Part shown: in pieces, positions 1 to 56,569 of the stretch
Numbering within the stretch: the stretch's first letter is position 1
How the letters are laid out: the number at the start of each line of letters is the position of its first letter
Origin: Marinifilum sp.
GTDB lineage: Bacteria; UBA9089; CG2-30-40-21
NCBI GenBank assembly: GCA_020717845.1
Contig: DYDG01000001.1
Location: 1-56,569 of the forward strand
Direction of reading: 5' to 3'
DNA: 56,569 bases
Made by a program: the position numbers and the translations under genes
The notes under the pieces: generated by a model
Database searches by the model: none
What the model was told of the DNA's origin: nothing
The model's input: only the letters and a program-made list of their open reading frames with translations

Positions 1-50
1 ATTCGCTAAATTTTTGAATGGAAAATTATGATTCACGGTGAACCAAGACA

Positions 51-83
51 ATCTTAACCCCTAAAGGTGTTAAGATTTTATTA
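51..83 (+). terminator. Rho-independent terminator-like hairpin for an upstream + strand gene that lies outside the window
   Basis: Perfect 8-bp stem ATCTTAAC (51-58) / GTTAAGAT (69-76) with a 10-nt loop, followed by TTTTATT at 77-83. Confidence 0.45.
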
Positions 84-157
84 GAAGCAACCTTTTTATT
101 ATTCCGGTTGCCTGTGAGATACAGACATTAGGATAGGATAGGATTTGTCCAGAATAA

Positions 158-1477
<1,320 letters not shown>

Positions 1478-1479
1478 GA

Positions 1480-1495
1480 GCGTATGGCAATACGC
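1480..1495. repeat. Short palindromic hairpin GCGTAT-GGCA-ATACGC just after the serS stop
   Basis: 6-bp stem read directly. No T-tract follows, so it is a hairpin repeat rather than a canonical terminator. Confidence 0.5.
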
Positions 1496-1747
1496 CCCTA
1501 CCTGAATTACCATTACAGCTGTATTTTGTCCAATTTTGGCCAATTATTTTCCCAGGCAATAAAAATTTCCAATTGGCAACAAAAGTTGCCAGCGATAAAA
1601 ACCCTTGTAAAAACATAGGAATTCCTTCTGCTGGAGGGAGTTATCCTTAATAAAGGAGACCATGGTTAGCCGTCCTTGAAAATGGGGGTTAGGGGGTTGT
1701 TACTCCCCTTCTTAAGGGGATGCGGCAACGATTACCAGGACAAAAAC

Positions 1748-3316
1748 ATGAACAAAATAAATGAAAATAAATCAATAGTCAAATCTGTCAGTATCGTTAG
1801 CGGGGCAACCATGCTTTCGAGGATTTTGGGATTAATAAGGGAACAGGTCTTTGCCTTTTTCTTTGGAGCATCTGCAATAAACGATGCCTTTGTGGCTGCC
1901 TTCAGGATTCCAAACCTCTTGCGGGATATGTTTGCTGAGGGTGCTCTTTCCTCTGCCTTTGTCCCGGTATTTACAGATTACATGAAAAAGCGTTCCCTCC
2001 AGGATGCCTTCAGAATGGCAAACCTGGCCATCAATGCCTTACTGCTCATCCTTTCTCTCATTACTATTCTGGGGATAATATTTACTCCAAACATTGTCAG
2101 CCTGATTGCTCCAGGGTTTGCAGAAACACCCGGAAAAACCCAGCTAACCGTTACCCTCACTCGAATCATGTTCCCCTTTCTTATCATGGTAAGCGTCTCT
2201 GCCCTGGTTATGGGGGTATTAAACTCTTTACATCATTTTACCATCTCAGCCCTTGCTCCGGCAACCTTTAACATCTGCATGATTGGAGCAGGGTTTATTC
2301 TCTGTCCTTTTTTTAAGGAGCCGATTATAGGCATGGCCATAGGGGCATTATTGGGTGGACTGACACAGCTTTTTATTCAGGTTCCCTCATTGATAAAGGC
2401 AGGATTTCGCTATACATTTCAGATTAGCTTCAAGGATGAAGGGGTAAGAAGGATCATCAAGATCATGGCTCCTGCTGCTATTGGTCTGGCAGCCATGCAG
2501 ATAAATATTTTTATCAATACCCTATTAGCTTCACTCTTGAATGACGGTAGCGTTTCGTATCTAAACTACAGTTTCAGATTGATGTATCTTCCCTTAGGGG
2601 TGTTTGGGGTAGCCATAGGGACTGTAAGCCTGCCTATGGTTGCTGCCTGTGTTTCAAAGGGTGACATTGCTGGCATAAAAAATACCATAGCCTTTTGTTT
2701 CAGACTACTCTTTCTTTTAACCATTCCATCAACCATAGGCTTGATCGTTTTGAGTGAGCCAATTATTGGCTTGATCTATGAGCATGGAGAGTTTCATCAA
2801 AAAGATACCATAGCCACAGCTCATGCCCTTATCTGCTATGCAGTTGGTCTTTTCCCCTATGCTGCCTTGAAGATACTTGTTCCTACCTTTTATTCATTAA
2901 AGGATACCAGAACACCGGTTAAAATCAGCATTGGCTGTGTACTTATTAACATCGTTCTCAACCTTATCCTGATGAGGTTTATGTCACACATGGGACTGGC
3001 ATTGGCTACATCCATCTCTGCCGGGATAAACATGGGATTTTTATTAATCATTCTCCGAAAAAGAATAAAAACTATGGATAATACCCTTGCTCCCTTCTCT
3101 TTCCATGGCATCCTTGAGTCCTCTTATTGGCGAGTATTGATTGCCTCAGGCATAATGGGTATTGCCTGCTGGTACATTAATATAAGCCTCGATGGTTATG
3201 CTATCCGAACGATTTGTGGAGTCCTTGCAGGAGGTATAATCTTTGTGGGAATATGTAAACTGCTAAAGGTAGAAGAAATTGAATCGGTTTTGAATATGAG
3301 GAAGCTGAAACAGTAG
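1748..3316 (+). CDS. murJ: Lipid II flippase MurJ (MviN family)
   Basis: Polytopic ORF with a MurJ-type N-terminus (SRILGLIREQVFAFFFGAS, AFVPVF). The ORF opens at TTG 1676, but ATG 1748 (AGGA 6 nt upstream) fits the family N-terminus better. Confidence 0.88.
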   Translation: MNKINENKSIVKSVSIVSGATMLSRILGLIREQVFAFFFGASAINDAFVAAFRIPNLLRDMFAEGALSSAFVPVFTDYMKKRSLQDAFRMANLAINALLLILSLITILGIIFTPNIVSLIAPGFAETPGKTQLTVTLTRIMFPFLIMVSVSALVMGVLNSLHHFTISALAPATFNICMIGAGFILCPFFKEPIIGMAIGALLGGLTQLFIQVPSLIKAGFRYTFQISFKDEGVRRIIKIMAPAAIGLAAMQINIFINTLLASLLNDGSVSYLNYSFRLMYLPLGVFGVAIGTVSLPMVAACVSKGDIAGIKNTIAFCFRLLFLLTIPSTIGLIVLSEPIIGLIYEHGEFHQKDTIATAHALICYAVGLFPYAALKILVPTFYSLKDTRTPVKISIGCVLINIVLNLILMRFMSHMGLALATSISAGINMGFLLIILRKRIKTMDNTLAPFSFHGILESSYWRVLIASGIMGIACWYINISLDGYAIRTICGVLAGGIIFVGICKLLKVEEIESVLNMRKLKQ

Positions 3317-3357
3317 TGTCATATCAACCTTAAATTGACCACTAAGAAAAGAATTTT

Positions 3358-3400
3358 TGTACACTTTGTGTACTTTGTGTGTTTTCTGTGCTCTTTGTGA
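3358..3400. repeat. Tandem CTTTGTG-type word repeat (half copy of the 42566-42648 palindrome family)
   Basis: TGTACACTTTGTGTACTTTGTGTGTTTTCTGTGCTCTTTGTGA read directly. The same words occur at 42611-42648. Confidence 0.7.
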
Positions 3401-3548
3401 TTAGTCTGAAATCAGAATCTGTGGCTTTCTCAAACAATTTTCGTGAATTTTGTGGGTAATGCGATAAAATATATAGCATATTCCAGCCGCACAGGTCGTA
3501 AGAATTTTACTGACAAAGTATATTAATGCTTTCGGGCAAAAGGAAGAT

Positions 3549-4070
3549 ATGGATAAAAATTTAGCTAAAACAATAACTGCTGAAAAGGGATCCGTAGACT
3601 GGTGGGTGGAAAACATTGTTGAACGGCTTCGTGATAAAGACCTTCAACCTCTTGAAGCAGCCCATAATGCATTACAAGAACATCCAACCGAGTGGAAGTT
3701 GTTGATATATACGCTGTTTGCAGCAATAGTAGAGGAACGTCCTGAAATTTGTCTCCATTATGTGAAAAGGCTCAAAAAGCATTATCGTCCCAATGAAATA
3801 GTTTATATGTGCGAAATGATTGCCCTGGCACAGCAAGGTAGCTGGCCACTTGCCAAGGCTTTGTTGGAAAAATACGGCTTCAAGCTCTTTGCCTTTCCAC
3901 CGACCATTGATGAAAAATGGCTCAAGAGCTGGGTTGTAAAGATTCAGAGATGGCAATTATCTGTTAAAAATAAAAAGCCTCTTCACAAGCCAAAGCCAAT
4001 ACCTAAAAAATCACAGCCTTCTGCTGCTGATATAAAAAAGCTTTCAATAGATCAAGTATCCCCCAGATGA
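3549..4070 (+). CDS. Hypothetical protein, possibly truncated by a frameshift in a C5 run
   Basis: 173-aa ORF with RBS AAGGAAG and a Lys/Pro-rich tail; no family recognised. The +1 frame stays open for 66 more codons, to 4263. Confidence 0.55.
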   Translation: MDKNLAKTITAEKGSVDWWVENIVERLRDKDLQPLEAAHNALQEHPTEWKLLIYTLFAAIVEERPEICLHYVKRLKKHYRPNEIVYMCEMIALAQQGSWPLAKALLEKYGFKLFAFPPTIDEKWLKSWVVKIQRWQLSVKNKKPLHKPKPIPKKSQPSAADIKKLSIDQVSPR

Positions 4071-4332
4071 CATTGAGCCACTCCCTCGATTCCCTGTTCA
4101 GATACCTATTGCCTTTAATATCTCTGATGAAACAGGTAAAACCAGGAAAATTAAGGCTGTAGGGAATGAATTCACTCCGTTGGCTTTCCTGCCGTCAAAC
4201 TGTGTAAAAACTTTTGAGCCATGCTGCTGCAATACACTGCACAAGTTCATACTATCAACTTAACTTCTGTATTACCAAGACAGTTGTTACTCGCTTTTTG
4301 CACCACAAAGCAATCCCAACCGATTACCCTAC

Positions 4333-5400
4333 TTACAATCTTCTTCGAATATATAGGAATATCCCTGTAACAGCAATAATTATGTTCGGCAGCCACATCC
4401 CAAACCCTGGATAAAGCACCTTTTTCTCGCAAAGAATCTGCGACAGCATAAGCAAAAGATAATACATAAACACAAAGATAATGCTCAGGCTCAAGGACAT
4501 GGACTTACCCTTTTGCCGCAAAGACATTCCCAGAGGGATAGCAACCAAAACAAGGGAGATGCAGGCAAAGGGCAAAGCAATCTTTTTATACAATTCAATA
4601 AGCAAGGGAAGGGTATCCATGTTTGACTGCCGATATCTCAATATCTCCTGCCTCAACTCCAGAGTAGTCATATCCTGTATACGCTTTTCTATGCCCCTGG
4701 CATTATCTTCCCCAAAATCAACAACAATGGTCTGGGTATCAAATTGTAACAGATGATACCTTGAAGCATCCCTTTTATCTGCCTGATGGATCGTTCCATC
4801 TTGCAAGCTAAAGATTATCTGGGATGATTTTTTTATCATTTCCCCTTTACGGGCAAAAACAGCCTGTTCTTTTTGATAAAAATATATCCCTTCCAACCTT
4901 TTTCCCTGCATCTTGCAGATATAGATATCCATATTCTTTGCCTTAATAAAATTACCTGCTTTAATCGGAATAGACGACGATTCCTTGAGAACATCAGAGT
5001 ATACCTGCCAGAACCTCTGATTTGACCAGGGAATAAGGGATTCGTTTACCCCTATGGTCAACAAGCTCATCAGCAGCCCTATCCCGATTAATAACCATAA
5101 AAAGGAGGTAAATCTTATACCACTGGCAAAAATAGCTGTCCACTCATAGTCGCTCTTAAGCCTTGTCAACCCAATCAAAACCCCTATAAACGTAGCTATA
5201 GGAATGGTCATGGGAAGGGTTGACGGCAGACAAAGAAGGAATATCTGTATCGCCGGCAAAAACCCCACATGCCTGGCAATAACAAACTCACTCAAGTCAA
5301 AGAGCTTTTCCAAAAAGAAGATAAATGTAAATATCCCTATTCCAAACAAAAACGGTGGAATAATTTCCCTTAATAAATATCGATGGAGTATCTTCATCAT
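4333..5400 (-). CDS. LPS export ABC permease, LptF/LptG (YjgP/YjgQ) family
   Basis: 355 aa with 6 predicted TM segments around a periplasmic beta-jellyroll-sized insert. N-terminus ILHRYLLREIIPPFLFG is typical of the family. Confidence 0.8.
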   Translation of the reverse strand: MMKILHRYLLREIIPPFLFGIGIFTFIFFLEKLFDLSEFVIARHVGFLPAIQIFLLCLPSTLPMTIPIATFIGVLIGLTRLKSDYEWTAIFASGIRFTSFLWLLIGIGLLMSLLTIGVNESLIPWSNQRFWQVYSDVLKESSSIPIKAGNFIKAKNMDIYICKMQGKRLEGIYFYQKEQAVFARKGEMIKKSSQIIFSLQDGTIHQADKRDASRYHLLQFDTQTIVVDFGEDNARGIEKRIQDMTTLELRQEILRYRQSNMDTLPLLIELYKKIALPFACISLVLVAIPLGMSLRQKGKSMSLSLSIIFVFMYYLLLMLSQILCEKKVLYPGFGMWLPNIIIAVTGIFLYIRRRL

Positions 5401-5463
5401 CTTGTATATCCTATTAATTCGGGTGTCAGGTGTCAGGTATCCAGGTTTAGATACAAAAGAATA

Positions 5464-7610
5464 TTAGGTTACCTTCGTCCAATACTCAGCCAGCAACTCC
5501 GCCTGATCCAAAACCTTTGCAACTGAAACCGTATATTCACCGGTTGCTGGATCATCGGGCGGGTATTTATATTTTCGCAATATGCGTTTTACAAGCACAC
5601 GCAATTTTGCCTGCACACTCTCTTTGATCTGCCAGTCGATACTGGTATTGCTTCTTACGCTTTCAACCAACTCATGTGCAATTATCTTAAGAGTCTGGTC
5701 GCCCAATACGTCTTCAGCCTTTGGGTTATCGGCAAGGGCGTCATAAAATGCCAGCTCGTCTGTTCGTAAATTAAGCTTCTCGCCACGTTTGTCTGCCTCG
5801 CGAATCTCTTTGGCTAATTTGATCAACTCTCCGATAACTTGAGCAGAATCAATAAGCCCGTTCTGATAACGCTTAACCGCTTCGGCTAACAACTCGGAGA
5901 ATTTCTTGCGGATGCCGAGAGCCGCTGCTCAAAATGATTCACCATATCAGCCGCGACCTGTTTAAGACGCTGCTTGCTACCGACTACGGCTTCCTTGCTC
6001 GTCCATCTCGCAAAACGCACCTGGCTCTCTGAAAGCTCGTCGCTTTCTGTAACATCCTCAACCTTCTCATCAAGCACTCTGCGATCTTCTTCGGATAACT
6101 CAATACGCACCAAGCGGCTCTCGTAGAAAATACGAACAGTTGCGCCATCTTCTACTGCCTACTGCATATCATAGATATCGATATAATTCCCAAAAACTGC
6201 TTGAGTGTTCCTGTCTTCTTTCTCAATAGGCGTCCCTGTAAAGCCAATAAATGAAGCATTCGGCAAGGCATCCCGCATATGGCGGGCAAACCCATCAATA
6301 AAATCATACTGACTACGATGAGCCTCATCCGCAATCACAACGATATTCTTGCGATTACTAAGTAACGGATATTGCGACTGCGGTTCTTCAGGTAAGAATT
6401 TCTGAATAGTGGTAAAGACTACTCCTCCAGAAGATACGGCAAGTAACCTCTTTAAATCTTCCCGGTTTGCCGCTTGTTGGGGCGTTTGACGTATCAATTG
6501 CTGGCAGTTACTGAATGTTTCAAATAACTGCTGATCCAAATCGTTTCGGTCTGTTAAAACTACAATTGTGGGGTTGTTCATCGCCTCGGCAAGAACAAGT
6601 TTGCCCACATAAAAAACCATTGAAAGACTTTTACCGCTTCCTTGCGTATGCCAAACAACGCCAGCCCGATTATCACCAGGGGACTGATCCCGAACACCCG
6701 GTAATCCGTAATGCGCGGGGTCTTCCTTAACCATAGACGGAATGTCTGCAATAGCACAAACTGTTGATTCAATCGCTTTATTCACTGCGTAATATTGATG
6801 ATATGCTGCCACCTTTTTAAGCGTCTTTTCCCTGGCTTCCTCAAAGACGATAAAATGGCGAATAACATCCAGTAAAGTTCTCTTATTTAAAAGCCCTTTT
6901 ATCATCGGCTCAAGCTCTGGCTCTACCCTGGCATCAACAATCGTCTCACCATCAGCCGTTTTCCATTCCATGAATCGAGAATAATCGCTTGTAATTGTGC
7001 CAACCTTGGCAAACCAACCGTCGCTGGCAACAAGAAAGGCATTGTAGTTAAATAATGAAGAGATATCTTTTTTGTATGTTTGGAATTGATCAAATGCGGC
7101 TTTCATATCAGCATTCTCATCAATAGGATTCTTGAGCTCAATAACAACCAAAGGAAGGCCATTAATAAACAAAACTATATCGGGACGCCTGTTATTATGG
7201 TTTTCAATGACGGTAAACTGATTCACAGCGAGAAACTCGTTGTTCTCGGGATTGATAAAATCAATCAACCAAACCTTATCTGTTCGCGATTTACCATCAC
7301 CCACGCTAAACTTGACATCAATGCCTTCAGTGAGCATCCGGTGAAACGATTTGTTATTCTCCATGAGGCTTACTGAGAAAGTTCTCAAGACCTTTTTCAC
7401 CGCCTCATCACGCGCATCAGCGGGGATGCCGCCATTGATTTCGTCAACAGCATTACGAAGCCGGCTCTGCAAAATAACTTCGGTATATTCACGCTCTTTT
7501 TGCTCGCCTTCGGAAATATCGGGGCCAAAAAGAACGGTGTAGCCCTGTTCGCCCTTAAGAATATCAAGAGCAATCTGCTCAATATCTGATTCGAAAAAAG
7601 ATTTACTCAT
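5464..7610 (-). pseudogene. hsdR: Type I restriction enzyme R subunit (HsdR), disrupted by an in-frame TAG, an internal deletion and a frame change
   Basis: Segment 7610-6162 carries the N-terminal and DEAH motor (VVIADEAHRSQ, FIGFTGTP). TAG at 6159-6161 is in frame with ...AVEDGATVRIFYESRLV...HFEQR (6158-5889). A different frame then gives the DUF3387-like tail (AFYDAL..., YKYPPD) at 5892-5467. About 400 codons, including the helicase C domain, are absent. Confidence 0.85.
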
Positions 7611-7628
7611 TTTTTTACCTCTCATACT

Positions 7629-7755
7629 TCGACAGGCTGTTACGGAATGCAAAATCAGCGACAACGGTATACCGTATATGGTGGGCAATAGTAGGTTTGA
7701 CCCAACATATTGTGTGCTTCTCGTGCCAAATTCTTATTCCGTAACAGCCTGTCGA
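7629..7755. repeat. Perfect 20-bp inverted repeat (TCGACAGGCTGTTACGGAAT / ATTCCGTAACAGCCTGTCGA) with an 87-bp spacer
   Basis: Arms at 7629-7648 and 7736-7755 read directly; the spacer holds the palindrome ACGGTATACCGT. It spans the hsdS 3' end and stops 18 nt upstream of the hsdR start. Confidence 0.85.
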
Positions 7756-8754
7756 TCTCACCGGTCATGAGTTTTGGAAGCAAATGATTACGGATTTGAT
7801 TCAATAAATTGCTCTCATAAACATTTCTCAATAACTTATCAAACAACGGGCTGACGATTTCACCAAATTTAATAATCAGCTCTTCTGGAGGCAAGACCAC
7901 CTTAATATCTTCAATAGCTGACGCACTTATGTTAGGTTGAGCACTTCCTAATGCTGAATTTCGAATGATATTTTGATAATCATCACCAGATAGGATGACA
8001 TAAAGAAAGTAGTTGCTGTTTTAGCCGCAACATACTGCATATCATTTACGTCAACCAAATTACCGCCAATATTCTTTATTTTAATGACACCACAATCCCC
8101 GATATTATCGGAAAAAGTATCGCTTTTAAAAGCATAGCCGTTTTGGACAAAACACAAAGAACCAATTCCGCCAACCCGCCAACCCTTTGGAATTGGGCCA
8201 AGTTCGCTGTCCTTCATTTCACCGGTATCGCCGGGAAAGTTAAAATTGACAAACCACTCTTTATAAATTGCATGGGCGATTGCTTCCAAGGTCTGATTCG
8301 TCTGATGATTCAGCTCGATCTTTTCGTCCAAGTCGCCAAGAATCTTGGCGATAGCACGCTGTGTAGGAAGAGGTGGGATTTTGTGAGCAATGCTATAAAC
8401 ATTGTCGCGATTCAAACCCGGAACAGCGCTATGGCTATTCATCTGATTTAAACCCAAAGTTTTCAACAAGTAATACCAAAAGAAAATGTCGCCGCTTTTC
8501 TTGAGTTTTACATAGTACGTGGTATCTATCGGCCAAAAATCTTTTCGTGATAAAGTTACTTGACCGACAGTTCCTTTTCTTCCAACAATTATTCCGGGAC
8601 CATTAATAAGCGGTTGGTTATGAAAACCAATGGTACCATTAGACCCATAAACAGGGTATTGCCCGCTTTTTCTTTTCCTCTCAGGCAAGCCATCTCCATA
8701 GACAAGTTCTATGTGTTCACCTATAACAGATTCTTTCCACCCGCTCTTGCTCAT
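7655..8754 (-). pseudogene. hsdS: Type I restriction specificity subunit (HsdS) with one frameshift in TRD2
   Basis: TRD1 and the central conserved region are intact (8754-7948: ...PPLPTQRAIAKILGDLDEKIE...). The frame changes near 8000. The other frame continues ...LSGDDYQNIIRNSALGSAQPNISASAIEDIKVVLPPEEL...LLPKLMTGEI to 7655. Confidence 0.8.
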
Positions 8755-8758
8755 TTTA

Positions 8759-8980
8759 TTACCTTCTATTTCCCATAATCACCACGGATTTAATTACGCC
8801 TTTGCCGCTGGGCTCTGCATCTTCATATTCGCCGTTGTAATCAGCAGTGTTAGGATTTTTGGCAACCGCTATCTCATTAACGGATTTTATGCTGTCGTAT
8901 CCATCCTCGTAGCCCTGCACCAGAACCTGCGCATCAGCGGGAAAGGTTTTAAGTTTTTCGATCAAATCTTTGATGGTCAT
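8759..8980 (-). CDS. Small hypothetical protein (73 aa) inside the R-M operon
   Basis: Intact ORF. Its ATG overlaps the dinD-like stop (ATGA), and its stop lies 4 nt before the hsdS start. No family recognised. Confidence 0.6.
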
Positions 8981-9828
8981 TTGGTTTTCCTCTCAATCTT
9001 TTTAACGCTTTTGGCCAGTTTCTTTCCTTCGGAATTCAACCGGCGTTCCAGCTTCTTTATGTCTTCTTCAGGCGGTAAAAGTTCAGGTTTGATTCCGCTC
9101 TTGCCCAAAAGCTCGCGAACATCTTTATTGTTCTTGATATGCTCGCCGGTGATCGCCGTCTCTCCGTGCAAATCGTTTTTTTTGGTGTTAAAACTAGTGA
9201 TTTCGGCCGCAAGGTCTTTGGCTTTGATGGTGATGGTGGGTAAAAAGTCCGCAAGCGGACGTTTCTCAGGGGCGCCCAGTTTCTTTTTCATCTCCAAGGT
9301 TGTATAGCCGCCAAAAAGCGAGTGATCACCTTTACTGCGTAAACGGGCAAACCCTTCGCCGTCAATGCCCCGTTCATAGGCAATACAGGAAAGCTCTGAT
9401 TCCGTATCCGCCAGCTTTTCGCGTGCCCGCAGGCGTTCCACAAGGGATATACGCTCTTCCAAAAGTTCCTGTTTACGTGTTTGAATGGCAAAATAGCTTT
9501 GCGCAAAAGCTATCTGCTCCTTACGCGGATCGCCGTTTTGGGCGATTAAATAACAGGCATAGCGGGTCAACATGATGTCGTCAACTTGGCGCTCTGTGCC
9601 TGACCCAATGGGAACCATTTTGCTGACATCAGCAAAATGGTCGGAAACAGCCTGCCCGGCGTTCAGGCAAGCTGTTTTGGCTTTATCAACAACCTGTAAA
9701 AAATTTCGCCACTGGGTGTAATCTAAAAGCCTTTGAATATCGCGGGCTATCCAATATTCAACACCATTTTGAACATACGCTGATTCTTCAAAGGTCTTGT
9801 TTAATTGAACAATAAGTTCTTTTTTCAT
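8977..9828 (-). CDS. dinD: DNA-damage-inducible protein D (DinD)-like protein
   Basis: Collinear similarity to E. coli DinD as I recall it (W.AR.L..LL.Y...R.F..V..+AK.AC...G....DHF, L+RYACYL+.QNGDP, FAIQTR+QEL). ATG 9828 has GGAGAG 9 nt upstream; the ORF track opens at TTG 9855. Confidence 0.8.
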
Positions 9829-9868
9829 GACATGTGACTCTCCGTTACAATACAAAATTTCATTCAGG

Positions 9869-9977
9869 CAACAGCCTGCTGTCTTATTTGTCCAGCAGGT
9901 TGTTGGCTAAATCAATTGCCAGATGATTGCGAAACAGCCTGTTTCGCAATTTGTGCAACGGCCTGCTGCACAAATTG
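9869..9977. repeat. Three consecutive hairpins sharing an ACAGCCTG/CAGGCTGT core
   Basis: Hairpin a: 9869-9905, 13-bp stem with 1 mismatch. Hairpin b: 9926-9950, perfect 10-bp stem. Hairpin c: 9947-9977, perfect 11-bp stem. All read directly. Confidence 0.8.
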
Positions 9978-9986
9978 ATTCTAAAT

Positions 9987-10349
9987 TTAGATTTCATACC
10001 CGATCCCCTTCAAATTCTCTCGAATGGTCTTCTCAATCTCGTTGCCCCTGGCAAACTGCTCGGCCAGTTTGGAGGTCAAAGCATTCATTTTTTCGTCAAA
10101 GGGAATGCCATCATCTTCTTCGGTTTCTGTCCCCACATAACGCCCGGGCATTAGAACATAGTTGTTGGTCTTTACTTCCTGAATCGTCGTTGACTTACAA
10201 AAACCGGGCTTGTCTTCATAATTACCGTTCTTATTACACCAGCTGTGGTAGGTATCCGCGATAAGTTTTATATCCTCATCGGTTAATTCTTTGTTGCGGT
10301 TTTCAGGGTAGTTGATCTTAAGTGAAACTATCGCACAACATTCCCTCAC
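9987..10349 (-). pseudogene. hsdM: 3' remnant of the type I R-M methyltransferase gene (HsdM); only about the last 110 codons remain
   Basis: ...ELTDEDIKLIADTYHSW...YEDKPGFCKSTTIQEVKTNNYVLMPGRYVG...FDEKMNALTSKLAEQF... matches the HsdM C-terminus. Only ~330 bp of unrelated sequence separates it from the uvrA stop, so the methylase domain is gone. Confidence 0.8.
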
Positions 10350-10681
10350 TTTCTTATTGATTTCATATTATACCATGTGAGAATACTTAAGTCAATCTAA
10401 AAAATTGGAACAGATCATCACAGCCATCAATGACTCTGTTGATTTACTACCGTTCAGCATCTTAGGCATACATTATATGGTTGCTCGGTTTGCCTGAAAC
10501 ACAACATGGAGCATGCTGGTCGTTGAGCCTGTCGAAATGTGGTCTCACAGAAATTGACTAAATAATCACAATCATTAATGCCTGGTCTATGGTGCCCACA
10601 GCAAATAGAGACAGCAGCCCGCGTTTGGAAGCATTAAACCAGGAGTAGCCTGGAGCACCATTCATTGCCTACAAACAGGCA

Positions 10682-13552
10682 TTACAATCCAACCCCACAT
10701 TCCCGCAAAAACCGTCCAGTATATGAATCCTCATTCCTTGCCACATCTTCAGGCGTGCCGACAGCTACTATCTGTCCGCCTTCATCCCCACCCTCTGGGC
10801 CAAGGTCAATGACATAATCAGCGGTTTTGATTACATCTAAGTTATGTTCAATAATAACCACTGTATTGCCAGCATCCCTAAGCCTTAAGAGGACATTCAA
10901 TAGCAGATGAATGTCTGCAAAATGAAGACCAGTGGTTGGCTCATCAAGCAGATAAAGGGTTTTGCCTGTAGAGCGTTTGCTCAATTCTGCAGAGAGCTTC
11001 ATCCTTTGAGCCTCTCCGCCAGAGAGGGTGGTTGCTGATTGTCCAAGCCTAATATATGAAAGACCAACATCCATCAAGGTTTGCAGCTTGCTATGCAGAG
11101 AGGGGATGGCCTTAAAAAAGCCCCACGCCTCTTCCACAGTCATGTCAAGGACAGCGGCAATGCTTTTTCCTTTACACCATACCTCCAATGTTTCCTTGTT
11201 ATACCTTTTCCCTTTGCATACCTCACATGGGACATAGACATCAGGCAAGAAATGCATCTCTATCTTAATGATCCCATCTCCCTGACATGCCTCGCACCTG
11301 CCTCCTTTAACATTAAAGCTAAACCTTCCTGGAGCATACCCCTTCATCTTTGCCTCAGGCAACAATGAGAAGAGCTCTCGAATATGGGTAAATGCTCCGG
11401 TATAGGTAGCAGGATTGGATCTTGGTGTTCTGCCAATAGGCGATTGGTCAATGTTTATCACCTTATCCAGATGCTCCAATCCAGAAACCTTTTCATATTT
11501 GCCTGGCTGAGTATGGCTGTTATATAATTTTTGCATCAAAAGCGGATAAAGGATCTCTCCAACAAGACTGCTCTTGCCAGAGCCTGACACCCCGGTAACA
11601 CAGACGAATAACCCCAAAGGGATCTGGACAGTAATGTTTTTCAGATTATGATGACATGCCCCGGTTATTTCCAAAAACTTCTTACTGCGACATCGTTTAG
11701 CAGGAACAGGAATAACCAGATCACCTCGAAGGTATTTACCAGTAGGAGAGTCCTTGCTGGCTATGATATCCTCAAGGCTTCCCTGAGCCACAATCTTACC
11801 GCCTGCTTCCCCTGCTCCTGGACCAAGGTCAACAATAAAATCTGCCTGCCTGATAGTTGCCTCATCATGCTCTACCACAATAAGGGTATTGCCTATGTCC
11901 CTCAGCTGACACATAGTATTGAGCAGCCTTTGATTATCCCTCTGGTGAAGACCAATACTGGGTTCATCAAGCACATACAAAACCCCAACCAGACCAGAGC
12001 CTATCTGGGTTGACAGTTGAATCCTTTGTGCCTCTCCACCAGAAAGGGTTTTGGTCATCCGATTAAGGGCAAGATAATTCAAGCCAACATTACTCAAGAA
12101 GCCAAGCCTCTCCTGTATTTCCTTCAATATCTTTGCCGCTACAAATCTTTCAAACTCGGTCAAAACAATATTCTCAAAAAAACCCCTTAAGTCCTTGATA
12201 GACATCTCGGTTATCTGACTGATAGACTTCTTGCCTACAGTCACAGAAAGAGCCTCTTTTTTCAACCTTGCCCCATGACAAACAGGACAGGTTCGAACAG
12301 TCATATACCCAGCCATCTCCTCCCGAATCCTTTCTGATTCTGTCTCCTTATGTCTTCGGTCAAGGGTTGGAATCACACCCTCATAACCACCATAAAACCT
12401 TTCCCCATACCTTGTCTGGCAATAATGCCCATCCTTTGAGCCATAAAGAATAAGTCCTTGCTGCTCCTTTGTAAAGTTCCCAAAAGGAACATCCAGCCGA
12501 AACCCTTCCTGTCTGGCTACCCGCTCTATCTGATAGAGCCAGGAAGAGGAAAAGCCCAGGGGAACAATTGCCCCTTCGTAAATGGTTTTTGATTTGTCCG
12601 GCACAATCAAATCAGGATCAATCTCTATCTTAGAGCCAAGCCCTGTGCAGTCTGGACATGCCCCATAAGGGCTGTTAAAGGAAAACATCCTTGGTGACAA
12701 TTCCTCATAGCTAATCCCGCAATCCACACAGGCCAATTGTTCAGAAAAAAGTTTTTCCTCCCCTTCATCAATAACTACCATAACTATTCCCTTAGCAAGA
12801 GCAGAAGCAGTCTCTATGGAATCAGCCAGCCTGCTCCTTGTCTCAGGCTTAAGGATAAGCCTGTCCACAACTATCTCGATACAATGCTTCTTGTTTTTTT
12901 CCAGAGCCAGGAGTGACCCTTCCGAGACCTCTTCAGACAGGTCATATATTTTTCCATCCACTCGAACCCTGACATAACCATTCTTTTTGGCTGAAGCAAA
13001 AACCTGTTGATGCTCTCCCTTTCTCCCTCGAACAACCGGAGCAAGAATCTGAAGTTTTTTGTCCGCTTTTCCTTGTTCGCCCCTTTCATCTGCTTTCAAA
13101 GATTTTTCGTCTAATTCCAACCACAGAGACATGACCTGCTCCACGATCTCGTCCACGCTTTGCCTGCAAATCAGCTTACCGCAATTATAACAATGAGGAC
13201 TACCTATTCTGGCATAAAGAAGACGAAGATAGTCATATATCTCTGTTACCGTTCCTACTGTTGATCGGGGATTTTTTGCAGCTGTTCTTTGTTCGATAGC
13301 AATGGCTGGCGAAAGCCCGCTGATATAATCCACATCAGGCTTTTCCATTTGCTCTAAGAATTGTCGGGCATAAGCAGAGAGGGACTCAACATACCTTCGT
13401 TGTCCCTCAGCATAGATGGTATCAAAGGCAAGAGAAGATTTTCCAGAACCAGAAAGCCCTGTGATTACCACAAGCTTGTTCCTTGGAATCTCCAGGTCTA
13501 TGTTTTTCAGATTGTGCGTTCGAGCACCCTTGATAATAATTTTTTCATCCAA
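10682..13552 (-). CDS. uvrA: Excinuclease ABC subunit A
   Basis: 956 aa with two ABC ATPase modules ([26 protein letters not shown] twice) and zinc-finger cysteines. Confidence 0.97.
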
Positions 13553-13685
13553 GATAACACCCTACCTGATCACTGCTGCACCATAATATTTGAATTCACA
13601 GGCCAACCTCACAGGCAGCCTCTTTGTCCCTCAGCAATTCTCATTACGACAGGCTTGCACAAGAAAGAAAAAATGGGAACGAAAT

Positions 13686-13928
13686 TCCCCTCTTGAGAGG
13701 GGGCAGGGGTGTGTTCTTTAACCCACAGCCCTCTCATTCCCACACCACTCTTCTGTCCTCGTGTTGTTCCCTCGTCCCCGACTCACTCTCAGACATTCCC
13801 CTACTGTTCACTGGCTGATTATTTCTCTGACAAGCTCTTTTAGTTTCGAAGCACAGTAAGTTTTTATTGCGACACTTCATCCTATCCTCTCAAGAGGATA
13901 ACACACCCCTGCCCCTCTCAAGAGGGGA
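13686..13928. repeat. Nested palindromic element with ~29-bp near-perfect terminal inverted repeats (CCCCTCTTGAGAGGGG word family)
   Basis: Left arm 13686-13715 is TCCCCTCTTGAGAGGGGGCAGGGGTGTGTT. Right arm 13900-13928 is its reverse complement minus one G. An extra half-unit lies at 13882-13898. It lies in the parB-uvrA spacer. Confidence 0.8.
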
Positions 13929-13974
13929 TTGCCAGCAATTCTCCCTTTTCTCCAGTTCGCAAAATCTTGCGCCC

Positions 13975-14826
13975 CTACTGCACCCTTTCCAGAATCCTAT
14001 CCAGATCCTCTTGCGAATAAAACTCTATCTCAATCTTTCCTGCACCCTTTGCTGTTCGACTAATCCTAACCTTTGTGCCAAGAGATTGCATCAGTTTTTC
14101 TATACAAGATTCCATAGCAATATCTATGGCTGGCTTCTCTTCTTTTGTCTGCAATGTTTCACGTGAAACATTCTCTTTCATTTTTTTGACAAGAGCCTCT
14201 GTCTCTCTCACCGAGATACCGTTCTTGACAATCTTCCCGCAGACCTCTTTCTGCTCTGTCTCGCTATCCAGGGACAGAATTGCTCGAGCATGTCCCATGG
14301 AGATTGCCCCCTTGGTCACTTCTTCCTGGATGGACTTGGGCAGCTTTAATAATCGCAGGCTGTTGGCGATAGAGCTTCTATCCTTTCCAACCTTTCTCGA
14401 CAAGTCCTCCTGGGTCAGACGAAACTCTCGAATCAATTGTTGAAACGCCTCTGCCTCTTCCATGGGATTAAGGTCTTGCCTCTGGATGTTTTCGATCAAA
14501 CCAATCTCTAAGGCATCCTCGTTTGACACATCCCTCACGATGGCAGGAACCCTTTCTAAGCCAGCCTCATGGGCAGCACGAAGTCTCCTTTCGCCAGCAA
14601 TCAATTCGTATCCATCCCTGTGAGAACGAACAATTATCGGCTGAATAACACCCTTCTCCATGATTGACTCTACCAGCTCTCTTTGCTTCTCTGGATCAAA
14701 GTATCGTCGCGGCTGATATTCTCCAGGAACAATCTCTGTAATCTTGATCTCTCTGACCATCTCCCCGTTTGCCCTTGCCTCTGGGATTAAAGCATCCAAA
14801 CCCTTTCCTAAAGCTATTCTCTGCAT
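13975..14826 (-). CDS. parB: Chromosome partitioning protein ParB/Spo0J
   Basis: LGKGLDALI, the GERRLRAA CTP-binding motif and an HTH (DLSRKVGKDRSSIANSLRLLKL). ATG 14826 is preferred; the ORF extension to 14931 reads through repeat DNA. Confidence 0.93.
   Translation of the reverse strand: MQRIALGKGLDALIPEARANGEMVREIKITEIVPGEYQPRRYFDPEKQRELVESIMEKGVIQPIIVRSHRDGYELIAGERRLRAAHEAGLERVPAIVRDVSNEDALEIGLIENIQRQDLNPMEEAEAFQQLIREFRLTQEDLSRKVGKDRSSIANSLRLLKLPKSIQEEVTKGAISMGHARAILSLDSETEQKEVCGKIVKNGISVRETEALVKKMKENVSRETLQTKEEKPAIDIAMESCIEKLMQSLGTKVRISRTAKGAGKIEIEFYSQEDLDRILERVQ
14155..14170. promoter_or_regulatory. parS: parS centromere site, a perfect TGTTTCACGTGAAACA palindrome
   Basis: Exact 16-bp consensus read directly, inside the parB coding sequence. 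Confidence 0.85.
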
Positions 14827-14864
14827 CCTCTCTTCACTCCTTTGTTGATAATTTTTTATCGTTT

Positions 14865-14929
14865 CGACTTTGCTCAACGACCGCATTCGGTCCCTGAGCA
14901 CTGTCGAAGGGCGACTTTGCTCAACGACC
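14865..14929. repeat. Direct repeat CGACTTTGCTCAACGACC x2, 47-bp period
   Basis: Perfect 18-mers at 14865-14882 and 14912-14929. GCTCAACGACC also occurs in inverted orientation at 10518-10528. Confidence 0.8.
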
Positions 14930-14956
14930 ACACTTCGACAGGCTCAGTGACCGGAA

Positions 14957-14982
14957 TAGAGACGCAAATTTTTGCGTCTCTA
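14957..14982. repeat. Hairpin TAGAGACGCAA-ATTTT-TGCGTCTCTA, with a second copy at 29357-29382
   Basis: Perfect 11-bp stem. The flanks GGAA...CAAT are also shared with the 29353-29386 copy. It sits 9 nt past the stop of the 14991-17093 gene. Confidence 0.8.
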
Positions 14983-14990
14983 CAATGTCC

Positions 14991-17093
14991 TCACGCCTTC
15001 TGGTAAAACCAATAGTATGCTGAAAAACATACATAATAATGTTTCAGCTCCCGATGTAGGGGAAGGCTTATCCTTGTCTGCCTCGAGGTTATCTTGTTTC
15101 CAGGAATTTCATACACTGCCTCTGTCCAGGCATTGTCTGCATTCTCATGTGTCCATACATTCAGGAACTCCCCATTCACCCAGACCTCTATGGGTGTATA
15201 GGTTGATGTCCTCTTGACCATCTTTAGCCCTTTCCCAGGAATAGTCCGAACCACCATGCTCTCTCCACCAGTAATCTGCCTTCCTGCATCGACCACTACT
15301 GCTGACGGATTGTTCTGGTAAGGATACATGCAAGCCTCATCCTGATAGATCAAGCCATAAAACATCCCTGCCTGTGTTTCCCAGAATTTGTAGTGATGAG
15401 CCTTTTCGTTTTCAATATCCCCAACATCAACATAGTCAACCAATCTATACCCCTCTAACTCATTGTTAACAGCATAAACCTTATCCCCTTTGCGGGCAAG
15501 GCTCCAGTCAACCTTATAAACGGTCATGGGCGAAGGGCTGCCGGCAATGGTTGAGTCAATAAGCTTGAACTGACAGATTTCTTCTTTTAACATGCCTATC
15601 TTGTCAAAACTAAACCAGCTTGGATAGATGATAAAATAGTCGGGATATTTTTTTTGGTCAAGTGATTCCAGAAATTCAAAGATGCTTCCAGCCCCATTGA
15701 CCCATGCCCAGCCAGCCTTGTTTGTTCCAAGACCAAGGAGGTCGATTACATATCTATCCCCCAGATACTTTACTGCCCCAAGATCATTAACCGCAACCAC
15801 TGCATCACTGGGAATGTTTTTTCCTATCCATTCCCCAAGAGCCATTTGTTGGTTGTAGATGTCTTTGCAATTTTTTCCATAGGCTACAGAAAAATACAGG
15901 GTATTCAATATGCCAAATAATAGGAAAAAAGAGGCTATGAAAACAAAGCCAACCCTTGTCTTTTTTTCCCCTTTTCCCTCTTTTTCGTCCAATGGCTGAC
16001 AAATCAGCCGGACAAAAAGAGAAAGCCCGCTAACCATAAAGATCAAAAACAAAGGATAAAACGGAATAAGATACCGATGCCAGTGCCATTTAACCGGAAG
16101 GGAAACACAAAGGGAACAAAAGCCTGTCATCAGCAAGCAAATGGTCAATGTCCCAATCCCCAGAGCCTTTTCTCGTATCTCTTTTGTTATAAAATATAAC
16201 ACCCCAATGACTGCAAAAAATAATGAGAATGGGGCAAAATAAATTGACTCCTGTTCTTCATTGGCATACATAGCCGGGATATACTTGCCCTCACACCCAA
16301 AGAATATATCCTTCATGACATAGAAAAAATACTTGCCTGCTGTCGCCGCTATATCCAGCATGTTTCCATTTGGTCTGGAAAGAGGGGACTTGGCAACCAT
16401 GGTGTTAAATGTCAGGCTTCCTGTAAAGGCATAGTTCATGATGACAAAGATCATTCCAAACCCTACAGGTATGAGAAAATAATAGTTTCGTTCCTTACGC
16501 AAAAAGAAGATAAAGCCAAAAAGCACACCAGAAAGGATCAATCCCTCTGGCCTGGTCAAAGCCATAATGCTGGCAAAAACTATGGTCCAGAGATATTTTT
16601 TCTTTTCTGCCTCAAGAAGAAAGGCATATAGGACAGCCAGAATAATACACATAAAAAAGCCTGTCTCCATCCCGCAAAAGAAACTCCAGAGGATTTGACC
16701 ATTAAACAAAAAAAGTAATCCTAAGATAATGCCTGTTGTCTCATTGAATAACCTTCTGCCAATATTGAAGATCAGCAGCGAGGAAACAATCAAAGAGACC
16801 AGCCCCAGTCCAAGCGAATAGGCAAGGATGCCTGTCTTGCCCAGGCCAGCCAAAAACCCAAGGCTCAAAATAAAGGGGTACAACAGACTGGTTGCCCCAG
16901 TAGTTGGACTATCCCCAGTATTGTATTGAAAGGCAGCCCCTTGACAGATTTGCTTGGCATACTGAAAAAAGATAAAGGTGTCATCCAGTGGCGGGGCAAG
17001 ATGGCCGTCTGTATAAAAAAACATTGACCTTAAAAAAACGGCTCCAAGAAGGATCGCTATGGTGCTGAATAATATTGTGTATCGTGTTTGCAT
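14991..17093 (-). CDS. Large polytopic membrane protein. The N-terminal ~500 aa look GT-C (ArnT/PMT-style) and a ~170-aa beta-rich domain follows. Paralog of 17157-19307
   Basis: At least 12 hydrophobic segments. The first loop is YTDGHLAPPLDDTFIFFQYAK with an acidic DD pair. TRPEG motif present; the C-terminus ends YYWFYQKA. ATG 17093 has GAGGAG 5 nt upstream; the ORF track opens at GTG 17132. Confidence 0.6.
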   Translation of the reverse strand: MQTRYTILFSTIAILLGAVFLRSMFFYTDGHLAPPLDDTFIFFQYAKQICQGAAFQYNTGDSPTTGATSLLYPFILSLGFLAGLGKTGILAYSLGLGLVSLIVSSLLIFNIGRRLFNETTGIILGLLFLFNGQILWSFFCGMETGFFMCIILAVLYAFLLEAEKKKYLWTIVFASIMALTRPEGLILSGVLFGFIFFLRKERNYYFLIPVGFGMIFVIMNYAFTGSLTFNTMVAKSPLSRPNGNMLDIAATAGKYFFYVMKDIFFGCEGKYIPAMYANEEQESIYFAPFSLFFAVIGVLYFITKEIREKALGIGTLTICLLMTGFCSLCVSLPVKWHWHRYLIPFYPLFLIFMVSGLSLFVRLICQPLDEKEGKGEKKTRVGFVFIASFFLLFGILNTLYFSVAYGKNCKDIYNQQMALGEWIGKNIPSDAVVAVNDLGAVKYLGDRYVIDLLGLGTNKAGWAWVNGAGSIFEFLESLDQKKYPDYFIIYPSWFSFDKIGMLKEEICQFKLIDSTIAGSPSPMTVYKVDWSLARKGDKVYAVNNELEGYRLVDYVDVGDIENEKAHHYKFWETQAGMFYGLIYQDEACMYPYQNNPSAVVVDAGRQITGGESMVVRTIPGKGLKMVKRTSTYTPIEVWVNGEFLNVWTHENADNAWTEAVYEIPGNKITSRQTRISLPLHRELKHYYVCFSAYYWFYQKA

Positions 17094-17128
17094 AATTCTC
17101 CTCAATCTCATGATTGAATAATTCAATA

Positions 17129-17150
17129 GCACAGACAGAAATGTCTGTGC
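17129..17150. repeat. Hairpin GCACAGACA-GAAA-TGTCTGTGC (ACAGAC/GTCTGT family)
   Basis: Perfect 9-bp stem between the two paralogous membrane-protein genes. Confidence 0.75.
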
Positions 17151-17156
17151 TACTAA

Positions 17157-19307
17157 TTACCTCTGATAAAACCAATAGTGTGCTGGAAAGTATTCTGCCT
17201 TATCCATGGTCAGAATATTTATCCTTGTTCGTTCCATAGTCACCCATTCAGCAGGAATATCCAGGACAGCCTCTGTCCAAACGTTGTCGTTCCCTCTGTC
17301 TTCCTTCCATGCCTTTTTGTGTTTGTTATTAACCATTACCTGGATATTAAACTTGCCCTTGTGTCTGACAATCATCTTCATGTTTGTTGACGGCCTTGTT
17401 TTTATGACCATCTCTTCCCCTCCAGAAAGAACCCTGCCGCCGTCAGCAACAACCTTTTCCTGATCAGATTCTTTTAGAAATGGAAGTTTCAAGGCATAGC
17501 TAATTGCCCCTGGTTTATGCTCTGTCTCCCAAAATCTGTAATTATGAGTTTTTTCGTCTACAAGATCAGCTACATCAAGGCTGTCTATCAATAGCCAGCC
17601 ATCCAGCTCATTTAATACAGATACGCAGGAATCCCCTTTGTGAAGCCATGCCTTTTCTGCCTCATAAACAACTAAGGGTGAAATCTGTTCAATGCTTACC
17701 ATCTTAGAGGAATAGACCCTTTTGCCAAGCAAACCAGATTGCTCAAGCCCAAGCTCATTCTCTGGCAGAATAAAAAATTGGGGATAAACATCCCTTGACT
17801 CTAAGGCTTCAAAGATGCTTCCTGCCCCATGCCTAAAGGACGCAGCCAGCCCATTACTGCCTATTCCTGAAATATCAACAAACCTTCTCTCGCCAAAATA
17901 TGCCAGAGGACTCATCCCTTTAGTTGCAATAACAGCATCTGGAGGAAACTTTTCGTTTATCATCTTTCCCATAGTAATCTCATGGTAATAGGTGTTATAG
18001 CAGCTTTTGCCATAAATGACGCTAAAACAAACCGTGCTGCATAAGGAAAAGAGCAAAAAGAAACAGGAGAATCCATAGAATATCTCCTTATTAGAAGAAG
18101 CCGTGGTTTTGGGAATTAAGGCAGCAATCGCCTGGGAAAACTGGTATGTTCCAATAGCTACCAGAATGATAAAAATCGGATAATACGGAATTACAGCTAT
18201 GTTCCACAAGGTGTGTGCTGGATACAAAAAGGATGAAAGCAATATCCCGCCAAAAAACCAGAGAAAGGTCAATGATACTGTGCCCAAATGTTTTGAGATT
18301 GCTTCCTTAGCAGCCAGGGATAATCCTATTAATCCAAAGAAAAGGGCAAAGGGTGGAAAATAAACAGAGGTCTGCCCTTGATCAGGGTTGTTAATATTAA
18401 AGAACTCTCCACTAAATCCAGAGAATATGTCCTTTGAGAGGAAGAAAAAATACCTGCATGCCTGACCTATTATTTCAGGAAGAGGTGTGTTTGCCTGAAA
18501 AAGAATGGATTCTGAATGAATGGTGTTTGGCAGGAAGTTTCCTGTAAACAGAAAGTTCAGACACAAATGAAATCCCCCGATTGCAGCTGGGATAATAGCC
18601 ATGATACCCTTTGAAAAATCTATCTGCTTAAAAGCAATCAGGTTAATAAAAAAAACCATTGTCAATAGCCAGACCAAAACAATCCCTTCAAATCGGACAA
18701 GAGCCAACAATGAGGCAAAAATCATCACACCAATGTATTTGTTGGTGTTTATTGCCCTAAGGAAACAATAGATTGTCAGCAAGATAAGTGTTGAAAACAA
18801 AAGAACTTCTGTGCCGCCAAGGTATGTCCACAGGATTGGTCCATTCAACAGAAAAAGAAAGGCTGCCAGCAGCCCTGTTTCTTTATTGGCAACCTGCTGC
18901 CCTATCAGAAAAAGAAGCCCCGCAGAAAGCAAAAGGAGCAATAGCCCTGAGAAAAAAGCATAAACGATTATTCCTGCACCCTTTATCCCCAGCACAAAGG
19001 CTGGCATCAAAAGCAGGGAATACAACAGCCCGCCAGCACCTGTGCTGGATGTATCACCTGATGAGTATCTAAAAAACTCACCTGCAGCTAATTGTTTGGC
19101 ATATTGAAACTGATAAAATGCCTTAGATGCTGGCAAAGAAAGATGCCCATCTGTATAAAAAAGCATGGCAACCAAATAGAGAAACGACACCAGCATCCCT
19201 GCCCCAAGGATAATCCATGTTTCTTTACTTATCTTTATCTGCGGAATAGCACCCCCAGCAGAGACTGCCTGCGATCCTTCAACCTTTTTTTTCTTTACCT
19301 TTCCCAC
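17157..19307 (-). CDS. Large polytopic membrane protein, GT-C-like paralog lacking the loop-1 acidic pair
   Basis: 716 aa, collinear with 14991-17093 (FYTDGHL...FQYAKQ, SGD.S.TGA..LLY, same C-terminal domain ending HYWFYQR). The GTG start is 1 nt after the parA stop, with GGGGAGG 7 nt upstream. Confidence 0.6.
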   Translation of the reverse strand: MGKVKKKKVEGSQAVSAGGAIPQIKISKETWIILGAGMLVSFLYLVAMLFYTDGHLSLPASKAFYQFQYAKQLAAGEFFRYSSGDTSSTGAGGLLYSLLLMPAFVLGIKGAGIIVYAFFSGLLLLLLSAGLLFLIGQQVANKETGLLAAFLFLLNGPILWTYLGGTEVLLFSTLILLTIYCFLRAINTNKYIGVMIFASLLALVRFEGIVLVWLLTMVFFINLIAFKQIDFSKGIMAIIPAAIGGFHLCLNFLFTGNFLPNTIHSESILFQANTPLPEIIGQACRYFFFLSKDIFSGFSGEFFNINNPDQGQTSVYFPPFALFFGLIGLSLAAKEAISKHLGTVSLTFLWFFGGILLSSFLYPAHTLWNIAVIPYYPIFIILVAIGTYQFSQAIAALIPKTTASSNKEIFYGFSCFFLLFSLCSTVCFSVIYGKSCYNTYYHEITMGKMINEKFPPDAVIATKGMSPLAYFGERRFVDISGIGSNGLAASFRHGAGSIFEALESRDVYPQFFILPENELGLEQSGLLGKRVYSSKMVSIEQISPLVVYEAEKAWLHKGDSCVSVLNELDGWLLIDSLDVADLVDEKTHNYRFWETEHKPGAISYALKLPFLKESDQEKVVADGGRVLSGGEEMVIKTRPSTNMKMIVRHKGKFNIQVMVNNKHKKAWKEDRGNDNVWTEAVLDIPAEWVTMERTRINILTMDKAEYFPAHYWFYQR

Positions 19308-19308
19308 T

Positions 19309-20079
19309 CTATGCCTCCCCTTGTTTTGTTAAAAACTCTCTGGCAAAGGTCATGTAGCTCTCTGCCCCCTTAGAACCAATATCATAAAGAACAATCGGCT
19401 TCCCAAAGCTTGGCGCCTCAGAAAGACGAACATTGTTTGGAATAAGCGTCTTATATGCTTTATCAGCAAAACAGGTAGTGATTTCTTTAACCACCTGCTG
19501 AGCCAGGTTTGTTCTCGGGTCATACATGGTCAAAAGAATACCCTCTGTCTTTAGTGAAGGATTCAGCTTCCCATGAACCAGGGTAATAGTGCTAAGGAGC
19601 TGGCTTAATCCTTCAAGGGCATAATATTCACATTGAATGGGTATCAAAACCGTATCTGCTGCAACCATACTGTTTAGCGTAAGCAAGCCAAGCGATGGCG
19701 GGGTATCAATGAAAATAAAATCATAGTCATCCTTTACCCCAGAAAGAGCCTTTTTAAGCATAAACTCCCTTTCTTCTAAAGGGACAAGCTCTATCTCTGC
19801 CCCAGTAAGAACAACATTAGAAGGAACAATGAACAACTGCGGAATCTCTGTCTTGCAGATAGCCTCTTCAATCGTAGCATTTCCGACTAATACATTATAC
19901 ATATTGGGATTAGACTTGTGCTTATCAATCCCAAGCCCGCTGGAACTGTTTCCCTGTGGGTCCATGTCCACCAACAACACCTTTTTCCCGACCATCCCCA
20001 GACAGGCAGAGAGGTTAATGGTCGTAGTGGTTTTTCCTACGCCACCCTTTTGGTTTGCAACTACGATTGTTTTACCCAT
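19309..20079 (-). CDS. parA: Chromosome partitioning ATPase ParA/Soj
   Basis: 256 aa with the deviant Walker A NQKGGVGKTTT and collinear Soj similarity. Confidence 0.95.
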   Translation of the reverse strand: MGKTIVVANQKGGVGKTTTTINLSACLGMVGKKVLLVDMDPQGNSSSGLGIDKHKSNPNMYNVLVGNATIEEAICKTEIPQLFIVPSNVVLTGAEIELVPLEEREFMLKKALSGVKDDYDFIFIDTPPSLGLLTLNSMVAADTVLIPIQCEYYALEGLSQLLSTITLVHGKLNPSLKTEGILLTMYDPRTNLAQQVVKEITTCFADKAYKTLIPNNVRLSEAPSFGKPIVLYDIGSKGAESYMTFAREFLTKQGEA

Positions 20080-20131
20080 GTTTTTATCCTCGCTTTACTC
20101 TATATGAATGGCTACAAAACTCATCAATAAC

Positions 20132-20258
20132 GTAACCGTTCAGGGTGTAATGAAGGGAAACATGGAAAAAGGGGAAGTAAATCATTAATATTCTATTTCT
20201 TCCTTTTCCATTTTCCCATACTTTCCCCTTTTTCCTTCATTACACCCTGAACGGTTAC
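20132..20258. repeat. 127-bp palindromic element with perfect 25-bp terminal inverted repeats (copy A)
   Basis: GTAACCGTTCAGGGTGTAATGAAGG at 20132-20156 and its exact reverse complement at 20234-20258. The core is GGAAAA/GGGGAA-rich. The right arm overlaps the rsmG stop codon. Confidence 0.9.
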
Positions 20259-21013
20259 AACGGCTTTTTCTCCGGCACACCCGTTCTCCTTGGATATTCA
20301 ATCGGTGTTTGTCTCACCTTTAACACCTTTATCAATACTCGTTTACTGCCATCTGGCAAAACCACACCTTTGAGAGCCTCAATCTCTCCCCCAAGCATCT
20401 GGATAACAGGCTCTGCCTCCCTTGCCTCAATCTCCCCTGTTTGCCCCTTCATAGCCAGGAAGCATCCATTTATCTTCACAAATGGCAAACAATACTCTGA
20501 CAGAATATTCATTTTTGCTACAGCCCGGGAAGTAACAAGGTCATATGCCTCTCGGTGCTCTTCAGATTGTCCACAATCCTCTGCCCTTCCCTCTAATATC
20601 TCAAATATCTCAAACTCACAACTATCCCTTAGCTTACCCCGCAGGGTATAGAGAAAGTTAAGATGCTTCTGACTGGCATCCAGGACAGTTAATTGTATCT
20701 CTGGCGAATATATCTTTAGAGGCACACCAGGAAATCCTGCCCCGCTCCCCACATCCAGCACCTTTGTCCCTGGGATTAAATTCACAGCCAGAACACAACT
20801 GAGAGAATCTAAAAAATGCTTGGTGATTATCTCCTGTTCATTCCGAATTCCAGTAATATTTACCCTTTGAGCCTCCTGTACAAGCAAGGAAAGATAGGAC
20901 ATAAGCTGATCAACATGGGTTTTGCTTAAGGCAATCCCCATTTGCTCTGCCTCTTGTTTTAATGCTTCAGCAGTATGTGTTGTGAACAAATAATTGCCTC
21001 CTGTTCCTGCCAA
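20255..21013 (-). CDS. rsmG: 16S rRNA (guanine527-N7)-methyltransferase RsmG (GidB)
   Basis: SAM-binding motif VLDVGSGAGFPGVPLKI and family-typical length. The start is uncertain (TTG 21013 or a nearby codon). Confidence 0.88.
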   Translation of the reverse strand: MAGTGGNYLFTTHTAEALKQEAEQMGIALSKTHVDQLMSYLSLLVQEAQRVNITGIRNEQEIITKHFLDSLSCVLAVNLIPGTKVLDVGSGAGFPGVPLKIYSPEIQLTVLDASQKHLNFLYTLRGKLRDSCEFEIFEILEGRAEDCGQSEEHREAYDLVTSRAVAKMNILSEYCLPFVKINGCFLAMKGQTGEIEAREAEPVIQMLGGEIEALKGVVLPDGSKRVLIKVLKVRQTPIEYPRRTGVPEKKPL

Positions 21014-21027
21014 TGGAAAACAACAGA

Positions 21028-21100
21028 CACAGGCTGGAAGCCTGTGCTACTCAAACAAGCTGGAAGCTTGTGCTACTATACAGACAGGCTGGAAGCCTGT
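21028..21100. repeat. Three tandem hairpins of the ACAGGC-TGGAA-GCCTGT type
   Basis: Located at 21028-21046, 21055-21071 and 21084-21100. The third one encodes the last residues and the stop of mnmG. Confidence 0.8.
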
Positions 21101-23022
21101 GCCTCTCTTCTCAATCTCTCTAAGTAAATCATCAACACTGAAATGTCTGACACCCGCACCCCTGATATCCTTGAAGCCTGACCAAGGGAAACAGGTCTTA
21201 TTGTCGAGAGCTTTTCCCTTGTTTCACGCGATAGAGCAATAACAGAACCGTAATCAAAATCTGGTGGGATGAGCCAGTTCTCCATACGCTTAAAATCCTG
21301 GATATGGGCTAATTGTCTCCTTATATACCCCTCATACTTTATCTCTATCTCCACCGCTTCCTTTATTTCAGGGGATAATTCCTCTTCTGGCACAACACTC
21401 TTAGCAGATAAAAAGCCCTCTACATCCTTATACGTTATCCCTGGATGCCGTAAAATCTGAGCAAGAGGGCAGGGTTCTTTTAATTCCCCCAATTTTTCTT
21501 CCAATTGGCTCCCGGACAACAAGAGATGAACAGTACTTGTCCTACCCTTGCCCTGCATAGCCGTAATGCGTTCTAATCTATCCCGTTCCCTGGCTATTAA
21601 AATCTTTTTCGTTAATAATCCCTGATATTGTTCCTCTGATATCAATCCAAACCCATATCCATATTCCATAAGCCTTTGATCCGCATTATCATGCCTCAGA
21701 AGTAATCTATACTCTGCCCTTGAGGTAAACATCCTATAAGGCTCTACTGTTCCCTTAGTAACTAAGTCATCGATCAAGACTCCGATATAGGCTTGAGACC
21801 TTTTAAGAATAAATGCCTCCTGCCCTCTGATCTTCAAGACAGCATTTATCCCAGCCATAAGCCCTTGTCCCGCAGCCTCTTCGTATCCAGAGGTGCCATT
21901 TATCTGCCCAGCAAGATACAGTCCCTCAATCAACTTTGTCTCAAGGATAGGTTTAAGCTGGGTTGGGAAAACAAAATCATACTCTATCGCATATCCAGCC
22001 TTAAGTATCCTGACCTCTTCCAATCCAGGAATAGTCCGCAGCATTTCTAATTGAACGTCCTCAGGCAGACTGGTAGAAAGCCCATTTAGGTAAAGCTCGT
22101 CTGTATCGCGCCCCTCTGGTTCAATGAACACCTGATGGCTCGTTTTTTCCGAAAACTTAACAAGCTTATCCTCAATGGAAGGACAATATCTTACCCCAGT
22201 TCCTTCAATCTTTCCGCCATAAAGTGGAGATTTATCAAGATTATCCCTGATTATCTTATGAGTTAACAGGGTAGTATGGGTAATGTAGCAAGGAACCTGC
22301 TCTCTTTCTATTCTTTTAGTAGAAAAGGAAAATGGTTTTGGTTCTTCATCCCCGTCTTGAACCTGAAGCCCAGAAAAATCAACGGTTTTTCTATCTATCC
22401 TGGGACTGGTTCCGGTTTTTAGCCTTCCCATGTTTAATCCCAAATTTTTAAGGGAGTTTGACAATTCCGTCGAGGCAAGCTCTCCAATCCTGCCGCCAGG
22501 AATAGAGTCTCCCCCTACATGAATCAATCCATTCAAAAAAGTACCTGTAGTAATAATCAATGCCTGCGTAGGATAAAAAACACTCTGGCTATCCTTGCCA
22601 GAGATATCCTGCTCTTGAGCCTTTATACCAACAACCATCGACCCTTCGACCAATATCTCTTCAACCAGGGCTTGCCGTATCTCCAGATTTTTCTGCGATT
22701 CCACTGCAGATCTGGCTGCAAGCTGGTATTGCCTTCTATCTGCCTGTGCACGGAGGGATCTAACCGACGGACCCTTCTTAGTATTAAGCATTCTAAACTG
22801 AATACCCGTCTTATCGATAAGCCTGGCCATCTCACCGCCAAGGCTGTCTATCTCCCGGACTATCTGACCCTTAGCCAGCCCGCCTATTGCTGGATTGCAG
22901 GACATCTGTCCAATAGTATCAATATTCATGGTTAACAAAAGGGTTTTCATCCCCATCCTGGCAGCCGCCAAAGCCGCCTCACATCCAGCATGTCCTCCTC
23001 CAACAACAATTATATCATGCAC
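21076..23022 (-). CDS. mnmG: tRNA uridine-5-carboxymethylaminomethyl modification enzyme MnmG (GidA)
   Basis: 648 aa with the FAD motif [12 protein letters not shown] and collinear GidA similarity. Confidence 0.96.
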
Positions 23023-23130
23023 AATGCTACCTCATCCTTTATATCGGGTCTAAATACCTCTCTACAGACCATAAATCTCTCTGAATAATATTCAAGTATA
23101 CACTTTTTAACGCATTTTTGCAAGAAAAAA

Positions 23131-23160
23131 TTTCGACCTATTTCGATCTATTTTGACTCA
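23131..23160. promoter_or_regulatory. Three helically phased 10-bp direct repeats upstream of the acs promoter
   Basis: TTTCGACCTA / TTTCGATCTA / TTTTGACTCA read directly, ending 59 bp upstream of the -35 element. Confidence 0.4.
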
Positions 23161-23218
23161 TACAGCTAAACCTTAACACCCTCTCAACAAAAACTATCAT
23201 TAATCTGAAATTTTTTCA

Positions 23219-23247
23219 TTGACACAATCGAAAACTTGCTGTATAAT
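23219..23247 (+). promoter_or_regulatory. Consensus sigma70-type promoter of the acs cluster
   Basis: TTGACA (23219-23224), a 17-bp spacer and TATAAT (23242-23247), 61 bp upstream of ATG 23308. Confidence 0.6.
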
Positions 23248-23307
23248 TGAATATTTAATTGTAGGTTTACTATTCCTACGGACAATTTATCAAAACGAGG
23301 TGTAAAT

Positions 23308-24666
23308 ATGGAAACAGTAACACAGCTTTTAGAAGAGTATAAGATTCAGATCAGAGAGAATCAGTCCTATGGGATTGGCGGGCAGAATTGCTTTCCTTTT
23401 CATGCCTTTGAAGGCACCCTTCCTCATATGCCCAAGCTTGCTCTTGAGGTGTATGATACCCCGGATGAGGAATGGCCAGAGGCTGTGGCTGAGGTCTATC
23501 GGGATGTGTGGAACAATCCAGTTGAATGGGCAAAAACTGTTGAAGCTAAATATAAGCCTGATATGATCTGCTTGCAGCTTGCCAGCACAGACCCAATGGG
23601 TGATGATGCCTCTCCTGAAAAAGCAGCTGATATAGCTAAAAGCGTTGCTGAGGCAATAAGCCTGCCATTGATTGTCTATGGATGCGGAAATGCGGAAAAG
23701 GATGGCAAGGTATTAAAAAAGGTGGCTGAGGCATTAGCTTTCAAAAAATCACTTATCGGCCCAGTAGCAGAAGGGAATTATAATACAATTGGGGCAACCA
23801 TTCTGGCTTATGATCATTATGTTATTGCCCAAACACCAACAGATGTCAACCTTTGCAAACAGCTTAACATTCTTTTGTCCAACCTTGGAGTGTCTCTTGA
23901 CAAGATCATTATTGACCCTACCCCTTCTGCCCTTGGTTATGGGTTGGAATATACCTATTCTATCATGGAAAAGATCCGCTGTTCTGCCTTCCAGACCAAT
24001 GATGATAAACTGAATCTGCCAATGATCGGAAATATTGCCCGTGAGGTCTGGAAGATAAAAGAGGTAAAGATAGATGATCCGTGCATGGGGAATACCAAAA
24101 CACGAGGTATTATGTTTGAAGCAATGACAGCTATCTCATATATCCTTGCAGGTTCAGATATTGTGGTGCTCCGTCATCCACAGACACTGGCTTTGGTTAG
24201 AAAATGGCTGGCAGACATGTCTGGCACAAAGGCAGAGGTGAAAACCGAGCCGATAGGGGTTAGTAGTCAGGGATTAGAGGTGAGTTGTGAAAAGTTAGCA
24301 GATAAGAGCATAATGCAGGATACAGAAGCAGAATCAGTTAATGAAAATAAAATCGTCCAGTCTGCCTTCTCTGCCTTCCGCGAACTGGGTGAAGGGCTGG
24401 CAGGGGATGTGTATGCCGCAGCAATAGCCCTGGATCTGAAACAACATGGGCTTGAGCCTGAAAAGGATGTTCCATTAGCAATAACCTATAAGGGTGTAGA
24501 GATTGGACAGATTAAGAATAATATCCGTGTTGGCAATACCCTTGTGGTCATAGGCTGCAAGGATAAGAATATCCTGCATAATTACCTTGCATCACAAGGG
24601 CTGTCTTACGGAATAGGATTGTCGTTTGAAGAGACATTGAATATTGTTTACGCAGAAAGGGGGTAA
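23308..24666 (+). CDS. acsD: Corrinoid Fe-S protein small subunit (AcsD/CdhD delta-like) fused to a C-terminal degenerate GxxExxY module
   Basis: The first ~305 aa are collinear with AcsD/CdhD (DMICLQLASTDP, LPLIVYGCGN, IIDPTPSALGYGLEYTYS). Residues 345-452 carry the GxxExxY pattern (ELGEGLAGDVY...YKGVEIG...). Confidence 0.8.
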   Translation: METVTQLLEEYKIQIRENQSYGIGGQNCFPFHAFEGTLPHMPKLALEVYDTPDEEWPEAVAEVYRDVWNNPVEWAKTVEAKYKPDMICLQLASTDPMGDDASPEKAADIAKSVAEAISLPLIVYGCGNAEKDGKVLKKVAEALAFKKSLIGPVAEGNYNTIGATILAYDHYVIAQTPTDVNLCKQLNILLSNLGVSLDKIIIDPTPSALGYGLEYTYSIMEKIRCSAFQTNDDKLNLPMIGNIAREVWKIKEVKIDDPCMGNTKTRGIMFEAMTAISYILAGSDIVVLRHPQTLALVRKWLADMSGTKAEVKTEPIGVSSQGLEVSCEKLADKSIMQDTEAESVNENKIVQSAFSAFRELGEGLAGDVYAAAIALDLKQHGLEPEKDVPLAITYKGVEIGQIKNNIRVGNTLVVIGCKDKNILHNYLASQGLSYGIGLSFEETLNIVYAERG

Positions 24667-24680
24667 AAGGGTAACCGATT

Positions 24681-25061
24681 ATGGGAATGACACATGTAAC
24701 GGCTGCGGTGGTTAATCTGAGAGATCCAGAAAAACGTTGGGAAGAATTATTCCTTGTGGATACTGGTTCCATTGATTGTATGGCTCCTGGGAGATGTTTG
24801 CGAGAGATTGGGATTGAACCCAGTGGAAAACGGACATATGAGCTGGCTGATGGGACAGAAATAAAGATGGATATTGCTGCTGTCCAGATAGAGTTTATGG
24901 GCGAGATAGTTGGTGCAACCATAATCTTTGGCAAGGATGATGTAGAACCTATACTGGGTGTAACAGCTCTTGAGTCGGTTGGAATTGAGGTTGATCCTCA
25001 GAACCAGCGACTGAAACGGCTGCCTGCTGTTCGGTTGAAACGAGTTAAGGCTTCAGTTTGA
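24681..25061 (+). CDS. Retropepsin-like clan AA aspartyl protease (single DTG domain)
   Basis: 126 aa. LFLVDTGSIDCMAP active-site motif; ILGVTALESVG; size and pattern of single-domain bacterial/archaeal retropepsin-like proteins. Confidence 0.7.
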   Translation: MGMTHVTAAVVNLRDPEKRWEELFLVDTGSIDCMAPGRCLREIGIEPSGKRTYELADGTEIKMDIAAVQIEFMGEIVGATIIFGKDDVEPILGVTALESVGIEVDPQNQRLKRLPAVRLKRVKASV

Positions 25062-25084
25062 ACAATGCGTTAACAGAAAAGGTA

Positions 25085-25105
25085 ACACAAGCATCTTGCT
25101 TGTGT
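25085..25105. repeat. Hairpin ACACAAGCA-TCT-TGCTTGTGT
   Basis: Perfect 9-bp stem between the protease and the CODH-like gene. Related words occur at 51926-51941 and 52153-52160. Confidence 0.7.
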
Positions 25106-25177
25106 AGCTCTCAATCTGGAGCTGACTTGCGGACATATAAGATTGGAGAAAAGTTGGAGGAAAAATGGAGGAAAAAT

Positions 25178-26938
25178 ATGAAAAGCTTTACAGAACGATT
25201 AGCAAAACATAAAACCTGTCCCTTTTATGAAGAGGGTGCCTGCTGCCGGGCATGTTACATGGGTCCGTGCAGGATTACGGATAAGGCAAAAGAGGGTGTT
25301 TGCGGTGCCACAGATTCTACCATCTCTGCCAGAAACCTTGGCAGAATGGCTGCTGCTGGCGCATCATCCCTGTCTACAGCTGTTCTTTCTCTGTTAGACA
25401 GCCAGAAGAAAAAGGAATGGTTCTCCCCACAAGGGGAAAAGGGACTGGATCTGAGCAAGGTTCTACCTATAGAAAGGGTTAGCCTGCTCAATCGTCTGCA
25501 TCTTATCCCACGAAATATCCAGCGGGAGATAGTAGAGCTGCTTCATCGGGTCCACATGGGCGTTGACCAAGAGTGTGAACATATTCTTTTTCAAGTTCTT
25601 CGCATGAGCCTTGGCAGTGTGCTTTCATCTGCACTCCTGTCAGCAGACGAAAAGTCATCGATGGTCCATGTTGATACATCTGCACTTTCTCTGGAAAAGC
25701 CAAATGTTATCCTGTTTGGTAATGTCCAATTGAATGATGACAAGGTAAACACTGTCCGTGTAGATTCCTTGCTTAGCTTGGAGGTATTTCTTGCCTCTGG
25801 ACTGGTTGATGTGATATTTGCCGAACAGCTACCAGCATCTATCAACTATATATCTGCCTGTTATCATACTACTTGCGTCTCTGTTTCTTCAGAGGTTGTG
25901 GCTAAGGCAATCGAGAATCAGGTTAAACGCACTCAAGTCTTGAGTTTCAAGGGAACAGTCTCCCAGCCAAAGCTGTCAGCAGGAATACTTAAAAACGCCC
26001 TGATGGATTCAAGTATCCGTGGGATTGTCTGGCTTGCTGGATGTATAGACCCACGCCTTGAAGATAAAAGAAAGAAAATCGTCGAGGAATTGGTTGCTCA
26101 GGATATTCTGGTGATAGTTACTGGCTGTTCCATTAACCAGCTCATGGAGACTGGGCTGCTTCATCAGCCAGTTGCTCCGGTTGGTGGGTTTTTGAAGGAA
26201 TTTTGTGAGAAAACAGGTATCCCGCCAGTGGTCTATCTGGGAAGCTGCTTAAAAGAAGGGGCAGTCATCAGGCTGCTGAATGAGATAAGCAAGTCCGCAG
26301 CCATCGGAGATTTTTCGTCCTTGCCTGTAGGCTTGATCCTTCCCACATGGCGAAGCGAACGGAATATCTCCCTGATGCTTGGAGCCATTGCCTGCGGCAT
26401 AGCGGTTCAAGTTTCTTCCCCTCTTCCAATCAATTCAGAGGTGCGAGGGTTTTTAGAAAATAATTGCAATGAGATTATCCTTGGACATCTCCTGAAGAAT
26501 GATGTCCCTATCGTAGAATATATCAACCGCAAAAGAGAACGGTTGTCGCTTGCTTCATCCTTGAGCCTTTATATGCCAAAAACTTCTATCCTTAAAGATG
26601 ATCTGGATAAGGTGGCTGCGGCTGCATTTTCTGTATACAAGGAATTGGGACATGGGTTGTCTGTTGATATCTATAAAAACGCATTGGTTGTAGAATTGAA
26701 GCAGCTTGGGCTGCAAGCATCTATGGTAAAGGTGCCTATCACCTACCTTGGTTCCATAATCTCTGAGCAGGAGGAATTGCTGGTAGAAAATGCTGGCATA
26801 GTCTGCATAGGCAAGGATGCTGCTGTAAAAAAGCGGTTAAAAAAAGCTCTGACAGAGGCAAATAAGGAACAGGGGCTATATGTCATCTTTGATACGGAGA
26901 TGCTGAGGATAGGGCATATTGTATTGGCAAAAGGATAG
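25178..26938 (+). CDS. CODH (CooS)-like paralog with incomplete C-cluster ligands, fused to a C-terminal degenerate GxxExxY module
   Basis: The N-terminal Cys pattern CPF..GACCRACYMGPCRI...GVCGA is retained, as are GC(I)D, TGC and GSC. There is no HGH, GICCT or VDVQC equivalent. The last 113 aa follow the GxxExxY pattern. ATG 25178 has GGAGGA 8 nt upstream; the ORF track opens at 25058. Confidence 0.75.
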   Translation: MKSFTERLAKHKTCPFYEEGACCRACYMGPCRITDKAKEGVCGATDSTISARNLGRMAAAGASSLSTAVLSLLDSQKKKEWFSPQGEKGLDLSKVLPIERVSLLNRLHLIPRNIQREIVELLHRVHMGVDQECEHILFQVLRMSLGSVLSSALLSADEKSSMVHVDTSALSLEKPNVILFGNVQLNDDKVNTVRVDSLLSLEVFLASGLVDVIFAEQLPASINYISACYHTTCVSVSSEVVAKAIENQVKRTQVLSFKGTVSQPKLSAGILKNALMDSSIRGIVWLAGCIDPRLEDKRKKIVEELVAQDILVIVTGCSINQLMETGLLHQPVAPVGGFLKEFCEKTGIPPVVYLGSCLKEGAVIRLLNEISKSAAIGDFSSLPVGLILPTWRSERNISLMLGAIACGIAVQVSSPLPINSEVRGFLENNCNEIILGHLLKNDVPIVEYINRKRERLSLASSLSLYMPKTSILKDDLDKVAAAAFSVYKELGHGLSVDIYKNALVVELKQLGLQASMVKVPITYLGSIISEQEELLVENAGIVCIGKDAAVKKRLKKALTEANKEQGLYVIFDTEMLRIGHIVLAKG

Positions 26939-26972
26939 GTATTTGCAACAAAAAGGTAATGGAGGAGGAATT

Positions 26973-28901
26973 ATGTTTGAAGAGATAACTGTTTGTCCAG
27001 CTTCGCAGGCAATGCTACAAAAGGCAAAGGATGAAAATATCCGGACATGCTTTGACCGGATAAGTGATCAAAAAAGCTGTCCCTTTGGTGATTCAGGGGG
27101 ATGCTGTCGGGTTTGCAGTACTGGTCCATGTAGAATATCACCCAAAAAGGCTGATGAAGAAACAGGGCTTTGCGGTGCTTCAGCAGATGTTATTGCAGCC
27201 AAAAACTTTGTCCGTATGATTGCAGGCGGTGCATCTGCACATTCGGACCATGGACGGGGTGTGGCAGAAGTGCTGTTGTTGGCAGCTAAGGGAGAGATTC
27301 CCGGCTATACGATAAAGGATACAAAAAAACTCCTGATGCTCGCTGAGGTTTTTGAGATACCGACTGAGAATAGAAAGGCAGAGGATATTGCCATTGAGCT
27401 GGCAGAGAAGTGTCTGAATGAGTTTAGCAAGGATGAACCGCTTACCTTCCTGAAAAGGGCACCGCTAAACAGACAAAATTTATGGAAAGAAAAGGGTATT
27501 GCCCCAAGAGGGATTGATAAGGAAGTGGTTGAGTCCATGAGCATGACCTTGATGGGAAATTCCCTTGATTATAAAGAGATTATGAGAGCTGGGACACGTG
27601 CTGCACTCGCTGATGGCTGGGGCGGATCCATGATTGGGACTGAGCTTCAGGATGTCTTGTTTGGCACACCAAAACCTATACGGTCTAAGGTAAACCTGGG
27701 GGTGCTTAAAAAGGATGAGGTAAATATCATTGTTCATGGACATGAGCCGCTTCTTTCTGAGATAATCGTTATGGTGGCAAAGCAGCAGGATATGCTTGAT
27801 TATGCTAAAAAACATGGTGCCAGGGGCATTAATATTGCCGGTATATGTTGCACCGCCAATGAGGTCCTGATGCGTCATGGGGTTCCGCTTGCCGGCAACT
27901 TTATCCAACAGGAATTGGCTATCATTACCGGTGCTGTTGAGGCAATGGTGGTTGATGTCCAGTGTGTATTCCAGAGCCTGCCTCAGATAGCTCACTGTTA
28001 TCATACAAAGGTTATTACTACCAACAAAAGGGCAAAGATACCCGGAGCAGTTCACATTGAGTTTGATGAGCATGATGCTGTCCAGTCTGCAACTGAGATT
28101 ATCCGCATGGCTATTGAGAATTACCCAAAAAGGGATCAGATCAAGGTTGACATCCCTGATGAAGCCATTGACCTGGTAGCAGGGTTCTCCCATGAGACCA
28201 TAAACCACATGTTGGGTGGCTCATTCCGTGCCACCTACAGACCATTGAATGATGCCATCATTGATGGACGGATACGAGGCGTAGTAGGCATTGTTGGCTG
28301 CAATAATCCAAGGGTCCGGCATGATGATATTCATATTACCTTAGCCAAAGAGTTGATTGCTAAAGATGTGCTTGTTGTTTCAACAGGTTGTGCGGCTATG
28401 GCGTTTGGCAAGGCAGGACTACTGCTTCCAGAGGCAGCAAAATACGCAGGACCAGGTCTGGCTGAGATATGTGAGACAGTTGGTATTCCGCCAGTGCTTC
28501 ATTGCGGAAGCTGTGTGGATAACTCAAGGCTGCTGATTGCCGTAAGTGAGATAGCCCACATAGGCGGATTGGGTGATGATATAGGCGGGCTTCCTGCCTG
28601 TGGCTGTGCCCCTGAATGGATGAGCGAAAAGGCTATTGCCATTGGACAATACTTTGTTGCCTCTGGGGCACCGGTATTGTTTGGTGTAGGATTTCCGATT
28701 ACTGGCGGTGGGATGAAAGACCTGCTGTTTAAGGAATACTGGGATGAGTATACTGCTTTATGGGCTGTTGAGCCTGACCCGATCAAACAGGCAGAAATTC
28801 TTGTTAAATGGATTGATAATGCCCGTGAAAAATTAGGCATAAAGGAAAGACCTCCACGTGTGCTTTATGATATGGCTATGAGGAGGGAGTTGAAGTTTTA
28901 A
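26973..28901 (+). CDS. cooS: Anaerobic Ni-Fe carbon monoxide dehydrogenase catalytic subunit
   Basis: All signature motifs are present (CPFGDSGGCCRVCSTGPCRI, VHGHEP, GICCTANE, VDVQC, VGCNNP, STGCAA, GSCVDNSR). ATG 26973 has GGAGGAGG upstream. Confidence 0.93.
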   Translation: MFEEITVCPASQAMLQKAKDENIRTCFDRISDQKSCPFGDSGGCCRVCSTGPCRISPKKADEETGLCGASADVIAAKNFVRMIAGGASAHSDHGRGVAEVLLLAAKGEIPGYTIKDTKKLLMLAEVFEIPTENRKAEDIAIELAEKCLNEFSKDEPLTFLKRAPLNRQNLWKEKGIAPRGIDKEVVESMSMTLMGNSLDYKEIMRAGTRAALADGWGGSMIGTELQDVLFGTPKPIRSKVNLGVLKKDEVNIIVHGHEPLLSEIIVMVAKQQDMLDYAKKHGARGINIAGICCTANEVLMRHGVPLAGNFIQQELAIITGAVEAMVVDVQCVFQSLPQIAHCYHTKVITTNKRAKIPGAVHIEFDEHDAVQSATEIIRMAIENYPKRDQIKVDIPDEAIDLVAGFSHETINHMLGGSFRATYRPLNDAIIDGRIRGVVGIVGCNNPRVRHDDIHITLAKELIAKDVLVVSTGCAAMAFGKAGLLLPEAAKYAGPGLAEICETVGIPPVLHCGSCVDNSRLLIAVSEIAHIGGLGDDIGGLPACGCAPEWMSEKAIAIGQYFVASGAPVLFGVGFPITGGGMKDLLFKEYWDEYTALWAVEPDPIKQAEILVKWIDNAREKLGIKERPPRVLYDMAMRRELKF

Positions 28902-28966
28902 TCGTAAGGGACGGTTACAACCATTCCCTACGGATAGGCTGGAAGCAATTAGAGGAGGCTAAAAAC

Positions 28967-29359
28967 ATGCAATACGAAAAGGTTCTTGATGTTATGACCC
29001 GTGGGGTAATAGCTGTTCATCTTGACGATTCAGTACGCACCGTAGCTCAAACACTGAGCCAGAACAAGATACATGCTGTATCTGTGGTAACAAAGGATGG
29101 AGAGGTAGCCGGGGTAATCTCTGAGATAGATGTTATCGGTGCTATTGATGAAGACATCGATAACCTGAAGGCAGAGGATATCATGTGTTCTTCCTGTATC
29201 CGAACCATTACCCCGCAAAGCCCATTGATAGAGGCAGCAAAGATGATGCAAACAATGAAATGTCATCGGTTGTTGGTCATGGGCGAAGGCTCAAAAGATG
29301 ATGTAGCTGTAGGGGTATTGTCTGCAAGTGATATTGTCGCTGAAATGGCTAAGGAATAG
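28967..29359 (+). CDS. CBS-domain pair protein
   Basis: 130 aa with two CBS motifs (VMTRGVIAVHLDDSV...HAVSVV, IMCSSCIRTITPQSPL...HRLLVM). Confidence 0.8.
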   Translation: MQYEKVLDVMTRGVIAVHLDDSVRTVAQTLSQNKIHAVSVVTKDGEVAGVISEIDVIGAIDEDIDNLKAEDIMCSSCIRTITPQSPLIEAAKMMQTMKCHRLLVMGEGSKDDVAVGVLSASDIVAEMAKE

Positions 29360-29382
29360 AGCCGCAAGATATTGCGTCTCTA
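29357..29382. repeat. Second copy of the TAGAG(A/C)CGCAA-N5-TGCGTCTCTA hairpin
   Basis: TAGAGCCGCAAGATATTGCGTCTCTA, with one stem mismatch. It starts within the CBS-gene stop codon. Confidence 0.75.
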
Positions 29383-29422
29383 CAATTTTGTGGTCAATAA
29401 TTAATATTGGAGGTCTCGTAAT

Positions 29423-31633
29423 ATGTCGAAAATTATTGCATCTGCCGCAATCCGTGGAGCGTATAAGTTAGTCGATCGAGCTGAAAATGAGATTAAATCA
29501 GCAGTAGAAAAGTTTGGCAAGGATAGGAAGGTTGAATTTCCCAATACAGCCTATTACCTGCCTATTATTTATGGGATGACCGGAATAGCTGTAAAAAAAT
29601 TAGGTGATATGGATGAGGTGCTTAATATAGCTAAAGGGCTTCTGCCACCACATCCGTCAGAGAGTGTCTGGCTGCCCTATCTGGGCGGAACATTGGACGC
29701 TGGTATGGCAACGCTGTTTGTTGAAGAGATGATTGAGGCATTGAAATACTTAGAAGAACCTATTCCGTATCTGATTGCTCCATCACCAGATGAAAATAAT
29801 CTCTGGATTGGGGCAGCAGATGATAAGATATTGCGAGAGCGAGGGATAGAATTTGTAGATGGGACTGCCCCAGGTTTTGCAGCCTGTGTCGGCTCACTTC
29901 CTGATGCAGAGACTGCGGTAAAAATAGCCCAGGAGCTTCAGGAAAAAAGCCTTTATGTATTTATGTGTGCCCAGCATAATGGGAAAGGTATGGCTGAACA
30001 GTTGAAAGAAAAAAATATCCAGATGGGGTGGGAAACAAGGCTTGTCCCGTTTGGACAGGATGTTACCTCTGCTGTCTTTGCCCTTGGTTTTGCTGCCAGA
30101 GCAGCCATGTCCTTTGGCGGGGTAAAACCAGGGGATTATAGAAGGATATTGATGTATAACCGCCATCGGGTCTTTGCCTTTGTCTTAGCACTCGGTGAGG
30201 TTACAGATGAATGGTATGCTACGGCTGCTGGTGCTATTAACTATGGTTTTCCAGTAATTGCTGATACAGATATTCCTACTATTTACCCAAGAGGAATATG
30301 TCTTTATGAGCATGTAGTTCCAAATGTTTCTCATGAGGAGATGGTTGCAAAGGCTTTACAGGTCAGAGGGTTAAAGGTGGTTCATGTGAATATAGACATC
30401 CCTGTTGCCTATGCACCTGCCTTTGAGGGTGAGCGAATCAAGAAAGAGGATGTCTTTGTAGAGATGTGCAGCAGCAGAACAAAGAAACCCTCCTTTGAAT
30501 TTGTAACCATGAAACCAATTGAAGAGGTAGAAGATAGCCGGGTAGAGATAATTGGACATGATCTTGATGAGATAAAAGAAGGCGATCTCTTATCACTTGG
30601 GATTGTTGTGGAGATAGCAGGGGCAAGGTTCCAGAAGGATTTTGAGCCTATCCTTGAGCGACAGATACATAAATTTGTCAATGAGGCACAGGGCATCTGG
30701 CATGCAGGGCAACGAGATATTAACTGGGTCAGAATAAGCAAGGCTGCCTTTGCAAAAGGCTTCAGACTGCGGCATTTTGGAAACATCCTTCATGCCAAGA
30801 TCCATGAGGGATATTCAGGGATTGTAGATAAGGTTCAGGTGAAGATATATACAGATGAGGAAAAGGCAAGGGAATTATTGAATATAGCCCGAGCTTCTTA
30901 TGTAGAAAGAGATGAGCGAACCGCTGGTATGACCGATGAGGGTGTGGATGTATTCTATTCCTGTGCCCTCTGTCAATCCTTTGCTCCAACCCATGTTTGT
31001 ATTGTTACCCCAGAGAGACAGGGGTTGTGTGGAGCCTATAGCTGGCTCGACTGTAAAGCATCCTACGAAATAGACCCATACGGACCTAATAAGCCTGTCA
31101 AAAAAGGAGAGGCAATTGACGAGAAGAAGGGTGCCTGGAAAGGGATAAACGAGGCTATCGTAGCCCTGTCTCAAGGCAAGATAGAGCGAATGAATGCCTA
31201 CACCATGATGGAAGACCCTATGACCTCGTGTGGTTGTTTTGAATGTATCTCCTGCCTCTTGCCATTGTGCAATGGGATCATGACCGTAGACAGGGATTCA
31301 AGCATGATGACCCCATGCGGGATGAAGTTCTCCACCCTTGCCGGCTCTGTTGGCGGAGGCGTGCAGTCGCCAGGGTTTATCGGCCATTCCAAGCTTTATA
31401 TCTCCAGCAAGAAGTTTGTCTCTGGAGACGGCGGGCTTTTAAGGCTTACATGGATGCCAAAAAACCTGAAGGAACAGCTTCGGGAAAAATTGGAAAAGCT
31501 ATCAAAAGAGCTGGGTGTAGAAGGGTTTGTCGATATGATTGCCGATGAAACCATAGCTTCAACACAAGAAGAGGTCTATGAGCATATGCAGAGGGTTGGA
31601 CATCCAGCCTTGAATATGGAGTCAATAGTATAG
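29423..31633 (+). CDS. acsB: Acetyl-CoA synthase (CODH/ACS alpha subunit, AcsB)
   Basis: 736 aa. N-terminus NTAYYLPIIYG...IEALKYL. A-cluster motifs CALCQSFAPTHVCIVTPERQGLCG and SCGCFE. Confidence 0.93.
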   Translation: MSKIIASAAIRGAYKLVDRAENEIKSAVEKFGKDRKVEFPNTAYYLPIIYGMTGIAVKKLGDMDEVLNIAKGLLPPHPSESVWLPYLGGTLDAGMATLFVEEMIEALKYLEEPIPYLIAPSPDENNLWIGAADDKILRERGIEFVDGTAPGFAACVGSLPDAETAVKIAQELQEKSLYVFMCAQHNGKGMAEQLKEKNIQMGWETRLVPFGQDVTSAVFALGFAARAAMSFGGVKPGDYRRILMYNRHRVFAFVLALGEVTDEWYATAAGAINYGFPVIADTDIPTIYPRGICLYEHVVPNVSHEEMVAKALQVRGLKVVHVNIDIPVAYAPAFEGERIKKEDVFVEMCSSRTKKPSFEFVTMKPIEEVEDSRVEIIGHDLDEIKEGDLLSLGIVVEIAGARFQKDFEPILERQIHKFVNEAQGIWHAGQRDINWVRISKAAFAKGFRLRHFGNILHAKIHEGYSGIVDKVQVKIYTDEEKARELLNIARASYVERDERTAGMTDEGVDVFYSCALCQSFAPTHVCIVTPERQGLCGAYSWLDCKASYEIDPYGPNKPVKKGEAIDEKKGAWKGINEAIVALSQGKIERMNAYTMMEDPMTSCGCFECISCLLPLCNGIMTVDRDSSMMTPCGMKFSTLAGSVGGGVQSPGFIGHSKLYISSKKFVSGDGGLLRLTWMPKNLKEQLREKLEKLSKELGVEGFVDMIADETIASTQEEVYEHMQRVGHPALNMESIV

Positions 31634-31660
31634 TATGTTTGCTTAAGAGAAAGGTGATTG

Positions 31661-31790
31661 GTAACCATTCAGAGTGTAATGAAGGAAAAAGGGGAAATAG
31701 GGAAAAATGGAAAAAAGAATCTATGGAATAATTAGATTTCCCCTTTTTCCTTACTTTTCCATTTTCCCTTATTTACACCTGAACGCTTAC
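31661..31790. repeat. 130-bp palindromic element, copy B of the 20132-20258 family
   Basis: Left arm GTAACCATTCAGAGTGTAATGAAGG (31661-31685). The diverged right arm CCTTATTTACACCTGAACGCTTAC is at 31767-31790. Same GGAAAA/GGGGAA-rich core. It lies between the convergent genes acsB and arnB-like. Confidence 0.8.
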
Positions 31791-31799
31791 GGTGATTAT

Positions 31800-33026
31800 T
31801 TACTTGCTGTAATAGCCAATCACCTTTCTCACAGCCTCAATCACATCACACACATCCTGTTCTGCAAGCCCTGGATACAGTGGCAAGGAGAGTATCCTTT
31901 CAGCTGCATATTCAGTCACAGGAAATGCCCCTTCACTGAAACCAAACCGCTGCCGATAATATGGATGGAGGTGCAATGCCTGAAAGTGGACGCTAACCCC
32001 GATATTTTCCTTTTGTAGGGCAGAAAGAACCTTGTCCCTTGAAGCATTCAACATATCTGTTTTGAGCATAATAACATAAAGATGCTCAGCGTGCTTGATG
32101 TCTGGTATCCTGCCGATACGAACGATAGCCTCCATATCCTTAAATGCCTCATCATATGCAGCTACATGTTTTTGCCTTAGTTTCAAAAAATCCTCAATCT
32201 TTGCCAATTGACACAGCCCAAGCGATGCCTGAATATCGGTCATATTATATTTATACCCTGGATATAAAACATCATAATGCTGATACCCTTCAGGGGAATA
32301 CCTTTTCCACGCATCCTTGCTCATGCCATGAAGTGCCAGGACACGAATCTTTTCTTCTAATTCCGTAGAATTGGTGGTCAGCATCCCGCCCTCTGCGGTA
32401 GTAAGATTTTTTGTGGCATAAAAGGAAAAGGCAGTCATATCACTGATAGAGCCTACTTTTTTGCCGTGATATTCTGTTTCTGTCGCATGAGCGGCATCCT
32501 CAATGACTATAAGATTATATTTCTTAGCCAGCTCAAGGATCTTATCCATCTCACATGGACAGCCGGCATAATGAACCGGGATGATTGCTTTTGTCTTTGA
32601 AGTAATCTTTTCCTCAATCTTATTGACATCAATGTTCAATGTCCCTGGATCCACATCAACAAAGACCGGGTCAGCCTGAACATGAACAATAACATTGGCT
32701 GTAGCACAAAAGGTCATGGGTGTAGTAATCACCTCATCCTTTTCGCCCTTTTCTTCCTTTTCTTCCACCTTCCCTATCCCTGCAGCAACCAATGCCAGAT
32801 GAAGGGCTGCTGTGCAGGAATTAACAGCAACAGCATGCTCACTTCTGGCATATTTAGCAAATTCAGCTTCAAACTGCTTTGTTTTTGGGCCAGTAGTCAA
32901 CCACCCTGACCTTAGTGTCTGGATAACCGAGAATTCTTCTTTCTCATCAAGCAGTGCCTGATGAAAGCTAAGGAATGTCTCCCTTACTGCTGTTCCGCCC
33001 TCAATAGCTGGTATATTTGTCTTCAT
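31800..33026 (-). CDS. DegT/DnrJ/EryC1/StrS-family sugar aminotransferase (ArnB-like)
   Basis: 408 aa with a PLP-dependent fold-type I sugar aminotransferase pattern (SGWLTTGPKTKQFE, AVNSCTAALHLAL, FSFYATKNLTTAEGG). Carries an EEKEEKGEKDE insertion. Confidence 0.85.
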   Translation of the reverse strand: MKTNIPAIEGGTAVRETFLSFHQALLDEKEEFSVIQTLRSGWLTTGPKTKQFEAEFAKYARSEHAVAVNSCTAALHLALVAAGIGKVEEKEEKGEKDEVITTPMTFCATANVIVHVQADPVFVDVDPGTLNIDVNKIEEKITSKTKAIIPVHYAGCPCEMDKILELAKKYNLIVIEDAAHATETEYHGKKVGSISDMTAFSFYATKNLTTAEGGMLTTNSTELEEKIRVLALHGMSKDAWKRYSPEGYQHYDVLYPGYKYNMTDIQASLGLCQLAKIEDFLKLRQKHVAAYDEAFKDMEAIVRIGRIPDIKHAEHLYVIMLKTDMLNASRDKVLSALQKENIGVSVHFQALHLHPYYRQRFGFSEGAFPVTEYAAERILSLPLYPGLAEQDVCDVIEAVRKVIGYYSK

Positions 33027-33970
33027 TCAATCACCTCTTCAATAATATAATATGGTCTTCCCTGAATTTGTGTATATGTTTTAGCTATATATTCACCTAT
33101 CAATGCCCCGCCAAAGAGCTGCATGGACAGGACAATAAGAACAATCCCAAGCCCGATATTCAATCCACAGTAATCAACAAACAATCCTGAAGCAATAAAG
33201 AACAGGGCAGCTAATATCCCTAATCCTCCAAGCCATGCACCAAGCCAGCAAGCAATCTTTATCGGTGCAACACCAAGGTTTGATGCTAATGAGAGAGCCC
33301 TTTTCATGGCTGCAAACAGCTTTTCTTTCTTTTGCATTTTTTGCAAGGGCACTATCTCTTCTGTATCCTTGTTCCCAGCATCCAGCTCAATCTCTATTGT
33401 CTTTGCCCCAAGCCAGCAAACAAGGTGCGGGATAGATTGGGTGCGTTCACGGCATTGTTTGAGCAAATTGACAATACTGCGACGATATGCCCGTAATCGA
33501 CAGGTATAGCCCTCAATCCGCATCCCTGTCATCTTAAAAATCAGCCAATCTGCCAGTCTTTCGGCAAAAGGTTGTCTATCATTCACACGGCATCCGCTGA
33601 CAACATCATACCCCTTAGCAAGCATTTCTATTAATTGTGGAATACCCTCAGGCCGTTCAGTCATATCCCCGGCAATAGTAACAACGACCCTGCCATTTGC
33701 CTGAGAAAAACCTGCCATTATGGCTGCATTTTCCTCAAAGTTTTTTATGAGCCTGATAATCTTGATATGCTCGTCCTTTTCCCTTAATTCTTTAAGAAGA
33801 AGCAGGGTGCGATCATCGCTTCCATTGTCTACAAATATTATCTCCCATGTCTTGTTAAGCCTTGAGATAACATTATTTAAGCGAAAATACAACTCAACAA
33901 CAGTCCCTTCGTCGTTAAAAAACGACACAACAATTGAGAGTTCAACAACCTCATCCAAAATCTCTTCCAT
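33023..33970 (-). CDS. Family 2 glycosyltransferase with C-terminal TM helices (ArnC / polyprenyl-phosphate glycosyltransferase-like)
   Basis: LSIVVSFFNDEG...IIFVDNGSDDRT GT-A motifs and two C-terminal TM segments. There is a 4-nt overlap with the downstream aminotransferase gene. Confidence 0.8.
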   Translation of the reverse strand: MEEILDEVVELSIVVSFFNDEGTVVELYFRLNNVISRLNKTWEIIFVDNGSDDRTLLLLKELREKDEHIKIIRLIKNFEENAAIMAGFSQANGRVVVTIAGDMTERPEGIPQLIEMLAKGYDVVSGCRVNDRQPFAERLADWLIFKMTGMRIEGYTCRLRAYRRSIVNLLKQCRERTQSIPHLVCWLGAKTIEIELDAGNKDTEEIVPLQKMQKKEKLFAAMKRALSLASNLGVAPIKIACWLGAWLGGLGILAALFFIASGLFVDYCGLNIGLGIVLIVLSMQLFGGALIGEYIAKTYTQIQGRPYYIIEEVIE

Positions 33971-34068
33971 AGCCTATTCCCCATATTCCATAAAAAGCTT
34001 GCCCCATTCAGAAGCCAATATCTTTTTTACTCGCGGCTTACCCTTATGAACAATACTTATATTGCTAC

Positions 34069-34097
34069 AGTATACACTAAATGTTGCAAAAAAGCAA
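34069..34097 (-). promoter_or_regulatory. Candidate sigma70-type promoter for the GT2/aminotransferase operon
   Basis: On the - strand: TTGCTT (34092-34097), a 17-bp spacer and TATACT (34069-34074), ~100 nt upstream of start 33970. Confidence 0.3.
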
Positions 34098-34139
34098 TAC
34101 TTTTTCAACTGTCTTGTGTCAACAATATATCGACAATTT

Positions 34140-34628
34140 TTAACGGCCACAATCACTAACATCTCCCCTTAAGACACTAAGCCCGTGTGGAAGTGCAGGC
34201 ATGATTACATCCAGGCATTCTGTTGCCCCTTTGGGACTGCCAGGCAGATTAACAATCAAACATTGCTTTCTTATCCCAGCGATAGCCCTTGAAAGCATGG
34301 CATGGGGGGTGATCTTAAGACTGGCTAATCGCATGGCTTCAGCCAATCCAGGCACATCCTTCTCTATCACCATAGAGGTAGCCTCAGGGGTAATGTCTCG
34401 CGGAGAACACCCTGTGCCCCCTGTTGTTAAAACAAGATGGCAGCCTCCTACATCTACCATCTCAATAAGCTTTTGAGCAATTATCTCCTTTTCATCCGGA
34501 ACAATATCATACCGGATAACCTCAGCATTCAACCCAGCGACCATTCCCTGAATTGCCTCACCACTCTTATCCTCTCTCATCCCCTTAGAACATCGATCAC
34601 TTATGGTTAATATCCCTATCTTAAACAT
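34140..34628 (-). CDS. mogA: Molybdopterin adenylyltransferase MogA/MoaB family
   Basis: 162 aa with ILTISDR...EDKSG and TTGGTGCSPRDITPEAT. Confidence 0.88.
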   Translation of the reverse strand: MFKIGILTISDRCSKGMREDKSGEAIQGMVAGLNAEVIRYDIVPDEKEIIAQKLIEMVDVGGCHLVLTTGGTGCSPRDITPEATSMVIEKDVPGLAEAMRLASLKITPHAMLSRAIAGIRKQCLIVNLPGSPKGATECLDVIMPALPHGLSVLRGDVSDCGR

Positions 34629-35260
34629 AATGTAGCCTCTTTTGTCCTCTTTTCTGCCTCTTTCTTATCCTGCAGGGTGTTTATATTAAAAAACATGTGC
34701 AACTGCGGATCAAACCGCCTTATTGCCTCCTCCTCAATATACCTTACCCTGACTCTATCTAATAATCGCAGGATACAAAATTCCTTTGCCTTTTTCCCCT
34801 GAGACTCAACCATGCTCGTGCTTATCAACTCTTCAATTTCATTACTGCAGCCCTTGGCATATATCCCGCAAAGCGGTTCAACCCAATTATTTATCATAGG
34901 GATAATTGCCATATCCTCTGGCTCAACCAGAGATATCATATATTTGACAAACCCTATATTGATAAATGGCATATCGCAGGCAAGCACAAGGTTATACTGA
35001 GTATCTGAGGCTAAAAGCCCGGCATGGATGCCGCCAAGTGGACCAATACCCTGTATTACATCCCCAACTATCCTAACATCAGGATGATCAGAGATAGTCC
35101 TTTGTGTGTTAGAAACAACAATTGTTTTCTGGCATACCTCTGAGAAATTATCAATCAATGCTTCCAGAACACCTTTCCCCTTAATCACCATCTCAGCCTT
35201 ATCAGACCCAAATCGTAAACCTTGTCCACCAGCCAGGATTATAGCATTCAATGGATACAT
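34616..35260 (-). CDS. mobA: Molybdenum cofactor guanylyltransferase
   Basis: N-terminus AIILAGGQGLRFGSDKA, with family-typical length. It overlaps the mogA start. Confidence 0.85.
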   Translation of the reverse strand: MYPLNAIILAGGQGLRFGSDKAEMVIKGKGVLEALIDNFSEVCQKTIVVSNTQRTISDHPDVRIVGDVIQGIGPLGGIHAGLLASDTQYNLVLACDMPFINIGFVKYMISLVEPEDMAIIPMINNWVEPLCGIYAKGCSNEIEELISTSMVESQGKKAKEFCILRLLDRVRVRYIEEEAIRRFDPQLHMFFNINTLQDKKEAEKRTKEATLCLR

Positions 35261-35444
35261 TAATCAAATCACCGCCTTAAGGTGTATAACGATCTCTTGC
35301 AAGGCAGAGTATTCCCCTTGTGTCATTAACGTCTAACAGTAGCTACCGCGATGTTTATGGTTGGCTTTTATTCTCCGGCTGCCGGAAAACACAGATGATT
35401 GACATTTGCCATCCTTATTCCCCTTTATGGCTAACGACAAAAAC

Positions 35445-35462
35445 AACCAGCTATGTCTGGTT
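35445..35462 (-). terminator. Terminator-like hairpin after hicA
   Basis: AACCAG-CTATGT-CTGGTT, a 6-bp stem flanked by T-runs on both strands (GTTTTTG on - and CATTTTTT on +). Confidence 0.45.
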
Positions 35463-35471
35463 CATTTTTTA

Positions 35472-35660
35472 TTAACCTATTTCCTTTATTGATAATGCCT
35501 TGCAAATCTTCCGTGCTAATTTATTTGGTATTTCTATATGTCTTGGTACTGCTTCAGCATGTCCTGTAAGTGGATTACACCACAAAGAATGAGAATTGCC
35601 TTCACGCTTGAGATAACATCCGTTTTGTCCCAAATACTTTAATAAGGCGATCCTCTTCAT
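35472..35660 (-). CDS. hicA: Type II toxin HicA (mRNA interferase)
   Basis: 62 aa, LLKYLGQNGCYLKREGNSHSLW...VPRHIEIPNKLARKICKAL, typical of the HicA/YcfA family. Confidence 0.85.
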   Translation of the reverse strand: MKRIALLKYLGQNGCYLKREGNSHSLWCNPLTGHAEAVPRHIEIPNKLARKICKALSIKEIG

Positions 35661-35872
35661 CCTACTGCCACCAATTCTGATATCACATTTTCAGGAAATC
35701 CATGTAAAAAATCCTGCCGTCGATCTTCTAAAATCAGTTCAATTGATTCAGCCAAGTTTTTTAGACATTCTTCTTTTGTTTTTCCTTGGCCATTAGCTCC
35801 TGAAATTTCCGCACAATAGGCAATATACCAATCTTCATCTTTTTCCATTATCGCTGTAAATTCATTATGCAT
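35657..35872 (-). CDS. hicB: Type II antitoxin, HicB family (UPF0150 fold, no appended DNA-binding domain)
   Basis: 71 aa, ...DEDWYIAYCAEISGANGQGKTKEECLKNLAESIELIL. There is a 4-nt overlap with hicA. Confidence 0.8.
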   Translation of the reverse strand: MHNEFTAIMEKDEDWYIAYCAEISGANGQGKTKEECLKNLAESIELILEDRRQDFLHGFPENVISELVAVG

Positions 35873-35926
35873 AATATATCTCCAGTTTTAAAATATTACT
35901 CTGTCAACCAGTTTTTTTGGCTAACA

Positions 35927-36151
35927 CTCGATGTTCAAGGTTTTTCAACCTGTGATAGTCAGAATAGAACGGCTTAGCATATTTGTAGCTGCGGGGGGCT
36001 TGTCCCCGCTATCTTTCAACCACGACTGGAAATAAGAAGCGACCACAAGGGGGTAGCACCCCTGGCAGGTCGCAGCTACAAGAATATCATCGGGCATTTT
36101 ACCTCTTTATTCTGGTGATTACTATGAGCCACAAAAACCTTGAACATCGAG
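35927..36151. repeat. 225-bp nested palindrome / candidate structured RNA next to hicBA
   Basis: Perfect 19-bp outer inverted repeat CTCGATGTTCAAGGTTTTT (35927-35945) / 36133-36151. Perfect 11-bp inner stem TTGTAGCTGCG (35983-35993) / 36071-36081. Two internal GC hairpins. A third outer-arm copy is at 36268-36285. Confidence 0.8.
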
Positions 36152-36313
36152 TAACACCAAAAAATAAGGTTCTTTAACAAATCGTGTGGGTAAGCCCTTC
36201 TGGCTTGCGGGTGAAGACGTGCCAGCGTTCCAGACAGCGATTTGACAGCTTCAGTCGCTTTAATGACAAAAACCTGAACATCGAGCTATAGATATTTACA
36301 GCAAACAAGAACA

Positions 36314-37582
36314 TCACAAATTCCCTCGATACCCAAACTTTTGCACAGCCAGATAATCGTTACACGGATTCTCCTCTACAACTTTATCAAAAATCTCTGC
36401 CAGTCTTTGAGCAATTGCTTCTTTTTCATACTTCATGCTCAATTCTGGAGAATAGTTTGGCTTCAGAATGCCCCGCTTGTAGCAGTCAACAATCTCTTGC
36501 AAAGCAGATTTGATACTGGGAACAGCAGAAAAGGGAGCAACCCAGCCAAGATTTTCTTTTTTTATCAGATTTTCTACTGCCCCTTTATCGCTCAACCCCA
36601 GGATGGGTTTCCTGGCAGCAATACACCTATATATTGCCTGCGGAATGTTTTTCTCTTTATTAGCAATAATTATTCCTGCATCCGCAGTAACCAGCCGTTT
36701 TATCCCTTCTTTATCAGACGTGTCTTCAACATAAAAACAAACATCCTCCAGTGAAAATTCAAGGATAAGCCGCTGCTGTTCTTTATCCATATCTCCAACA
36801 AATTCAACCCGCAACAAATCTCCCAAAGATGAGTCCTTTTTTAACAGCTCTTTTATTGCCCTTAAAAGATATTGATGTGTTGTGTTTTTATCTATCCCTC
36901 CCTGATAAACAAGCCTTAATTTATCATCTACCCTGCTTGATGTATCAACAACCTTCATCTCTTCTGCATCATATCCATCAGGGATACAGACAAATTTATC
37001 CCTTCCCCAGAATGGATATTTTTCGTAAAAAAATTGACACCATCCGTCAGAGCAGGAAACAACCTTTCTTGCATTTTTGATGATGGTTTCCTCCATTTTT
37101 TTCTCTATGTTTTTATAAAATGAAGAGAGTATTCCATGCTTTTTTGTCCCAACCCAATTTTCCCGTATATCTGCTATCCATGGCACCCCTATTTGACCAT
37201 GTGCCTGATACCCAAGCAAGGAAAGAGAATATGGGGGAGCAATGGTATATATCAAATCAAATCTTTGTTTCCCTGTAATTTCTTTTATCTTCCGAAGAAC
37301 ATTTGGAATCCACAGAATTTTTTCATCTGGGATAAGATATGTGGAGACTAAATCTTTTATCCTGTCTGCTTTTTCTAAAAACTTGCCTGGTTTTACCTCG
37401 CAAATATTTGAATAATTAATATCTGCCTCGCTTCTATTGGTCAGGACAGTCAAAACAGACACAGCCCAGCCCGAGGAGGGCAGATGCTTTGCCAATCCTG
37501 CTGCCCGATAGGCAGATTCACTTGTCTGAGGCAAAAAATCATAAGAAATAAGCAATACATGCCGCATTTTTTTATTCTCCAA
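36314..37582 (-). CDS. Glycosyltransferase, GT-B fold (family 1/4-like)
   Basis: 422 aa. N-terminus RHVLLISYDFLPQTSESAYRAAGLAKHL and a C-terminal Rossmann half. The family assignment is only approximate. Confidence 0.6.
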   Translation of the reverse strand: MENKKMRHVLLISYDFLPQTSESAYRAAGLAKHLPSSGWAVSVLTVLTNRSEADINYSNICEVKPGKFLEKADRIKDLVSTYLIPDEKILWIPNVLRKIKEITGKQRFDLIYTIAPPYSLSLLGYQAHGQIGVPWIADIRENWVGTKKHGILSSFYKNIEKKMEETIIKNARKVVSCSDGWCQFFYEKYPFWGRDKFVCIPDGYDAEEMKVVDTSSRVDDKLRLVYQGGIDKNTTHQYLLRAIKELLKKDSSLGDLLRVEFVGDMDKEQQRLILEFSLEDVCFYVEDTSDKEGIKRLVTADAGIIIANKEKNIPQAIYRCIAARKPILGLSDKGAVENLIKKENLGWVAPFSAVPSIKSALQEIVDCYKRGILKPNYSPELSMKYEKEAIAQRLAEIFDKVVEENPCNDYLAVQKFGYRGNL

Positions 37583-38516
37583 AAGTTGGTGGTGTCTTTT
37601 TGGGTTTTTTTGGTTGTGTTTTCCATCTCCGATGAAGCCAAAACCATTGATCCGGGTATTGATAAATATAGTCTTCCAGCACCTTGCACCAGAGCCTTGT
37701 ATTTATCAGCACATCCTCTTTCCAATTATCTGTTTTGACAAGTTCAAGGGGTCTTGACATAGTCATTTGATACCCTGCCCTTTTTCTTATCAGGCAGGTA
37801 ATAATTATTGGAGCAGAGGTTCTTGAGGCCAATATTGCTGGTCCTCTTGCTGTTGATGCCTGTTTGCCAAGAAAATCAACAAATATTCCATGTTCTCCAG
37901 CATCCTGATCCGCTACTAAGAAAAGAAGCCCTTTGTTTTTCAATATCTCGACAAGATTTTTATAAGGCTCTCTATGAGTAACAACCACAGCCCCAGAAGA
38001 GGTTCGATATTGATTAATTACCTCATTGGTTAATCTATTGTTTTGTGGATAAGCAACAGCTGTCAATGGATAATCAAGGACACTGTAGATAGGGTTTATT
38101 AATTCCCAGTTACCAAAATGTCCAATAACATTGATCACCCCTCTCCCCTGTGCCAATGCACTATCCATGTGTTCCTTTCCCTTTATTTCAACAAACCTAT
38201 CTACAAACTCCCTATCTACCCATGGAATATAAAAAAATTCAGCCAGACTCTGTCCAAGGTTAAGGTATACCCTCTTAATAATTCTATCTACTTCCTGTTC
38301 TTTTTTATCCTTGAAGACAGCACAAAGGTTTTCTTTGGCAATAAGGCGATGTTGACGATCAAAAAGATAAGCTATTCCACCAATACACATTCCTATCTTT
38401 CTGGAAATTCTGAAAGAAAACAGACTAAATACTATTTCAAGAATTTTCAGAAGACAATATTCTATATATTTCTTCATCTCTTCTTCGCTCCGCTTCATGA
38501 TACAAGCAGCAATCAC
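37572..38516 (-). CDS. Lipid A biosynthesis (LpxL/HtrB-type) lysophospholipid acyltransferase family protein
   Basis: N-terminal TM segment and the HFGNWE acyltransferase motif, with family-typical length. The start is uncertain (GTG 38516, ATG 38498 or ATG 38477). Confidence 0.75.
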   Translation of the reverse strand: MIAACIMKRSEEEMKKYIEYCLLKILEIVFSLFSFRISRKIGMCIGGIAYLFDRQHRLIAKENLCAVFKDKKEQEVDRIIKRVYLNLGQSLAEFFYIPWVDREFVDRFVEIKGKEHMDSALAQGRGVINVIGHFGNWELINPIYSVLDYPLTAVAYPQNNRLTNEVINQYRTSSGAVVVTHREPYKNLVEILKNKGLLFLVADQDAGEHGIFVDFLGKQASTARGPAILASRTSAPIIITCLIRKRAGYQMTMSRPLELVKTDNWKEDVLINTRLWCKVLEDYIYQYPDQWFWLHRRWKTQPKKPKKTPPTFGE

Positions 38517-38561
38517 TCAATTAGTTGTCAAAAAGCGACAGCAAGCTGCCGCACTCCAAAG

Positions 38562-39923
38562 TTACCTGCCGCCAATGGTTACATCCTGAACCCTGATATG
38601 TGGACCACCGGTGGAGACAGGCAAAGGGCTTTGACCTGCCTTACCGCAGCCACCAAGTCCACCATAAAACACGACATCATTCCCAATGGCATCAATATTA
38701 GCCAGGGTTTCAAAGACATTTCCAGTTAACACCACATCTCGCAAGGGTTTTGTTATCCTGCCATTTTCAATCAAAAATGCCTCCTCCGCAGAAAAAGTGA
38801 ACATCTCGCAATTGGTCATGCCGCCTATAGCACCCCTGGCATAAACACCAAGGGAAACCCCCTCAAGCATTTCTTCAAATTTACAGTTTCGAGATTCAAG
38901 ATAGGTGTTTGACATCCGGACAATTGGTTCATGAGAATAATCTATTGCCCTGGCATTACCTGATAACGGTTCATTCATCATCAATGATGTTTCCCTTGAA
39001 TGAAGCCGATTAGATAGTATCCCATCCTTAATAAGATATGTTTTTGTCCCTGGCACACCCTCATCATCATAAGGGTAGTATCCTGCCTCTCCCTCCAGTC
39101 CAGGAAAATCAACTATGGATAAATCATCTGCTCCAAATCTTGCCCCCAATGGCATCAACCCCTGCAGATGTGGATTTTCATATAAAAAATCCGCTTCAGA
39201 GAGGTGTCCAAAGGCTTCATGGACAAAAACACCGCACAGCTTTGGATCAATGATAACCGTATACTTTCCGCCAGAGATTTGTTCGGCTGACAACAGGTCA
39301 ACGGCTGACTTTGCCACAGACTCAGCCTTATCCTCAAGCCCCTCTACCTGTGCATAACCCCTGAAATCCCCTGTGCTAAAGTGAGACTGCTGAATATTGC
39401 TGCCTTCCTTGGCAATTGCAGCCAGGCTTATCCCGCAAAAAATACCCTGTTGTGAAAGATACGTTCCTTCAGAGGTCAGCAGGTATTTTTTCAGGGCAAT
39501 ATCCCTGTATCTGACGCTTGTTGTCTGAACCTTAGGGGTATTAAGAATCAGACGATTATATGTTTCACACAGTTGTTGTTTTTCGGATAAGGAAACCTGT
39601 ATCGGGTCTTTACCCCATCCTATCAGGTATTCGGCTGTAATCGGGGTAATCTGGGCAAGCCTTGCCCCAGAATTTCCCACCAGACGAGCCATATCAGCTG
39701 CCTTCAAAACATTTGCCTTCAGATTATCAATATCGTTAAATGAAGCAAACCCCCAGCCGCCATTACTCAACACCCGCACACAGCCACCCCTTCGTTCAAC
39801 CGTGCCTATCTGCTCCAGTTCCCTGCCTACAAAATCCACCCTGGTTCTGGTTGTTTCTTCAATCCTAATCTCGATATAATCTACTGGAACATCTTTTATT
39901 GCTTCCCATAAGTATTCTCGCAT
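38562..39923 (-). CDS. tldD: TldD/PmbA-family metalloprotease
   Basis: HEAFGHLSEADF motif and a Gly-rich C-terminus. ATG 39923 is preferred; the upstream ORF extension reads through repeat DNA. Confidence 0.85.
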   Translation of the reverse strand: MREYLWEAIKDVPVDYIEIRIEETTRTRVDFVGRELEQIGTVERRGGCVRVLSNGGWGFASFNDIDNLKANVLKAADMARLVGNSGARLAQITPITAEYLIGWGKDPIQVSLSEKQQLCETYNRLILNTPKVQTTSVRYRDIALKKYLLTSEGTYLSQQGIFCGISLAAIAKEGSNIQQSHFSTGDFRGYAQVEGLEDKAESVAKSAVDLLSAEQISGGKYTVIIDPKLCGVFVHEAFGHLSEADFLYENPHLQGLMPLGARFGADDLSIVDFPGLEGEAGYYPYDDEGVPGTKTYLIKDGILSNRLHSRETSLMMNEPLSGNARAIDYSHEPIVRMSNTYLESRNCKFEEMLEGVSLGVYARGAIGGMTNCEMFTFSAEEAFLIENGRITKPLRDVVLTGNVFETLANIDAIGNDVVFYGGLGGCGKAGQSPLPVSTGGPHIRVQDVTIGGR

Positions 39924-39955
39924 TTTATCTCCTTGTTGAATGGTGAGTGATAACC

Positions 39956-40295
39956 GGTGATCGGTGATCAGATTGCACAGATCGCAAAATATTGGCAATG
40001 GGTCCGTGAACAGTAGGAAAGCATACAAACGTGAATTGCGAATCTGAAGCCGCACTCCCTCACCCTCTCTCACAAGAAGCGAGGGAATATGTGGTATCCA
40101 CCCTGCACCATTCCACTGTTTCCATCCGAATTAATCAGGGCGGGGTGACCCCGCCCCTACTCCTGCCCCCTGCTTTCCGTTCCACCGTTCCAGCACCACT
40201 CTACTATTTCCACATCACTCTTTTGTTCTTTTGCCGCTCACCCGCTGTTTGCCTCCCAATGACTGACCGATTACAAATATCGATCACCGATCACC
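39956..40295. repeat. Inverted GGTGATCGGTGATC words bracketing a 312-bp non-coding segment that holds a GC hairpin
   Basis: Perfect 14-bp inverted repeat at 39956-39969 and 40282-40295. Hairpin GGGCGGGG-TGA-CCCCGCCC at 40138-40156. Confidence 0.7.
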
Positions 40296-40299
40296 AGTT

Positions 40300-42000
40300 T
40301 CATCGTTCACCAATTTCTACAGGTATCTTCACAACAAACGTGCTTCCCTCATCCAGACGGCTTTCTACAGAAATCTCTCCGCCATGAGCCTCAATGATAC
40401 CCTTTGCCACGGCTAATCCCATTCCCACCCCGCCTGTGCTTCTCGTGGCTGATGGATCTACCTGATAGAAAGGCTCAAATATTCGCGTATGATTAGCAGG
40501 ATCAATCCCTATGCCTGTATCTGAAACCCTGATTTCAATATCGTCCACACCTTGTTTAACAGAGATTGTTATCTTTCCATTTTCAGGAGTAAACTTTATG
40601 GCATTATCCAGCATATATTCAATAGCCTTTTTGAGTTGAGAAGGATCTCCAAAAACAGTTATTTCTTCAGCAGATGTCTCACAAAAAAGAAAGATATTCT
40701 TTTTCTGAGCCAGCTTTTTTATTCTATCAAAAAACACCCCTGTCTTGTCCCGGCGAAGTTCCTCTGCATTTATCAACCCATCTATCAATCTTGAAATACT
40801 GATCGATTCCTTTTTTAGATTAAAATTCTTCAACTCTATCTTTGCAAAGCCTATAAAGCTTTCTATCAGCATATCCAGACGATCAGCCTCATCAGCAATA
40901 ACCTGCAGAAAATCCTTATCTCTTTCCTTACTAACCTCATCTATGAGTATCTCAGTGTATGCCTTGATAGAGGTTAATGGTGTTCTTAGCTCATGGGAAA
41001 ATATGGAAAGAAGTGTCGCTTTGATGGCGAAAAATCTTTTTTCTGTAGAAATATCCTGTAGAACAATAACAACCCCAGAAAACCCTGAAAAAGATCCATC
41101 CTTATCCTTGAGGGGTGTTATCCTTGCCAGAATGGTTCTGGATTCTTTTTCACCTTTTTCGCCCCCATCTAAAAGAATCTGACAGGAAACATTCTTTTCT
41201 TTTTTCAAGGCTTGTTCTATGGAACTACTCAAGGGTGTTTCTGAAAAAAATTGACCTATCGGCTTGTTAATCATATCCTTTTCTTGAATGTTCAGCAAGC
41301 AATAGCTCTTTGCATTTGCCGATAAAACTATCTGGTTAGCATCAACACTAATAACCCCTTCACTCATGTTATCAAGGACAGCCTGAAGAAGATTTGTTGT
41401 TGATATAATCTTTTGGTTAGCAAGAGCCAATTCCTCATTCTTTGTCTGAAGAATATGACGAACAACCCGCGAAAGATGACCGCTTAAAAAAGCAACCAAA
41501 AAGGCAATTATTGTTGTATATGTAACGATAAAAAAAGAAACATTCTTATAGTTGTCTTCATAGAAAAAATCAGAGGTATGGATATGCGGGATAGCACCTG
41601 TAAATTCCAGAGCAATCACCATTCCATAGCATAACAAGCAAATTGTTGCAAAAAAATATCCCCTCTTTATTCCCATACGGATGGATTCCCCTGTAATTAC
41701 CATCAAATATAGATAAATAAAGATGCTTTCTATACCGCCAGAATAATGGATACCAATGGTTATCAGTAGAATATTTATCACTGGCTGGACATGCTTTATT
41801 GTTCTTAAACACCATTTTTGTTTGATAAATACAGAAAACATGCCATTTATCAAACAGGTAAGGAAAATTATCCCTATAATATGAGAAAAAGAAATGGATA
41901 ATTTACTTATCCATGCAACGGATAGGATTAACAGGATAGAAAGGAGAACAAAAAACACCATTTTGGTTCGACTTTGAAGAAGGATCAATAATTCTTTCAT
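40300..42000 (-). CDS. Membrane sensor histidine kinase (multi-TM, PAS, HisKA, HATPase)
   Basis: About 6 TM segments, a PAS-like segment, the H-box SHELRTPLTS and N/G boxes. ATG 42000 has GAGGTG upstream. Confidence 0.85.
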   Translation of the reverse strand: MKELLILLQSRTKMVFFVLLSILLILSVAWISKLSISFSHIIGIIFLTCLINGMFSVFIKQKWCLRTIKHVQPVINILLITIGIHYSGGIESIFIYLYLMVITGESIRMGIKRGYFFATICLLCYGMVIALEFTGAIPHIHTSDFFYEDNYKNVSFFIVTYTTIIAFLVAFLSGHLSRVVRHILQTKNEELALANQKIISTTNLLQAVLDNMSEGVISVDANQIVLSANAKSYCLLNIQEKDMINKPIGQFFSETPLSSSIEQALKKEKNVSCQILLDGGEKGEKESRTILARITPLKDKDGSFSGFSGVVIVLQDISTEKRFFAIKATLLSIFSHELRTPLTSIKAYTEILIDEVSKERDKDFLQVIADEADRLDMLIESFIGFAKIELKNFNLKKESISISRLIDGLINAEELRRDKTGVFFDRIKKLAQKKNIFLFCETSAEEITVFGDPSQLKKAIEYMLDNAIKFTPENGKITISVKQGVDDIEIRVSDTGIGIDPANHTRIFEPFYQVDPSATRSTGGVGMGLAVAKGIIEAHGGEISVESRLDEGSTFVVKIPVEIGER

Positions 42001-42024
42001 GTTACACCTCAAGCTTTCCAACGT

Positions 42025-42220
42025 AACACAGACATTCTTGTCTGTGTTTGTTCACCATCTTTACCTCTGCATCGCAATCAAATCTTAGCTTGCCACAACA
42101 ACAAGGCGAACACCGCACATTGCAATCTTTTACCCATGAAGTCATTTGTTCGCACCCCAAGCACACACAGACTGAAAGCCTGTGCTGCTCTTACACAGAC
42201 ACAGACAAGAATGTCTGTGT
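42025..42220. repeat. Inverted pair of ACACAGAC-N6-GTCTGTGT hairpins flanking ~150 bp
   Basis: AACACAGACATTCTTGTCTGTGTT (42025-42048) and ACACAGACAAGAATGTCTGTGT (42199-42220). Each arm is itself a hairpin. Confidence 0.8.
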
Positions 42221-42231
42221 TACAAGCTCCT

Positions 42232-42537
42232 CTACCGTGAAAACAACCGCTTGAAGAAACTGGCTTTCTTCTCTTCAGAATGCTCCAAAATCTGGTCTAA
42301 CTCCCCACGGTCAAGCCATATTCCTTCACACCTTTCACATTTATCGGCAGATATTCCTTCTATCATGAATTCCTGAAGCAGATGTCCGCATTTTGGGCAA
42401 TGCATATAGTGAGATTTTTTTAAGGCATCAGCCTCTTCCATCCTTTTCCTTTCCTTTGCCTTTTCCATCAATTCCTGTTCGTGTTCCTTAAACCAGACGC
42501 TTTCGTGTTCCATTTCAACAGCTTTTTCTTTTTCCAT
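42232..42537 (-). CDS. Zinc-ribbon (zf-TFIIB-type, CxxC...CxxC) protein
   Basis: HCPKCGH...DKCERCEGIWLDRGELDQI. ATG 42537 has AAGGAG 8 nt upstream. Confidence 0.7.
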   Translation of the reverse strand: MEKEKAVEMEHESVWFKEHEQELMEKAKERKRMEEADALKKSHYMHCPKCGHLLQEFMIEGISADKCERCEGIWLDRGELDQILEHSEEKKASFFKRLFSR

Positions 42538-42565
42538 AATTTTTCTCCTTATTGTTTGAAGATTA

Positions 42566-42648
42566 ACCACAGAGGACACAAAGAAATTCACAGAGTTCAC
42601 AAAGAAAAATCTTTGTGAACTTTGTGTCTACTTTGTGTTCTTTGTGGT
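42566..42648. repeat. ~83-bp imperfect palindrome built from CACAAAG/CTTTGTG words
   Basis: Read directly. The centre is TTCACAAAG-AAAAAT-CTTTGTGAA. Same word family as 3358-3400. Confidence 0.8.
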
Positions 42649-42658
42649 AAAAATTCTC

Positions 42659-43459
42659 TCACTCCTCATCCTTTGCTACCGGCAAAATAACCCTCACCCC
42701 TGTCCCTTTACCAGGATAAGAGGCAATCTCTATCCTTCCACCGTGATCATGGATTGTTTTCTGAACAATAGGCAACCCAAGACCAGTCCCAGCTGATTTA
42801 GTAGAATAAAACAGGTCAAATATCCTTGTCATCTGTTCCTTTGAAATGCCTATGCCTGTATCCTGTATCTCCAGACAGACACAGTCTCTTTCTCCCTTTT
42901 CGCTTTTTTCTCCCTTTTCGTTCACTTTTGCTTTACATTCTGCACCTGGCAACAAAAAGGTAGTTACGGTCAGCGTCCCCCCATTTAACATAGCCTGATT
43001 TGCATTCAGGATAAGGTTCAGGACAACTTGTTTTATCTGGTTAGCGTCCACCAATATCTCTGGCAAATCATTTGAAAATTGCTTAACAATTTTAATATTA
43101 CAAGCATGACATTCTGCATCGACAAATCTTAACACATCACTTAGCAAAGAGTTCAAGTTTTCTTTTTTCAACATAGGTTTAGCTTGTCGAACAAACCGTC
43201 CAAACTCCCGCAATATCCCATCAATCTGAGAAATCCCTACCTTTATCTGCATCAAGCTATCGCATAAATCCTCTCGTTCCTCTCCTATCTCCTCTTCCAG
43301 TAGCTGAACATGGGCATAAACACTATTTAATGGGTTACGAATTTCATGGATAATCCCTTTTGCCAGGGTTTCAAGATTATATTCATTTGGAAAGCAGCTT
43401 TTCCGGTCTTTCCGTTCTTTCCGGTCTTCTTGCCCTTTCTGCCCCTGGGTTTTTTTCAA
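42659..43459 (-). CDS. Cytoplasmic histidine kinase (HisKA + HATPase_c, no sensor domain)
   Basis: H-box IHEIRNPLNSV and G-boxes DTGIGI / GTGLGL. Carries an NEKGEKSEKGER insertion in the ATPase domain. Confidence 0.85.
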   Translation of the reverse strand: MKKTQGQKGQEDRKERKDRKSCFPNEYNLETLAKGIIHEIRNPLNSVYAHVQLLEEEIGEEREDLCDSLMQIKVGISQIDGILREFGRFVRQAKPMLKKENLNSLLSDVLRFVDAECHACNIKIVKQFSNDLPEILVDANQIKQVVLNLILNANQAMLNGGTLTVTTFLLPGAECKAKVNEKGEKSEKGERDCVCLEIQDTGIGISKEQMTRIFDLFYSTKSAGTGLGLPIVQKTIHDHGGRIEIASYPGKGTGVRVILPVAKDEE

Positions 43460-44478
43460 TCCATTGCCCCCCTCAACTGCTCAGCAGCCATCTCAGGTGG
43501 TGTAGGATTGATATAAAACCCTGTGCCCCATTCAAACCCAGCCAGTTTGGTAAGTCTGGGCATTATCTCAATATGCCAGTGATATTCACTTACATGATAT
43601 TTATTAAAGGGTGAAGAATGAATAAAGAGATTGTAGGGACAATCTCCAAGAATTTTCTCCATACGCATAAAGGTCTCTTTTACCACCTTTGCTACATCCA
43701 GGGCTTCTTCCTCCTGAATGTTTTCAAAGGAAGAGACATGCTCTGCAGGCAGGATACATATCTCAAAAGGCACCCTTGAAGCAAACGGGGCAATAGCTAT
43801 AAAGGATGGATCATCAACAATCAACCGTTCTTTTAGCCGCCTCTCTTCCCGGACAATATCACAAAAGATACACCTTTCCTTGTAAGCATAGTATTCCAGA
43901 ACCCCTTCTATCTCTTCCATAATAGATTTAGGCACTATAGGGGTAGCCAATAATTGAGAATGCGGGTGTTTTAATTGTCCACCAGCACCATAGCCATGAT
44001 TACAAATAATAACTATTTGTCTGAATCTTTTGTCTTCTTTTAGTGTTAAAACTCTTTGTTTATATGTCCAGAAAATATGATAAATTTCATCAATGCTCAT
44101 GGTAGCTAATGTTTTATCATGGAACGGGCTTTCAATAATTATCTCATGTGCCCCAATATTGTCCATCTTATCATACATCCCGTCCCCAATTCTTTCTACC
44201 TCTCCATAAAAATCCAGGATTGGATACTTATCCTCAACCACTCGTATCATCCATTCTTTCTCTGCTTTTGAAAGAGATTTTAAGTTATCCTGTTTTTTCA
44301 GATAATGAACAACAAATAATTCCTTGTCGTTTTTTTCTGATTCATGACCAGGGCAAAAAGGACATAATTTCTCTTCTTTCCAATCCACACTGACAGTAAA
44401 ATCTGTTGGTCTTTTAGCCCTTTCTACAGAGATTATTACCCATCGTCCGGTTATTGGGTCCTTTCTTAGCTCTGACAT
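43456..44478 (-). CDS. galT: Galactose-1-phosphate uridylyltransferase
   Basis: CPFCPGHE zinc motif and the KHPHSQ active-site His-Pro-His. Confidence 0.85.
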   Translation of the reverse strand: MSELRKDPITGRWVIISVERAKRPTDFTVSVDWKEEKLCPFCPGHESEKNDKELFVVHYLKKQDNLKSLSKAEKEWMIRVVEDKYPILDFYGEVERIGDGMYDKMDNIGAHEIIIESPFHDKTLATMSIDEIYHIFWTYKQRVLTLKEDKRFRQIVIICNHGYGAGGQLKHPHSQLLATPIVPKSIMEEIEGVLEYYAYKERCIFCDIVREERRLKERLIVDDPSFIAIAPFASRVPFEICILPAEHVSSFENIQEEEALDVAKVVKETFMRMEKILGDCPYNLFIHSSPFNKYHVSEYHWHIEIMPRLTKLAGFEWGTGFYINPTPPEMAAEQLRGAMD

Positions 44479-45278
44479 TTACATGCTGCTCCTTTAGTAA
44501 AGTCTGATATTGGTATCCAAACAATCCGTTCATCCGAAAGTTTTACCCTTACCTGTTCCTTGACAACATTTATCTCTGTAATTACCCCCTGACTATCTCC
44601 AACCTTTACCCTGGAGCCCTCCCTGGGAACACACCGCCTGACAGCTGCATAATTTTTATGCTCATATCCAAGGCAGCACATTAATCTGCCACAAATACCG
44701 GATATCTTGCTTGGAGTAAGGATAAGGTTTTGCTCCTTTGCCATTTTTATGGTAACAGGATTAAACTCCTTTAAGAATGATCCACAGCACAAATCCCTGC
44801 CACACCAGCTATACCCGCCAAAAACCTTAGCTTCATCCCTGACACCAATCTGATGCATTTCAATCCTTGCCTTAAAATGATGAGCCATATCCTTAACCAA
44901 ATCTCTGAAATCAATCCTTCCCTCAGCTGTAAAGCAAAAGACTATCTTTGTGCCATCAAACATATACCTGACAGCAACTAACTTCATATTCATATCCCTA
45001 TTAGCAATCTTTTTTGAACAAACCATATATGCTTCAGATTCTTTTTTCTTATTTTTTTCCGCAATTTCTATATCCTCTTCTGTTGCTACTCTTACAACCT
45101 TTGAATACTTTATGTTTTCATCATTAACAGCCGTTACATTTTGAACAACCGTGCCTATATCAAGACAGCGTTCTGATTCAACAATACACATATTCCCTTT
45201 TTTCAGCTCTATCCCATTAGCATTAAAAAAATATGTATTGCTGTCCTTCTCAAACTTAATTCCAACCCGTTCTATCAT
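44466..45278 (-). CDS. yaaT: PSP1-domain protein (YaaT/RicT-like)
   Basis: 270 aa with a PSP1 C-terminal Cys cluster (CGRDLCC...ICGRLMCCLGYE). Conserved neighbourhood with holB and tmk. Confidence 0.85.
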   Translation of the reverse strand: MIERVGIKFEKDSNTYFFNANGIELKKGNMCIVESERCLDIGTVVQNVTAVNDENIKYSKVVRVATEEDIEIAEKNKKKESEAYMVCSKKIANRDMNMKLVAVRYMFDGTKIVFCFTAEGRIDFRDLVKDMAHHFKARIEMHQIGVRDEAKVFGGYSWCGRDLCCGSFLKEFNPVTIKMAKEQNLILTPSKISGICGRLMCCLGYEHKNYAAVRRCVPREGSRVKVGDSQGVITEINVVKEQVRVKLSDERIVWIPISDFTKGAACKCQS

Positions 45279-45294
45279 CTATACCTCCATGTTT

Positions 45295-45540
45295 GAAATG
45301 CGAAATTAGGAAGGGAGAATGCGTATTAAAAGACTTCGTAACAGTTCAGCTAACCGCAGAGACGCAAAGAAAAAATCAGAGGACAGAGCACAGATGAGAG
45401 ACTACAGATTCTTTCTTTTTGCCTTTCTATGTTCTGGATTCTAATTTTTGTTAATTTCTCTGCGTCTCTGCGGTGAACTATTACAAGATTTGTTTCTCTT
45501 CTACGCTCTGTTGTGCCGCATTCCTACTTCCGCATTTTTT
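45295..45540. repeat. ~245-bp nested palindrome between yaaT and holB
   Basis: Outer arms AAATGCGAAATTAGGAAG..GAATGCG (45295-45323) and CGCATTCCTACTTCCGCATTTTTT (45517-45540). Perfect 13-bp inner inverted repeat CCGCAGAGACGCA (45354-45366) / 45461-45473. Confidence 0.8.
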
Positions 45541-46463
45541 CATATATCTACCAACCTAAAAAGCATTATTTCCAATCCAAGCTGAAGATTTATATTTCTT
45601 GCAATCTGGTTTTTTACCTTTAGCACCTCATCCCTTGCTTTAGCACGTGCATTAGTGGCGAAAAAGCTTGGAATCATCCAGATAATGATGTCCAGAATAA
45701 TCTCTATATCATCAGAGTTTTTTTTTATCTCTTCAGCAAGGTTGAATATCTTTACTTTGTCTCTTTTCCTAAATATTTCTTCAAAAAACCCCTGTAGTAT
45801 AGACAAATACTTTCCAATATTCTTTTCCTTATACTCCATAGCCTTACCCGGTCTGCCAGCAGAAATATTTGTCAACAAAGACGCTTCTTCCTGACTCAGA
45901 CCCTTTTCACAAAGAACCTTTTCCTCATTCTGCAGAGAAAGGAGATTGAATCTTACCACTTGACATCTGGATACAATTGTTGAAAACAATGAATCAAGTG
46001 CATTAGTAGTCAGGATAAATAATGTCCTGTCTGAAGGCTCCTCCAATATCTTCAAGAAAGCATTTGCAGCCTCAGAATTCATCTTTTCCACTTCTTTTAA
46101 GATGTAAACCCTGTATCGAGCCTCAAATACACTTAAGGATACCTCTTTAATTATCTGTCTAATTTGTCCAATCTTGATAAAACTGCCATCAGCAGATATT
46201 TCTCGGACATCTGGATATTTTTTTTCATCAATCCTAACACACACATTGCAGGAACCACATCCTTGATACGGACAATTAATAGCTTTTACCACAACTTTCG
46301 CAGTAGTAGCCTTTCCTACCCCTTTTGTACCAAAAAAAAGATATGCAGATGGAATCCTTCCAGCATAAATAGACTGCCTAAGAATTTCTACTGCGTGGTC
46401 TTGTCCGATTATTTTATGAAATACGGTATCCTGTATTTCCACACTTTCCTCCGCATTCCGCAT
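45540..46463 (-). CDS. holB: DNA polymerase III delta' subunit
   Basis: IIGQDHAVEILRQSI...YLFFGTKGVGK, a Cys-rich zinc module and a clamp-loader AAA+ layout. Confidence 0.88.
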   Translation of the reverse strand: MRNAEESVEIQDTVFHKIIGQDHAVEILRQSIYAGRIPSAYLFFGTKGVGKATTAKVVVKAINCPYQGCGSCNVCVRIDEKKYPDVREISADGSFIKIGQIRQIIKEVSLSVFEARYRVYILKEVEKMNSEAANAFLKILEEPSDRTLFILTTNALDSLFSTIVSRCQVVRFNLLSLQNEEKVLCEKGLSQEEASLLTNISAGRPGKAMEYKEKNIGKYLSILQGFFEEIFRKRDKVKIFNLAEEIKKNSDDIEIILDIIIWMIPSFFATNARAKARDEVLKVKNQIARNINLQLGLEIMLFRLVDI

Positions 46464-46483
46464 TCTTACTTTCGCATTTTCCG

Positions 46484-46930
46484 TTATACATACATATCCA
46501 TCAACAATCCATTTATAAGGCTAAGCCTGGATGCAATAGCAAGAGGCTTTGCCTGTCTTTGTAACACATTCTCTGTCAAGGCAATAAGATTATTATTTAC
46601 CTTTTCTATAAAAAAATATACGTTCTTTTGACCTGTTTTTTGAACTGTAGGTTGATTAGTAGTATGTTTCTTAACTACATACAGCTCAGAGACAACCTCC
46701 TGGATAAAGTTTTTGACCATATCCTTATACTTTATCAGGTTATCATAAATAGGCGACTCAAGCAATACCTTCCCTTGTTCTGATACTTTGGACAGCAATA
46801 CATCAAGGGACGGCTTTATAGGAAAAAACAGGTTATTGTTATTAAACCCGTCTGTTTCCTCTATCGCATTCTTTTTATTTATCTTGTCTGAGGCTATATT
46901 CATCTCCTGAAGAAGTGTATTAACCTGCAT
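46484..46930 (-). CDS. DUF327 (YaaR-like) protein
   Basis: 148 aa. The position between tmk and holB matches Bacillus yaaR synteny; the sequence assignment itself is weaker. Confidence 0.55.
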   Translation of the reverse strand: MQVNTLLQEMNIASDKINKKNAIEETDGFNNNNLFFPIKPSLDVLLSKVSEQGKVLLESPIYDNLIKYKDMVKNFIQEVVSELYVVKKHTTNQPTVQKTGQKNVYFFIEKVNNNLIALTENVLQRQAKPLAIASRLSLINGLLMDMYV

Positions 46931-46936
46931 TTATAA

Positions 46937-47563
46937 TCACCTCATACATCTCTGCTTTGTATCCACACACTCACAAATCATCTGATGCACATCATCGACA
47001 TCCTTGCCTCCATCTATTACCTTAACCCTCTCTGGTTCTTGTTCTGCTATTTGAAGATACCCATGTCTGACTAAGCTGTGAAATTCAATATTTTCCTTCT
47101 CTATTCTATCCAATTTTTTGTTTACTGCCCGCAAAATCCCTTGCTCAGGCGTAATATCTAACAACAGTGTTAAATCAGGAACAATATCCCGGATAACCAT
47201 CTTCTGTAGTTTATTAATCAATTCCAAATTAAGCCCACGAGCATAACCCTGATACGCAATAGTAGCATCCATAAATCGATCACAGATTACAATCTTATTT
47301 TCTAATAGAGCCGGTTGAATCACCTCATAAACATGCTGAACACGAGAAGCAATATACAAAAGTAATTCTGTTAAATCATTCATGTCAGAATTTTGAGTAT
47401 CTAAAAGTACTTTTCTTATCTCCTCTCCAATATTGGTTCCACCAGGCTCTCTTGTATAAATGACATCATAACCATTTTTCTTAAGTCGTTCAACCAATAG
47501 CAATGATTGTGTACTTTTTCCACAATACTCTATCCCCTCAAATGTAATAAATATTCCAGACAT
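46937..47563 (-). CDS. tmk: Thymidylate kinase
   Basis: FITFEGIEYCGKSTQ P-loop and YTREPGGT. Confidence 0.93.
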   Translation of the reverse strand: MSGIFITFEGIEYCGKSTQSLLLVERLKKNGYDVIYTREPGGTNIGEEIRKVLLDTQNSDMNDLTELLLYIASRVQHVYEVIQPALLENKIVICDRFMDATIAYQGYARGLNLELINKLQKMVIRDIVPDLTLLLDITPEQGILRAVNKKLDRIEKENIEFHSLVRHGYLQIAEQEPERVKVIDGGKDVDDVHQMICECVDTKQRCMR

Positions 47564-48093
47564 TAAATCCTTCCTACAGCCTATCCACGTATCTTTCTTT
47601 TAACATATGATACCACATATACCAGAGGAAATCAAGCTGTTTTTTTTATAAAACAAAACTTGTTTTATATTATATATTTACAACTTTTTTTATTTTTCTC
47701 TGATTTTTTTTGTTGCTTTTTTTCAAGAGTATGATATAATTATAATTATCGATGTAAGGCAGCCTGTGAATAACTTGTGAATAAAGTGAAAATTCCTCTA
47801 CACTACAGCGTTTATATATAAAACTGGGAAATATAACAAGCCTTTAATTTATCAGAAAATTTTACGTAATTACTTATATCTCAATAAGTTATCATAATAA
47901 CCGTTTTATAATTCAATAATTTTTAAAATATAGACAAATTAAAAAGTTTTCTTGTGAATAATCTGTGAATAAGTCTATAACTATAAAAAATAACATTAAT
48001 TAAGAAGGATAATTAAAGAACCTTTACTTCTAAGTATTCAAGGGAGGGAGAATACTTTGGGAGAAGACAGGGATAAAACTGTATTCTCTCAAG
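47564..48093. other. oriC: oriC, upstream part: AT-rich unwinding region plus two pairs of DnaA boxes
   Basis: T-tract/AT-rich segment ~47640-47755. TGTGAATAA (reverse complement TTATTCACA) at 47765-47773, 47776-47784, 47953-47961 and 47964-47972, with 11-bp spacing within each pair. Gene orientation switches from - to + here. Confidence 0.8.
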
Positions 48094-48129
48094 GTGAGGG
48101 AACTCTGTGAAAAAAGGGAGGTTACGAAG

Positions 48130-49467
48130 GTGAAAGAGCAGTTATGGGAAGAGGTATTATTAAAAGTAAAAGAAGATGTGCCAAAGGAAAGCTATGAGAT
48201 ATGGTTTAAGCCTATAAAACCTGTAAATATACAGGAAAATATATTGGAAATAGGCGTTCCAAATGTGTTTTTTAAGAACTGGATGAATAATCATTTTAAG
48301 ATGATTGTAGATAGTCATCTTAAGAATATTACCAATAATCTGATGTCTGTAGATTTTATTATTTCATCAGATGTTACACCTTCTCAAATGGAAGAAAATG
48401 TAGAAATAATAAAAGAAAAAAGATATACAATATCAGATTTTTATCTAAATTCAAAATATACTTTTGACAGCTTTGTTATTGGTGAAAGTAATCGTTTTGC
48501 CCATGCAGCCTGTCAGGCAGTGGCTGATAAACCAGGCACATCTTATAATCCCTTATTTATTTATAGTGGTGTAGGACTTGGAAAGACACATCTTATTCAT
48601 GCTATAGGACATCAAATATTACAAAATAAACCAAATGCAAAGATTGTATATGTCTCATCTGAACAGTTCTTAAATGAATTTGTTGAGGCTATAAAGACCA
48701 ATAAATCACATAAATTTAAGAGTAAATATAGAAGTATAGATATTTTACTTATTGATGATATTCAATTTTTGTCAGGAAAAGAGGGTATACAAGAAGAATT
48801 TTTTCATACCTTTAATACATTGCATGGTTTAGGGAAACAAGTGGTTTTAACCAGTGATAGGCCTCCAAAAGAGATAAAAACACTGGAAGAAAGGTTAAGA
48901 TCAAGGTTTGAAGGCGGATTAATTGCAGATATTCAACCACCATGTGTTGAAACAAGGATGGCTATTATTAAAAAGAAAGCTGAAAAAGAGGGTATTTTAA
49001 TTCCAGATGATGTGGGTTTCTTTATTGCATCTAAAATAAAGACCAATATTAGGGAATTAGAAGGGGCTCTGGTAAGAATAATTGCTTATACTTCATTGAC
49101 TCATGAAAAATTAGATATAAATATGGTTAAAAGGGTACTTAAAAATACTCTTCTATTTAATGAACAGCCTGAGTTTATTTCTATAGAAACAATTCAAAGA
49201 AAAACATCTAAGTATTTTAAGATTCAGTTGTCTGATATGTTAGGAAAAAGAAGAAATAGCACGGTTGTTACTCCAAGACAAGTAGCCATGTATCTTTGCC
49301 GAAATATGACCGCTCATTCCCTGCCAGAAATAGCAAAGGAGTTTGGAGGAAGGGATCATGTTACAGTAATGCATGCCTGTAATAAAATTAAAGAACAATT
49401 AGAAAAAGATACATCACTCCAGTATATAATTCAACATATTGAGAATGATCTAAAACAGGCTGTGTAG
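48130..49467 (+). CDS. dnaA: Chromosomal replication initiator DnaA
   Basis: AAA+ motifs (GVGLGKTHL, LLIDDIQF) and the domain IV HTH. GTG 48130 has GGGAGG 8 nt upstream; the ORF track opens at GTG 48094. Confidence 0.95.
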   Translation: MKEQLWEEVLLKVKEDVPKESYEIWFKPIKPVNIQENILEIGVPNVFFKNWMNNHFKMIVDSHLKNITNNLMSVDFIISSDVTPSQMEENVEIIKEKRYTISDFYLNSKYTFDSFVIGESNRFAHAACQAVADKPGTSYNPLFIYSGVGLGKTHLIHAIGHQILQNKPNAKIVYVSSEQFLNEFVEAIKTNKSHKFKSKYRSIDILLIDDIQFLSGKEGIQEEFFHTFNTLHGLGKQVVLTSDRPPKEIKTLEERLRSRFEGGLIADIQPPCVETRMAIIKKKAEKEGILIPDDVGFFIASKIKTNIRELEGALVRIIAYTSLTHEKLDINMVKRVLKNTLLFNEQPEFISIETIQRKTSKYFKIQLSDMLGKRRNSTVVTPRQVAMYLCRNMTAHSLPEIAKEFGGRDHVTVMHACNKIKEQLEKDTSLQYIIQHIENDLKQAV

Positions 49468-49470
49468 AAT

Positions 49471-49553
49471 TGTTGATAAAAAGTATGGATTATTCACAGG
49501 TTTGTCAACAAACTATCTCATTATGTTTATTGAAGTTAGTTTACTTATCAACA
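49471..49553. promoter_or_regulatory. Downstream DnaA-box cluster in the dnaA-dnaN spacer
   Basis: TGTTGATAA (49471-49479), TTATTCACA (49490-49498), TTGTCAACA (49502-49510) and TTATCAACA (49545-49553). Confidence 0.65.
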
Positions 49554-49610
49554 AAAATTAGCAGTAGTTATTACTACTACTAATTTAATATAATAAAGGA
49601 GTAAAGAAGA

Positions 49611-50714
49611 ATGAATATAGTTATTAAGAAGTATTCGATGTTAGAAGCCTTGCAATTATCCGTAATCCCTCAAAAGTCACTTATACCTATTTTGGCTAAT
49701 GTGTTATTAGAGGCAAACAATAATACACTGACTATAACCTCTACTGACCTTGATATTTCAGTGAAATGTAAAATAGAGGCAGATGTTATAGAAGAGGGTA
49801 GTATTACCCTTCCATTTAAAAGGTTACTGGATATTATTAGAGAAATGCCAGAAGATAATGTAATTATAAAGGAAAAAGATAATTATTATGTATCTATTAC
49901 CTCTGGAAAATCAGTTTTTAATATAGCTGGGTTGACTTCTAATGATTATCCTATTATTTCAGATATTAGTGGAGATATTTGTTTCTCTATATTGTCAAGT
50001 GTACTTAAAAAAATGATAAAAAAAATGGCTTTTGCTGCAGCTGAAGAGGATCCTCGTCGAGTATTAAATGGAGGCTGTTTAAATGCTAATGGATCAGAAA
50101 TAACAATTACAGCTACAGATGGGTTTGTTTTATCGTCAGCGAAGTATAAATTATCAGAGAATGTCAATAAAGATATACGTGTAGTACTTTCTAATAGAAC
50201 ATTGAGTGAGATTATGAAATTATTAAGGGATGAGGCTATGGTTGATGTGTATCTGAGTGATAATAATATAATACTCATGTTTAATGATATTGTTTTTACA
50301 TCACGATTAATAGATGGGAACTTTCCTGATTGTGAGAGTTTTATTCCTAATGTAACACGAGATAATATATTGCATATAGAAAAAAATATATTATTGAATA
50401 CATGTAAAAGAGTTGGTATTATGGTGTCAGATGATGTTAATGTATTTGATTTTGGCATATTGGATGGTGTTATTCAGATAACATCATTTACCCCTGGTTT
50501 AGGTGAGGCAAAAGAAGATATTGTAAATGTTAATTATAAAGGAGAGAATTTTAGTGTTGCATATAATTCTAAACATATGATAAATGTCTTAAGAAATATT
50601 GATGCAAGTGAGATAGATATTTTATTTATGAGTGGATCAATGGCAGGGGTTATAAATATAAAGGATGATAATGAAGAGTATTTTCATTTTATTATGCCTA
50701 TGGAAAAGAAGTAA
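49611..50714 (+). CDS. dnaN: DNA polymerase III beta sliding clamp
   Basis: 367 aa in a three-domain clamp layout, directly downstream of dnaA. RBS AAGGAG. Confidence 0.92.
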   Translation: MNIVIKKYSMLEALQLSVIPQKSLIPILANVLLEANNNTLTITSTDLDISVKCKIEADVIEEGSITLPFKRLLDIIREMPEDNVIIKEKDNYYVSITSGKSVFNIAGLTSNDYPIISDISGDICFSILSSVLKKMIKKMAFAAAEEDPRRVLNGGCLNANGSEITITATDGFVLSSAKYKLSENVNKDIRVVLSNRTLSEIMKLLRDEAMVDVYLSDNNIILMFNDIVFTSRLIDGNFPDCESFIPNVTRDNILHIEKNILLNTCKRVGIMVSDDVNVFDFGILDGVIQITSFTPGLGEAKEDIVNVNYKGENFSVAYNSKHMINVLRNIDASEIDILFMSGSMAGVINIKDDNEEYFHFIMPMEKK

Positions 50715-50717
50715 AAT

Positions 50718-51473
50718 ATGGTATTGGTAATTGATATAGGTAATACAAATACACATTTTGGAATATATGCAGGAGATAAATTAGAGACATGTTGGTCTGT
50801 GCCAAATAGTGTTATAAAAAACATAAAAGAACAGAATGACACTATTTTATCAGGTTTAGAAGGTTATAATATTAGTCAATCTATAATCTCCTGTGTTGCT
50901 CCTTCATTGAAAGATATGTTTGATGAAAAAATATTAAATAATTTTGGTTTTAGCCCAATCTTTATTGACCATTCTTTTATAAAAATCCCTATCCACTATA
51001 ATAATCCATCTGAGCTTGGAATAGATAGAATTATTAATGCTGTAGCTGTAATAAAGTTATATAAACTTCCATGTATTGTTGTGGATTTTGGTACAGCAAC
51101 TACATTTGATGTTGTTTCTAAGAATGGTGAGTTTATGGGGGGTGTTATTGCCCCTGGTATCGGTGTTTCTGCGGAAACTTTATGGACAAAAACAGAAAAA
51201 CTCCCTGCTATAGAAATCGGTGTACCAGAGTTCGTAATAGGTAGAAGTACGATAGAATGTATGCAGTCAGGGATTTTTTATGGATTTATTGGGCAGATTG
51301 ATGAGATTATTAGAAGGATTAAAGAAGAGTATGGTGAAGAAATAAATTGTATCGCTACCGGTGGATTATCAAGAGTTGTTGGTCCACGCTCTGAGTATGT
51401 TAATTGGATTGATCCGTTGTTGACATTAAAAGGGTTGAAGATAGTAGCACAGACATTCTTGTCTGTATCTTAA
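50718..51473 (+). CDS. coaX: Type III pantothenate kinase
   Basis: VIDIGNTNTHFG and VVDFGTATTFD motifs. The last 8 codons and the stop overlap a repeat hairpin. Confidence 0.9.
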   Translation: MVLVIDIGNTNTHFGIYAGDKLETCWSVPNSVIKNIKEQNDTILSGLEGYNISQSIISCVAPSLKDMFDEKILNNFGFSPIFIDHSFIKIPIHYNNPSELGIDRIINAVAVIKLYKLPCIVVDFGTATTFDVVSKNGEFMGGVIAPGIGVSAETLWTKTEKLPAIEIGVPEFVIGRSTIECMQSGIFYGFIGQIDEIIRRIKEEYGEEINCIATGGLSRVVGPRSEYVNWIDPLLTLKGLKIVAQTFLSVS

Positions 51474-51488
51474 AAAGAAGGTGTTTAA

Positions 51489-51920
51489 ATGAAAATTGAT
51501 ATTAGGATAGCAGCCTGCATATTAAAAGATGATAAAATATTAATGGTCAGACATAAAAAAGGTGAAAAAAAATATTGGCTGCTCCCTGGTGGTAGAATGG
51601 AGTTCGGCGAAACAATGGTGGAAACCCTTAAAAGGGAGATGATAGAAGAAACAGGGCTTGAAATAAGCGTTGGTAATCTAATGTTTGTTAGTGAGGCTAT
51701 CCCTGAAGATAATCATAGGCATATAGTAAACATGTTTTTTGAGGCAGAAATAACTGGTGGAGAAATGAGGCTTGGAAATGAAGAAATACTTGATGCAGTC
51801 GAGTTTATTGATATAGATAAGATTGATGAGATAGTAATGTATCCGCTTATTAGGGATGAGCTGAAGCAATACATTAATGACGGTAAGCCATTAGGATACC
51901 TTGGTTGTAGATGGAAATAG
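51489..51920 (+). CDS. NUDIX hydrolase
   Basis: Nudix box GGRMEFGETMVETLKREMIEETGL. Confidence 0.85.
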   Translation: MKIDIRIAACILKDDKILMVRHKKGEKKYWLLPGGRMEFGETMVETLKREMIEETGLEISVGNLMFVSEAIPEDNHRHIVNMFFEAEITGGEMRLGNEEILDAVEFIDIDKIDEIVMYPLIRDELKQYINDGKPLGYLGCRWK

Positions 51921-51924
51921 TAAT

Positions 51925-52163
51925 ACAAGCATCCTTGCTTGGTAATAGGTCAGTGAATTGGGGGAATTTCTATAGGAAAGATACACACCCCCTACCCTCT
52001 CTCAAGAGGGTAACACACCCCCTACCCCCTCTCAAGAGGGGATTTCTGTATTCCCCTCTAACAAGAGGGGTTAGGGGTGTGTGAATTTTACTCCGCTAAA
52101 AAATAATACACCTTTAGGTAAACAATTTCCCCCATTTCACTGACCCATTACCTTGCTTGTGAT
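51925..52163. repeat. ~240-bp nested palindromic element (CCCCTCTCAAGAGGGG word family, copy B)
   Basis: Outer ~33-bp imperfect inverted repeat GGTAATAGGTCAGTGAATTGGGGGAATT / AATTTCCCCCATTTCACTGACCCATTACC. Two direct units (51983-52011 and 52012-52042) and one inverted unit (52051-52083). TAACACACCCC..CCCCTCTCAAGAGGGGATT is nearly identical to 13899-13930. Confidence 0.8.
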
Positions 52164-52224
52164 TACTAAGCTAAAGTAATATTGGAAATTTGCCGATAAA
52201 TTAGATAAATTGTGCAATATTTAG

Positions 52225-53496
<1,272 letters not shown>

Positions 53497-53514
53497 TAAA
53501 TTAGGTGGTGTTTT

Positions 53515-54249
53515 ATGCAGCAGCAGCTCAAGTCCGAAAAGCCTGAAAAATACTTAAAACATAAGACACTAAAAACCTTTGGATTAAGCGAGCCGCAACT
53601 AAGGGATCTATTAAAAAGTGTAAGTCATGGTCACGATCTGCATATAAGATTTATATCAAATCTGCCTGGGATAGATATTTTTATTTCTGCAGAATCTAAG
53701 GTAGAGAGAATAGCCGATTCTTTGCTTGCTTCAGCAGAAAAAAGCATCTGTAATCAAATTGGCGACAATATATATGCCTTTGATAAAGAGACCATGGAAG
53801 AGGTTGTCGGCTATCTTCTTTACCTTAAACAATATTCTCTGTCAATAGCTGAAAGCTGTACCGGTGGGCTGCTCTCTAACCTGATATCAAATATAACAGG
53901 GTGTTCTTTTTATTATAAAGGGGGAATTACTGCCTGCGATGCAGATGCTGCAAGCCTTCTTTTTAATATCCCAAGGGAAAGTGTCGAGAGGTATGGACTG
54001 GTCAGTGAACGAGTAACCAGAGACATGGCCAGTTCAGTCAGAAATCTTACCCAGTCAAACTTTGCCTTAAGTGTTACAGGTATTATGGGGTTAGAAGAAG
54101 GGGAAAATGTTGGTCTGGTCTGGATATGTTTGTATGCAAATGGCCAGATTACGTGTCGGCAATTTTTCTTTTCAGGTGAAAGATACGAAATGAAACTGAA
54201 AGCAGCGTATACAGCCTTTGATATATTGAGAAGGGAGTTGTTGGACTGA
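53515..54249 (+). CDS. CinA C-terminal-type protein (PncC-like nicotinamide-nucleotide amidohydrolase domain) without the MoCF-type N-terminal domain
   Basis: AESCTGGLLSNLISNITG motif. Several otherwise conserved positions are diverged. Confidence 0.7.
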   Translation: MQQQLKSEKPEKYLKHKTLKTFGLSEPQLRDLLKSVSHGHDLHIRFISNLPGIDIFISAESKVERIADSLLASAEKSICNQIGDNIYAFDKETMEEVVGYLLYLKQYSLSIAESCTGGLLSNLISNITGCSFYYKGGITACDADAASLLFNIPRESVERYGLVSERVTRDMASSVRNLTQSNFALSVTGIMGLEEGENVGLVWICLYANGQITCRQFFFSGERYEMKLKAAYTAFDILRRELLD

Positions 54250-54351
54250 ATAAGTGTAGGGTTTTTCGACCATTCCTTATTTGTCATGGTGCAATGTAGG
54301 GAACAGTCGTGACTATTCCTTGCTTATCATTGGGACAAGGAGTTTGTTACA

Positions 54352-54936
54352 ATGGAAGAGTCAATCCGAATATTTATTGCTCTGCCTATAAACGATGAGT
54401 TGAAAAACAGGCTGAAGCAGATTCAGGAGGATTTGAGGTTAGTCAATACTGATGTTAAGTGGACTGTCCCTGAAAGAATGCATCTTACCTTGAAATTTAT
54501 AGGTAATACAAGGGTTTCACAGATTGATGGTATTTGCAAAGCTGTATCTGAGATAGCGAGTAGTTTTTCGCCATTTTTTATCTCGCTTTCTTCAGTGGGT
54601 GCTTTTCCAAACGTGAACTGTCCTCAAATCATCTGGGCAGGGATAGATGAAGGGAAGGAAATAATTTGTGAGATGAATCATCAGATGGAGAATAGATTAG
54701 CAATACTTGGATTTAAAAAAGAGACGAAAAAATTTAGCCCACATCTGACTATTGGCATGGTAAGAGGACGGAAAGGGATCGCTGAGTTGACAAAAAAGAT
54801 TGTTACCATAGAGACACCTGTCGAAAGGTTGAGGAAGATGTCGATGACAGTGTCTGATATTCACATCATGAAAAGCCAGCTTACCCCGCAGGGTGCAATA
54901 CATAGTGTGCTGGGAACGATAGCGTTGAAAGCGTAA
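54352..54936 (+). CDS. thpR: RNA 2',3'-cyclic phosphodiesterase (2H family, ThpR/LigT)
   Basis: Two H-x-T-x motifs (HLTLKF, HLTIGM). Confidence 0.85.
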   Translation: MEESIRIFIALPINDELKNRLKQIQEDLRLVNTDVKWTVPERMHLTLKFIGNTRVSQIDGICKAVSEIASSFSPFFISLSSVGAFPNVNCPQIIWAGIDEGKEIICEMNHQMENRLAILGFKKETKKFSPHLTIGMVRGRKGIAELTKKIVTIETPVERLRKMSMTVSDIHIMKSQLTPQGAIHSVLGTIALKA

Positions 54937-54970
54937 GGGTGTTAACTTACAGTAAGGAGAAAGGTGTAAA

Positions 54971-55870
54971 ATGAATATTCAACGATTTTTAATCATCTCG
55001 CTTATTAGCATGATAACCATTAACATGGATGTCACTGTATCTTCAGGTGAGGGTGAGAAGGTATCAAATGACATGGTTAATAAGATTGTTGCCTGGGTAA
55101 ATAATGAGGTTATTACCATGCAAGAATTAAACGATGTTGTTGCTGCAAATCCAGATGTGGATAAAAAAGAGATTTTGCAGGGTCTTATTGAACAAAAGCT
55201 AATCCTTCAAGAGGCAGACAAACAAGGTTTTGAGATTCCTGATGAGCAGATAGATGAAATAATAAATACGATGAAAAAACAATTCCCAACAGAAAAAGCA
55301 TTTGAGAATGCTTTAATAAAAGAAGGAACCAACAAAGAGGAATTAAGAGAGAGATATAGAGAAAATCTAACAAAACAGCAGTGGATAGGAATGGAGGCAA
55401 GAAAAAGGATAAAAATATCCCCTGAAAAGATGAATAAGATTCGTCAGGATCTTTCCTATGAGATAAGGGTTCGGCATATTCTGGTTAAAAGTGCAGAGGA
55501 TGCGGTTCTGATCTTAGCCAGGATTGACAGGGGAGATGATTTTGAAGGGTTAGCCAGAGAATATTCTATCTGTCCCTCTGGAAAAAACGGTGGAGACTTA
55601 GGGCTTTTCCATAGATACCAGATGATACCTGAGTTTTCAAACAAGGTATTTAGTCTTAAAATAGATGAGGTGAGTCCTGTTGTAAAAACCAATCTTGGGT
55701 ATCATATTATTAAAATGATCGAAAGAAGGAAAACACCAGAAGATACCCTTCAAATATTGGTTCAGGAACAAGAAGAAAAGCTTAAGAAAGAGGCTTTTGA
55801 GAAAGAGATAGAAGCCTTGATAAAGGAATTAAAGGCAAAGGCGTATATTGTTGTTGAGGATGAGCAATAA
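54971..55870 (+). CDS. Parvulin-type peptidyl-prolyl isomerase (SurA/PrsA-like) with an N-terminal signal/anchor
   Basis: Hydrophobic N-terminus, a SurA-N-like helical region and a parvulin core (RVRHILV..., GGDLGLF, GYHIIK). Confidence 0.85.
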   Translation: MNIQRFLIISLISMITINMDVTVSSGEGEKVSNDMVNKIVAWVNNEVITMQELNDVVAANPDVDKKEILQGLIEQKLILQEADKQGFEIPDEQIDEIINTMKKQFPTEKAFENALIKEGTNKEELRERYRENLTKQQWIGMEARKRIKISPEKMNKIRQDLSYEIRVRHILVKSAEDAVLILARIDRGDDFEGLAREYSICPSGKNGGDLGLFHRYQMIPEFSNKVFSLKIDEVSPVVKTNLGYHIIKMIERRKTPEDTLQILVQEQEEKLKKEAFEKEIEALIKELKAKAYIVVEDEQ

Positions 55871-55899
55871 CTTGTCCATTTTTCTATGCTGAGGCAGGG

Positions 55900-56152
55900 C
55901 AAACGCATCTGAATTCAGGTATCCACAAATATGGGATAACAGCGTACACAAGCAATACCTCCTCTCTCAATTCAACCCAGAATTGTGTGTCGGCTACTAC
56001 TGTGGACGTGCACCATTCTTGGACATGCACCGCTCCACACAAATAGTGCTGCTCCCGACTCTTTCTTGGCTCTGCGCTAAATTCATTGAGGCAAAGCCAA
56101 TATCTTCCTTTGCCTTACTCAACCATTCATTGACAATCTTTTTATCTATCAT
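55900..56152 (-). pseudogene. Probable decayed HEPN-domain partner of the MNT gene
   Basis: ATG 56152 overlaps the MNT 3' end. MIDKKIVNEWLSKAKEDIGFASMNL resembles a HEPN N-terminus, but the frame then stops after 51 codons, and HEPN-like pieces appear only in other frames. Confidence 0.3.
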
Positions 56153-56495
56153 AGAGCACTTCACCTTCCCTTAGAATAGTTCTGATAAAAGGATCGCCCA
56201 GACGAATTCTTTCATTAAATTCTTCTGGACGGTAAACAAAAAAATCGACAGGTAAATTTTTTTTGATCAATCTTCTAAGTTCTCTTGCCCGCTCTCTGCC
56301 AAGATAAGGGGTATTCTCTTTGATAACCAAAAGATCAACATCGCTGTCGTTATTAAATTCTCCTTTGGACGCCGAACCAAAAAGGATTATCTTTATGGGA
56401 TTATACTTCTCAATTACTTGGCTTACAATATTCTCAACTTCTTCCTTTACTTCTTGATTTATATCCGATCTCTGTGTTTTGACTTCTGTTTTCAT
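56142..56495 (-). CDS. Nucleotidyltransferase-domain protein (MNT-type antitoxin-like)
   Basis: LFGSASKGEFNNDSDVDLLVI motif. ATG 56495 is preferred over the longer ORF to 56549. Confidence 0.8.
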   Translation of the reverse strand: MKTEVKTQRSDINQEVKEEVENIVSQVIEKYNPIKIILFGSASKGEFNNDSDVDLLVIKENTPYLGRERARELRRLIKKNLPVDFFVYRPEEFNERIRLGDPFIRTILREGEVLYDR

Positions 56496-56569
56496 ATTGA
56501 TTCTACCTCCTTTGGCAACGTTACAATAATCAATGGCTATACTGCTCACTTAAATTGAGCCGGGTATGC

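Follow-up and report, generated by a model that had tools for sequence, protein, structure and literature searches.

A tandem pair of GT-C-fold membrane proteins between parA and parB of Desantisbacteria: a probable glycosyltransferase and its most likely non-catalytic partner

We analyzed a stretch of 56,569 nt (the window) from a groundwater Desantisbacteria genome, on whose minus strand the genes mnmG, rsmG, parA, gene A, gene B, parB, and uvrA follow one another (Table 1). This order and the coordinates had been proposed in an earlier note and were borne out, with Pfam agreeing on the flanking genes. The parA product matched AAA_31 (E 7e-71) and CbiA (E 1e-26). The longest open reading frame of parB begins at 14931; judging from the sequence and from 283-aa orthologs, translation almost certainly begins with the ATG at 14826 (MQRIALGKGLDALIP, 283 aa). 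The parS site is the sole match in the window at up to two mismatches, with 0 expected by chance, and ParA, ParB, and parS look canonical throughout in Pfam and in the parS scan. Gene B starts with the ATG at 17093, just after GAGGAG, in agreement with the start of its ortholog P0009. The gidAB-parAB genes have been described as a single operon (PMC13438810, PMC2346475), and the locus resembles that arrangement in the identity and order of its four housekeeping genes, in its proximity to oriC (dnaA lies ~28 kb away), and in carrying parS within parB. It differs in that 4.5 kb with two unrelated membrane-protein genes parts parA from parB, and in the long hairpin repeats that occupy the rsmG/parA and B/parB gaps.

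Table 1. Features of the par locus and of the arnB/arnC-like genes in the window
Feature	Position	Strand	Remarks
uvrA	10682-13552	-	Conserved neighbor downstream of parB in the lineage
parB (Spo0J)	13975-14826	-	283 aa, ATG at 14826; Pfam ParB_N, HTH_ParB, ParB_C
parS	14155-14170		Perfect site TGTTTCACGTGAAACA, inside parB
Repeat tract	14865-14953	-	Multi-copy dispersed element; two 21-nt direct repeats and 25-bp hairpin
Hairpin	14956-14983	-	12 bp, GC-rich, 8 nt past gene B stop
Gene B	14991-17093	-	GT-C-fold membrane protein, 700 aa
Stem-loop	17118-17160	-	In the 63-nt spacer between A and B, overlapping the stop codon of A
Gene A	17157-19307	-	GT-C-fold membrane protein, 716 aa; GTG start
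parA	19309-20079	-	Soj-type partition ATPase, 256 aa; Walker A KGGVGKTT
Hairpin	20134-20256	-	~120 nt, dispersed repeat element, rsmG-parA gap
rsmG (gidB)	20255-21013	-	Pfam GidB, E 3e-45
mnmG (gidA)	21076-23022	-	Pfam GIDA, E 2e-166
Aminotransferase gene	31800-33026	-	DegT/ArnB/PseC-type; 4-nt overlap with GT2 gene
GT2 gene	33023-33970	-	ArnC/GtrB-type polyprenyl-phosphate GT2, full-length, two C-terminal TM helices

Only one base separates the parA stop codon (TAG, 19311-19309) from the GTG at 19307 that opens gene A, and the sequence GGGGAGG lies within parA, both as the earlier note had described; the distance from GGGGAGG to that GTG is 8 nt. The hairpin in the rsmG-parA gap (RNA fold dG -64 kcal/mol, z = -9.65; DNA contig depth ~3x that of its flanks) gave only sub-threshold hairpin artefacts against Rfam, and probably splits rsmG and parA into separate transcription units. 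The stem-loop of the A-B spacer (dG -27.4, z = -5.5) is not conserved in relatives: L001 has a 90-nt spacer that forms another hairpin, and the L005 spacer measures 15 nt. The claimed hairpin and repeat tract 3′ of gene B were upheld, and the stretch folds far better than its shuffles (z = -7.0). The hairpin is without a U-tract; the repeat tract, with its direct repeats at 14865-14885 and 14912-14932, had a DNA depth of 52 vs 14.5 in the flanks, and a related 19-mer sits at 10521-10539. As to the suggestion that expression of the pair is coupled to parA, metatranscriptome contigs cover 19184-19340, spanning the parA stop and the start of A, and tile 14470-14940 and 14945-15257, from the 3′ end of B across the hairpins into parB. 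These are low-depth, unstranded contigs from one metatranscriptome in which DNA carry-over is possible; the coupling is plausible rather than proven. We infer co-transcription: A would be expressed from the parA transcript, given the 1-nt spacing, the Shine-Dalgarno sequence inside parA, and the gene overlap in one deeper lineage; B would come next on the same mRNA; and parB would be transcribed by read-through past two hairpins, from a promoter of its own within the 164-nt spacer, or by both routes.

A and B align end to end with 35% identity (E 6e-145), in keeping with the collinear paralogy claimed before, and the motifs FYTDGHL..FQYAKQ and GD..(S/T)TGA..LLY were all found in both. The shared C-terminal domain does end in YWFYQ, but it spans ~260-280 aa instead of ~170 aa, and comprises an extracytoplasmic alpha/beta subdomain and then a beta-sandwich of ~150 aa. 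AlphaFold models of A (pLDDT 78, pTM 0.73) and B (pLDDT 76, pTM 0.76) were built on shallow alignments (18 sequences), and confidence in that of B is low for the linker and for some of the C-terminal domain (pLDDT <50 at residues 553-606). Their helices suggest ~11 TM segments, not the at least 12 proposed earlier, together with two juxtamembrane (JM) helices between TM1 and TM2 in both. The models predict a cytoplasmic N-terminus, which in A is a polybasic tail, and ~11 TM helices followed on the extracytoplasmic side by the alpha/beta subdomain and a sandwich that resembles carbohydrate-binding modules (CBMs) in both proteins; for A, the structure search pointed to CBM16, CBM4, and CBM35-type modules.

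Neither sequence had a significant Pfam, NCBIfam, or PDB sequence match. Both models, however, matched ArnT, PglB, STT3, AglB, EmbA/B/C, AftA, AftB, and ALG9/12 with E-values of 2e-8 to 1e-4; in the PDB, Foldseek placed A closest to ArnT (GT83; 5f15, E 5e-8, TM-score 0.56 normalized on the target) and matched B with STT3/AglB/ArnT (E 2e-8 to 2e-6). The earlier GT-C reading therefore holds at the level of the fold. Its ArnT/PMT-type version does not extend to family membership, as the PMT_2 scores of A and B (15.6 and 17.2 bits) fall under the gathering cut-off of 26.1 and there is no NCBIfam ArnT match. With ArnT and the PMT_2/GT39 clan the two proteins share the polytopic GT-C(A) build with two JM helices, these weak profile matches and, in B, two acidic residues where JM1 begins. 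Compared with ArnT, their extracytoplasmic C-terminal region is much larger and includes a CBM-like sandwich, and no arnT-type operon context surrounds them. A and B are members of a separate, unnamed, and large GT-C(A)-fold family with 895 cluster representatives (E<=1e-30) across many phyla, one member of which gives a weak match to the PIG-U Pfam model.

According to PMC12041299, an Asp at the tip of JM helix 1 is essential in every GT-C(A) enzyme; in AftB it is D62, part of a DD motif, and D62A is inactive. The earlier note had proposed an ArnT/PMT-style acidic first-loop motif for both proteins. This is right for B, where D37-D38, like the DD of AftB, stand directly before JM1 (helix 39-50), but not for A, which has S61-K62 at the aligned positions, before helix 63-74. 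Among 58 columns at least 80% conserved in 143 family representatives, B retains 56 residues and A 43, against a family median of 54 and a 5th percentile of 48. A lies below that percentile because the loss of DD is accompanied by that of about a dozen conserved residues, K266, R370, Y371, W449, D464, G466, and W552 among them. All losses fall before residue ~553, in the membrane and loop region, and the conserved C-terminal set D-E-H-Y-D-G-R-E-R-W-W is complete. Among A-type proteins the loss is stepwise: P0023 and L014c1 keep DD and lack R370, Y371, and D464, P0008 has S-E, and the window protein and its close relatives have S-K, where a second Asp 98% conserved in the family has become Lys, reversing the charge. 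Purifying selection is equally strong on A, B, parA, and parB (dN/dS 0.10-0.12, 0.09-0.11, 0.07-0.10, and ~0.09, respectively). Because DD and about a dozen further residues are lost while the C-terminal ones are kept and dN/dS is ~0.1, A is, on sequence grounds, most likely a non-catalytic partner of B. By analogy with characterized enzymes, B is probably an active glycosyltransferase that depends on polyprenyl-phosphate sugars and has a CBM-like C-terminal domain. Given the residue loss in A, one enzyme and one non-catalytic paralog are more likely than the envelope-modifying pair put forward before.

We consider it unlikely, if still worth weighing, that A and B are both active with different specificities, as two sequential envelope-modifying enzymes in which A uses other acids, for example E167 or E207. 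Not only does A keep the GT-C fold, the family-conserved acidic residues E167, E207, and D478, and strong purifying selection, but earlier-branching A-types also have DD, and a few single-copy family members (P0096, P0158) have SD in its place. These points have to be set against the charge reversal, the many other losses, and the indispensability of the equivalent Asp in AftB (PMC12041299). Some A-type proteins may still be active, because P0008 has retained a Glu as the second motif residue and because pseudoenzymes sometimes relocate catalytic residues (PMC10211241).

A catalytic protein with a non-catalytic partner would be comparable to the EmbA-EmbB and Pmt1-Pmt2 heteromers and to PIG-U. 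Mycobacterial Emb and Aft enzymes join a GT-C(A) membrane domain to C-terminal lectin-like or CBM domains (PMC3044687, PMC11127046), and EmbA/B/C and AftA/B/D are alike with A and B in this respect. EmbA and EmbB are moreover paralogs working as heteromers, whose PDB entries are among the matches of A, and a Saccharomonospora homolog of the family lies beside dprE1/dprE2, gtrA, glfT2, and an emb gene. However, A and B are without Arabinose_trans or AftA Pfam matches, are shorter (~700 aa) than the Emb chains of known structure (~1,050 aa), and belong to a diderm-type candidate phylum with no arabinogalactan pathway in view. We know of no catalytic-motif loss in the Emb pair, in contrast to A. 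PIG-U has a GT-C fold, no known glycosyltransferase activity, and a role as a lipid- or glycan-binding subunit of the GPI transamidase complex. It is found among the Foldseek matches for B (8imx_U, 7wld_U), and offers a functional analogy only: it is eukaryotic, has no CBM-like domain, and partners a protease, not an active paralog.

The order parA-A-B-parB occurs in all the Desantisbacteria-type contigs found, in L001-L005, L009-L011, L013, and L015 (with uvrA following), so the insertion is lineage-wide, and the A-B pair between parA and parB is a lineage-specific gene order of Desantisbacteria. In a deeper lineage (L090), where ParA is 68% identical, parA overlaps the A-type gene by 8 nt. 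Adjacency of parA and A is kept to lineages with ParA 68-79% and A 41-59% identical; that an A-type gene stands next to parA down to 68% ParA identity slightly exceeds the conservation expected of a purely neutral insertion. In the family at large, members almost always occur as single copies at a distance from par genes.

ParA/MinD-family ATPases position envelope machines, and a functional placement could mean ParA-dependent positioning of glycosylation machinery (cf. BcsQ and cellulose synthase) or expression of envelope modification in step with the cell cycle and origin segregation. The tight junction, with its 1-nt gap or 8-nt overlap, its retention over the identities given above, and its survival in L002 despite different genes upstream of parA would fit such a tie. 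We nevertheless regard it as improbable: in ~70 other loci outside the clade the family was single-copy and never adjoined par genes, L014 has the tandem pair with no parA upstream, the parA-A spacer of L015 and L005 is longer (37-50 nt), the polybasic N-tail of A recurs in the non-par-linked homologs P0010 and P0022, and the partition components are canonical in appearance. We saw no evidence for a role of the pair in chromosome partition.

The arnB-like and arnC-like identity of the genes at 31800-33970 was confirmed, and they are candidates for a lipid-linked aminosugar donor pathway. In GtrA/GtrB/Gtr* and GT136 systems the polyprenyl-phosphate sugar made by a GtrB/ArnC-type GT2 is the donor for a GT-C enzyme, which sometimes carries a CBM (PMC11127046). 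The window does hold such a GT2, but 13.7 kb away and in another operon, with no flippase identified here. No link between these genes and A or B emerged; in 80 other loci of the family, arnB/arnC-like genes were absent from the 6 kb around the family member. Envelope genes of LPS type (LptF/G, lipid A acyltransferase, MurJ) are also present in the window.

That A and B are transporters or scaffolds sharing only a polytopic architecture is very improbable: the lack of significant sequence matches and the NCBI name of homolog P0011 (MATE family efflux transporter) would allow it, but all ~35 top structural matches of either model are GT-C enzymes or PIG-U, with zero transporters, B has its DD at the canonical position, both proteins show sub-threshold PMT_2 matches, and UniRef calls one homolog "Glycosyltransferase RgtA/B/C/D-like". 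Decay of gene A as a functionless duplicate, which the missing family-invariant residues might suggest, is effectively refuted by its dN/dS; a 716-aa frame intact in every ortholog, the fully conserved C-terminal residues, and its retention across lineages down to 41% identity also speak against it.

The reading that we favor, and think more likely than not, is that A and B are tandem GT-C(A) duplicates, B catalytic and A its non-catalytic partner, with a placement specific to Desantisbacteria and expression from the parA transcript. Donor, acceptor, and activity are read here from the modeled fold: by analogy with all characterized GT-C(A) enzymes, B, with D37-D38 at the JM1 tip as its catalytic center, would use a polyprenyl-phosphate-linked sugar donor on the outer side of the inner membrane and pass the sugar to an envelope glycan bound by its lectin-like C-terminal domain. 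A would form a complex with B as a glycan- or lipid-binding partner. The position between parA and parB most likely gives the pair steady, housekeeping-level expression.

Genes A and B, which lie between parA and parB, had been read in an earlier note as tandem paralogs encoding GT-C-type glycosyltransferases in the style of ArnT or PMT. The two proteins are indeed collinear paralogs, sharing 35% identity across 710 columns (E 6e-145), and their nearest database relatives, from Candidatus Desantisbacteria, are 82-86% identical; groundwater or aquifer metagenomes are the source. No Pfam or NCBIfam model was assigned to either protein. The PMT_2 model (PF13231; GT83/GT39) scored 15.6 bits for A and 17.2 bits for B, against a gathering cut-off of 26.1, and reached E<0.01 in only 5 of 67 family members; no match to the Arabinose_trans or AftA Pfam models was found in A, B or the 67 relatives, and searches of PDB chain sequences with A, B and a 67-member profile returned nothing meaningful and no Emb or Aft chain. 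We searched AlphaFold2 models of A (pLDDT 78, pTM 0.73) and B (pLDDT 76, pTM 0.76) against the PDB by Foldseek, and essentially all significant matches were GT-C enzymes. The model of A matched ArnT (5e-8), EmbA/B/C (Emb 9e-8), PglB (2e-7), STT3 (3e-7), ALG12 (5e-7), AglB, ALG9, AftA, AftB and Pmt4; that of B matched STT3 (2e-8), AglB (4e-8), ALG9 (5e-7) and ArnT (2e-6), as well as PglB, Emb, AftA/B/D and PIG-U, a protein that has the GT-C fold. In both models TM1 is followed by two short juxtamembrane (JM) helices and then by the remaining helices, about 11 TM altogether (JM helices by DSSP at 63-74 and 95-105 in A, and at 39-50 and 71-81 in B); the GT-C(A) class carries two JM helices in the first extracytoplasmic loop, TM1-TM2 (PMC12041299). 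The C-terminal beta-sandwich of A resembles CBM16 (2zex), CBM4 (3p6b) and the CBM35 of 7byv in Foldseek, and GT-C enzymes with appended CBMs are known, namely EmbA/B/C, AftD and GT136 (PMC3044687, PMC11127046).

An exhaustive profile search recovered at least 895 cluster representatives (50% identity) at E<=1e-30, mostly of about 700 aa and matching end to end. A genome scan, whose pattern was built from 8 sequences and contained the Asp pair (DD) at the tip of the first JM helix, so that relatives lacking DD fall outside its reach, gave no fewer than 569 loci, spread over Desantisbacteria, Latescibacterota, Gemmatimonadota, Eisenbacteria, Chloroflexota, Sumerlaeota, Pseudonocardiales and others. 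The family signature comprises P-L-D-D-x-[FY]-I-x-F-Q-Y-A, R-P-E-G, H-x-x-R-Y, N-D-x-G-A and a terminal Y-W-F-x-Q. Homologues are named in databases as 'hypothetical protein', 'MATE family efflux transporter' or, in UniRef, 'Glycosyltransferase RgtA/B/C/D-like'; the MATE label is mistaken. Given the fold matches, the lack of a Pfam or NCBIfam model and the wide spread, A and B are members of an extensive GT-C(A) family that has no name and is distinct from ArnT and PMT proper, so that the GT-C reading held at the level of the fold but not as membership of either group.

The main new point is that the pair is asymmetric, with a predicted active B and a degenerate yet conserved A. We aligned 165 family members to the family HMM and defined 58 columns that were at least 80% conserved among 143 representatives. 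B keeps 56 of these residues, against a family median of 54 and a 5th percentile of 48, while A keeps 43 and its orthologues 41-43. The changes in A (A numbering) are L60A, D61S, D62K, I65Y, S93G, M166T, P206F, K266E, R370I, Y371A, W449M, D464G, G466S, L482I and W552K, and the D61 and D62 columns are conserved across the family at 94% and 98%, respectively. An essential Asp sits at the tip of JM1 in all GT-C(A) enzymes, and in AftB it is D62 of a DD motif, where the D62A substitution abolishes activity (PMC12041299). The acidic first-loop motif, which had been attributed to both proteins, is present in B, whose D37-D38 directly precede the modeled JM helix, but not in A, where the aligned positions before the helix are S61-K62 in an ungapped alignment with identical motifs on either side. 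As S61-K62 replace the Asp pair, A probably lacks enzyme activity although it has the GT-C fold. Its C-terminal domain, on the other hand, keeps all its conserved residues (D575, E585, H588, Y590, D622, G624, R625, E631, R648, W677, Y711, W712 and Q715), and the dN/dS of A against its orthologues (0.10-0.12), compared with those of B (0.09-0.11), parA (0.07-0.10) and parB (about 0.09), indicates that A is not decaying.

Across lineages, A-like proteins have lost the catalytic residues step by step: those at about 41% identity (P0023 and the first copy in the tandem pair of L014) keep DD and have lost R370, Y371, D464 and G466, the 59% identical orthologue P0008 of locus L005 has S-E at the DD position, and the window's A and its close relatives have S-K. 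We read B as the enzyme, a candidate glycosyltransferase, and A as a conserved non-catalytic paralog that keeps a lectin-like domain. A is probably a partner of B in a complex, an arrangement comparable to the EmbA-EmbB and Pmt1-Pmt2 heteromers and to the non-catalytic PIG-U. The idea that variants with SD in place of DD are always paired with a canonical copy was rejected, as P0096, an SD protein, is a singleton; SD variants are therefore probably still active and not analogues of A. The P0096 gene (L089, 6001-8079) starts 9 nt after a ubiB/ABC1 kinase gene with dxs and a polyprenyl synthase gene nearby, surroundings that hint at a link to isoprenoid lipid carriers.

Features of the par locus and of related regions in the window
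Feature	Position	Strand	Description
uvrA	10682-13552	-	ORF map
parB	between gene B and uvrA	-	longest ORF start 14931; likely ATG 14826, 283 aa
parS	14155-14170		perfect, 16 bp, within the coding region of parB
gene B	14991-17093	-	700 aa from ATG, GAGGAG upstream
gene A	17157-19307	-	716 aa, GTG start
parA	19309-20079	-	ORF map, Pfam
rsmG	20255-21013	-	ORF map, Pfam
mnmG	21076-23022	-	ORF map, Pfam
rsmG-parA hairpin	20134-20256		120 nt, perfect stem; dG -64, z = -9.7; dispersed element
stem-loop	overlapping gene A stop		dG -27, z = -5.5
two hairpins	between B and parB		dG -63.5, z = -7.0
dispersed repeat/hairpin elements	14865-14953; ~13900-13960; 10521-10539		intergenic
restriction-modification remnant	6159-9855		directly beyond uvrA
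CdhD-like ORF	23308-24666		ends in PD-(D/E)XK_3
CODH/Prismane-like ORF	25058-26938		ends in PD-(D/E)XK_3
DegT-family aminotransferase	31800-33026		PseC and ArnB best models, both under cut-offs
ArnC/GtrB-type GT2	33023-33970		ArnC model end to end, E 3e-50; two C-terminal TM helices
probable oriC region with dnaA and dnaN	47600-50714
dnaA	48094-49467
dnaN	49611-50714

The minus-strand order mnmG-rsmG-parA-A-B-parB was borne out by the ORF map and Pfam, as was the close junction of parA and A: the GTG of A lies one base past the parA stop (TAG, 19311-19309), with GGGGAGG 8 nt upstream, within parA. The likely start of parB (MQRIALGKGLDALIP) was chosen because the resulting protein has the length of its orthologues. 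All ParABS components are present, namely a ParA ATPase with a deviant Walker A motif, a ParB carrying the N-terminal, HTH and C-terminal domains, and parS (TGTTTCACGTGAAACA), of which this is the sole copy in the 56.6-kb window with up to 2 mismatches allowed. Adjacency of parA and parB in one operon, a further feature of chromosomal ParABS systems, is not seen in the window, as A and B separate them by 4,482 nt including intergenic hairpins. The dnaA and dnaN genes come after an AT-rich stretch (some 30% GC) where the cumulative GC skew reaches its minimum, which places the par locus near the origin, about 28 kb from dnaA. Beyond uvrA there is a remnant of a type I restriction-modification system (the N-terminal part of HsdR, and HsdS) with a Bro-N domain gene, which looks like a defence or mobile islet. 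The in-frame PD-(D/E)XK_3 matches (PF13366) that end the CdhD-like and CODH/Prismane-like ORFs are unusual fusions within an acetyl-CoA synthase/CODH cluster.

The insertion proved lineage-wide, as parA-A-B-parB(-uvrA) was found in every Desantisbacteria-type contig recovered (L001-L005, L009-L011, L013 and L015), including L002, where the genes upstream of parA differ, and L005, whose A shares no more than 59% identity. The parA-A spacing is 1 nt in the window, L001-L004, L010 and L011, 37 nt in L015 and 50 nt in L005; A and B are separated by 63 nt in the window, where a hairpin lies in the gap, by 90 nt in L001 and by 15 nt in L005, and B and parB are always at least 98 nt apart. In L090 (242-3152), parA, whose product is 68% identical to the window's ParA, overlaps by 8 nt the A-type gene encoding P0023, which retains DD but lacks R370, Y371 and D464; no start of a B-type gene was found in the 190 nt between this gene and the contig end. 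The tandem pair of L014 has no parA upstream, and in L018 the family gene is in an unrelated context. Outside the Desantisbacteria-type clade the gene is single-copy and away from par genes. In a sister lineage (L006, 3108-5228; L007, 1685-3805) a single-copy homologue, 39% identical to B, lies 22 nt after rplL, and so here too the gene is joined to a housekeeping gene with high expression.

The long hairpins of the locus lack a U-tract: none follows any of the three structured intergenic elements, nor is their sequence conserved in relatives. Two of the three are dispersed repeats, as indicated by peaks of about threefold in DNA contig depth. Dispersed hairpin elements with depth about 3x that of their flanks occur before and after parB, with a related 19-mer just past the uvrA stop; they resemble REP or MITE elements and have no Rfam family. 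Sub-threshold Rfam matches of the long hairpin to plant miRNA precursors (13700-20400 searched) were rejected as artefacts. A promoter consensus scan found 11 sites, compared with 11.8 in shuffles, and terminator-like sites were mostly within coding sequence. In one aquifer metatranscriptome, low-depth contigs covered rsmG, parA and parB as well as the 5' end of A and parts of B. One of them (19184-19340) spans the parA stop and the start of A, and two others (14470-14940 and 14945-15257) tile the 3' end of B, both hairpins and the 5' end of parB, with their sole break inside the repeat. The pattern is compatible with a parA-A-B transcript that reads on into parB. The RNA contigs thus span both the parA/A junction and the hairpins after B but, being unstranded, shallow and possibly containing DNA, are support rather than proof of the suspected coupling to parA expression.

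The arnB-like and arnC-like genes, proposed as a source of a lipid-linked aminosugar donor, do encode a DegT-family aminotransferase and an ArnC/GtrB-type GT2 that ends in a pair of TM helices, as is typical for polyprenyl-phosphate glycosyltransferases of the GtrB/ArnC type, so that such a donor is available in principle. Genes for LptF/G, for a lipid A acyltransferase, for MurJ and for a GT4 are likewise present in the window, indicating an LPS-type envelope. The proposed link to the pair found no such support: the two genes lie 13.7 kb from A and B, and no GT2 or DegT homologue occurs within 6 kb of the family gene in 80 other loci. In three-component periplasmic glycosylation systems a GT-C enzyme, a polyprenyl-phosphate GT2 and a flippase are encoded together; in the window this is not the case, and no flippase adjoins A/B or the GT2. 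A polyprenyl-phosphate-linked sugar is a candidate donor for the pair, with the window's GT2 as sole indirect support, and linking these particular genes to A and B is speculation. Clustering the flanking ORFs of 83 loci gave phylum-specific neighbours and no partner gene conserved across phyla. Two Saccharomonospora homologues (L008, 8001-10178; L041, 6001-7989) are convergent with dprE2-dprE1 and adjoin gtrA, glfT2, an emb-type arabinosyltransferase gene and ubiA, an arabinogalactan gene neighbourhood to which the other Pseudonocardiales loci are not linked. Because the dprE1/dprE2 linkage is confined to these two loci, the label 'arabinofuranosyltransferase' cannot be generalized. Downstream of the family gene, loci of Latescibacterota and Gemmatimonadota (L019-L045) repeatedly have a uvrA-like paralogue that shares about 27-30% identity with UvrA of the window; it mostly begins 2-5 kb, and at most about 7 kb, past the end of the family gene. 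This arrangement echoes the window's parB-uvrA adjacency.

In Desantisbacteria the separation of parA from parB is a stable trait, and its simplest explanation is that the pair inserted into an operon with constitutive expression. We regard a mechanistic tie of the pair to partition as improbable. In its most specific version, to which we give very little credence, the parA-linked A-type paralog would serve specifically as a non-catalytic GT-C 'lectin' subunit, with its translation coupled to that of ParA. In Desantisbacteria the ATPase of partition would then be functionally connected to the machinery that glycosylates the envelope, for instance if ParA determined where glycans are modified, or if a cell-cycle checkpoint joined segregation of the origin to growth of the envelope; if true, this would be a new class of cargo or partner for a chromosomal ParA. 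The polybasic N-tail of A was dismissed as a ParA-specific feature, as homologues without par linkage carry one too.

The locus shows that the normally invariant adjacency of parA and parB can be stably broken in a whole lineage, which bears on the operon-based annotation of partition systems. A large GT-C family with a clear signature, missed by current domain libraries, is now defined, and its homologues in Saccharomonospora and Saccharopolyspora, which can be cultivated, give practical access to its biochemistry. Finally, the pair is a natural case of a predicted active GT-C protein with a degenerate partner, and since catalytic residues were lost step by step across lineages, it allows a direct comparison of how GT-C pseudoenzymes and heteromers evolve, among them the pairs of the Emb or PMT type and PIG-U.

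What the first reader, a model, noticed from the sequence alone, without database searches (positions are those of the whole stretch)
23308..26938. Twin, mutually similar, catalytically degenerate GxxExxY (PD-(D/E)XK-like) modules fused to AcsD and to a CODH paralog
SEEN: The AcsD-like ORF is 452 aa. After the core (ending about LVRKWLADMSG) comes a ~40-aa linker and then a 108-aa module at nt 24340-24663: FSAFRELGEGLAGDVYAAAIALDLKQHGLEPEKDVPLAITYKGVEIGQIKNNIRVGNTLVVIGCKD..GLSYGIGLSF. The CODH-like ORF two genes downstream ends in a 113-aa module at nt 26597-26935: FSVYKELGHGLSVDIYKNALVVELKQLGLQASMVKVPITYLGSIISEQEELLVENAGIVCIGKD..GLYVIFD. The two modules align with each other end to end. ESTABLISHED: The pattern G-x-G-L-x-x-(E/D)-x-Y ... 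EL...G ... P-(I/L)-x-Y-(K)-G ... hydrophobic strand ... GLL(I)NF is the signature of stand-alone ~125-aa GxxExxY proteins (Pfam PF13366 PDDEXK_3, TIGR04256). Where canonical members carry D-x(n)-(I/V)VELK, these two read N..VVIGCK and E..IVCIGK, so the Glu-x-Lys of the nuclease motif is missing in both. INFERENCE: The modules are non-catalytic and have been co-opted, for example as a pairing or oligomerisation handle tethering the corrinoid-protein subunit to the CODH-like scaffold. Alternatively they are domesticated selfish genes that lost their own start and stop codons. I know of no description of this domain on Wood-Ljungdahl enzymes.
Basis: partly seen in the sequence, partly recalled or inferred. 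Interest (0 to 1): 0.82.

Follow-up and report, generated by a model that had tools for sequence, protein, structure and literature searches.

The report
Dead nuclease domains on acetyl-CoA enzymes
In one clade of uncultured Desantisbacteria, two proteins of the CO2-fixing acetyl-CoA pathway each carry a conserved but catalytically dead copy of a small nuclease-like domain at their tail, probably reused as a protein-docking handle, though that role has not been tested.

Summary
The AcsD ORF (23308-24666) and a CODH-like ORF (most likely 25178-26938) each end in a domain that scores above the curated cut-offs of PF13366 and TIGR04256. Neither is an assembly artefact: both fusions recur in 12-13 protein clusters (58-100% identity) from independent Candidatus Desantisbacteria-like assemblies, and nowhere else among 1.84 billion representatives. 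All 23 modules lack the Glu of GxxExxY and the E-x-K, while scaffold residues are kept. AlphaFold gives a confident α/β model (pLDDT 92). Both modules are under purifying selection (dN/dS 0.15-0.39), whereas the AcsD linker is hypervariable. They persist even where the two genes are no longer adjacent. The host "CODH paralog" is an undescribed, degenerate Ni-CODH: B/D-cluster cysteines are kept, three of six C-cluster ligands are lost.

Corrections: the two modules are no closer to each other than to free-standing family members, and they align over about 70% of their length, not end to end.

Mechanism (inferred): non-catalytic association modules. The family precedent is that 27 of 28 tandem two-domain GxxExxY proteins pair one intact half with one dead half. 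Hetero-pairing that leashes the corrinoid protein to the CODH-like scaffold is plausible but untested.

The parts
23219..23247 (+). Promoter-like site, TTGACA-17-TATAAT (12 of 12 matches), 60 nt upstream of acsD
   Evidence: The total number of promoter-like sites in the region is no higher than in shuffles, so this is only a consensus match.
23308..24222 (+). AcsD / CdhD core (aa 1-305), the small subunit of the corrinoid iron-sulfur protein
   Evidence: PF03599 2.4e-42. NF003376 370 bits against a cut-off of 280. Mean pairwise identity 80% among 12 orthologues; dN/dS 0.08-0.11.
24223..24345 (+). Hypervariable, low-complexity linker (aa 306-346) between the AcsD core and its module
   Evidence: 15% mean pairwise identity. 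Length 26-66 aa in orthologues, with in-frame repeats such as ADLRVCPD x3, SDRSDRSD and SRQEAGG. dN/dS about 0.3-1.5.
24346..24666 (+). AcsD-type nuclease-dead GxxExxY module (aa 347-452, plus stop)
   Evidence: PF13366 46 bits and TIGR04256 48 bits. Motif columns read G/R/D, then N/D, then no E-x-K. AlphaFold2 pLDDT 92.4, pTM 0.83. 60% mean identity; dN/dS 0.15-0.32.
24681..25061 (+). Retropepsin-like clan AA aspartic protease (126 aa, with a DTG motif), conserved between the two fusion genes
   Evidence: TIGR03698 71.8 bits against a cut-off of 57.35. Orthologues score 215-268 bits in L002, L004, L005 and L006. Further retropepsin-like ORFs flank the paralog in L005, L006, L008 and L009.
25178..26542 (+). 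Core of a degenerate CODH-like paralog (aa 1-455 of the 586-aa protein; the frame is open from TTG 25058)
   Evidence: PF03063 matches in parts only. TIGR01702 162.8 bits against a cut-off of 478. B/D-cluster Cys motif and the three C-terminal C-cluster Cys kept; the His, the first two Cys, the acid-base His and the Lys are lost. Foldseek to Ni-CODH structures E = 3e-25. Nearest non-orthologues are about 26% identical.
26543..26602 (+). Short linker (aa 456-475) between the paralog core and its module
   Evidence: 53% mean identity. AlphaFold2 pLDDT below 50 for residues 461-473.
26603..26938 (+). Paralog-type nuclease-dead GxxExxY module (aa 476-586, plus stop)
   Evidence: PF13366 41 bits and TIGR04256 43 bits. 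Motif columns read V/A/I/M/T/P, then E, then C-x-G. 62% mean identity; dN/dS 0.22-0.39.
26973..28901 (+). Canonical Ni-CODH catalytic subunit (CooS/AcsA; 642 aa from ATG 26973; the frame is open from 26919)
   Evidence: TIGR01702 634.7 bits against a cut-off of 478. Aligns full length to CODHs with all ligand motifs.
28967..29359 (+). CBS-pair protein, conserved between cooS and acsB
   Evidence: PF00571 6.9e-22. An orthologue is present in L002.
29423..31633 (+). Acetyl-CoA synthase AcsB, the last gene of the plus-strand cluster
   Evidence: PF19436, PF03598 and PF18537. The genes that follow are on the minus strand and unrelated.

Best explanation
Origin. In a clade of Candidatus Desantisbacteria, two copies of a small GxxExxY (PF13366, PD-(D/E)XK-like) gene were captured as C-terminal domains. 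One sits on AcsD, the small subunit of the corrinoid iron-sulfur protein, behind a 26-66-aa disordered leash. The other sits on a lineage-specific, catalytically degenerate CODH-like Fe-S protein, behind a linker of about 15-20 aa.

What is shown. Both copies have lost the nuclease catalytic residues, keep the fold-determining residues, and are under purifying selection.

What is inferred. The modules work as non-catalytic protein-protein association domains, using the domain-domain pairing that is normal for this family. The most economical version has the AcsD module pair with the paralog module. That would leash the mobile corrinoid protein to a CODH-like scaffold, a bacterial counterpart of the integrated archaeal ACDS complex, while the long linker still lets it shuttle between its partners.

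The confidence given is for the association-module reading as a whole. For hetero-pairing specifically I put it at about 0.3.
For: Real and lineage-wide:
- The AcsD+PF13366 fusion is in 13 clusters (58-99% identity) and the Prismane+PF13366 fusion in 12 clusters (63-100%), from independent assemblies.
- The exhaustive search of 1.84 billion representatives finds only these two families at E <= 1e-30.
- The two fusions co-occur on the same contig (window, L002/L007, L004, L005, L006) or in the same genome (JASEHO: L001 + L008) wherever this can be assessed.

Non-catalytic:
- 0 of 23 modules have the first Glu or E-x-K.

Folded and selected:
- AlphaFold2 pLDDT 92.4.
- Modules are 60-62% identical against 15% for the AcsD linker.
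- dN/dS is 0.15-0.39 for the modules against about 0.3-1.75 for the linkers.
- The modules are kept in the divergent subclade, where the two genes are no longer adjacent or in the acs cluster (L015, L001, L009).

Pairing precedent:
- 27 of 28 tandem two-domain GxxExxY proteins combine one intact and one dead half, while 97 of 120 single-domain members are intact.
- The Foldseek top list includes catalytic and structural subunit pairs of tRNA-splicing endonucleases.

Architecture:
- A long leash on the mobile partner and a short, low-confidence linker on the scaffold.
Against: - No direct test of any interaction was possible: no multimer prediction, and no coordinates were available.
- The two module types are no more similar to each other than to free-standing members, so nothing marks them as a matched pair.
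- Net charges are not complementary.
- Homodimerisation of each module, or binding to a third partner, would fit the same data.
- Foldseek matches to PD-(D/E)XK structures are not significant (best E = 0.011, TM 0.3-0.44).
- The tandem-protein set was selected by similarity to a profile built from dead modules, which may enrich for dead halves.
- In the divergent subclade the two genes are unlinked, which removes the operon argument for a shared complex there.
Confidence: 0.45

Rival explanations
1. Each module self-associates or stabilises only its own host protein, for example an extra homodimer clamp on the CODH-like dimer, or oligomerisation of CoFeSP. There is no cross-tether between AcsD and the paralog.
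For: The modules are no closer to each other than to other family members. In the divergent subclade the two genes are unlinked. CODHs are already homodimers, so two paralog modules would be held near each other (established knowledge). The family's pairing precedent fits homo-pairing just as well.
Against: The two fusions co-occur strictly, and no AcsD-only or paralog-only state is seen. A 26-66-aa disordered leash is an odd design for a module that only stabilises its own host.
Confidence: 0.2
2. Neutral relics. Selfish GxxExxY genes landed downstream of acsD and of the paralog, lost their stop and start codons and decayed catalytically. They persist without function.
For: Free-standing GxxExxY genes sit wedged inside operons (L018, between MoxR and DUF58/VWA). 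A canonical copy lies inside GatB (P0361). The region around the paralog collects small retropepsin-like and PIN ORFs. The fusion points coincide with the normal C-termini of AcsD and CODH.
Against: dN/dS is 0.15-0.39 in the modules against a near-neutral linker. Identity is 60-62% against 15%. The predicted fold is confident. No orthologue has lost or truncated a module, across a divergence that takes the cores down to 60-70% identity.
Confidence: 0.1
3. The modules are non-cleaving nucleic-acid-binding domains, for example for autoregulation on their own mRNA or DNA, or for nucleoid localisation.
For: The parent superfamily binds nucleic acids (PMC3424549). Dead nuclease domains often keep binding activity (general knowledge).
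Against: The AcsD-type modules are mildly acidic (mean pI 5.65, net charge about -2) and the paralog type is near neutral. The metal- and phosphate-binding residues are all gone, and about 7-8 residues after strand 3 are deleted. There is no obvious reason for metabolic enzymes to bind nucleic acid.
Confidence: 0.1
4. The dead modules recruit a third party: an intact free-standing GxxExxY protein encoded elsewhere, as in the intact+dead tandem proteins. Alternatively they are processed by the conserved neighbouring retropepsin-like protease, in the manner of a polyprotein.
For: 27 of 28 tandem proteins pair a dead half with an intact half. A DTG aspartic protease gene is conserved between the two fusion genes, and the AcsD linker is long and exposed.
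Against: No free-standing GxxExxY ORF is present in the window or in any fetched locus. Nothing links this protease family to these substrates. In the divergent subclade AcsD-module is not next to a protease gene.
Confidence: 0.08
5. Assembly or gene-calling artefact: a stop codon or frameshift really separates core and module.
For: The data are metagenome-assembled. Nothing else supports this.
Against: The same uninterrupted frames occur in at least 8 independent assemblies from different projects, with variable linkers. The window sequence across the junction shows no stop.
Confidence: 0.02

Closest known systems
Free-standing GxxExxY proteins (TIGR04256 / Pfam PF13366 PDDEXK_3), function unknown
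   Same: Same sequence family: both modules pass both curated cut-offs. The scaffold residues are shared (L-G-x-G, Y, A-L, E-L, Y-x-G, G, F) and the domain length is similar.
   Different: Fused rather than about 125 aa and stand-alone. The eponymous Glu, the Asp and the E-x-K are all lost. About 7-8 residues after strand 3 are deleted. Scores are 41-48 bits, against 90-137 bits per domain for canonical members.
Tandem two-domain GxxExxY proteins (about 250-277 aa; for example P0241-P0251)
   Same: They contain a nuclease-dead GxxExxY domain retained as the partner of another GxxExxY domain, in 27 of 28 cases.
   Different: There the dead domain is joined in cis to an intact one. Here both domains are dead and sit on two different metabolic proteins.
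Structural (non-catalytic) subunits of tRNA-splicing endonucleases (for example 3if0, 3iey_B, TSEN15-34)
   Same: A catalytically inert paralog of a nuclease domain is used purely to build a hetero-oligomer. These are among the top Foldseek hits for the module model.
   Different: The Foldseek matches are not significant (E >= 0.011). There is no sequence relationship, and the biological context is different.
Archaeal ACDS complex, and bacterial CODH/ACS plus CoFeSP
   Same: The same enzyme set is present: AcsD/CdhD, CODH and AcsB in one cluster. The proposed effect, physical integration of the corrinoid protein with a CODH-type scaffold, is what ACDS achieves (established knowledge).
   Different: ACDS uses CdhA/CdhB and direct subunit contacts, not an added docking domain. 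Neither system is known to include a dead CODH paralog or a nuclease-fold domain. acsC and acsE are not in this window.
Ni-CODH structural groups with incomplete C-cluster motifs (Inoue et al. 2019, PMC6344411)
   Same: The B-cluster Cys and the three C-terminal C-cluster Cys are kept, while the other C-cluster ligands and the acid-base residues vary. The paralog shows the same pattern.
   Different: That survey does not list the paralog. For Desantisbacteria it lists only the canonical E-1 enzyme. The paralog is about 26% identical to any other CODH, has two large internal deletions, and carries the extra C-terminal domain.

Membership tests
GxxExxY protein family (TIGR04256 / PF13366 PDDEXK_3) | Score above the curated HMM cut-off | tested here: met
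   PF13366: 46.0 and 41.3 bits against a gathering score of 22. TIGR04256: 48.2 and 42.9 bits against a cut-off of 35.
GxxExxY protein family (TIGR04256 / PF13366 PDDEXK_3) | The G-x-x-E-x-x-Y motif with its Glu | tested here: not met
   The Gly and Tyr are kept. The Glu is absent in 23 of 23 modules (G/R/D in the AcsD type, V/A/I/M/T/P in the paralog type). An acidic residue sits one position later in 21 of 23.
GxxExxY protein family (TIGR04256 / PF13366 PDDEXK_3) | PD-(D/E)XK catalytic Asp and E-x-K | tested here: not met
   The Asp position is Asn (7) or Asp (4) in the AcsD type and Glu (12) in the paralog type. E-x-K is absent in all 23.
GxxExxY protein family (TIGR04256 / PF13366 PDDEXK_3) | Stand-alone protein of about 125 aa | tested here: not met
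   Both are C-terminal domains of proteins of 452 and 586 aa, in every orthologue.
PD-(D/E)XK (restriction-endonuclease-like) fold | An alpha-beta-beta-beta-alpha-beta core, recognisable by structure comparison | tested here: inconclusive
   The AlphaFold2 model is confident (pLDDT 92.4) with topology aa-bbbb-a-bb. The Foldseek top list is dominated by PD-(D/E)XK-fold proteins, but no hit reaches E <= 0.001 and TM is 0.3-0.44. No solved relative by sequence.
AcsD / CdhD (CoFeSP small subunit) | Full-length match to curated delta-subunit models | tested here: met
   NF003376 370 bits against a cut-off of 280. PF03599 145 bits. It is below the cut-off of the narrower NF040759 WLP_AcsD model (302 against 430).
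AcsD / CdhD (CoFeSP small subunit) | Clustered with CODH and ACS genes | tested here: met
   In the window it lies with cooS and acsB. This is not so in the divergent subclade (L001, L015).
Anaerobic Ni-CODH catalytic subunit (TIGR01702) | Score above the equivalog cut-off | tested here: not met
   The paralog scores 162.8 bits against a cut-off of 478. The neighbouring true CODH scores 634.7.
Anaerobic Ni-CODH catalytic subunit (TIGR01702) | Complete C-cluster ligand set (His + 5 Cys) and acid-base His/Lys | tested here: not met
   Only the three C-terminal Cys are kept. The His and the segment carrying the first Cys are lost or deleted, the second Cys is not conserved, and Lys is replaced by Arg. 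Residue identities of the ligands are taken from established knowledge and from PMC6344411.
Anaerobic Ni-CODH catalytic subunit (TIGR01702) | CODH fold with B- and D-cluster cysteines | tested here: met
   Foldseek E = 3e-25 to D. vulgaris CODH and ChCODH-II. The C-x7-CC-x2-C-x4-C ... C motif is conserved.
Integrated ACDS-like supercomplex (functional analogy only) | Physical association of the CoFeSP subunit with a CODH-type scaffold | not testable with these tools
   This needs multimer prediction or biochemistry. Here there is only indirect evidence: co-occurrence, linker architecture and the family's pairing habit.

The most novel reading that the evidence does not exclude
The two dead nuclease-fold domains are a matched hetero-dimerising 'Velcro'. 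It leashes the corrinoid iron-sulfur protein, through a long flexible tether, to a catalytically dead CODH that serves as an Fe-S scaffold or electron relay. The result would be a bacterial, independently evolved equivalent of the archaeal ACDS megacomplex, built by exaptation of a selfish nuclease gene.
Probability: 0.3. Interest if true: 0.75.

Novelty: new variant of a known kind. Interest (0 to 1): 0.55.

Why it matters
- How the mobile corrinoid protein is kept near CODH/ACS in bacteria is not settled. A natural, genetically encoded tether would show one solution, and it could be copied when engineering synthetic CO2-fixing complexes.
- The finding gives the first functional handle on the large GxxExxY/PF13366 family, whose function is listed as unknown. 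It points to obligate domain pairing and to repeated retention of dead partners.
- It documents a clean case of a small, probably selfish nuclease gene being domesticated as a structural domain on core metabolic enzymes.
- It uncovers an unlisted, degenerate Ni-CODH lineage.

The limits are that everything rests on metagenome-assembled genomes of an uncultured candidate phylum, and that the mechanism is inferred rather than shown.

Tried and rejected
1. Sequence search of the PDB with the module profile: nothing, best E about 0.2 (spurious Dpo4 matches).
2. The third large-database search, with the module profile, returned only 5 hits and gave no architecture survey.
3. I first read the high-scoring tandem proteins as the closest relatives. 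That was rejected: their scores are sums over two domains, and per-domain scores show no special affinity.
4. Charge complementarity between the two module types: none.
5. Whether other long AcsD proteins (Deltaproteobacteria, 440-516 aa) carry a cryptic version of the module: no match to either HMM; it is a different extension.
6. An intermediate state (free-standing GxxExxY, protease or paralog beside an unfused AcsD) in the nearest unfused relative: not found (L014).
7. Free-standing GxxExxY genes in the window and loci as possible donors or partners: none.
8. Tandem repeats at DNA level in the window's linker: only a trivial 9-nt x2 repeat inside the module.
9. The first motif tabulation for tandem proteins had shifted columns. 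It was discarded and redone with columns anchored on the conserved E/D/E/K.
10. Model coordinates are not exposed, so interface and surface-conservation mapping and the module's position on the CODH core could not be analysed.

Full report
**1. What is there**

The plus-strand cluster at 23.3-31.6 kb reads as follows.

| Coordinates | Gene | Key evidence |
|---|---|---|
| 23308-24666 | AcsD-like ORF, 452 aa | PF03599; NF003376 370 bits (cut-off 280) |
| 24681-25061 | retropepsin-like clan AA aspartic protease, 126 aa | TIGR03698 71.8 bits (cut-off 57.35) |
| 25058/25178-26938 | CODH-like ORF | PF03063 in parts; TIGR01702 162.8 bits (cut-off 478) |
| 26919/26973-28901 | canonical Ni-CODH | TIGR01702 634.7 bits |
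| 28967-29359 | CBS-pair protein | PF00571 |
| 29423-31633 | AcsB | PF19436, PF03598, PF18537 |

A perfect TTGACA-17-TATAAT match lies at 23219-23247. acsC and acsE are not in the window.

They match each other at 38% identity over 73 residues, E = 4e-12.

**2. Not an artefact, and lineage-specific**

- A search of the 5.8-billion-protein collection with the AcsD fusion found 13 clusters (58-99% identity, 437-516 aa) that all carry PF03599 + PF13366. Where named, they are Candidatus Desantisbacteria or 'bacterium' MAGs. The next-best hits (55% identity or less) are plain AcsD proteins of about 315 aa.
- The CODH-like fusion occurs in 12 full-length clusters (63-100% identity, 550-604 aa), all with PF03063 + PF13366. 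Everything beyond them is an ordinary CODH at about 26% identity.
- A profile of 23 modules searched against 1.84 billion representatives gave 4562 family hits, but only two at E <= 1e-30. Those two are the representatives of these fusion families.

Seven genome loci were retrieved and mapped locally.

- The order AcsD-module | protease | paralog-module | (0-2 further retropepsin-like ORFs) | CODH | CBS is conserved in the window, L002/L007, L004, L005 and L006.
- In a more divergent subclade the genes have separated. AcsD-module is followed by Band_7 (L001) or by pyruvate-carboxylase genes (L015). The paralog-module gene sits among PIN and retropepsin-like ORFs and pilus genes (L009, L008).
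- Both proteins still keep their modules there, and both occur in the same genome (JASEHO: L001 and L008).

**3. Anatomy and selection**

| Region | Mean pairwise identity | dN/dS, least-saturated pairs |
|---|---|---|
| AcsD core | 80% | 0.08-0.11 |
| AcsD linker | 15% | about 0.3-1.5 |
| AcsD module | 60% | 0.15-0.32 |
| Paralog core | 72% | 0.20-0.21 |
| Paralog linker | 53% | about 0.4-1.75 |
| Paralog module | 62% | 0.22-0.39 |

- The AcsD linker is 26-66 aa, low in complexity, and often built of in-frame repeats.
- The paralog linker is about 15-20 aa.
- The linker dN/dS values rest on few codons and are noisy.
- The modules are therefore maintained by purifying selection, which argues against neutral relics.

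**4. Catalytic status**

I aligned the modules to an HMM of 69 free-standing members. In those members the four catalytic positions are E 83%, D 93%, E 83% and K 84%.

- None of the 23 modules has the first Glu or the E-x-K.
- The Asp position is Asn (7) or Asp (4) in the AcsD type and Glu (12) in the paralog type.
- A conserved Asn near the C-terminus is lost in both types.
- About 7-8 residues after strand 3 are missing.
- The scaffold residues are retained.

AlphaFold2 on the 23-sequence alignment gives a confident model (pLDDT 92.4, pTM 0.83) with topology aa-bbbb-a-bb. Foldseek against the PDB gives no significant hit (best E = 0.011, TM 0.3-0.44). The top of the list is nonetheless almost entirely restriction-endonuclease-fold proteins: tRNA-splicing endonuclease catalytic and structural subunits, Hjc, AF1548, 3ijm, RecU and EcoRV. 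No solved relative exists by sequence. Fold membership is therefore likely but formally inconclusive.

**5. The host 'CODH paralog' is itself new**

- It keeps the B/D-cluster motif C-x7-CC-x2-C-x4-C ... C and the three C-terminal C-cluster cysteines (GC..P, TGC, GSC).
- It lacks the His ligand, the whole segment carrying the first Cys ligand, a conserved second Cys, and the acid-base His region.
- It has Arg in place of the catalytic Lys.
- Two internal segments are deleted.
- Its AlphaFold2 model (pLDDT 79) matches Ni-CODH structures at E = 3e-25. The linker to the module is of low confidence.

Retention of the three C-terminal Cys with variable remaining ligands is a pattern described for divergent Ni-CODHs (PMC6344411). 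That survey, however, lists only the canonical E-1 enzyme for Desantisbacteria, not this protein.

**6. Are the modules 'twins'?**

Per domain, the AcsD-type and paralog-type modules score 30-45 bits against each other and 36-48 bits against the best free-standing proteins. They are thus no closer to each other than to the family at large.

They do share some derived states: loss of Glu with an acidic residue one position later in 21 of 23 modules (against 15% of free domains), loss of the conserved Asn, and a shortened segment after strand 3. One duplication or two separate captures cannot be distinguished.

**7. Evidence bearing on mechanism**

Among the 150 best family hits there are 28 tandem two-domain proteins. 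Of these, 27 combine exactly one intact half with one degenerate half, while 97 of 120 single-domain members are intact. I infer that the working unit of this family is a pair of GxxExxY domains, and that a dead domain is repeatedly kept purely as a partner.

Applied here, the two dead modules are best read as association domains. The architecture fits a tether that keeps CoFeSP close while leaving it free to move: a long disordered leash on AcsD, whose protein has to move between partners, and a short linker on the CODH-like scaffold.

This last step is inference. No multimer prediction or coordinates were available, charges are not complementary, and homodimerisation or a third partner would fit equally well.

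**8. Origin**

- The fusion points coincide with the normal C-termini of AcsD (about 305-315 aa) and of CODH.
- The modules begin near the N-terminus of a typical GxxExxY protein.
- Free-standing GxxExxY genes can sit wedged co-directionally inside operons (L018, between MoxR and DUF58/VWA).
- A canonical copy interrupts GatB (P0361).
- The neighbourhood of the paralog accumulates small retropepsin-like and PIN ORFs.

Capture of a downstream selfish gene by stop-codon loss, followed by exaptation, is the most economical history. No intermediate state was found (L014).

**9. Literature**

PF13366 is listed with function 'Unknown' (PMC3424549). GxxExxY appears only incidentally elsewhere. Nothing links it to CODH/ACS or to Desantisbacteria Wood-Ljungdahl genes. 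Databases annotate these proteins automatically as 'acetyl-CoA decarbonylase/synthase complex subunit delta' or 'GxxExxY protein'.

**10. Verdict**

This is a real, conserved, lineage-restricted pair of domain fusions: a nuclease-dead GxxExxY domain on AcsD and another on a novel degenerate CODH. I class it as a new variant of a known system.

| Claim | Confidence |
|---|---|
| Real, selected and non-catalytic | about 0.9 |
| Acts as an association module | about 0.4-0.5 |
| The two modules pair with each other to tether CoFeSP | about 0.3 |

Noticed in passing
window 24681-25061; also L005 8380-8844, L006 4001-4510 and 4770-5213, L008 3-305, 549-953 and 3640-4065, L009 6952-7383: A retropepsin-like clan AA aspartic protease gene (DTG motif, TIGR03698) is conserved between the two fusion genes. 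One to three more diverged copies flank the paralog in relatives. Its role, whether processing of the linkers or a selfish/TA-like passenger, is unknown.
   Followed up: partly
P0241-P0251 and 17 others: Tandem two-domain GxxExxY proteins (about 250-277 aa) almost always (27 of 28) pair one intact catalytic half with one degenerate half. This pseudo-heterodimer architecture does not seem to be described for PF13366.
   Followed up: partly
P0361 (494 aa): A GatB protein with a canonical PF13366 domain (115 bits) inserted inside its GatB_N catalytic domain. It is either an in-frame insertion of the nuclease gene into a housekeeping gene or a gene-calling artefact.
   Followed up: no
P0019, P0023, P0031, P0044 and others (AcsD homologues of 440-516 aa): A different, unrelated C-terminal extension occurs on AcsD in Deltaproteobacteria-like genomes. 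It ends in a conserved LRYWYS..YGSEKRKKPA tail, has no Pfam match and does not match the module HMMs.
   Followed up: partly
window 14991-17132 and 17157-19307 (minus strand): Two adjacent paralogous 713- and 716-aa predicted membrane proteins (35% identical, E = 6e-136) with no Pfam match, next to parA and parB.
   Followed up: partly
window about 47.6-48.1 kb, with dnaA at 48094-49467 and dnaN at 49611-50714: A GC trough (31-33%) and a GC-skew sign change just upstream of dnaA-dnaN. This is the likely replication origin, so the acs cluster lies about 20-25 kb from oriC. mnmG, rsmG, parA and parB are at 19.3-23.0 kb.
   Followed up: no
window 6159-9855 (minus strand): Apparent remnants of a type I restriction-modification system: a 509-aa HsdR N-terminal part that ends inside the SWI2/SNF2 domain, and a single-TRD HsdS. 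A Bro-N domain gene lies beside them.
   Followed up: no
window 28967-29359; L002 15683-16078: A stand-alone CBS-pair protein is conserved between cooS and acsB in this lineage. It is a possible ligand-sensing regulator of the complex.
   Followed up: no
window about 24559-24561 (Cys417 of the AcsD fusion) and the Cys in the IVCIG motif of the paralog module: Each module type has its own conserved Cys in or next to the strand that carries E-x-K in canonical members: invariant in the AcsD type (IGCKD) and 11 of 12 in the paralog type (IVCIG). The significance is unknown.
   Followed up: no
L018 2908-3282: A free-standing GxxExxY gene wedged co-directionally, with gaps of 38-70 nt, between MoxR (AAA_3) and DUF58/VWA genes. 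This fits insertion of these small genes inside operons.
   Followed up: no

Follow-up and report, generated by a model that had tools for sequence, protein, structure and literature searches.

A conserved CooS paralog with an incomplete C-cluster site in the acetyl-CoA synthase operon of Candidatus Desantisbacteria

Each subunit of a CODH dimer contributes two cysteines to the D-cluster, and electrons exit the C-cluster through the B-cluster of the partner (C to B' to D), as seen in the structures of CODH-II and the R. rubrum enzyme. Cys526 is a Ni ligand in canonical CODH. The positions of the C-cluster ligands and the acid-base residues are the most conserved across all Ni-CODHs, and in groups A-4 and A-6 the signatures for the C-cluster and the acid-base residues are incomplete (Inoue et al. 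2019, PMC6344411, Table 2). The CODH scaffold is related to that of the hybrid cluster proteins (HCP; PMC10502027), and for the clade B CODH of Ruminococcus flavefaciens (RfCODH) a non-CO function on this scaffold has been argued (PMC13592312). The Ni-CODH surveys of 2019 and 2022 (PMC6344411, PMC8776680) left out sequences in which cluster residues are deleted, and conserved pseudo-CODHs have stayed undescribed because proteins with damaged cluster motifs were dropped before analysis.

Here we describe such a protein from an uncultured groundwater bacterium, Candidatus Desantisbacteria. Its gene lies in the acetyl-CoA synthase operon (Table 1) within a window of 56,569 nucleotides, by which we mean the whole stretch of DNA that was analysed. 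With moderate confidence we favour the reading that this paralog is a catalytically dead, CooS-derived, Fe-S-carrying pseudo-subunit of the Desantisbacteria CODH/ACS system. Our literature search returned no paper on this family, on any CooS pseudo-subunit or on a GxxExxY fusion to Wood-Ljungdahl proteins.

Table 1. Features of the paralog and of its neighbouring genes, with positions in the window.
Feature	Position	Strand	Details	Basis
acsD (CFeSP small subunit) with degenerate GxxExxY module	23308..24666	+	module at residues ~340-452	CdhD + PDDEXK_3; NF003376 370 bits; TIGR04256 44 bits
Clan AA (retropepsin-like) aspartic protease	24681..25061	+	adjoins paralog in most relatives	TIGR03698 71.8 bits
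Degenerate CooS paralog, whole gene	25178..26938	+	586 aa + stop	ORF list, sequence
D-cluster and B-cluster motif, CPF..GACCRACYMGPCRI..GVCGA	25217..25309	+	residues 14-44; D-cluster C14, C22 (type II Cys-X7-Cys-Cys); B-cluster C23, C26, C31, C42	
ASSLSTA (canonical ASAHSDH)	25361..25381	+	lost acid-base His site; followed by ~52-aa helical-domain deletion	alignment, site table
ILFGNV, opposite canonical VHGHEP	25709..25726	+	residues 178-183; His261 equivalent is Asn182	BLASTP, MAFFT
Middle-domain remnant	25727..25831	+	deletions of 29 + 16 aa	phmmer, BLASTP, MAFFT
FAEQL, in place of VDVQC	25817-25831	+	residues 214-218; Cys333 equivalent gone	phmmer, BLASTP, MAFFT
LAGCIDPR	26033..26056	+	residues 286-293; C289 = Cys446 equivalent, invariant in 12/12 members	
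VTGCSI	26117..26134	+	residues 314-319; C317 = Cys476 equivalent, invariant in 12/12 members	
LGSCLKEG	26237..26260	+	residues 354-361; C357 = Cys526 equivalent, invariant in 12/12 members	
WRSERN, opposite canonical WMSEKA	26348..26365	+	Lys563 equivalent is Arg395	alignment, site table
Cys430 (NNCNE) and His437 (LGHLL)	26459..26494	+	family-specific, invariant; neither in canonical CooS	
C-terminal GxxExxY / PD-(D/E)XK-fold module	26603..26935	+	catalytic residues lost	PF13366, TIGR04256
Bona fide cooS/acsA	26973..28901	+	complete D-, B-, C-cluster and acid-base residues	TIGR01702, site table
CBS-pair protein	28967..29359	+	kept between cooS and acsB in relatives	
acsB (acetyl-CoA synthase)	29423..31633	+	CODH-binding N-terminal domain	PF18537, PF03598, PF19436

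Extent, fold and cluster ligands of the paralog

The gene starts with an ATG preceded by a GGAGGA ribosome-binding site 8 nt upstream, and the start methionine is the same in the homologs in a MAFFT alignment. A preliminary description had placed its end at 26596; the open reading frame continues to 26938 and ends in a GxxExxY/PDDEXK_3 domain of ~110 aa. The remainder has the CODH/Prismane fold. Pfam gave matches to Prismane (PF03063, E 1.8e-43) and PDDEXK_3 (PF13366, E 6.7e-9), phmmer placed the D. vulgaris and Thermococcus AM4 CODHs at the top of the PDB matches (E ~1e-39), and the AF2 model (pLDDT 81) matched 6vwy in Foldseek (E 9e-25, TM 0.58). Among the NCBIfam models only TIGR01702 and TIGR04256 matched the paralog at E <= 0.01, and the TIGR01702 match, 159.3 bits in three pieces, was below the equivalog cutoff of 478 bits. 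The neighbouring cooS, taken as genuine in the preliminary description, proved to be so, with 15/15 checked residues present and 635 bits (634.8) against the same cutoff. Its top PDB matches were also the Thermococcus AM4 and D. vulgaris CODHs, in the same rank order as for the paralog.

Like the clade E CooS/AcsA proteins (D. vulgaris 6b6v/6vwy, Thermococcus sp. AM4 6t7j and the neighbouring cooS), the paralog combines this fold with a type II D-cluster, four B-cluster cysteines, the equivalents of Cys446, Cys476 and Cys526, and a remnant of the C-terminal tail, in which RVLYDM has become SLYMP. Unlike them, it shares only 24-28% identity with the group, carries the extra GxxExxY domain and is without His261, Cys295, Cys333, His93 and Lys563. 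Its CODH part is ~470 aa long compared to 642 aa in canonical CooS, and the ~170 aa were lost in several deletions, which beyond the GICCT stretch comprise ~52 aa within the helical domain, ~40 aa ahead of the Cys446 equivalent, and the N-terminus.

Checked against the translation and its coordinates, the motifs quoted in the preliminary description were all in place. The B- and D-cluster cysteines are kept as had been proposed there, with all six found in 11/12 family members, i.e. in every one that covers the segment; P0014, which lacks the N-terminus, is outside this count. The type II D-cluster motif (types after PMC6344411) is common to the paralog and the neighbouring CooS. Three independent alignments (BLASTP against the neighbouring cooS, phmmer against the D. 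vulgaris CODH 6vwy, and MAFFT with the 12 members and canonical CooS) agreed that the equivalents of the C-cluster ligands His261, Cys295 and Cys333 (CODH-II numbering) are absent and that those of Cys446, Cys476 and Cys526 are present. As the deletions of 29 and 16 aa remove the GICCT strand, Cys295 is lost; this stretch had rightly been described as missing, but its size is ~45 aa in two gaps and not ~70 aa.

Both acid-base residues, which the preliminary description had overlooked, are also lost in 12/12 members according to the MAFFT alignment and site table. Canonical AHSDH reads SLSTA (His93 to Leu, His96 to Ala) and SEK reads SER (Lys563 to Arg), and R392 and R395 do not vary among the members. 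No overlooked or substitute His or Cys ligands were recovered by BLASTP, by phmmer against PDB chains or by MAFFT with 17 and 108 sequences, and the formal alignment brought out no equivalents that had been missed by eye. The residue one after the Cys333 position is Cys in 6 members, Ser in 4, Tyr in 1 and Ala in the window protein; this Cys was rejected as a conserved ligand because of the Ala in the window protein. The ligand pattern is identical in all 12 members, which share 62-100% mutual identity, and is therefore not the result of chance or sequencing error. The paralog is very probably no CO dehydrogenase, as the preliminary description had suspected: every member is without three of the metal ligands and without either acid-base residue, no substitutes align, and the family falls in no characterised active clade.

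Loss of the C-cluster His and first Cys, together with altered acid-base residues, is also seen in groups A-4 and A-6 (PMC6344411). Those are archaeal Cdh-type proteins (clade A) without D-cluster cysteines and with Cys2 kept, whereas the paralog family is CooS-type, keeps the D-cluster, has lost Cys2 as well and shows both large deletions and a domain fusion.

The invariant pair Cys430/His437 is left unexplained by the reading as a pseudo-subunit, and we count it against that reading.

Operon context and the module shared with AcsD

The usual gene order is acsD-fusion, aspartic protease, paralog, cooS, CBS-pair protein and acsB. The first four genes were found in this arrangement in L001/L010, L006, L008 and L009, and the CBS-pair and acsB genes followed wherever the contig extended far enough. 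The diverged member L005/L013 (63% identity) has no acs gene nearby on its 11-kb contig. The tie of the paralog to the operon is thus not absolute, and this locus counts against a pseudo-subunit of CODH/ACS. Neither acsC, acsE and cooC nor cooT and cooJ were found in the 56-kb window or in the 21-kb locus of a relative; for acsC, acsE and cooC this is counted against a pseudo-subunit with a docking module.

The C-terminal module of the paralog scored above the curated thresholds of both models, with 36.6 bits for PF13366 (cutoff 22) and 38.4 bits for TIGR04256 (cutoff 35). Its AF2 domain model (pLDDT 86) has the order alpha-alpha-beta-beta-beta-alpha-beta-beta, and Foldseek gave only weak matches (E ~0.04), to PD-(D/E)XK nucleases; a sequence search of the PDB with the module gave no match. 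It resembles the GxxExxY proteins (TIGR04256/PF13366) in these model matches and in the PD-(D/E)XK core order, but is part of a fusion protein, and the search for free-standing relatives of the shared module gave no close one. We take the catalytic consensus to be the Glu of GxxExxY followed by Asp and ExK. At these positions the paralog module reads GLSVDIY, EELLVEN and VCIGKD, and the AcsD module GLAGDVY, NNIRVGN and VVIGCK. Judged by this presumed consensus, the module of the paralog is catalytically degenerate, with the Glu of GxxExxY and the D...ExK replaced.

The sharing of the module with AcsD, as put forward in the preliminary description, is real, since PF13366 and TIGR04256 match both proteins and their modules are 42% identical over 55 aa and ~31% identical as a whole. 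From this we infer that the paralog may be physically tied to AcsD. The linker motif L-x-x-Y-x-P was considered as a site at which the neighbouring aspartic protease might cut, and rejected, because it aligns with the RVLYDM of the canonical CooS tail.

Family, tree placement and selection

At 50% identity the paralog family forms one isolated cluster among 1.84 billion representatives, and it was seen only in Desantisbacteria-type MAGs. Its 12 members come from at least seven species-level genomes, and none has an interrupted reading frame. A profile search of the same representatives found no intermediates, the scores dropping from 1092 bits to 184 bits. Other degenerate metagenomic CooS-like proteins (P0124, P0143, P0129 and P0127) likewise keep the B/D cysteines and the last three C-cluster cysteines and are without His261 and Cys295 equivalents; the first three also lack the Cys333 equivalent, and P0124 reads PSWRSEQ where the paralog family reads PSWRSER. 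They differ in scoring at most 184 bits against the family profile, compared to 1092 within the family, and in having no GxxExxY domain, and no acs genes were found in the context of any of the four.

In a quick tree that included these degenerate sequences, the family fell inside a clade with ACS-type CooS (99% SH-aLRT) and joined the other long branches with a support of only 89%; this weak grouping with the other degenerate CooS-like proteins may be long-branch attraction. A careful tree without them joined the family to an internal branch between two canonical groups, and in the AU test a single clade of the family and Desantisbacteria CooS was not rejected (p 0.184). The trees and the AU test place the family on a very long branch outside any characterised active CODH clade. 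The paralog may have originated either by a lineage-internal duplication followed by fast divergence or by an older split.

Purifying selection acts on the paralog. In seven pairwise comparisons its whole-gene dN/dS was 0.14-0.21, with values of 0.055-0.08 for cooS and 0.14-0.17 for acsD, and it was well under 1 in every region of the paralog. The most constrained part was the B/D segment (residues 11-70), with 94% mean identity, 78% invariant columns, a dN of 0.053 and an omega of 0.03-0.12. The C-terminal Rossmann-like domain was well constrained (omega 0.09-0.15). The two least constrained regions were the GxxExxY module and the middle-domain remnant, the latter having 24% invariant columns, an omega of 0.13-0.37 and the lowest constraint in most comparisons.

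Possible roles of the paralog

As a pseudo-subunit, the paralog would be unable to assemble a [Ni-4Fe-4S] C-cluster or to turn over CO/CO2, and would serve as an iron-sulfur-carrying accessory subunit; the mechanism that we favour is a heterodimer with the neighbouring CooS. Given the route from C to B' to D, a partner that retains exactly the B- and D-clusters would still wire the single live C-cluster. The degenerate GxxExxY modules of the paralog and AcsD may act in protein-protein docking, by which the corrinoid protein would be held near CODH/ACS. A close alternative under the same heading is a homodimeric three-cluster electron-transfer protein. The idea of an electron-transfer or scaffold function fits the selection data, as the B/D segment is under the tightest and the remnant of the catalytic middle domain under the loosest constraint. 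More tentatively, and with considerable doubt about the whole, we propose an asymmetric CooS:pseudo-CooS heterodimer in which the B-cluster and half D-cluster of the paralog would relay electrons for the one live C-cluster, and its module would be paired with its twin in AcsD.

What we describe is a pseudo-CODH fixed in an acetyl-CoA synthase operon, in which the electron-relay half is by a clear margin under the highest constraint, conservation also covers the C-terminal domain, where the three C-site cysteines lie, and a dead-nuclease module is common to the paralog and the small subunit of the corrinoid protein. The scope is limited to one isolated family in one uncultured phylum, for which we infer the mechanism. 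Should the paralog prove to be a partner of CooS, in a structural or a redox role, CODH/ACS would have its first pseudo-subunit, and with it a natural system in which to test half-site wiring (C to B' to D) and possible tethering of the corrinoid protein to CODH/ACS in bacteria. If both the heterodimer and the pairing of the modules are true, a bacterium would have a permanently tethered supercomplex of CODH/ACS and corrinoid protein, assembled with a pseudoenzyme and two domesticated nuclease folds and convergent with the five-subunit ACDS complex of archaea.

The three invariant C-site cysteines are not obviously needed by a pure scaffold, and might ligate a remnant cluster that has its own function. 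In a repurposed enzyme, which we regard as rather unlikely, C289, C317 and C357, perhaps together with Cys430, His437, Glu360 or solvent, would bind a [3Fe-4S], [4Fe-4S] or hybrid-type cluster for another small-molecule redox reaction, as in hybrid cluster proteins, CODH-V or clade B CODH, and the B- and D-clusters would feed it electrons. One more reaction would then be added to the CODH/HCP scaffold, on which non-CO functions are already known or argued (RfCODH, PMC13592312; HCP, PMC10502027). The invariance of these three cysteines in 12/12 members, the constraint on the Rossmann-like domain (omega 0.09-0.15) and the family-specific Cys430 and His437 speak for such an enzyme. However, there is no conserved fourth ligand beside the former Cys333 (Cys 6, Ser 4, Tyr 1, Ala 1), both acid-base residues are gone, and the middle domain, which makes up half of the active-site pocket, is missing entire secondary-structure elements and in most comparisons shows the weakest constraint. 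The paralog resembles RfCODH, CODH-V and the hybrid cluster proteins in that the scaffold is retained, CO oxidation is apparently lost or strongly reduced and another use is possible. Those proteins have a full-size pocket with a modified cluster (RfCODH still with a C-cluster), whereas in the paralog three ligands were deleted with the elements that carry them. The HCP models of NCBIfam gave no match to the paralog.

In HCP the ligand correspondence is presumably a Glu at the Cys526 equivalent and a His and a Glu at the His261 and Cys295 positions (also in PMC6344411). The paralog does not have this pattern, as it has Cys at the Cys526 equivalent and an Asn and a deletion at the other two positions.

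It seems improbable that the paralog serves in the maturation of the neighbouring CooS, as a scaffold or metallochaperone that like NifEN for NifDK would pre-assemble or deliver Fe-S/Ni fragments and so offset the missing operon cooC. Such a role agrees with the lack of cooC, cooT and cooJ in the window and in the 21-kb locus of the relative, with the position directly upstream of cooS in most relatives, and with the kept equivalents of the Ni ligand Cys526 and of Cys446 and Cys476. On the other hand, cooC may sit elsewhere in the genome, a CooS-derived chaperone would be without precedent, and the role accounts neither for the top constraint on the B/D region nor for the module common to the paralog and AcsD.

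A functionless, decaying duplicate carried along in the operon would agree with the multiple deletions and with the faster evolution of the paralog in the same genomes (72-76% amino acid identity and dN/dS ~0.19, compared to ~90% and ~0.07 for cooS), but is highly improbable, as the tests already run weigh strongly against it: the frame is intact in 12/12 members from at least seven species-level genomes, dN/dS is far under 1 in every region, 78% of the B/D-segment columns are invariant, synteny is kept, and transcript-like fragments are present. The latter are zero-mismatch contigs in an aquifer metatranscriptome, at 25525-25767 and 26633-26917, of low depth and with DNA carry-over possible.

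Cluster ligands of the paralog

The degenerate CooS-derived paralog was compared with the neighbouring CooS by BLASTP (24% identity, E 1e-38), with PDB chains by phmmer, and with 17 and with 108 sequences by MAFFT, and all four comparisons agreed on its ligands. As the preliminary description had proposed, all six D/B-cluster cysteines (C14, C22, C23, C26, C31, C42) were present, and C289, C317 and C357 were identified as the equivalents of Cys446, Cys476 and Cys526 of CODH-II. The three C-cluster motifs reported as lost were indeed missing in every alignment: Asn182 takes the place of His261 (ILFGNV vs VHGHEP), the GICCT-bearing strand with Cys295 is deleted, and FAEQL stands where VDVQC carries Cys333. 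Both acid-base residues, which that description had overlooked, are lost as well (AHSDH to SLSTA; SEK to SER, Lys563 to Arg). The missing segment around GICCT, previously put at ~70 aa, proved in the MAFFT alignments to be about 45 aa in two gaps, other deletions shrinking the CODH part to ~470 aa. This pattern was the same in 12 of 12 members of the family (the paralog and its close homologs). A structure model had also been suggested; Foldseek matched the AF2 model (pLDDT 81, pTM 0.72) to CODH structures (6vwy, E 9e-25, TM 0.58).

Around the former Cys333 site (window 25817-25831, alignment columns ~345-355) six members show VIFC[D/E], whose Cys comes one position later; that position holds Ala in the window protein, Tyr in one member and Ser in four, which looks like the last stage of ligand loss within the family. 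Cys430 and His437 (window 26459-26494) are invariant across the family and not found in canonical CooS. A rough count of residues places them in the C-terminal segment which, in CODH-II, comes near Val610, a position altered in tunnel-engineering structures.

The gene, its fused module and its operon

The paralog gene probably starts at ATG 25178, which is common to all homologs in the MAFFT alignment and has GGAGGA 8 nt upstream. The start proposed previously was thus retained, and the proposed end at 26596 was not, the frame being open to the stop listed in the table. Pfam matched Prismane/CODH in three segments (PF03063, E 1.8e-43) and, at the C-terminus, PDDEXK_3 (PF13366, E 6.7e-9), while the NCBIfam scores were 159 bits for the anaerobic CODH catalytic subunit (TIGR01702, cutoff 478) and 38.4 bits for GxxExxY (TIGR04256, cutoff 35).

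Genes of the paralog operon, in window order
Feature	Position	Strand	Length	Evidence
acsD fused to GxxExxY domain	23308-24666	+		Pfam, NCBIfam
clan AA aspartic protease	24681-25061	+		NCBIfam
paralog ORF (to stop)	25178-26938	+	586 aa	
cooS, full CooS	26973-28901	+		TIGR01702, 635 bits
CBS-pair protein	28967-29359	+		Pfam
acsB	29423-31633	+		Pfam

That the paralog and AcsD have a C-terminal module in common, as noted earlier, was borne out by ~31% identity over the whole length (42% over 55 aa, E 2e-9). Compared with the GxxExxY/nuclease consensus, neither module has the GxxExxY Glu or, at the nuclease-motif positions, the Asp and ExK. In the domain model (pLDDT 86) the elements follow a PD-(D/E)XK-like order, with only weak Foldseek matches to lambda exonuclease, Cas4 and Hjc. 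The short conserved linker ahead of the module is what remains of the C-terminal tail of CooS. No free-standing close relative turned up when the module was searched by itself.

The rest of the 56-kb window is housekeeping (serS, murJ, uvrA, parAB, rsmG, mnmG, dnaA, dnaN, eno and others). acsC, acsE, cooC and cooF were absent both from the window and from a relative's 21-kb locus, in which HdrA-, FlpD/MvhD- and CCG-type genes lie downstream. At homologous locus L024 (11341-15362, minus strand) HdrA-like, FlpD/MvhD-like and ferredoxin-like genes follow acsB, interrupted by a HEPN/nucleotidyltransferase pair; the window has sugar-modification genes at the matching position. A ParE-toxin gene is inserted between cooS and the CBS gene in some CG2_30_40_21-like strains (L025/L026, 7790-8056), and L024 is without it.

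Origin and distribution of the family

Searching 5.8 billion proteins brought out a close family (P0003-P0016, 62-100% identical), all from Candidatus Desantisbacteria or unclassified 'bacterium' MAGs and named 'GxxExxY protein' or 'hypothetical', except for one JGI record auto-named CODH catalytic subunit; the next matches were canonical CooS at 26-28% identity. When 1.84 billion representatives clustered at 50% identity were searched with a profile, one belonged to the family (1092 bits) and the next hit scored 184 bits. Among GTDB species genomes seven full-length loci were found. The order acsD fusion, protease, paralog, cooS recurs in loci L001/L010, L006, L008 and L009, with CBS and acsB next wherever the contig extends that far. 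In L005/L013 the paralog (63% identity; L005 4946-6736) is on an 11-kb contig, apart from acs genes. This most diverged full-length member has toxin-antitoxin genes and NHL fragments upstream, and a different aspartic protease and a chaperone-usher pilus cluster downstream.

The clan AA protease (also L001 1914-2288 and 4425-4784, L006 9621-9983, L012 3-260) is far more conserved than the genes beside it: identity is 79-96% (for instance 91% in L012 and 94% in L006) between genomes in which the paralog reaches only 64-80%. Either strong constraint or a recent spread would account for this; one relative has a second copy at 53% identity.

The paralog and the adjacent CooS ranked PDB CODHs almost alike. 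D. vulgaris and Thermococcus AM4 came at the top, C. autoethanogenum followed, and CODH-V was last; CODH-II and CODH-IV, just above it, changed places between the two rankings. The D. vulgaris and Thermococcus CooS belong to clade E (Inoue et al. 2019, PMC6344411). Placement among CODH clades had been recommended, and in our trees the family, whose stem measured about 2 substitutions per site, fell outside every characterised active clade. With other degenerate sequences included it lay inside a 99% SH-aLRT clade with ACS-type CooS; without them it attached between two canonical groups, and a sister relation to Desantisbacteria CooS was not rejected (AU test, p 0.184).

[quoted passage not shown] 2019, PMC6344411). 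Unlike these groups, the family has also lost the second Cys and has deletions and a fused domain, none of which occurs in any group described. The mini-CooS of Thermosinus keeps all ligands and is a different thing. Repurposing of a CODH scaffold has a precedent in clade B RfCODH (PMC13592312). We found no paper about the family or about Wood-Ljungdahl proteins fused to GxxExxY domains. The family is undescribed because both large surveys (PMC6344411, PMC8776680) discarded any sequence in which cluster residues were deleted or mutated.

Those filters also removed many other uncharacterised metagenome CooS-like proteins (P0124, P0143, P0129, P0127, P0146, P0162, P0132, P0123; loci L018-L023), which keep the B/D cysteines and the last three or four C-cluster cysteines and have lost the His261 and Cys295 equivalents, some of them Cys333 and Lys563 too. 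Their contexts are unrelated (beside ferredoxin; between nrdR and acpP; after tonB/exbBD), and CooS seems to have decayed or been repurposed in them repeatedly and independently.

Constraint, expression and proposed role

Pairwise dN/dS of the paralog against seven relatives was 0.14-0.21; the acsD fusion gave 0.14-0.17, cooS 0.055-0.08 and acsB 0.056. Constraint was uneven. Omega was 0.03-0.12 over residues 11-70, which hold the D/B clusters (mean identity 94%, with 78% of columns invariant), and 0.09-0.15 over the C-terminal Rossmann-like domain. It was 0.13-0.37 in the remnant of the middle domain, the site of ligand loss (24% of columns invariant), and 0.13-0.32 in the GxxExxY module. An aquifer metatranscriptome run gave zero-mismatch contigs at 25525-25767 and 26633-26917, at low depth and with DNA carry-over possible, and also in acsD, cooS and acsB. 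Taken together, these results strongly disfavour a pseudogene.

In CODH dimers each subunit gives two Cys to the D-cluster, and C-cluster electrons go to the partner's B-cluster. With this wiring and the type II D-cluster motif common to the paralog and CooS, we favour from sequence a pseudo-subunit of CODH/ACS, either in a heterodimer with CooS or else as a homodimeric electron-transfer protein. A heterodimer with live CooS would select for a partner that retains precisely the D and B clusters and lets its own C-site degrade, which matches the constraint pattern, and the dead-nuclease module would dock to its twin on AcsD. Rival explanations are an enzyme using the remnant site, which has three C-cluster cysteines and neither acid-base residue, a maturation scaffold, and a duplicate without function.

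In DNA sequencing runs X1 and X2, contigs connect 29381 back to 25082 through an intervening TGTA, with loose ends at ~25082-25105 and ~29357-29381; this is probably a short repeat common to both intergenic regions and other loci, or else it may reflect a co-occurring strain with another gene order. Downstream of acsB, word depth in a source-like DNA run rose from 15.7 to 25-48 over a palindromic element (31661-31790), and the many short contig ends in the same region (31428-32000) together with this rise fit a multi-copy repeat.
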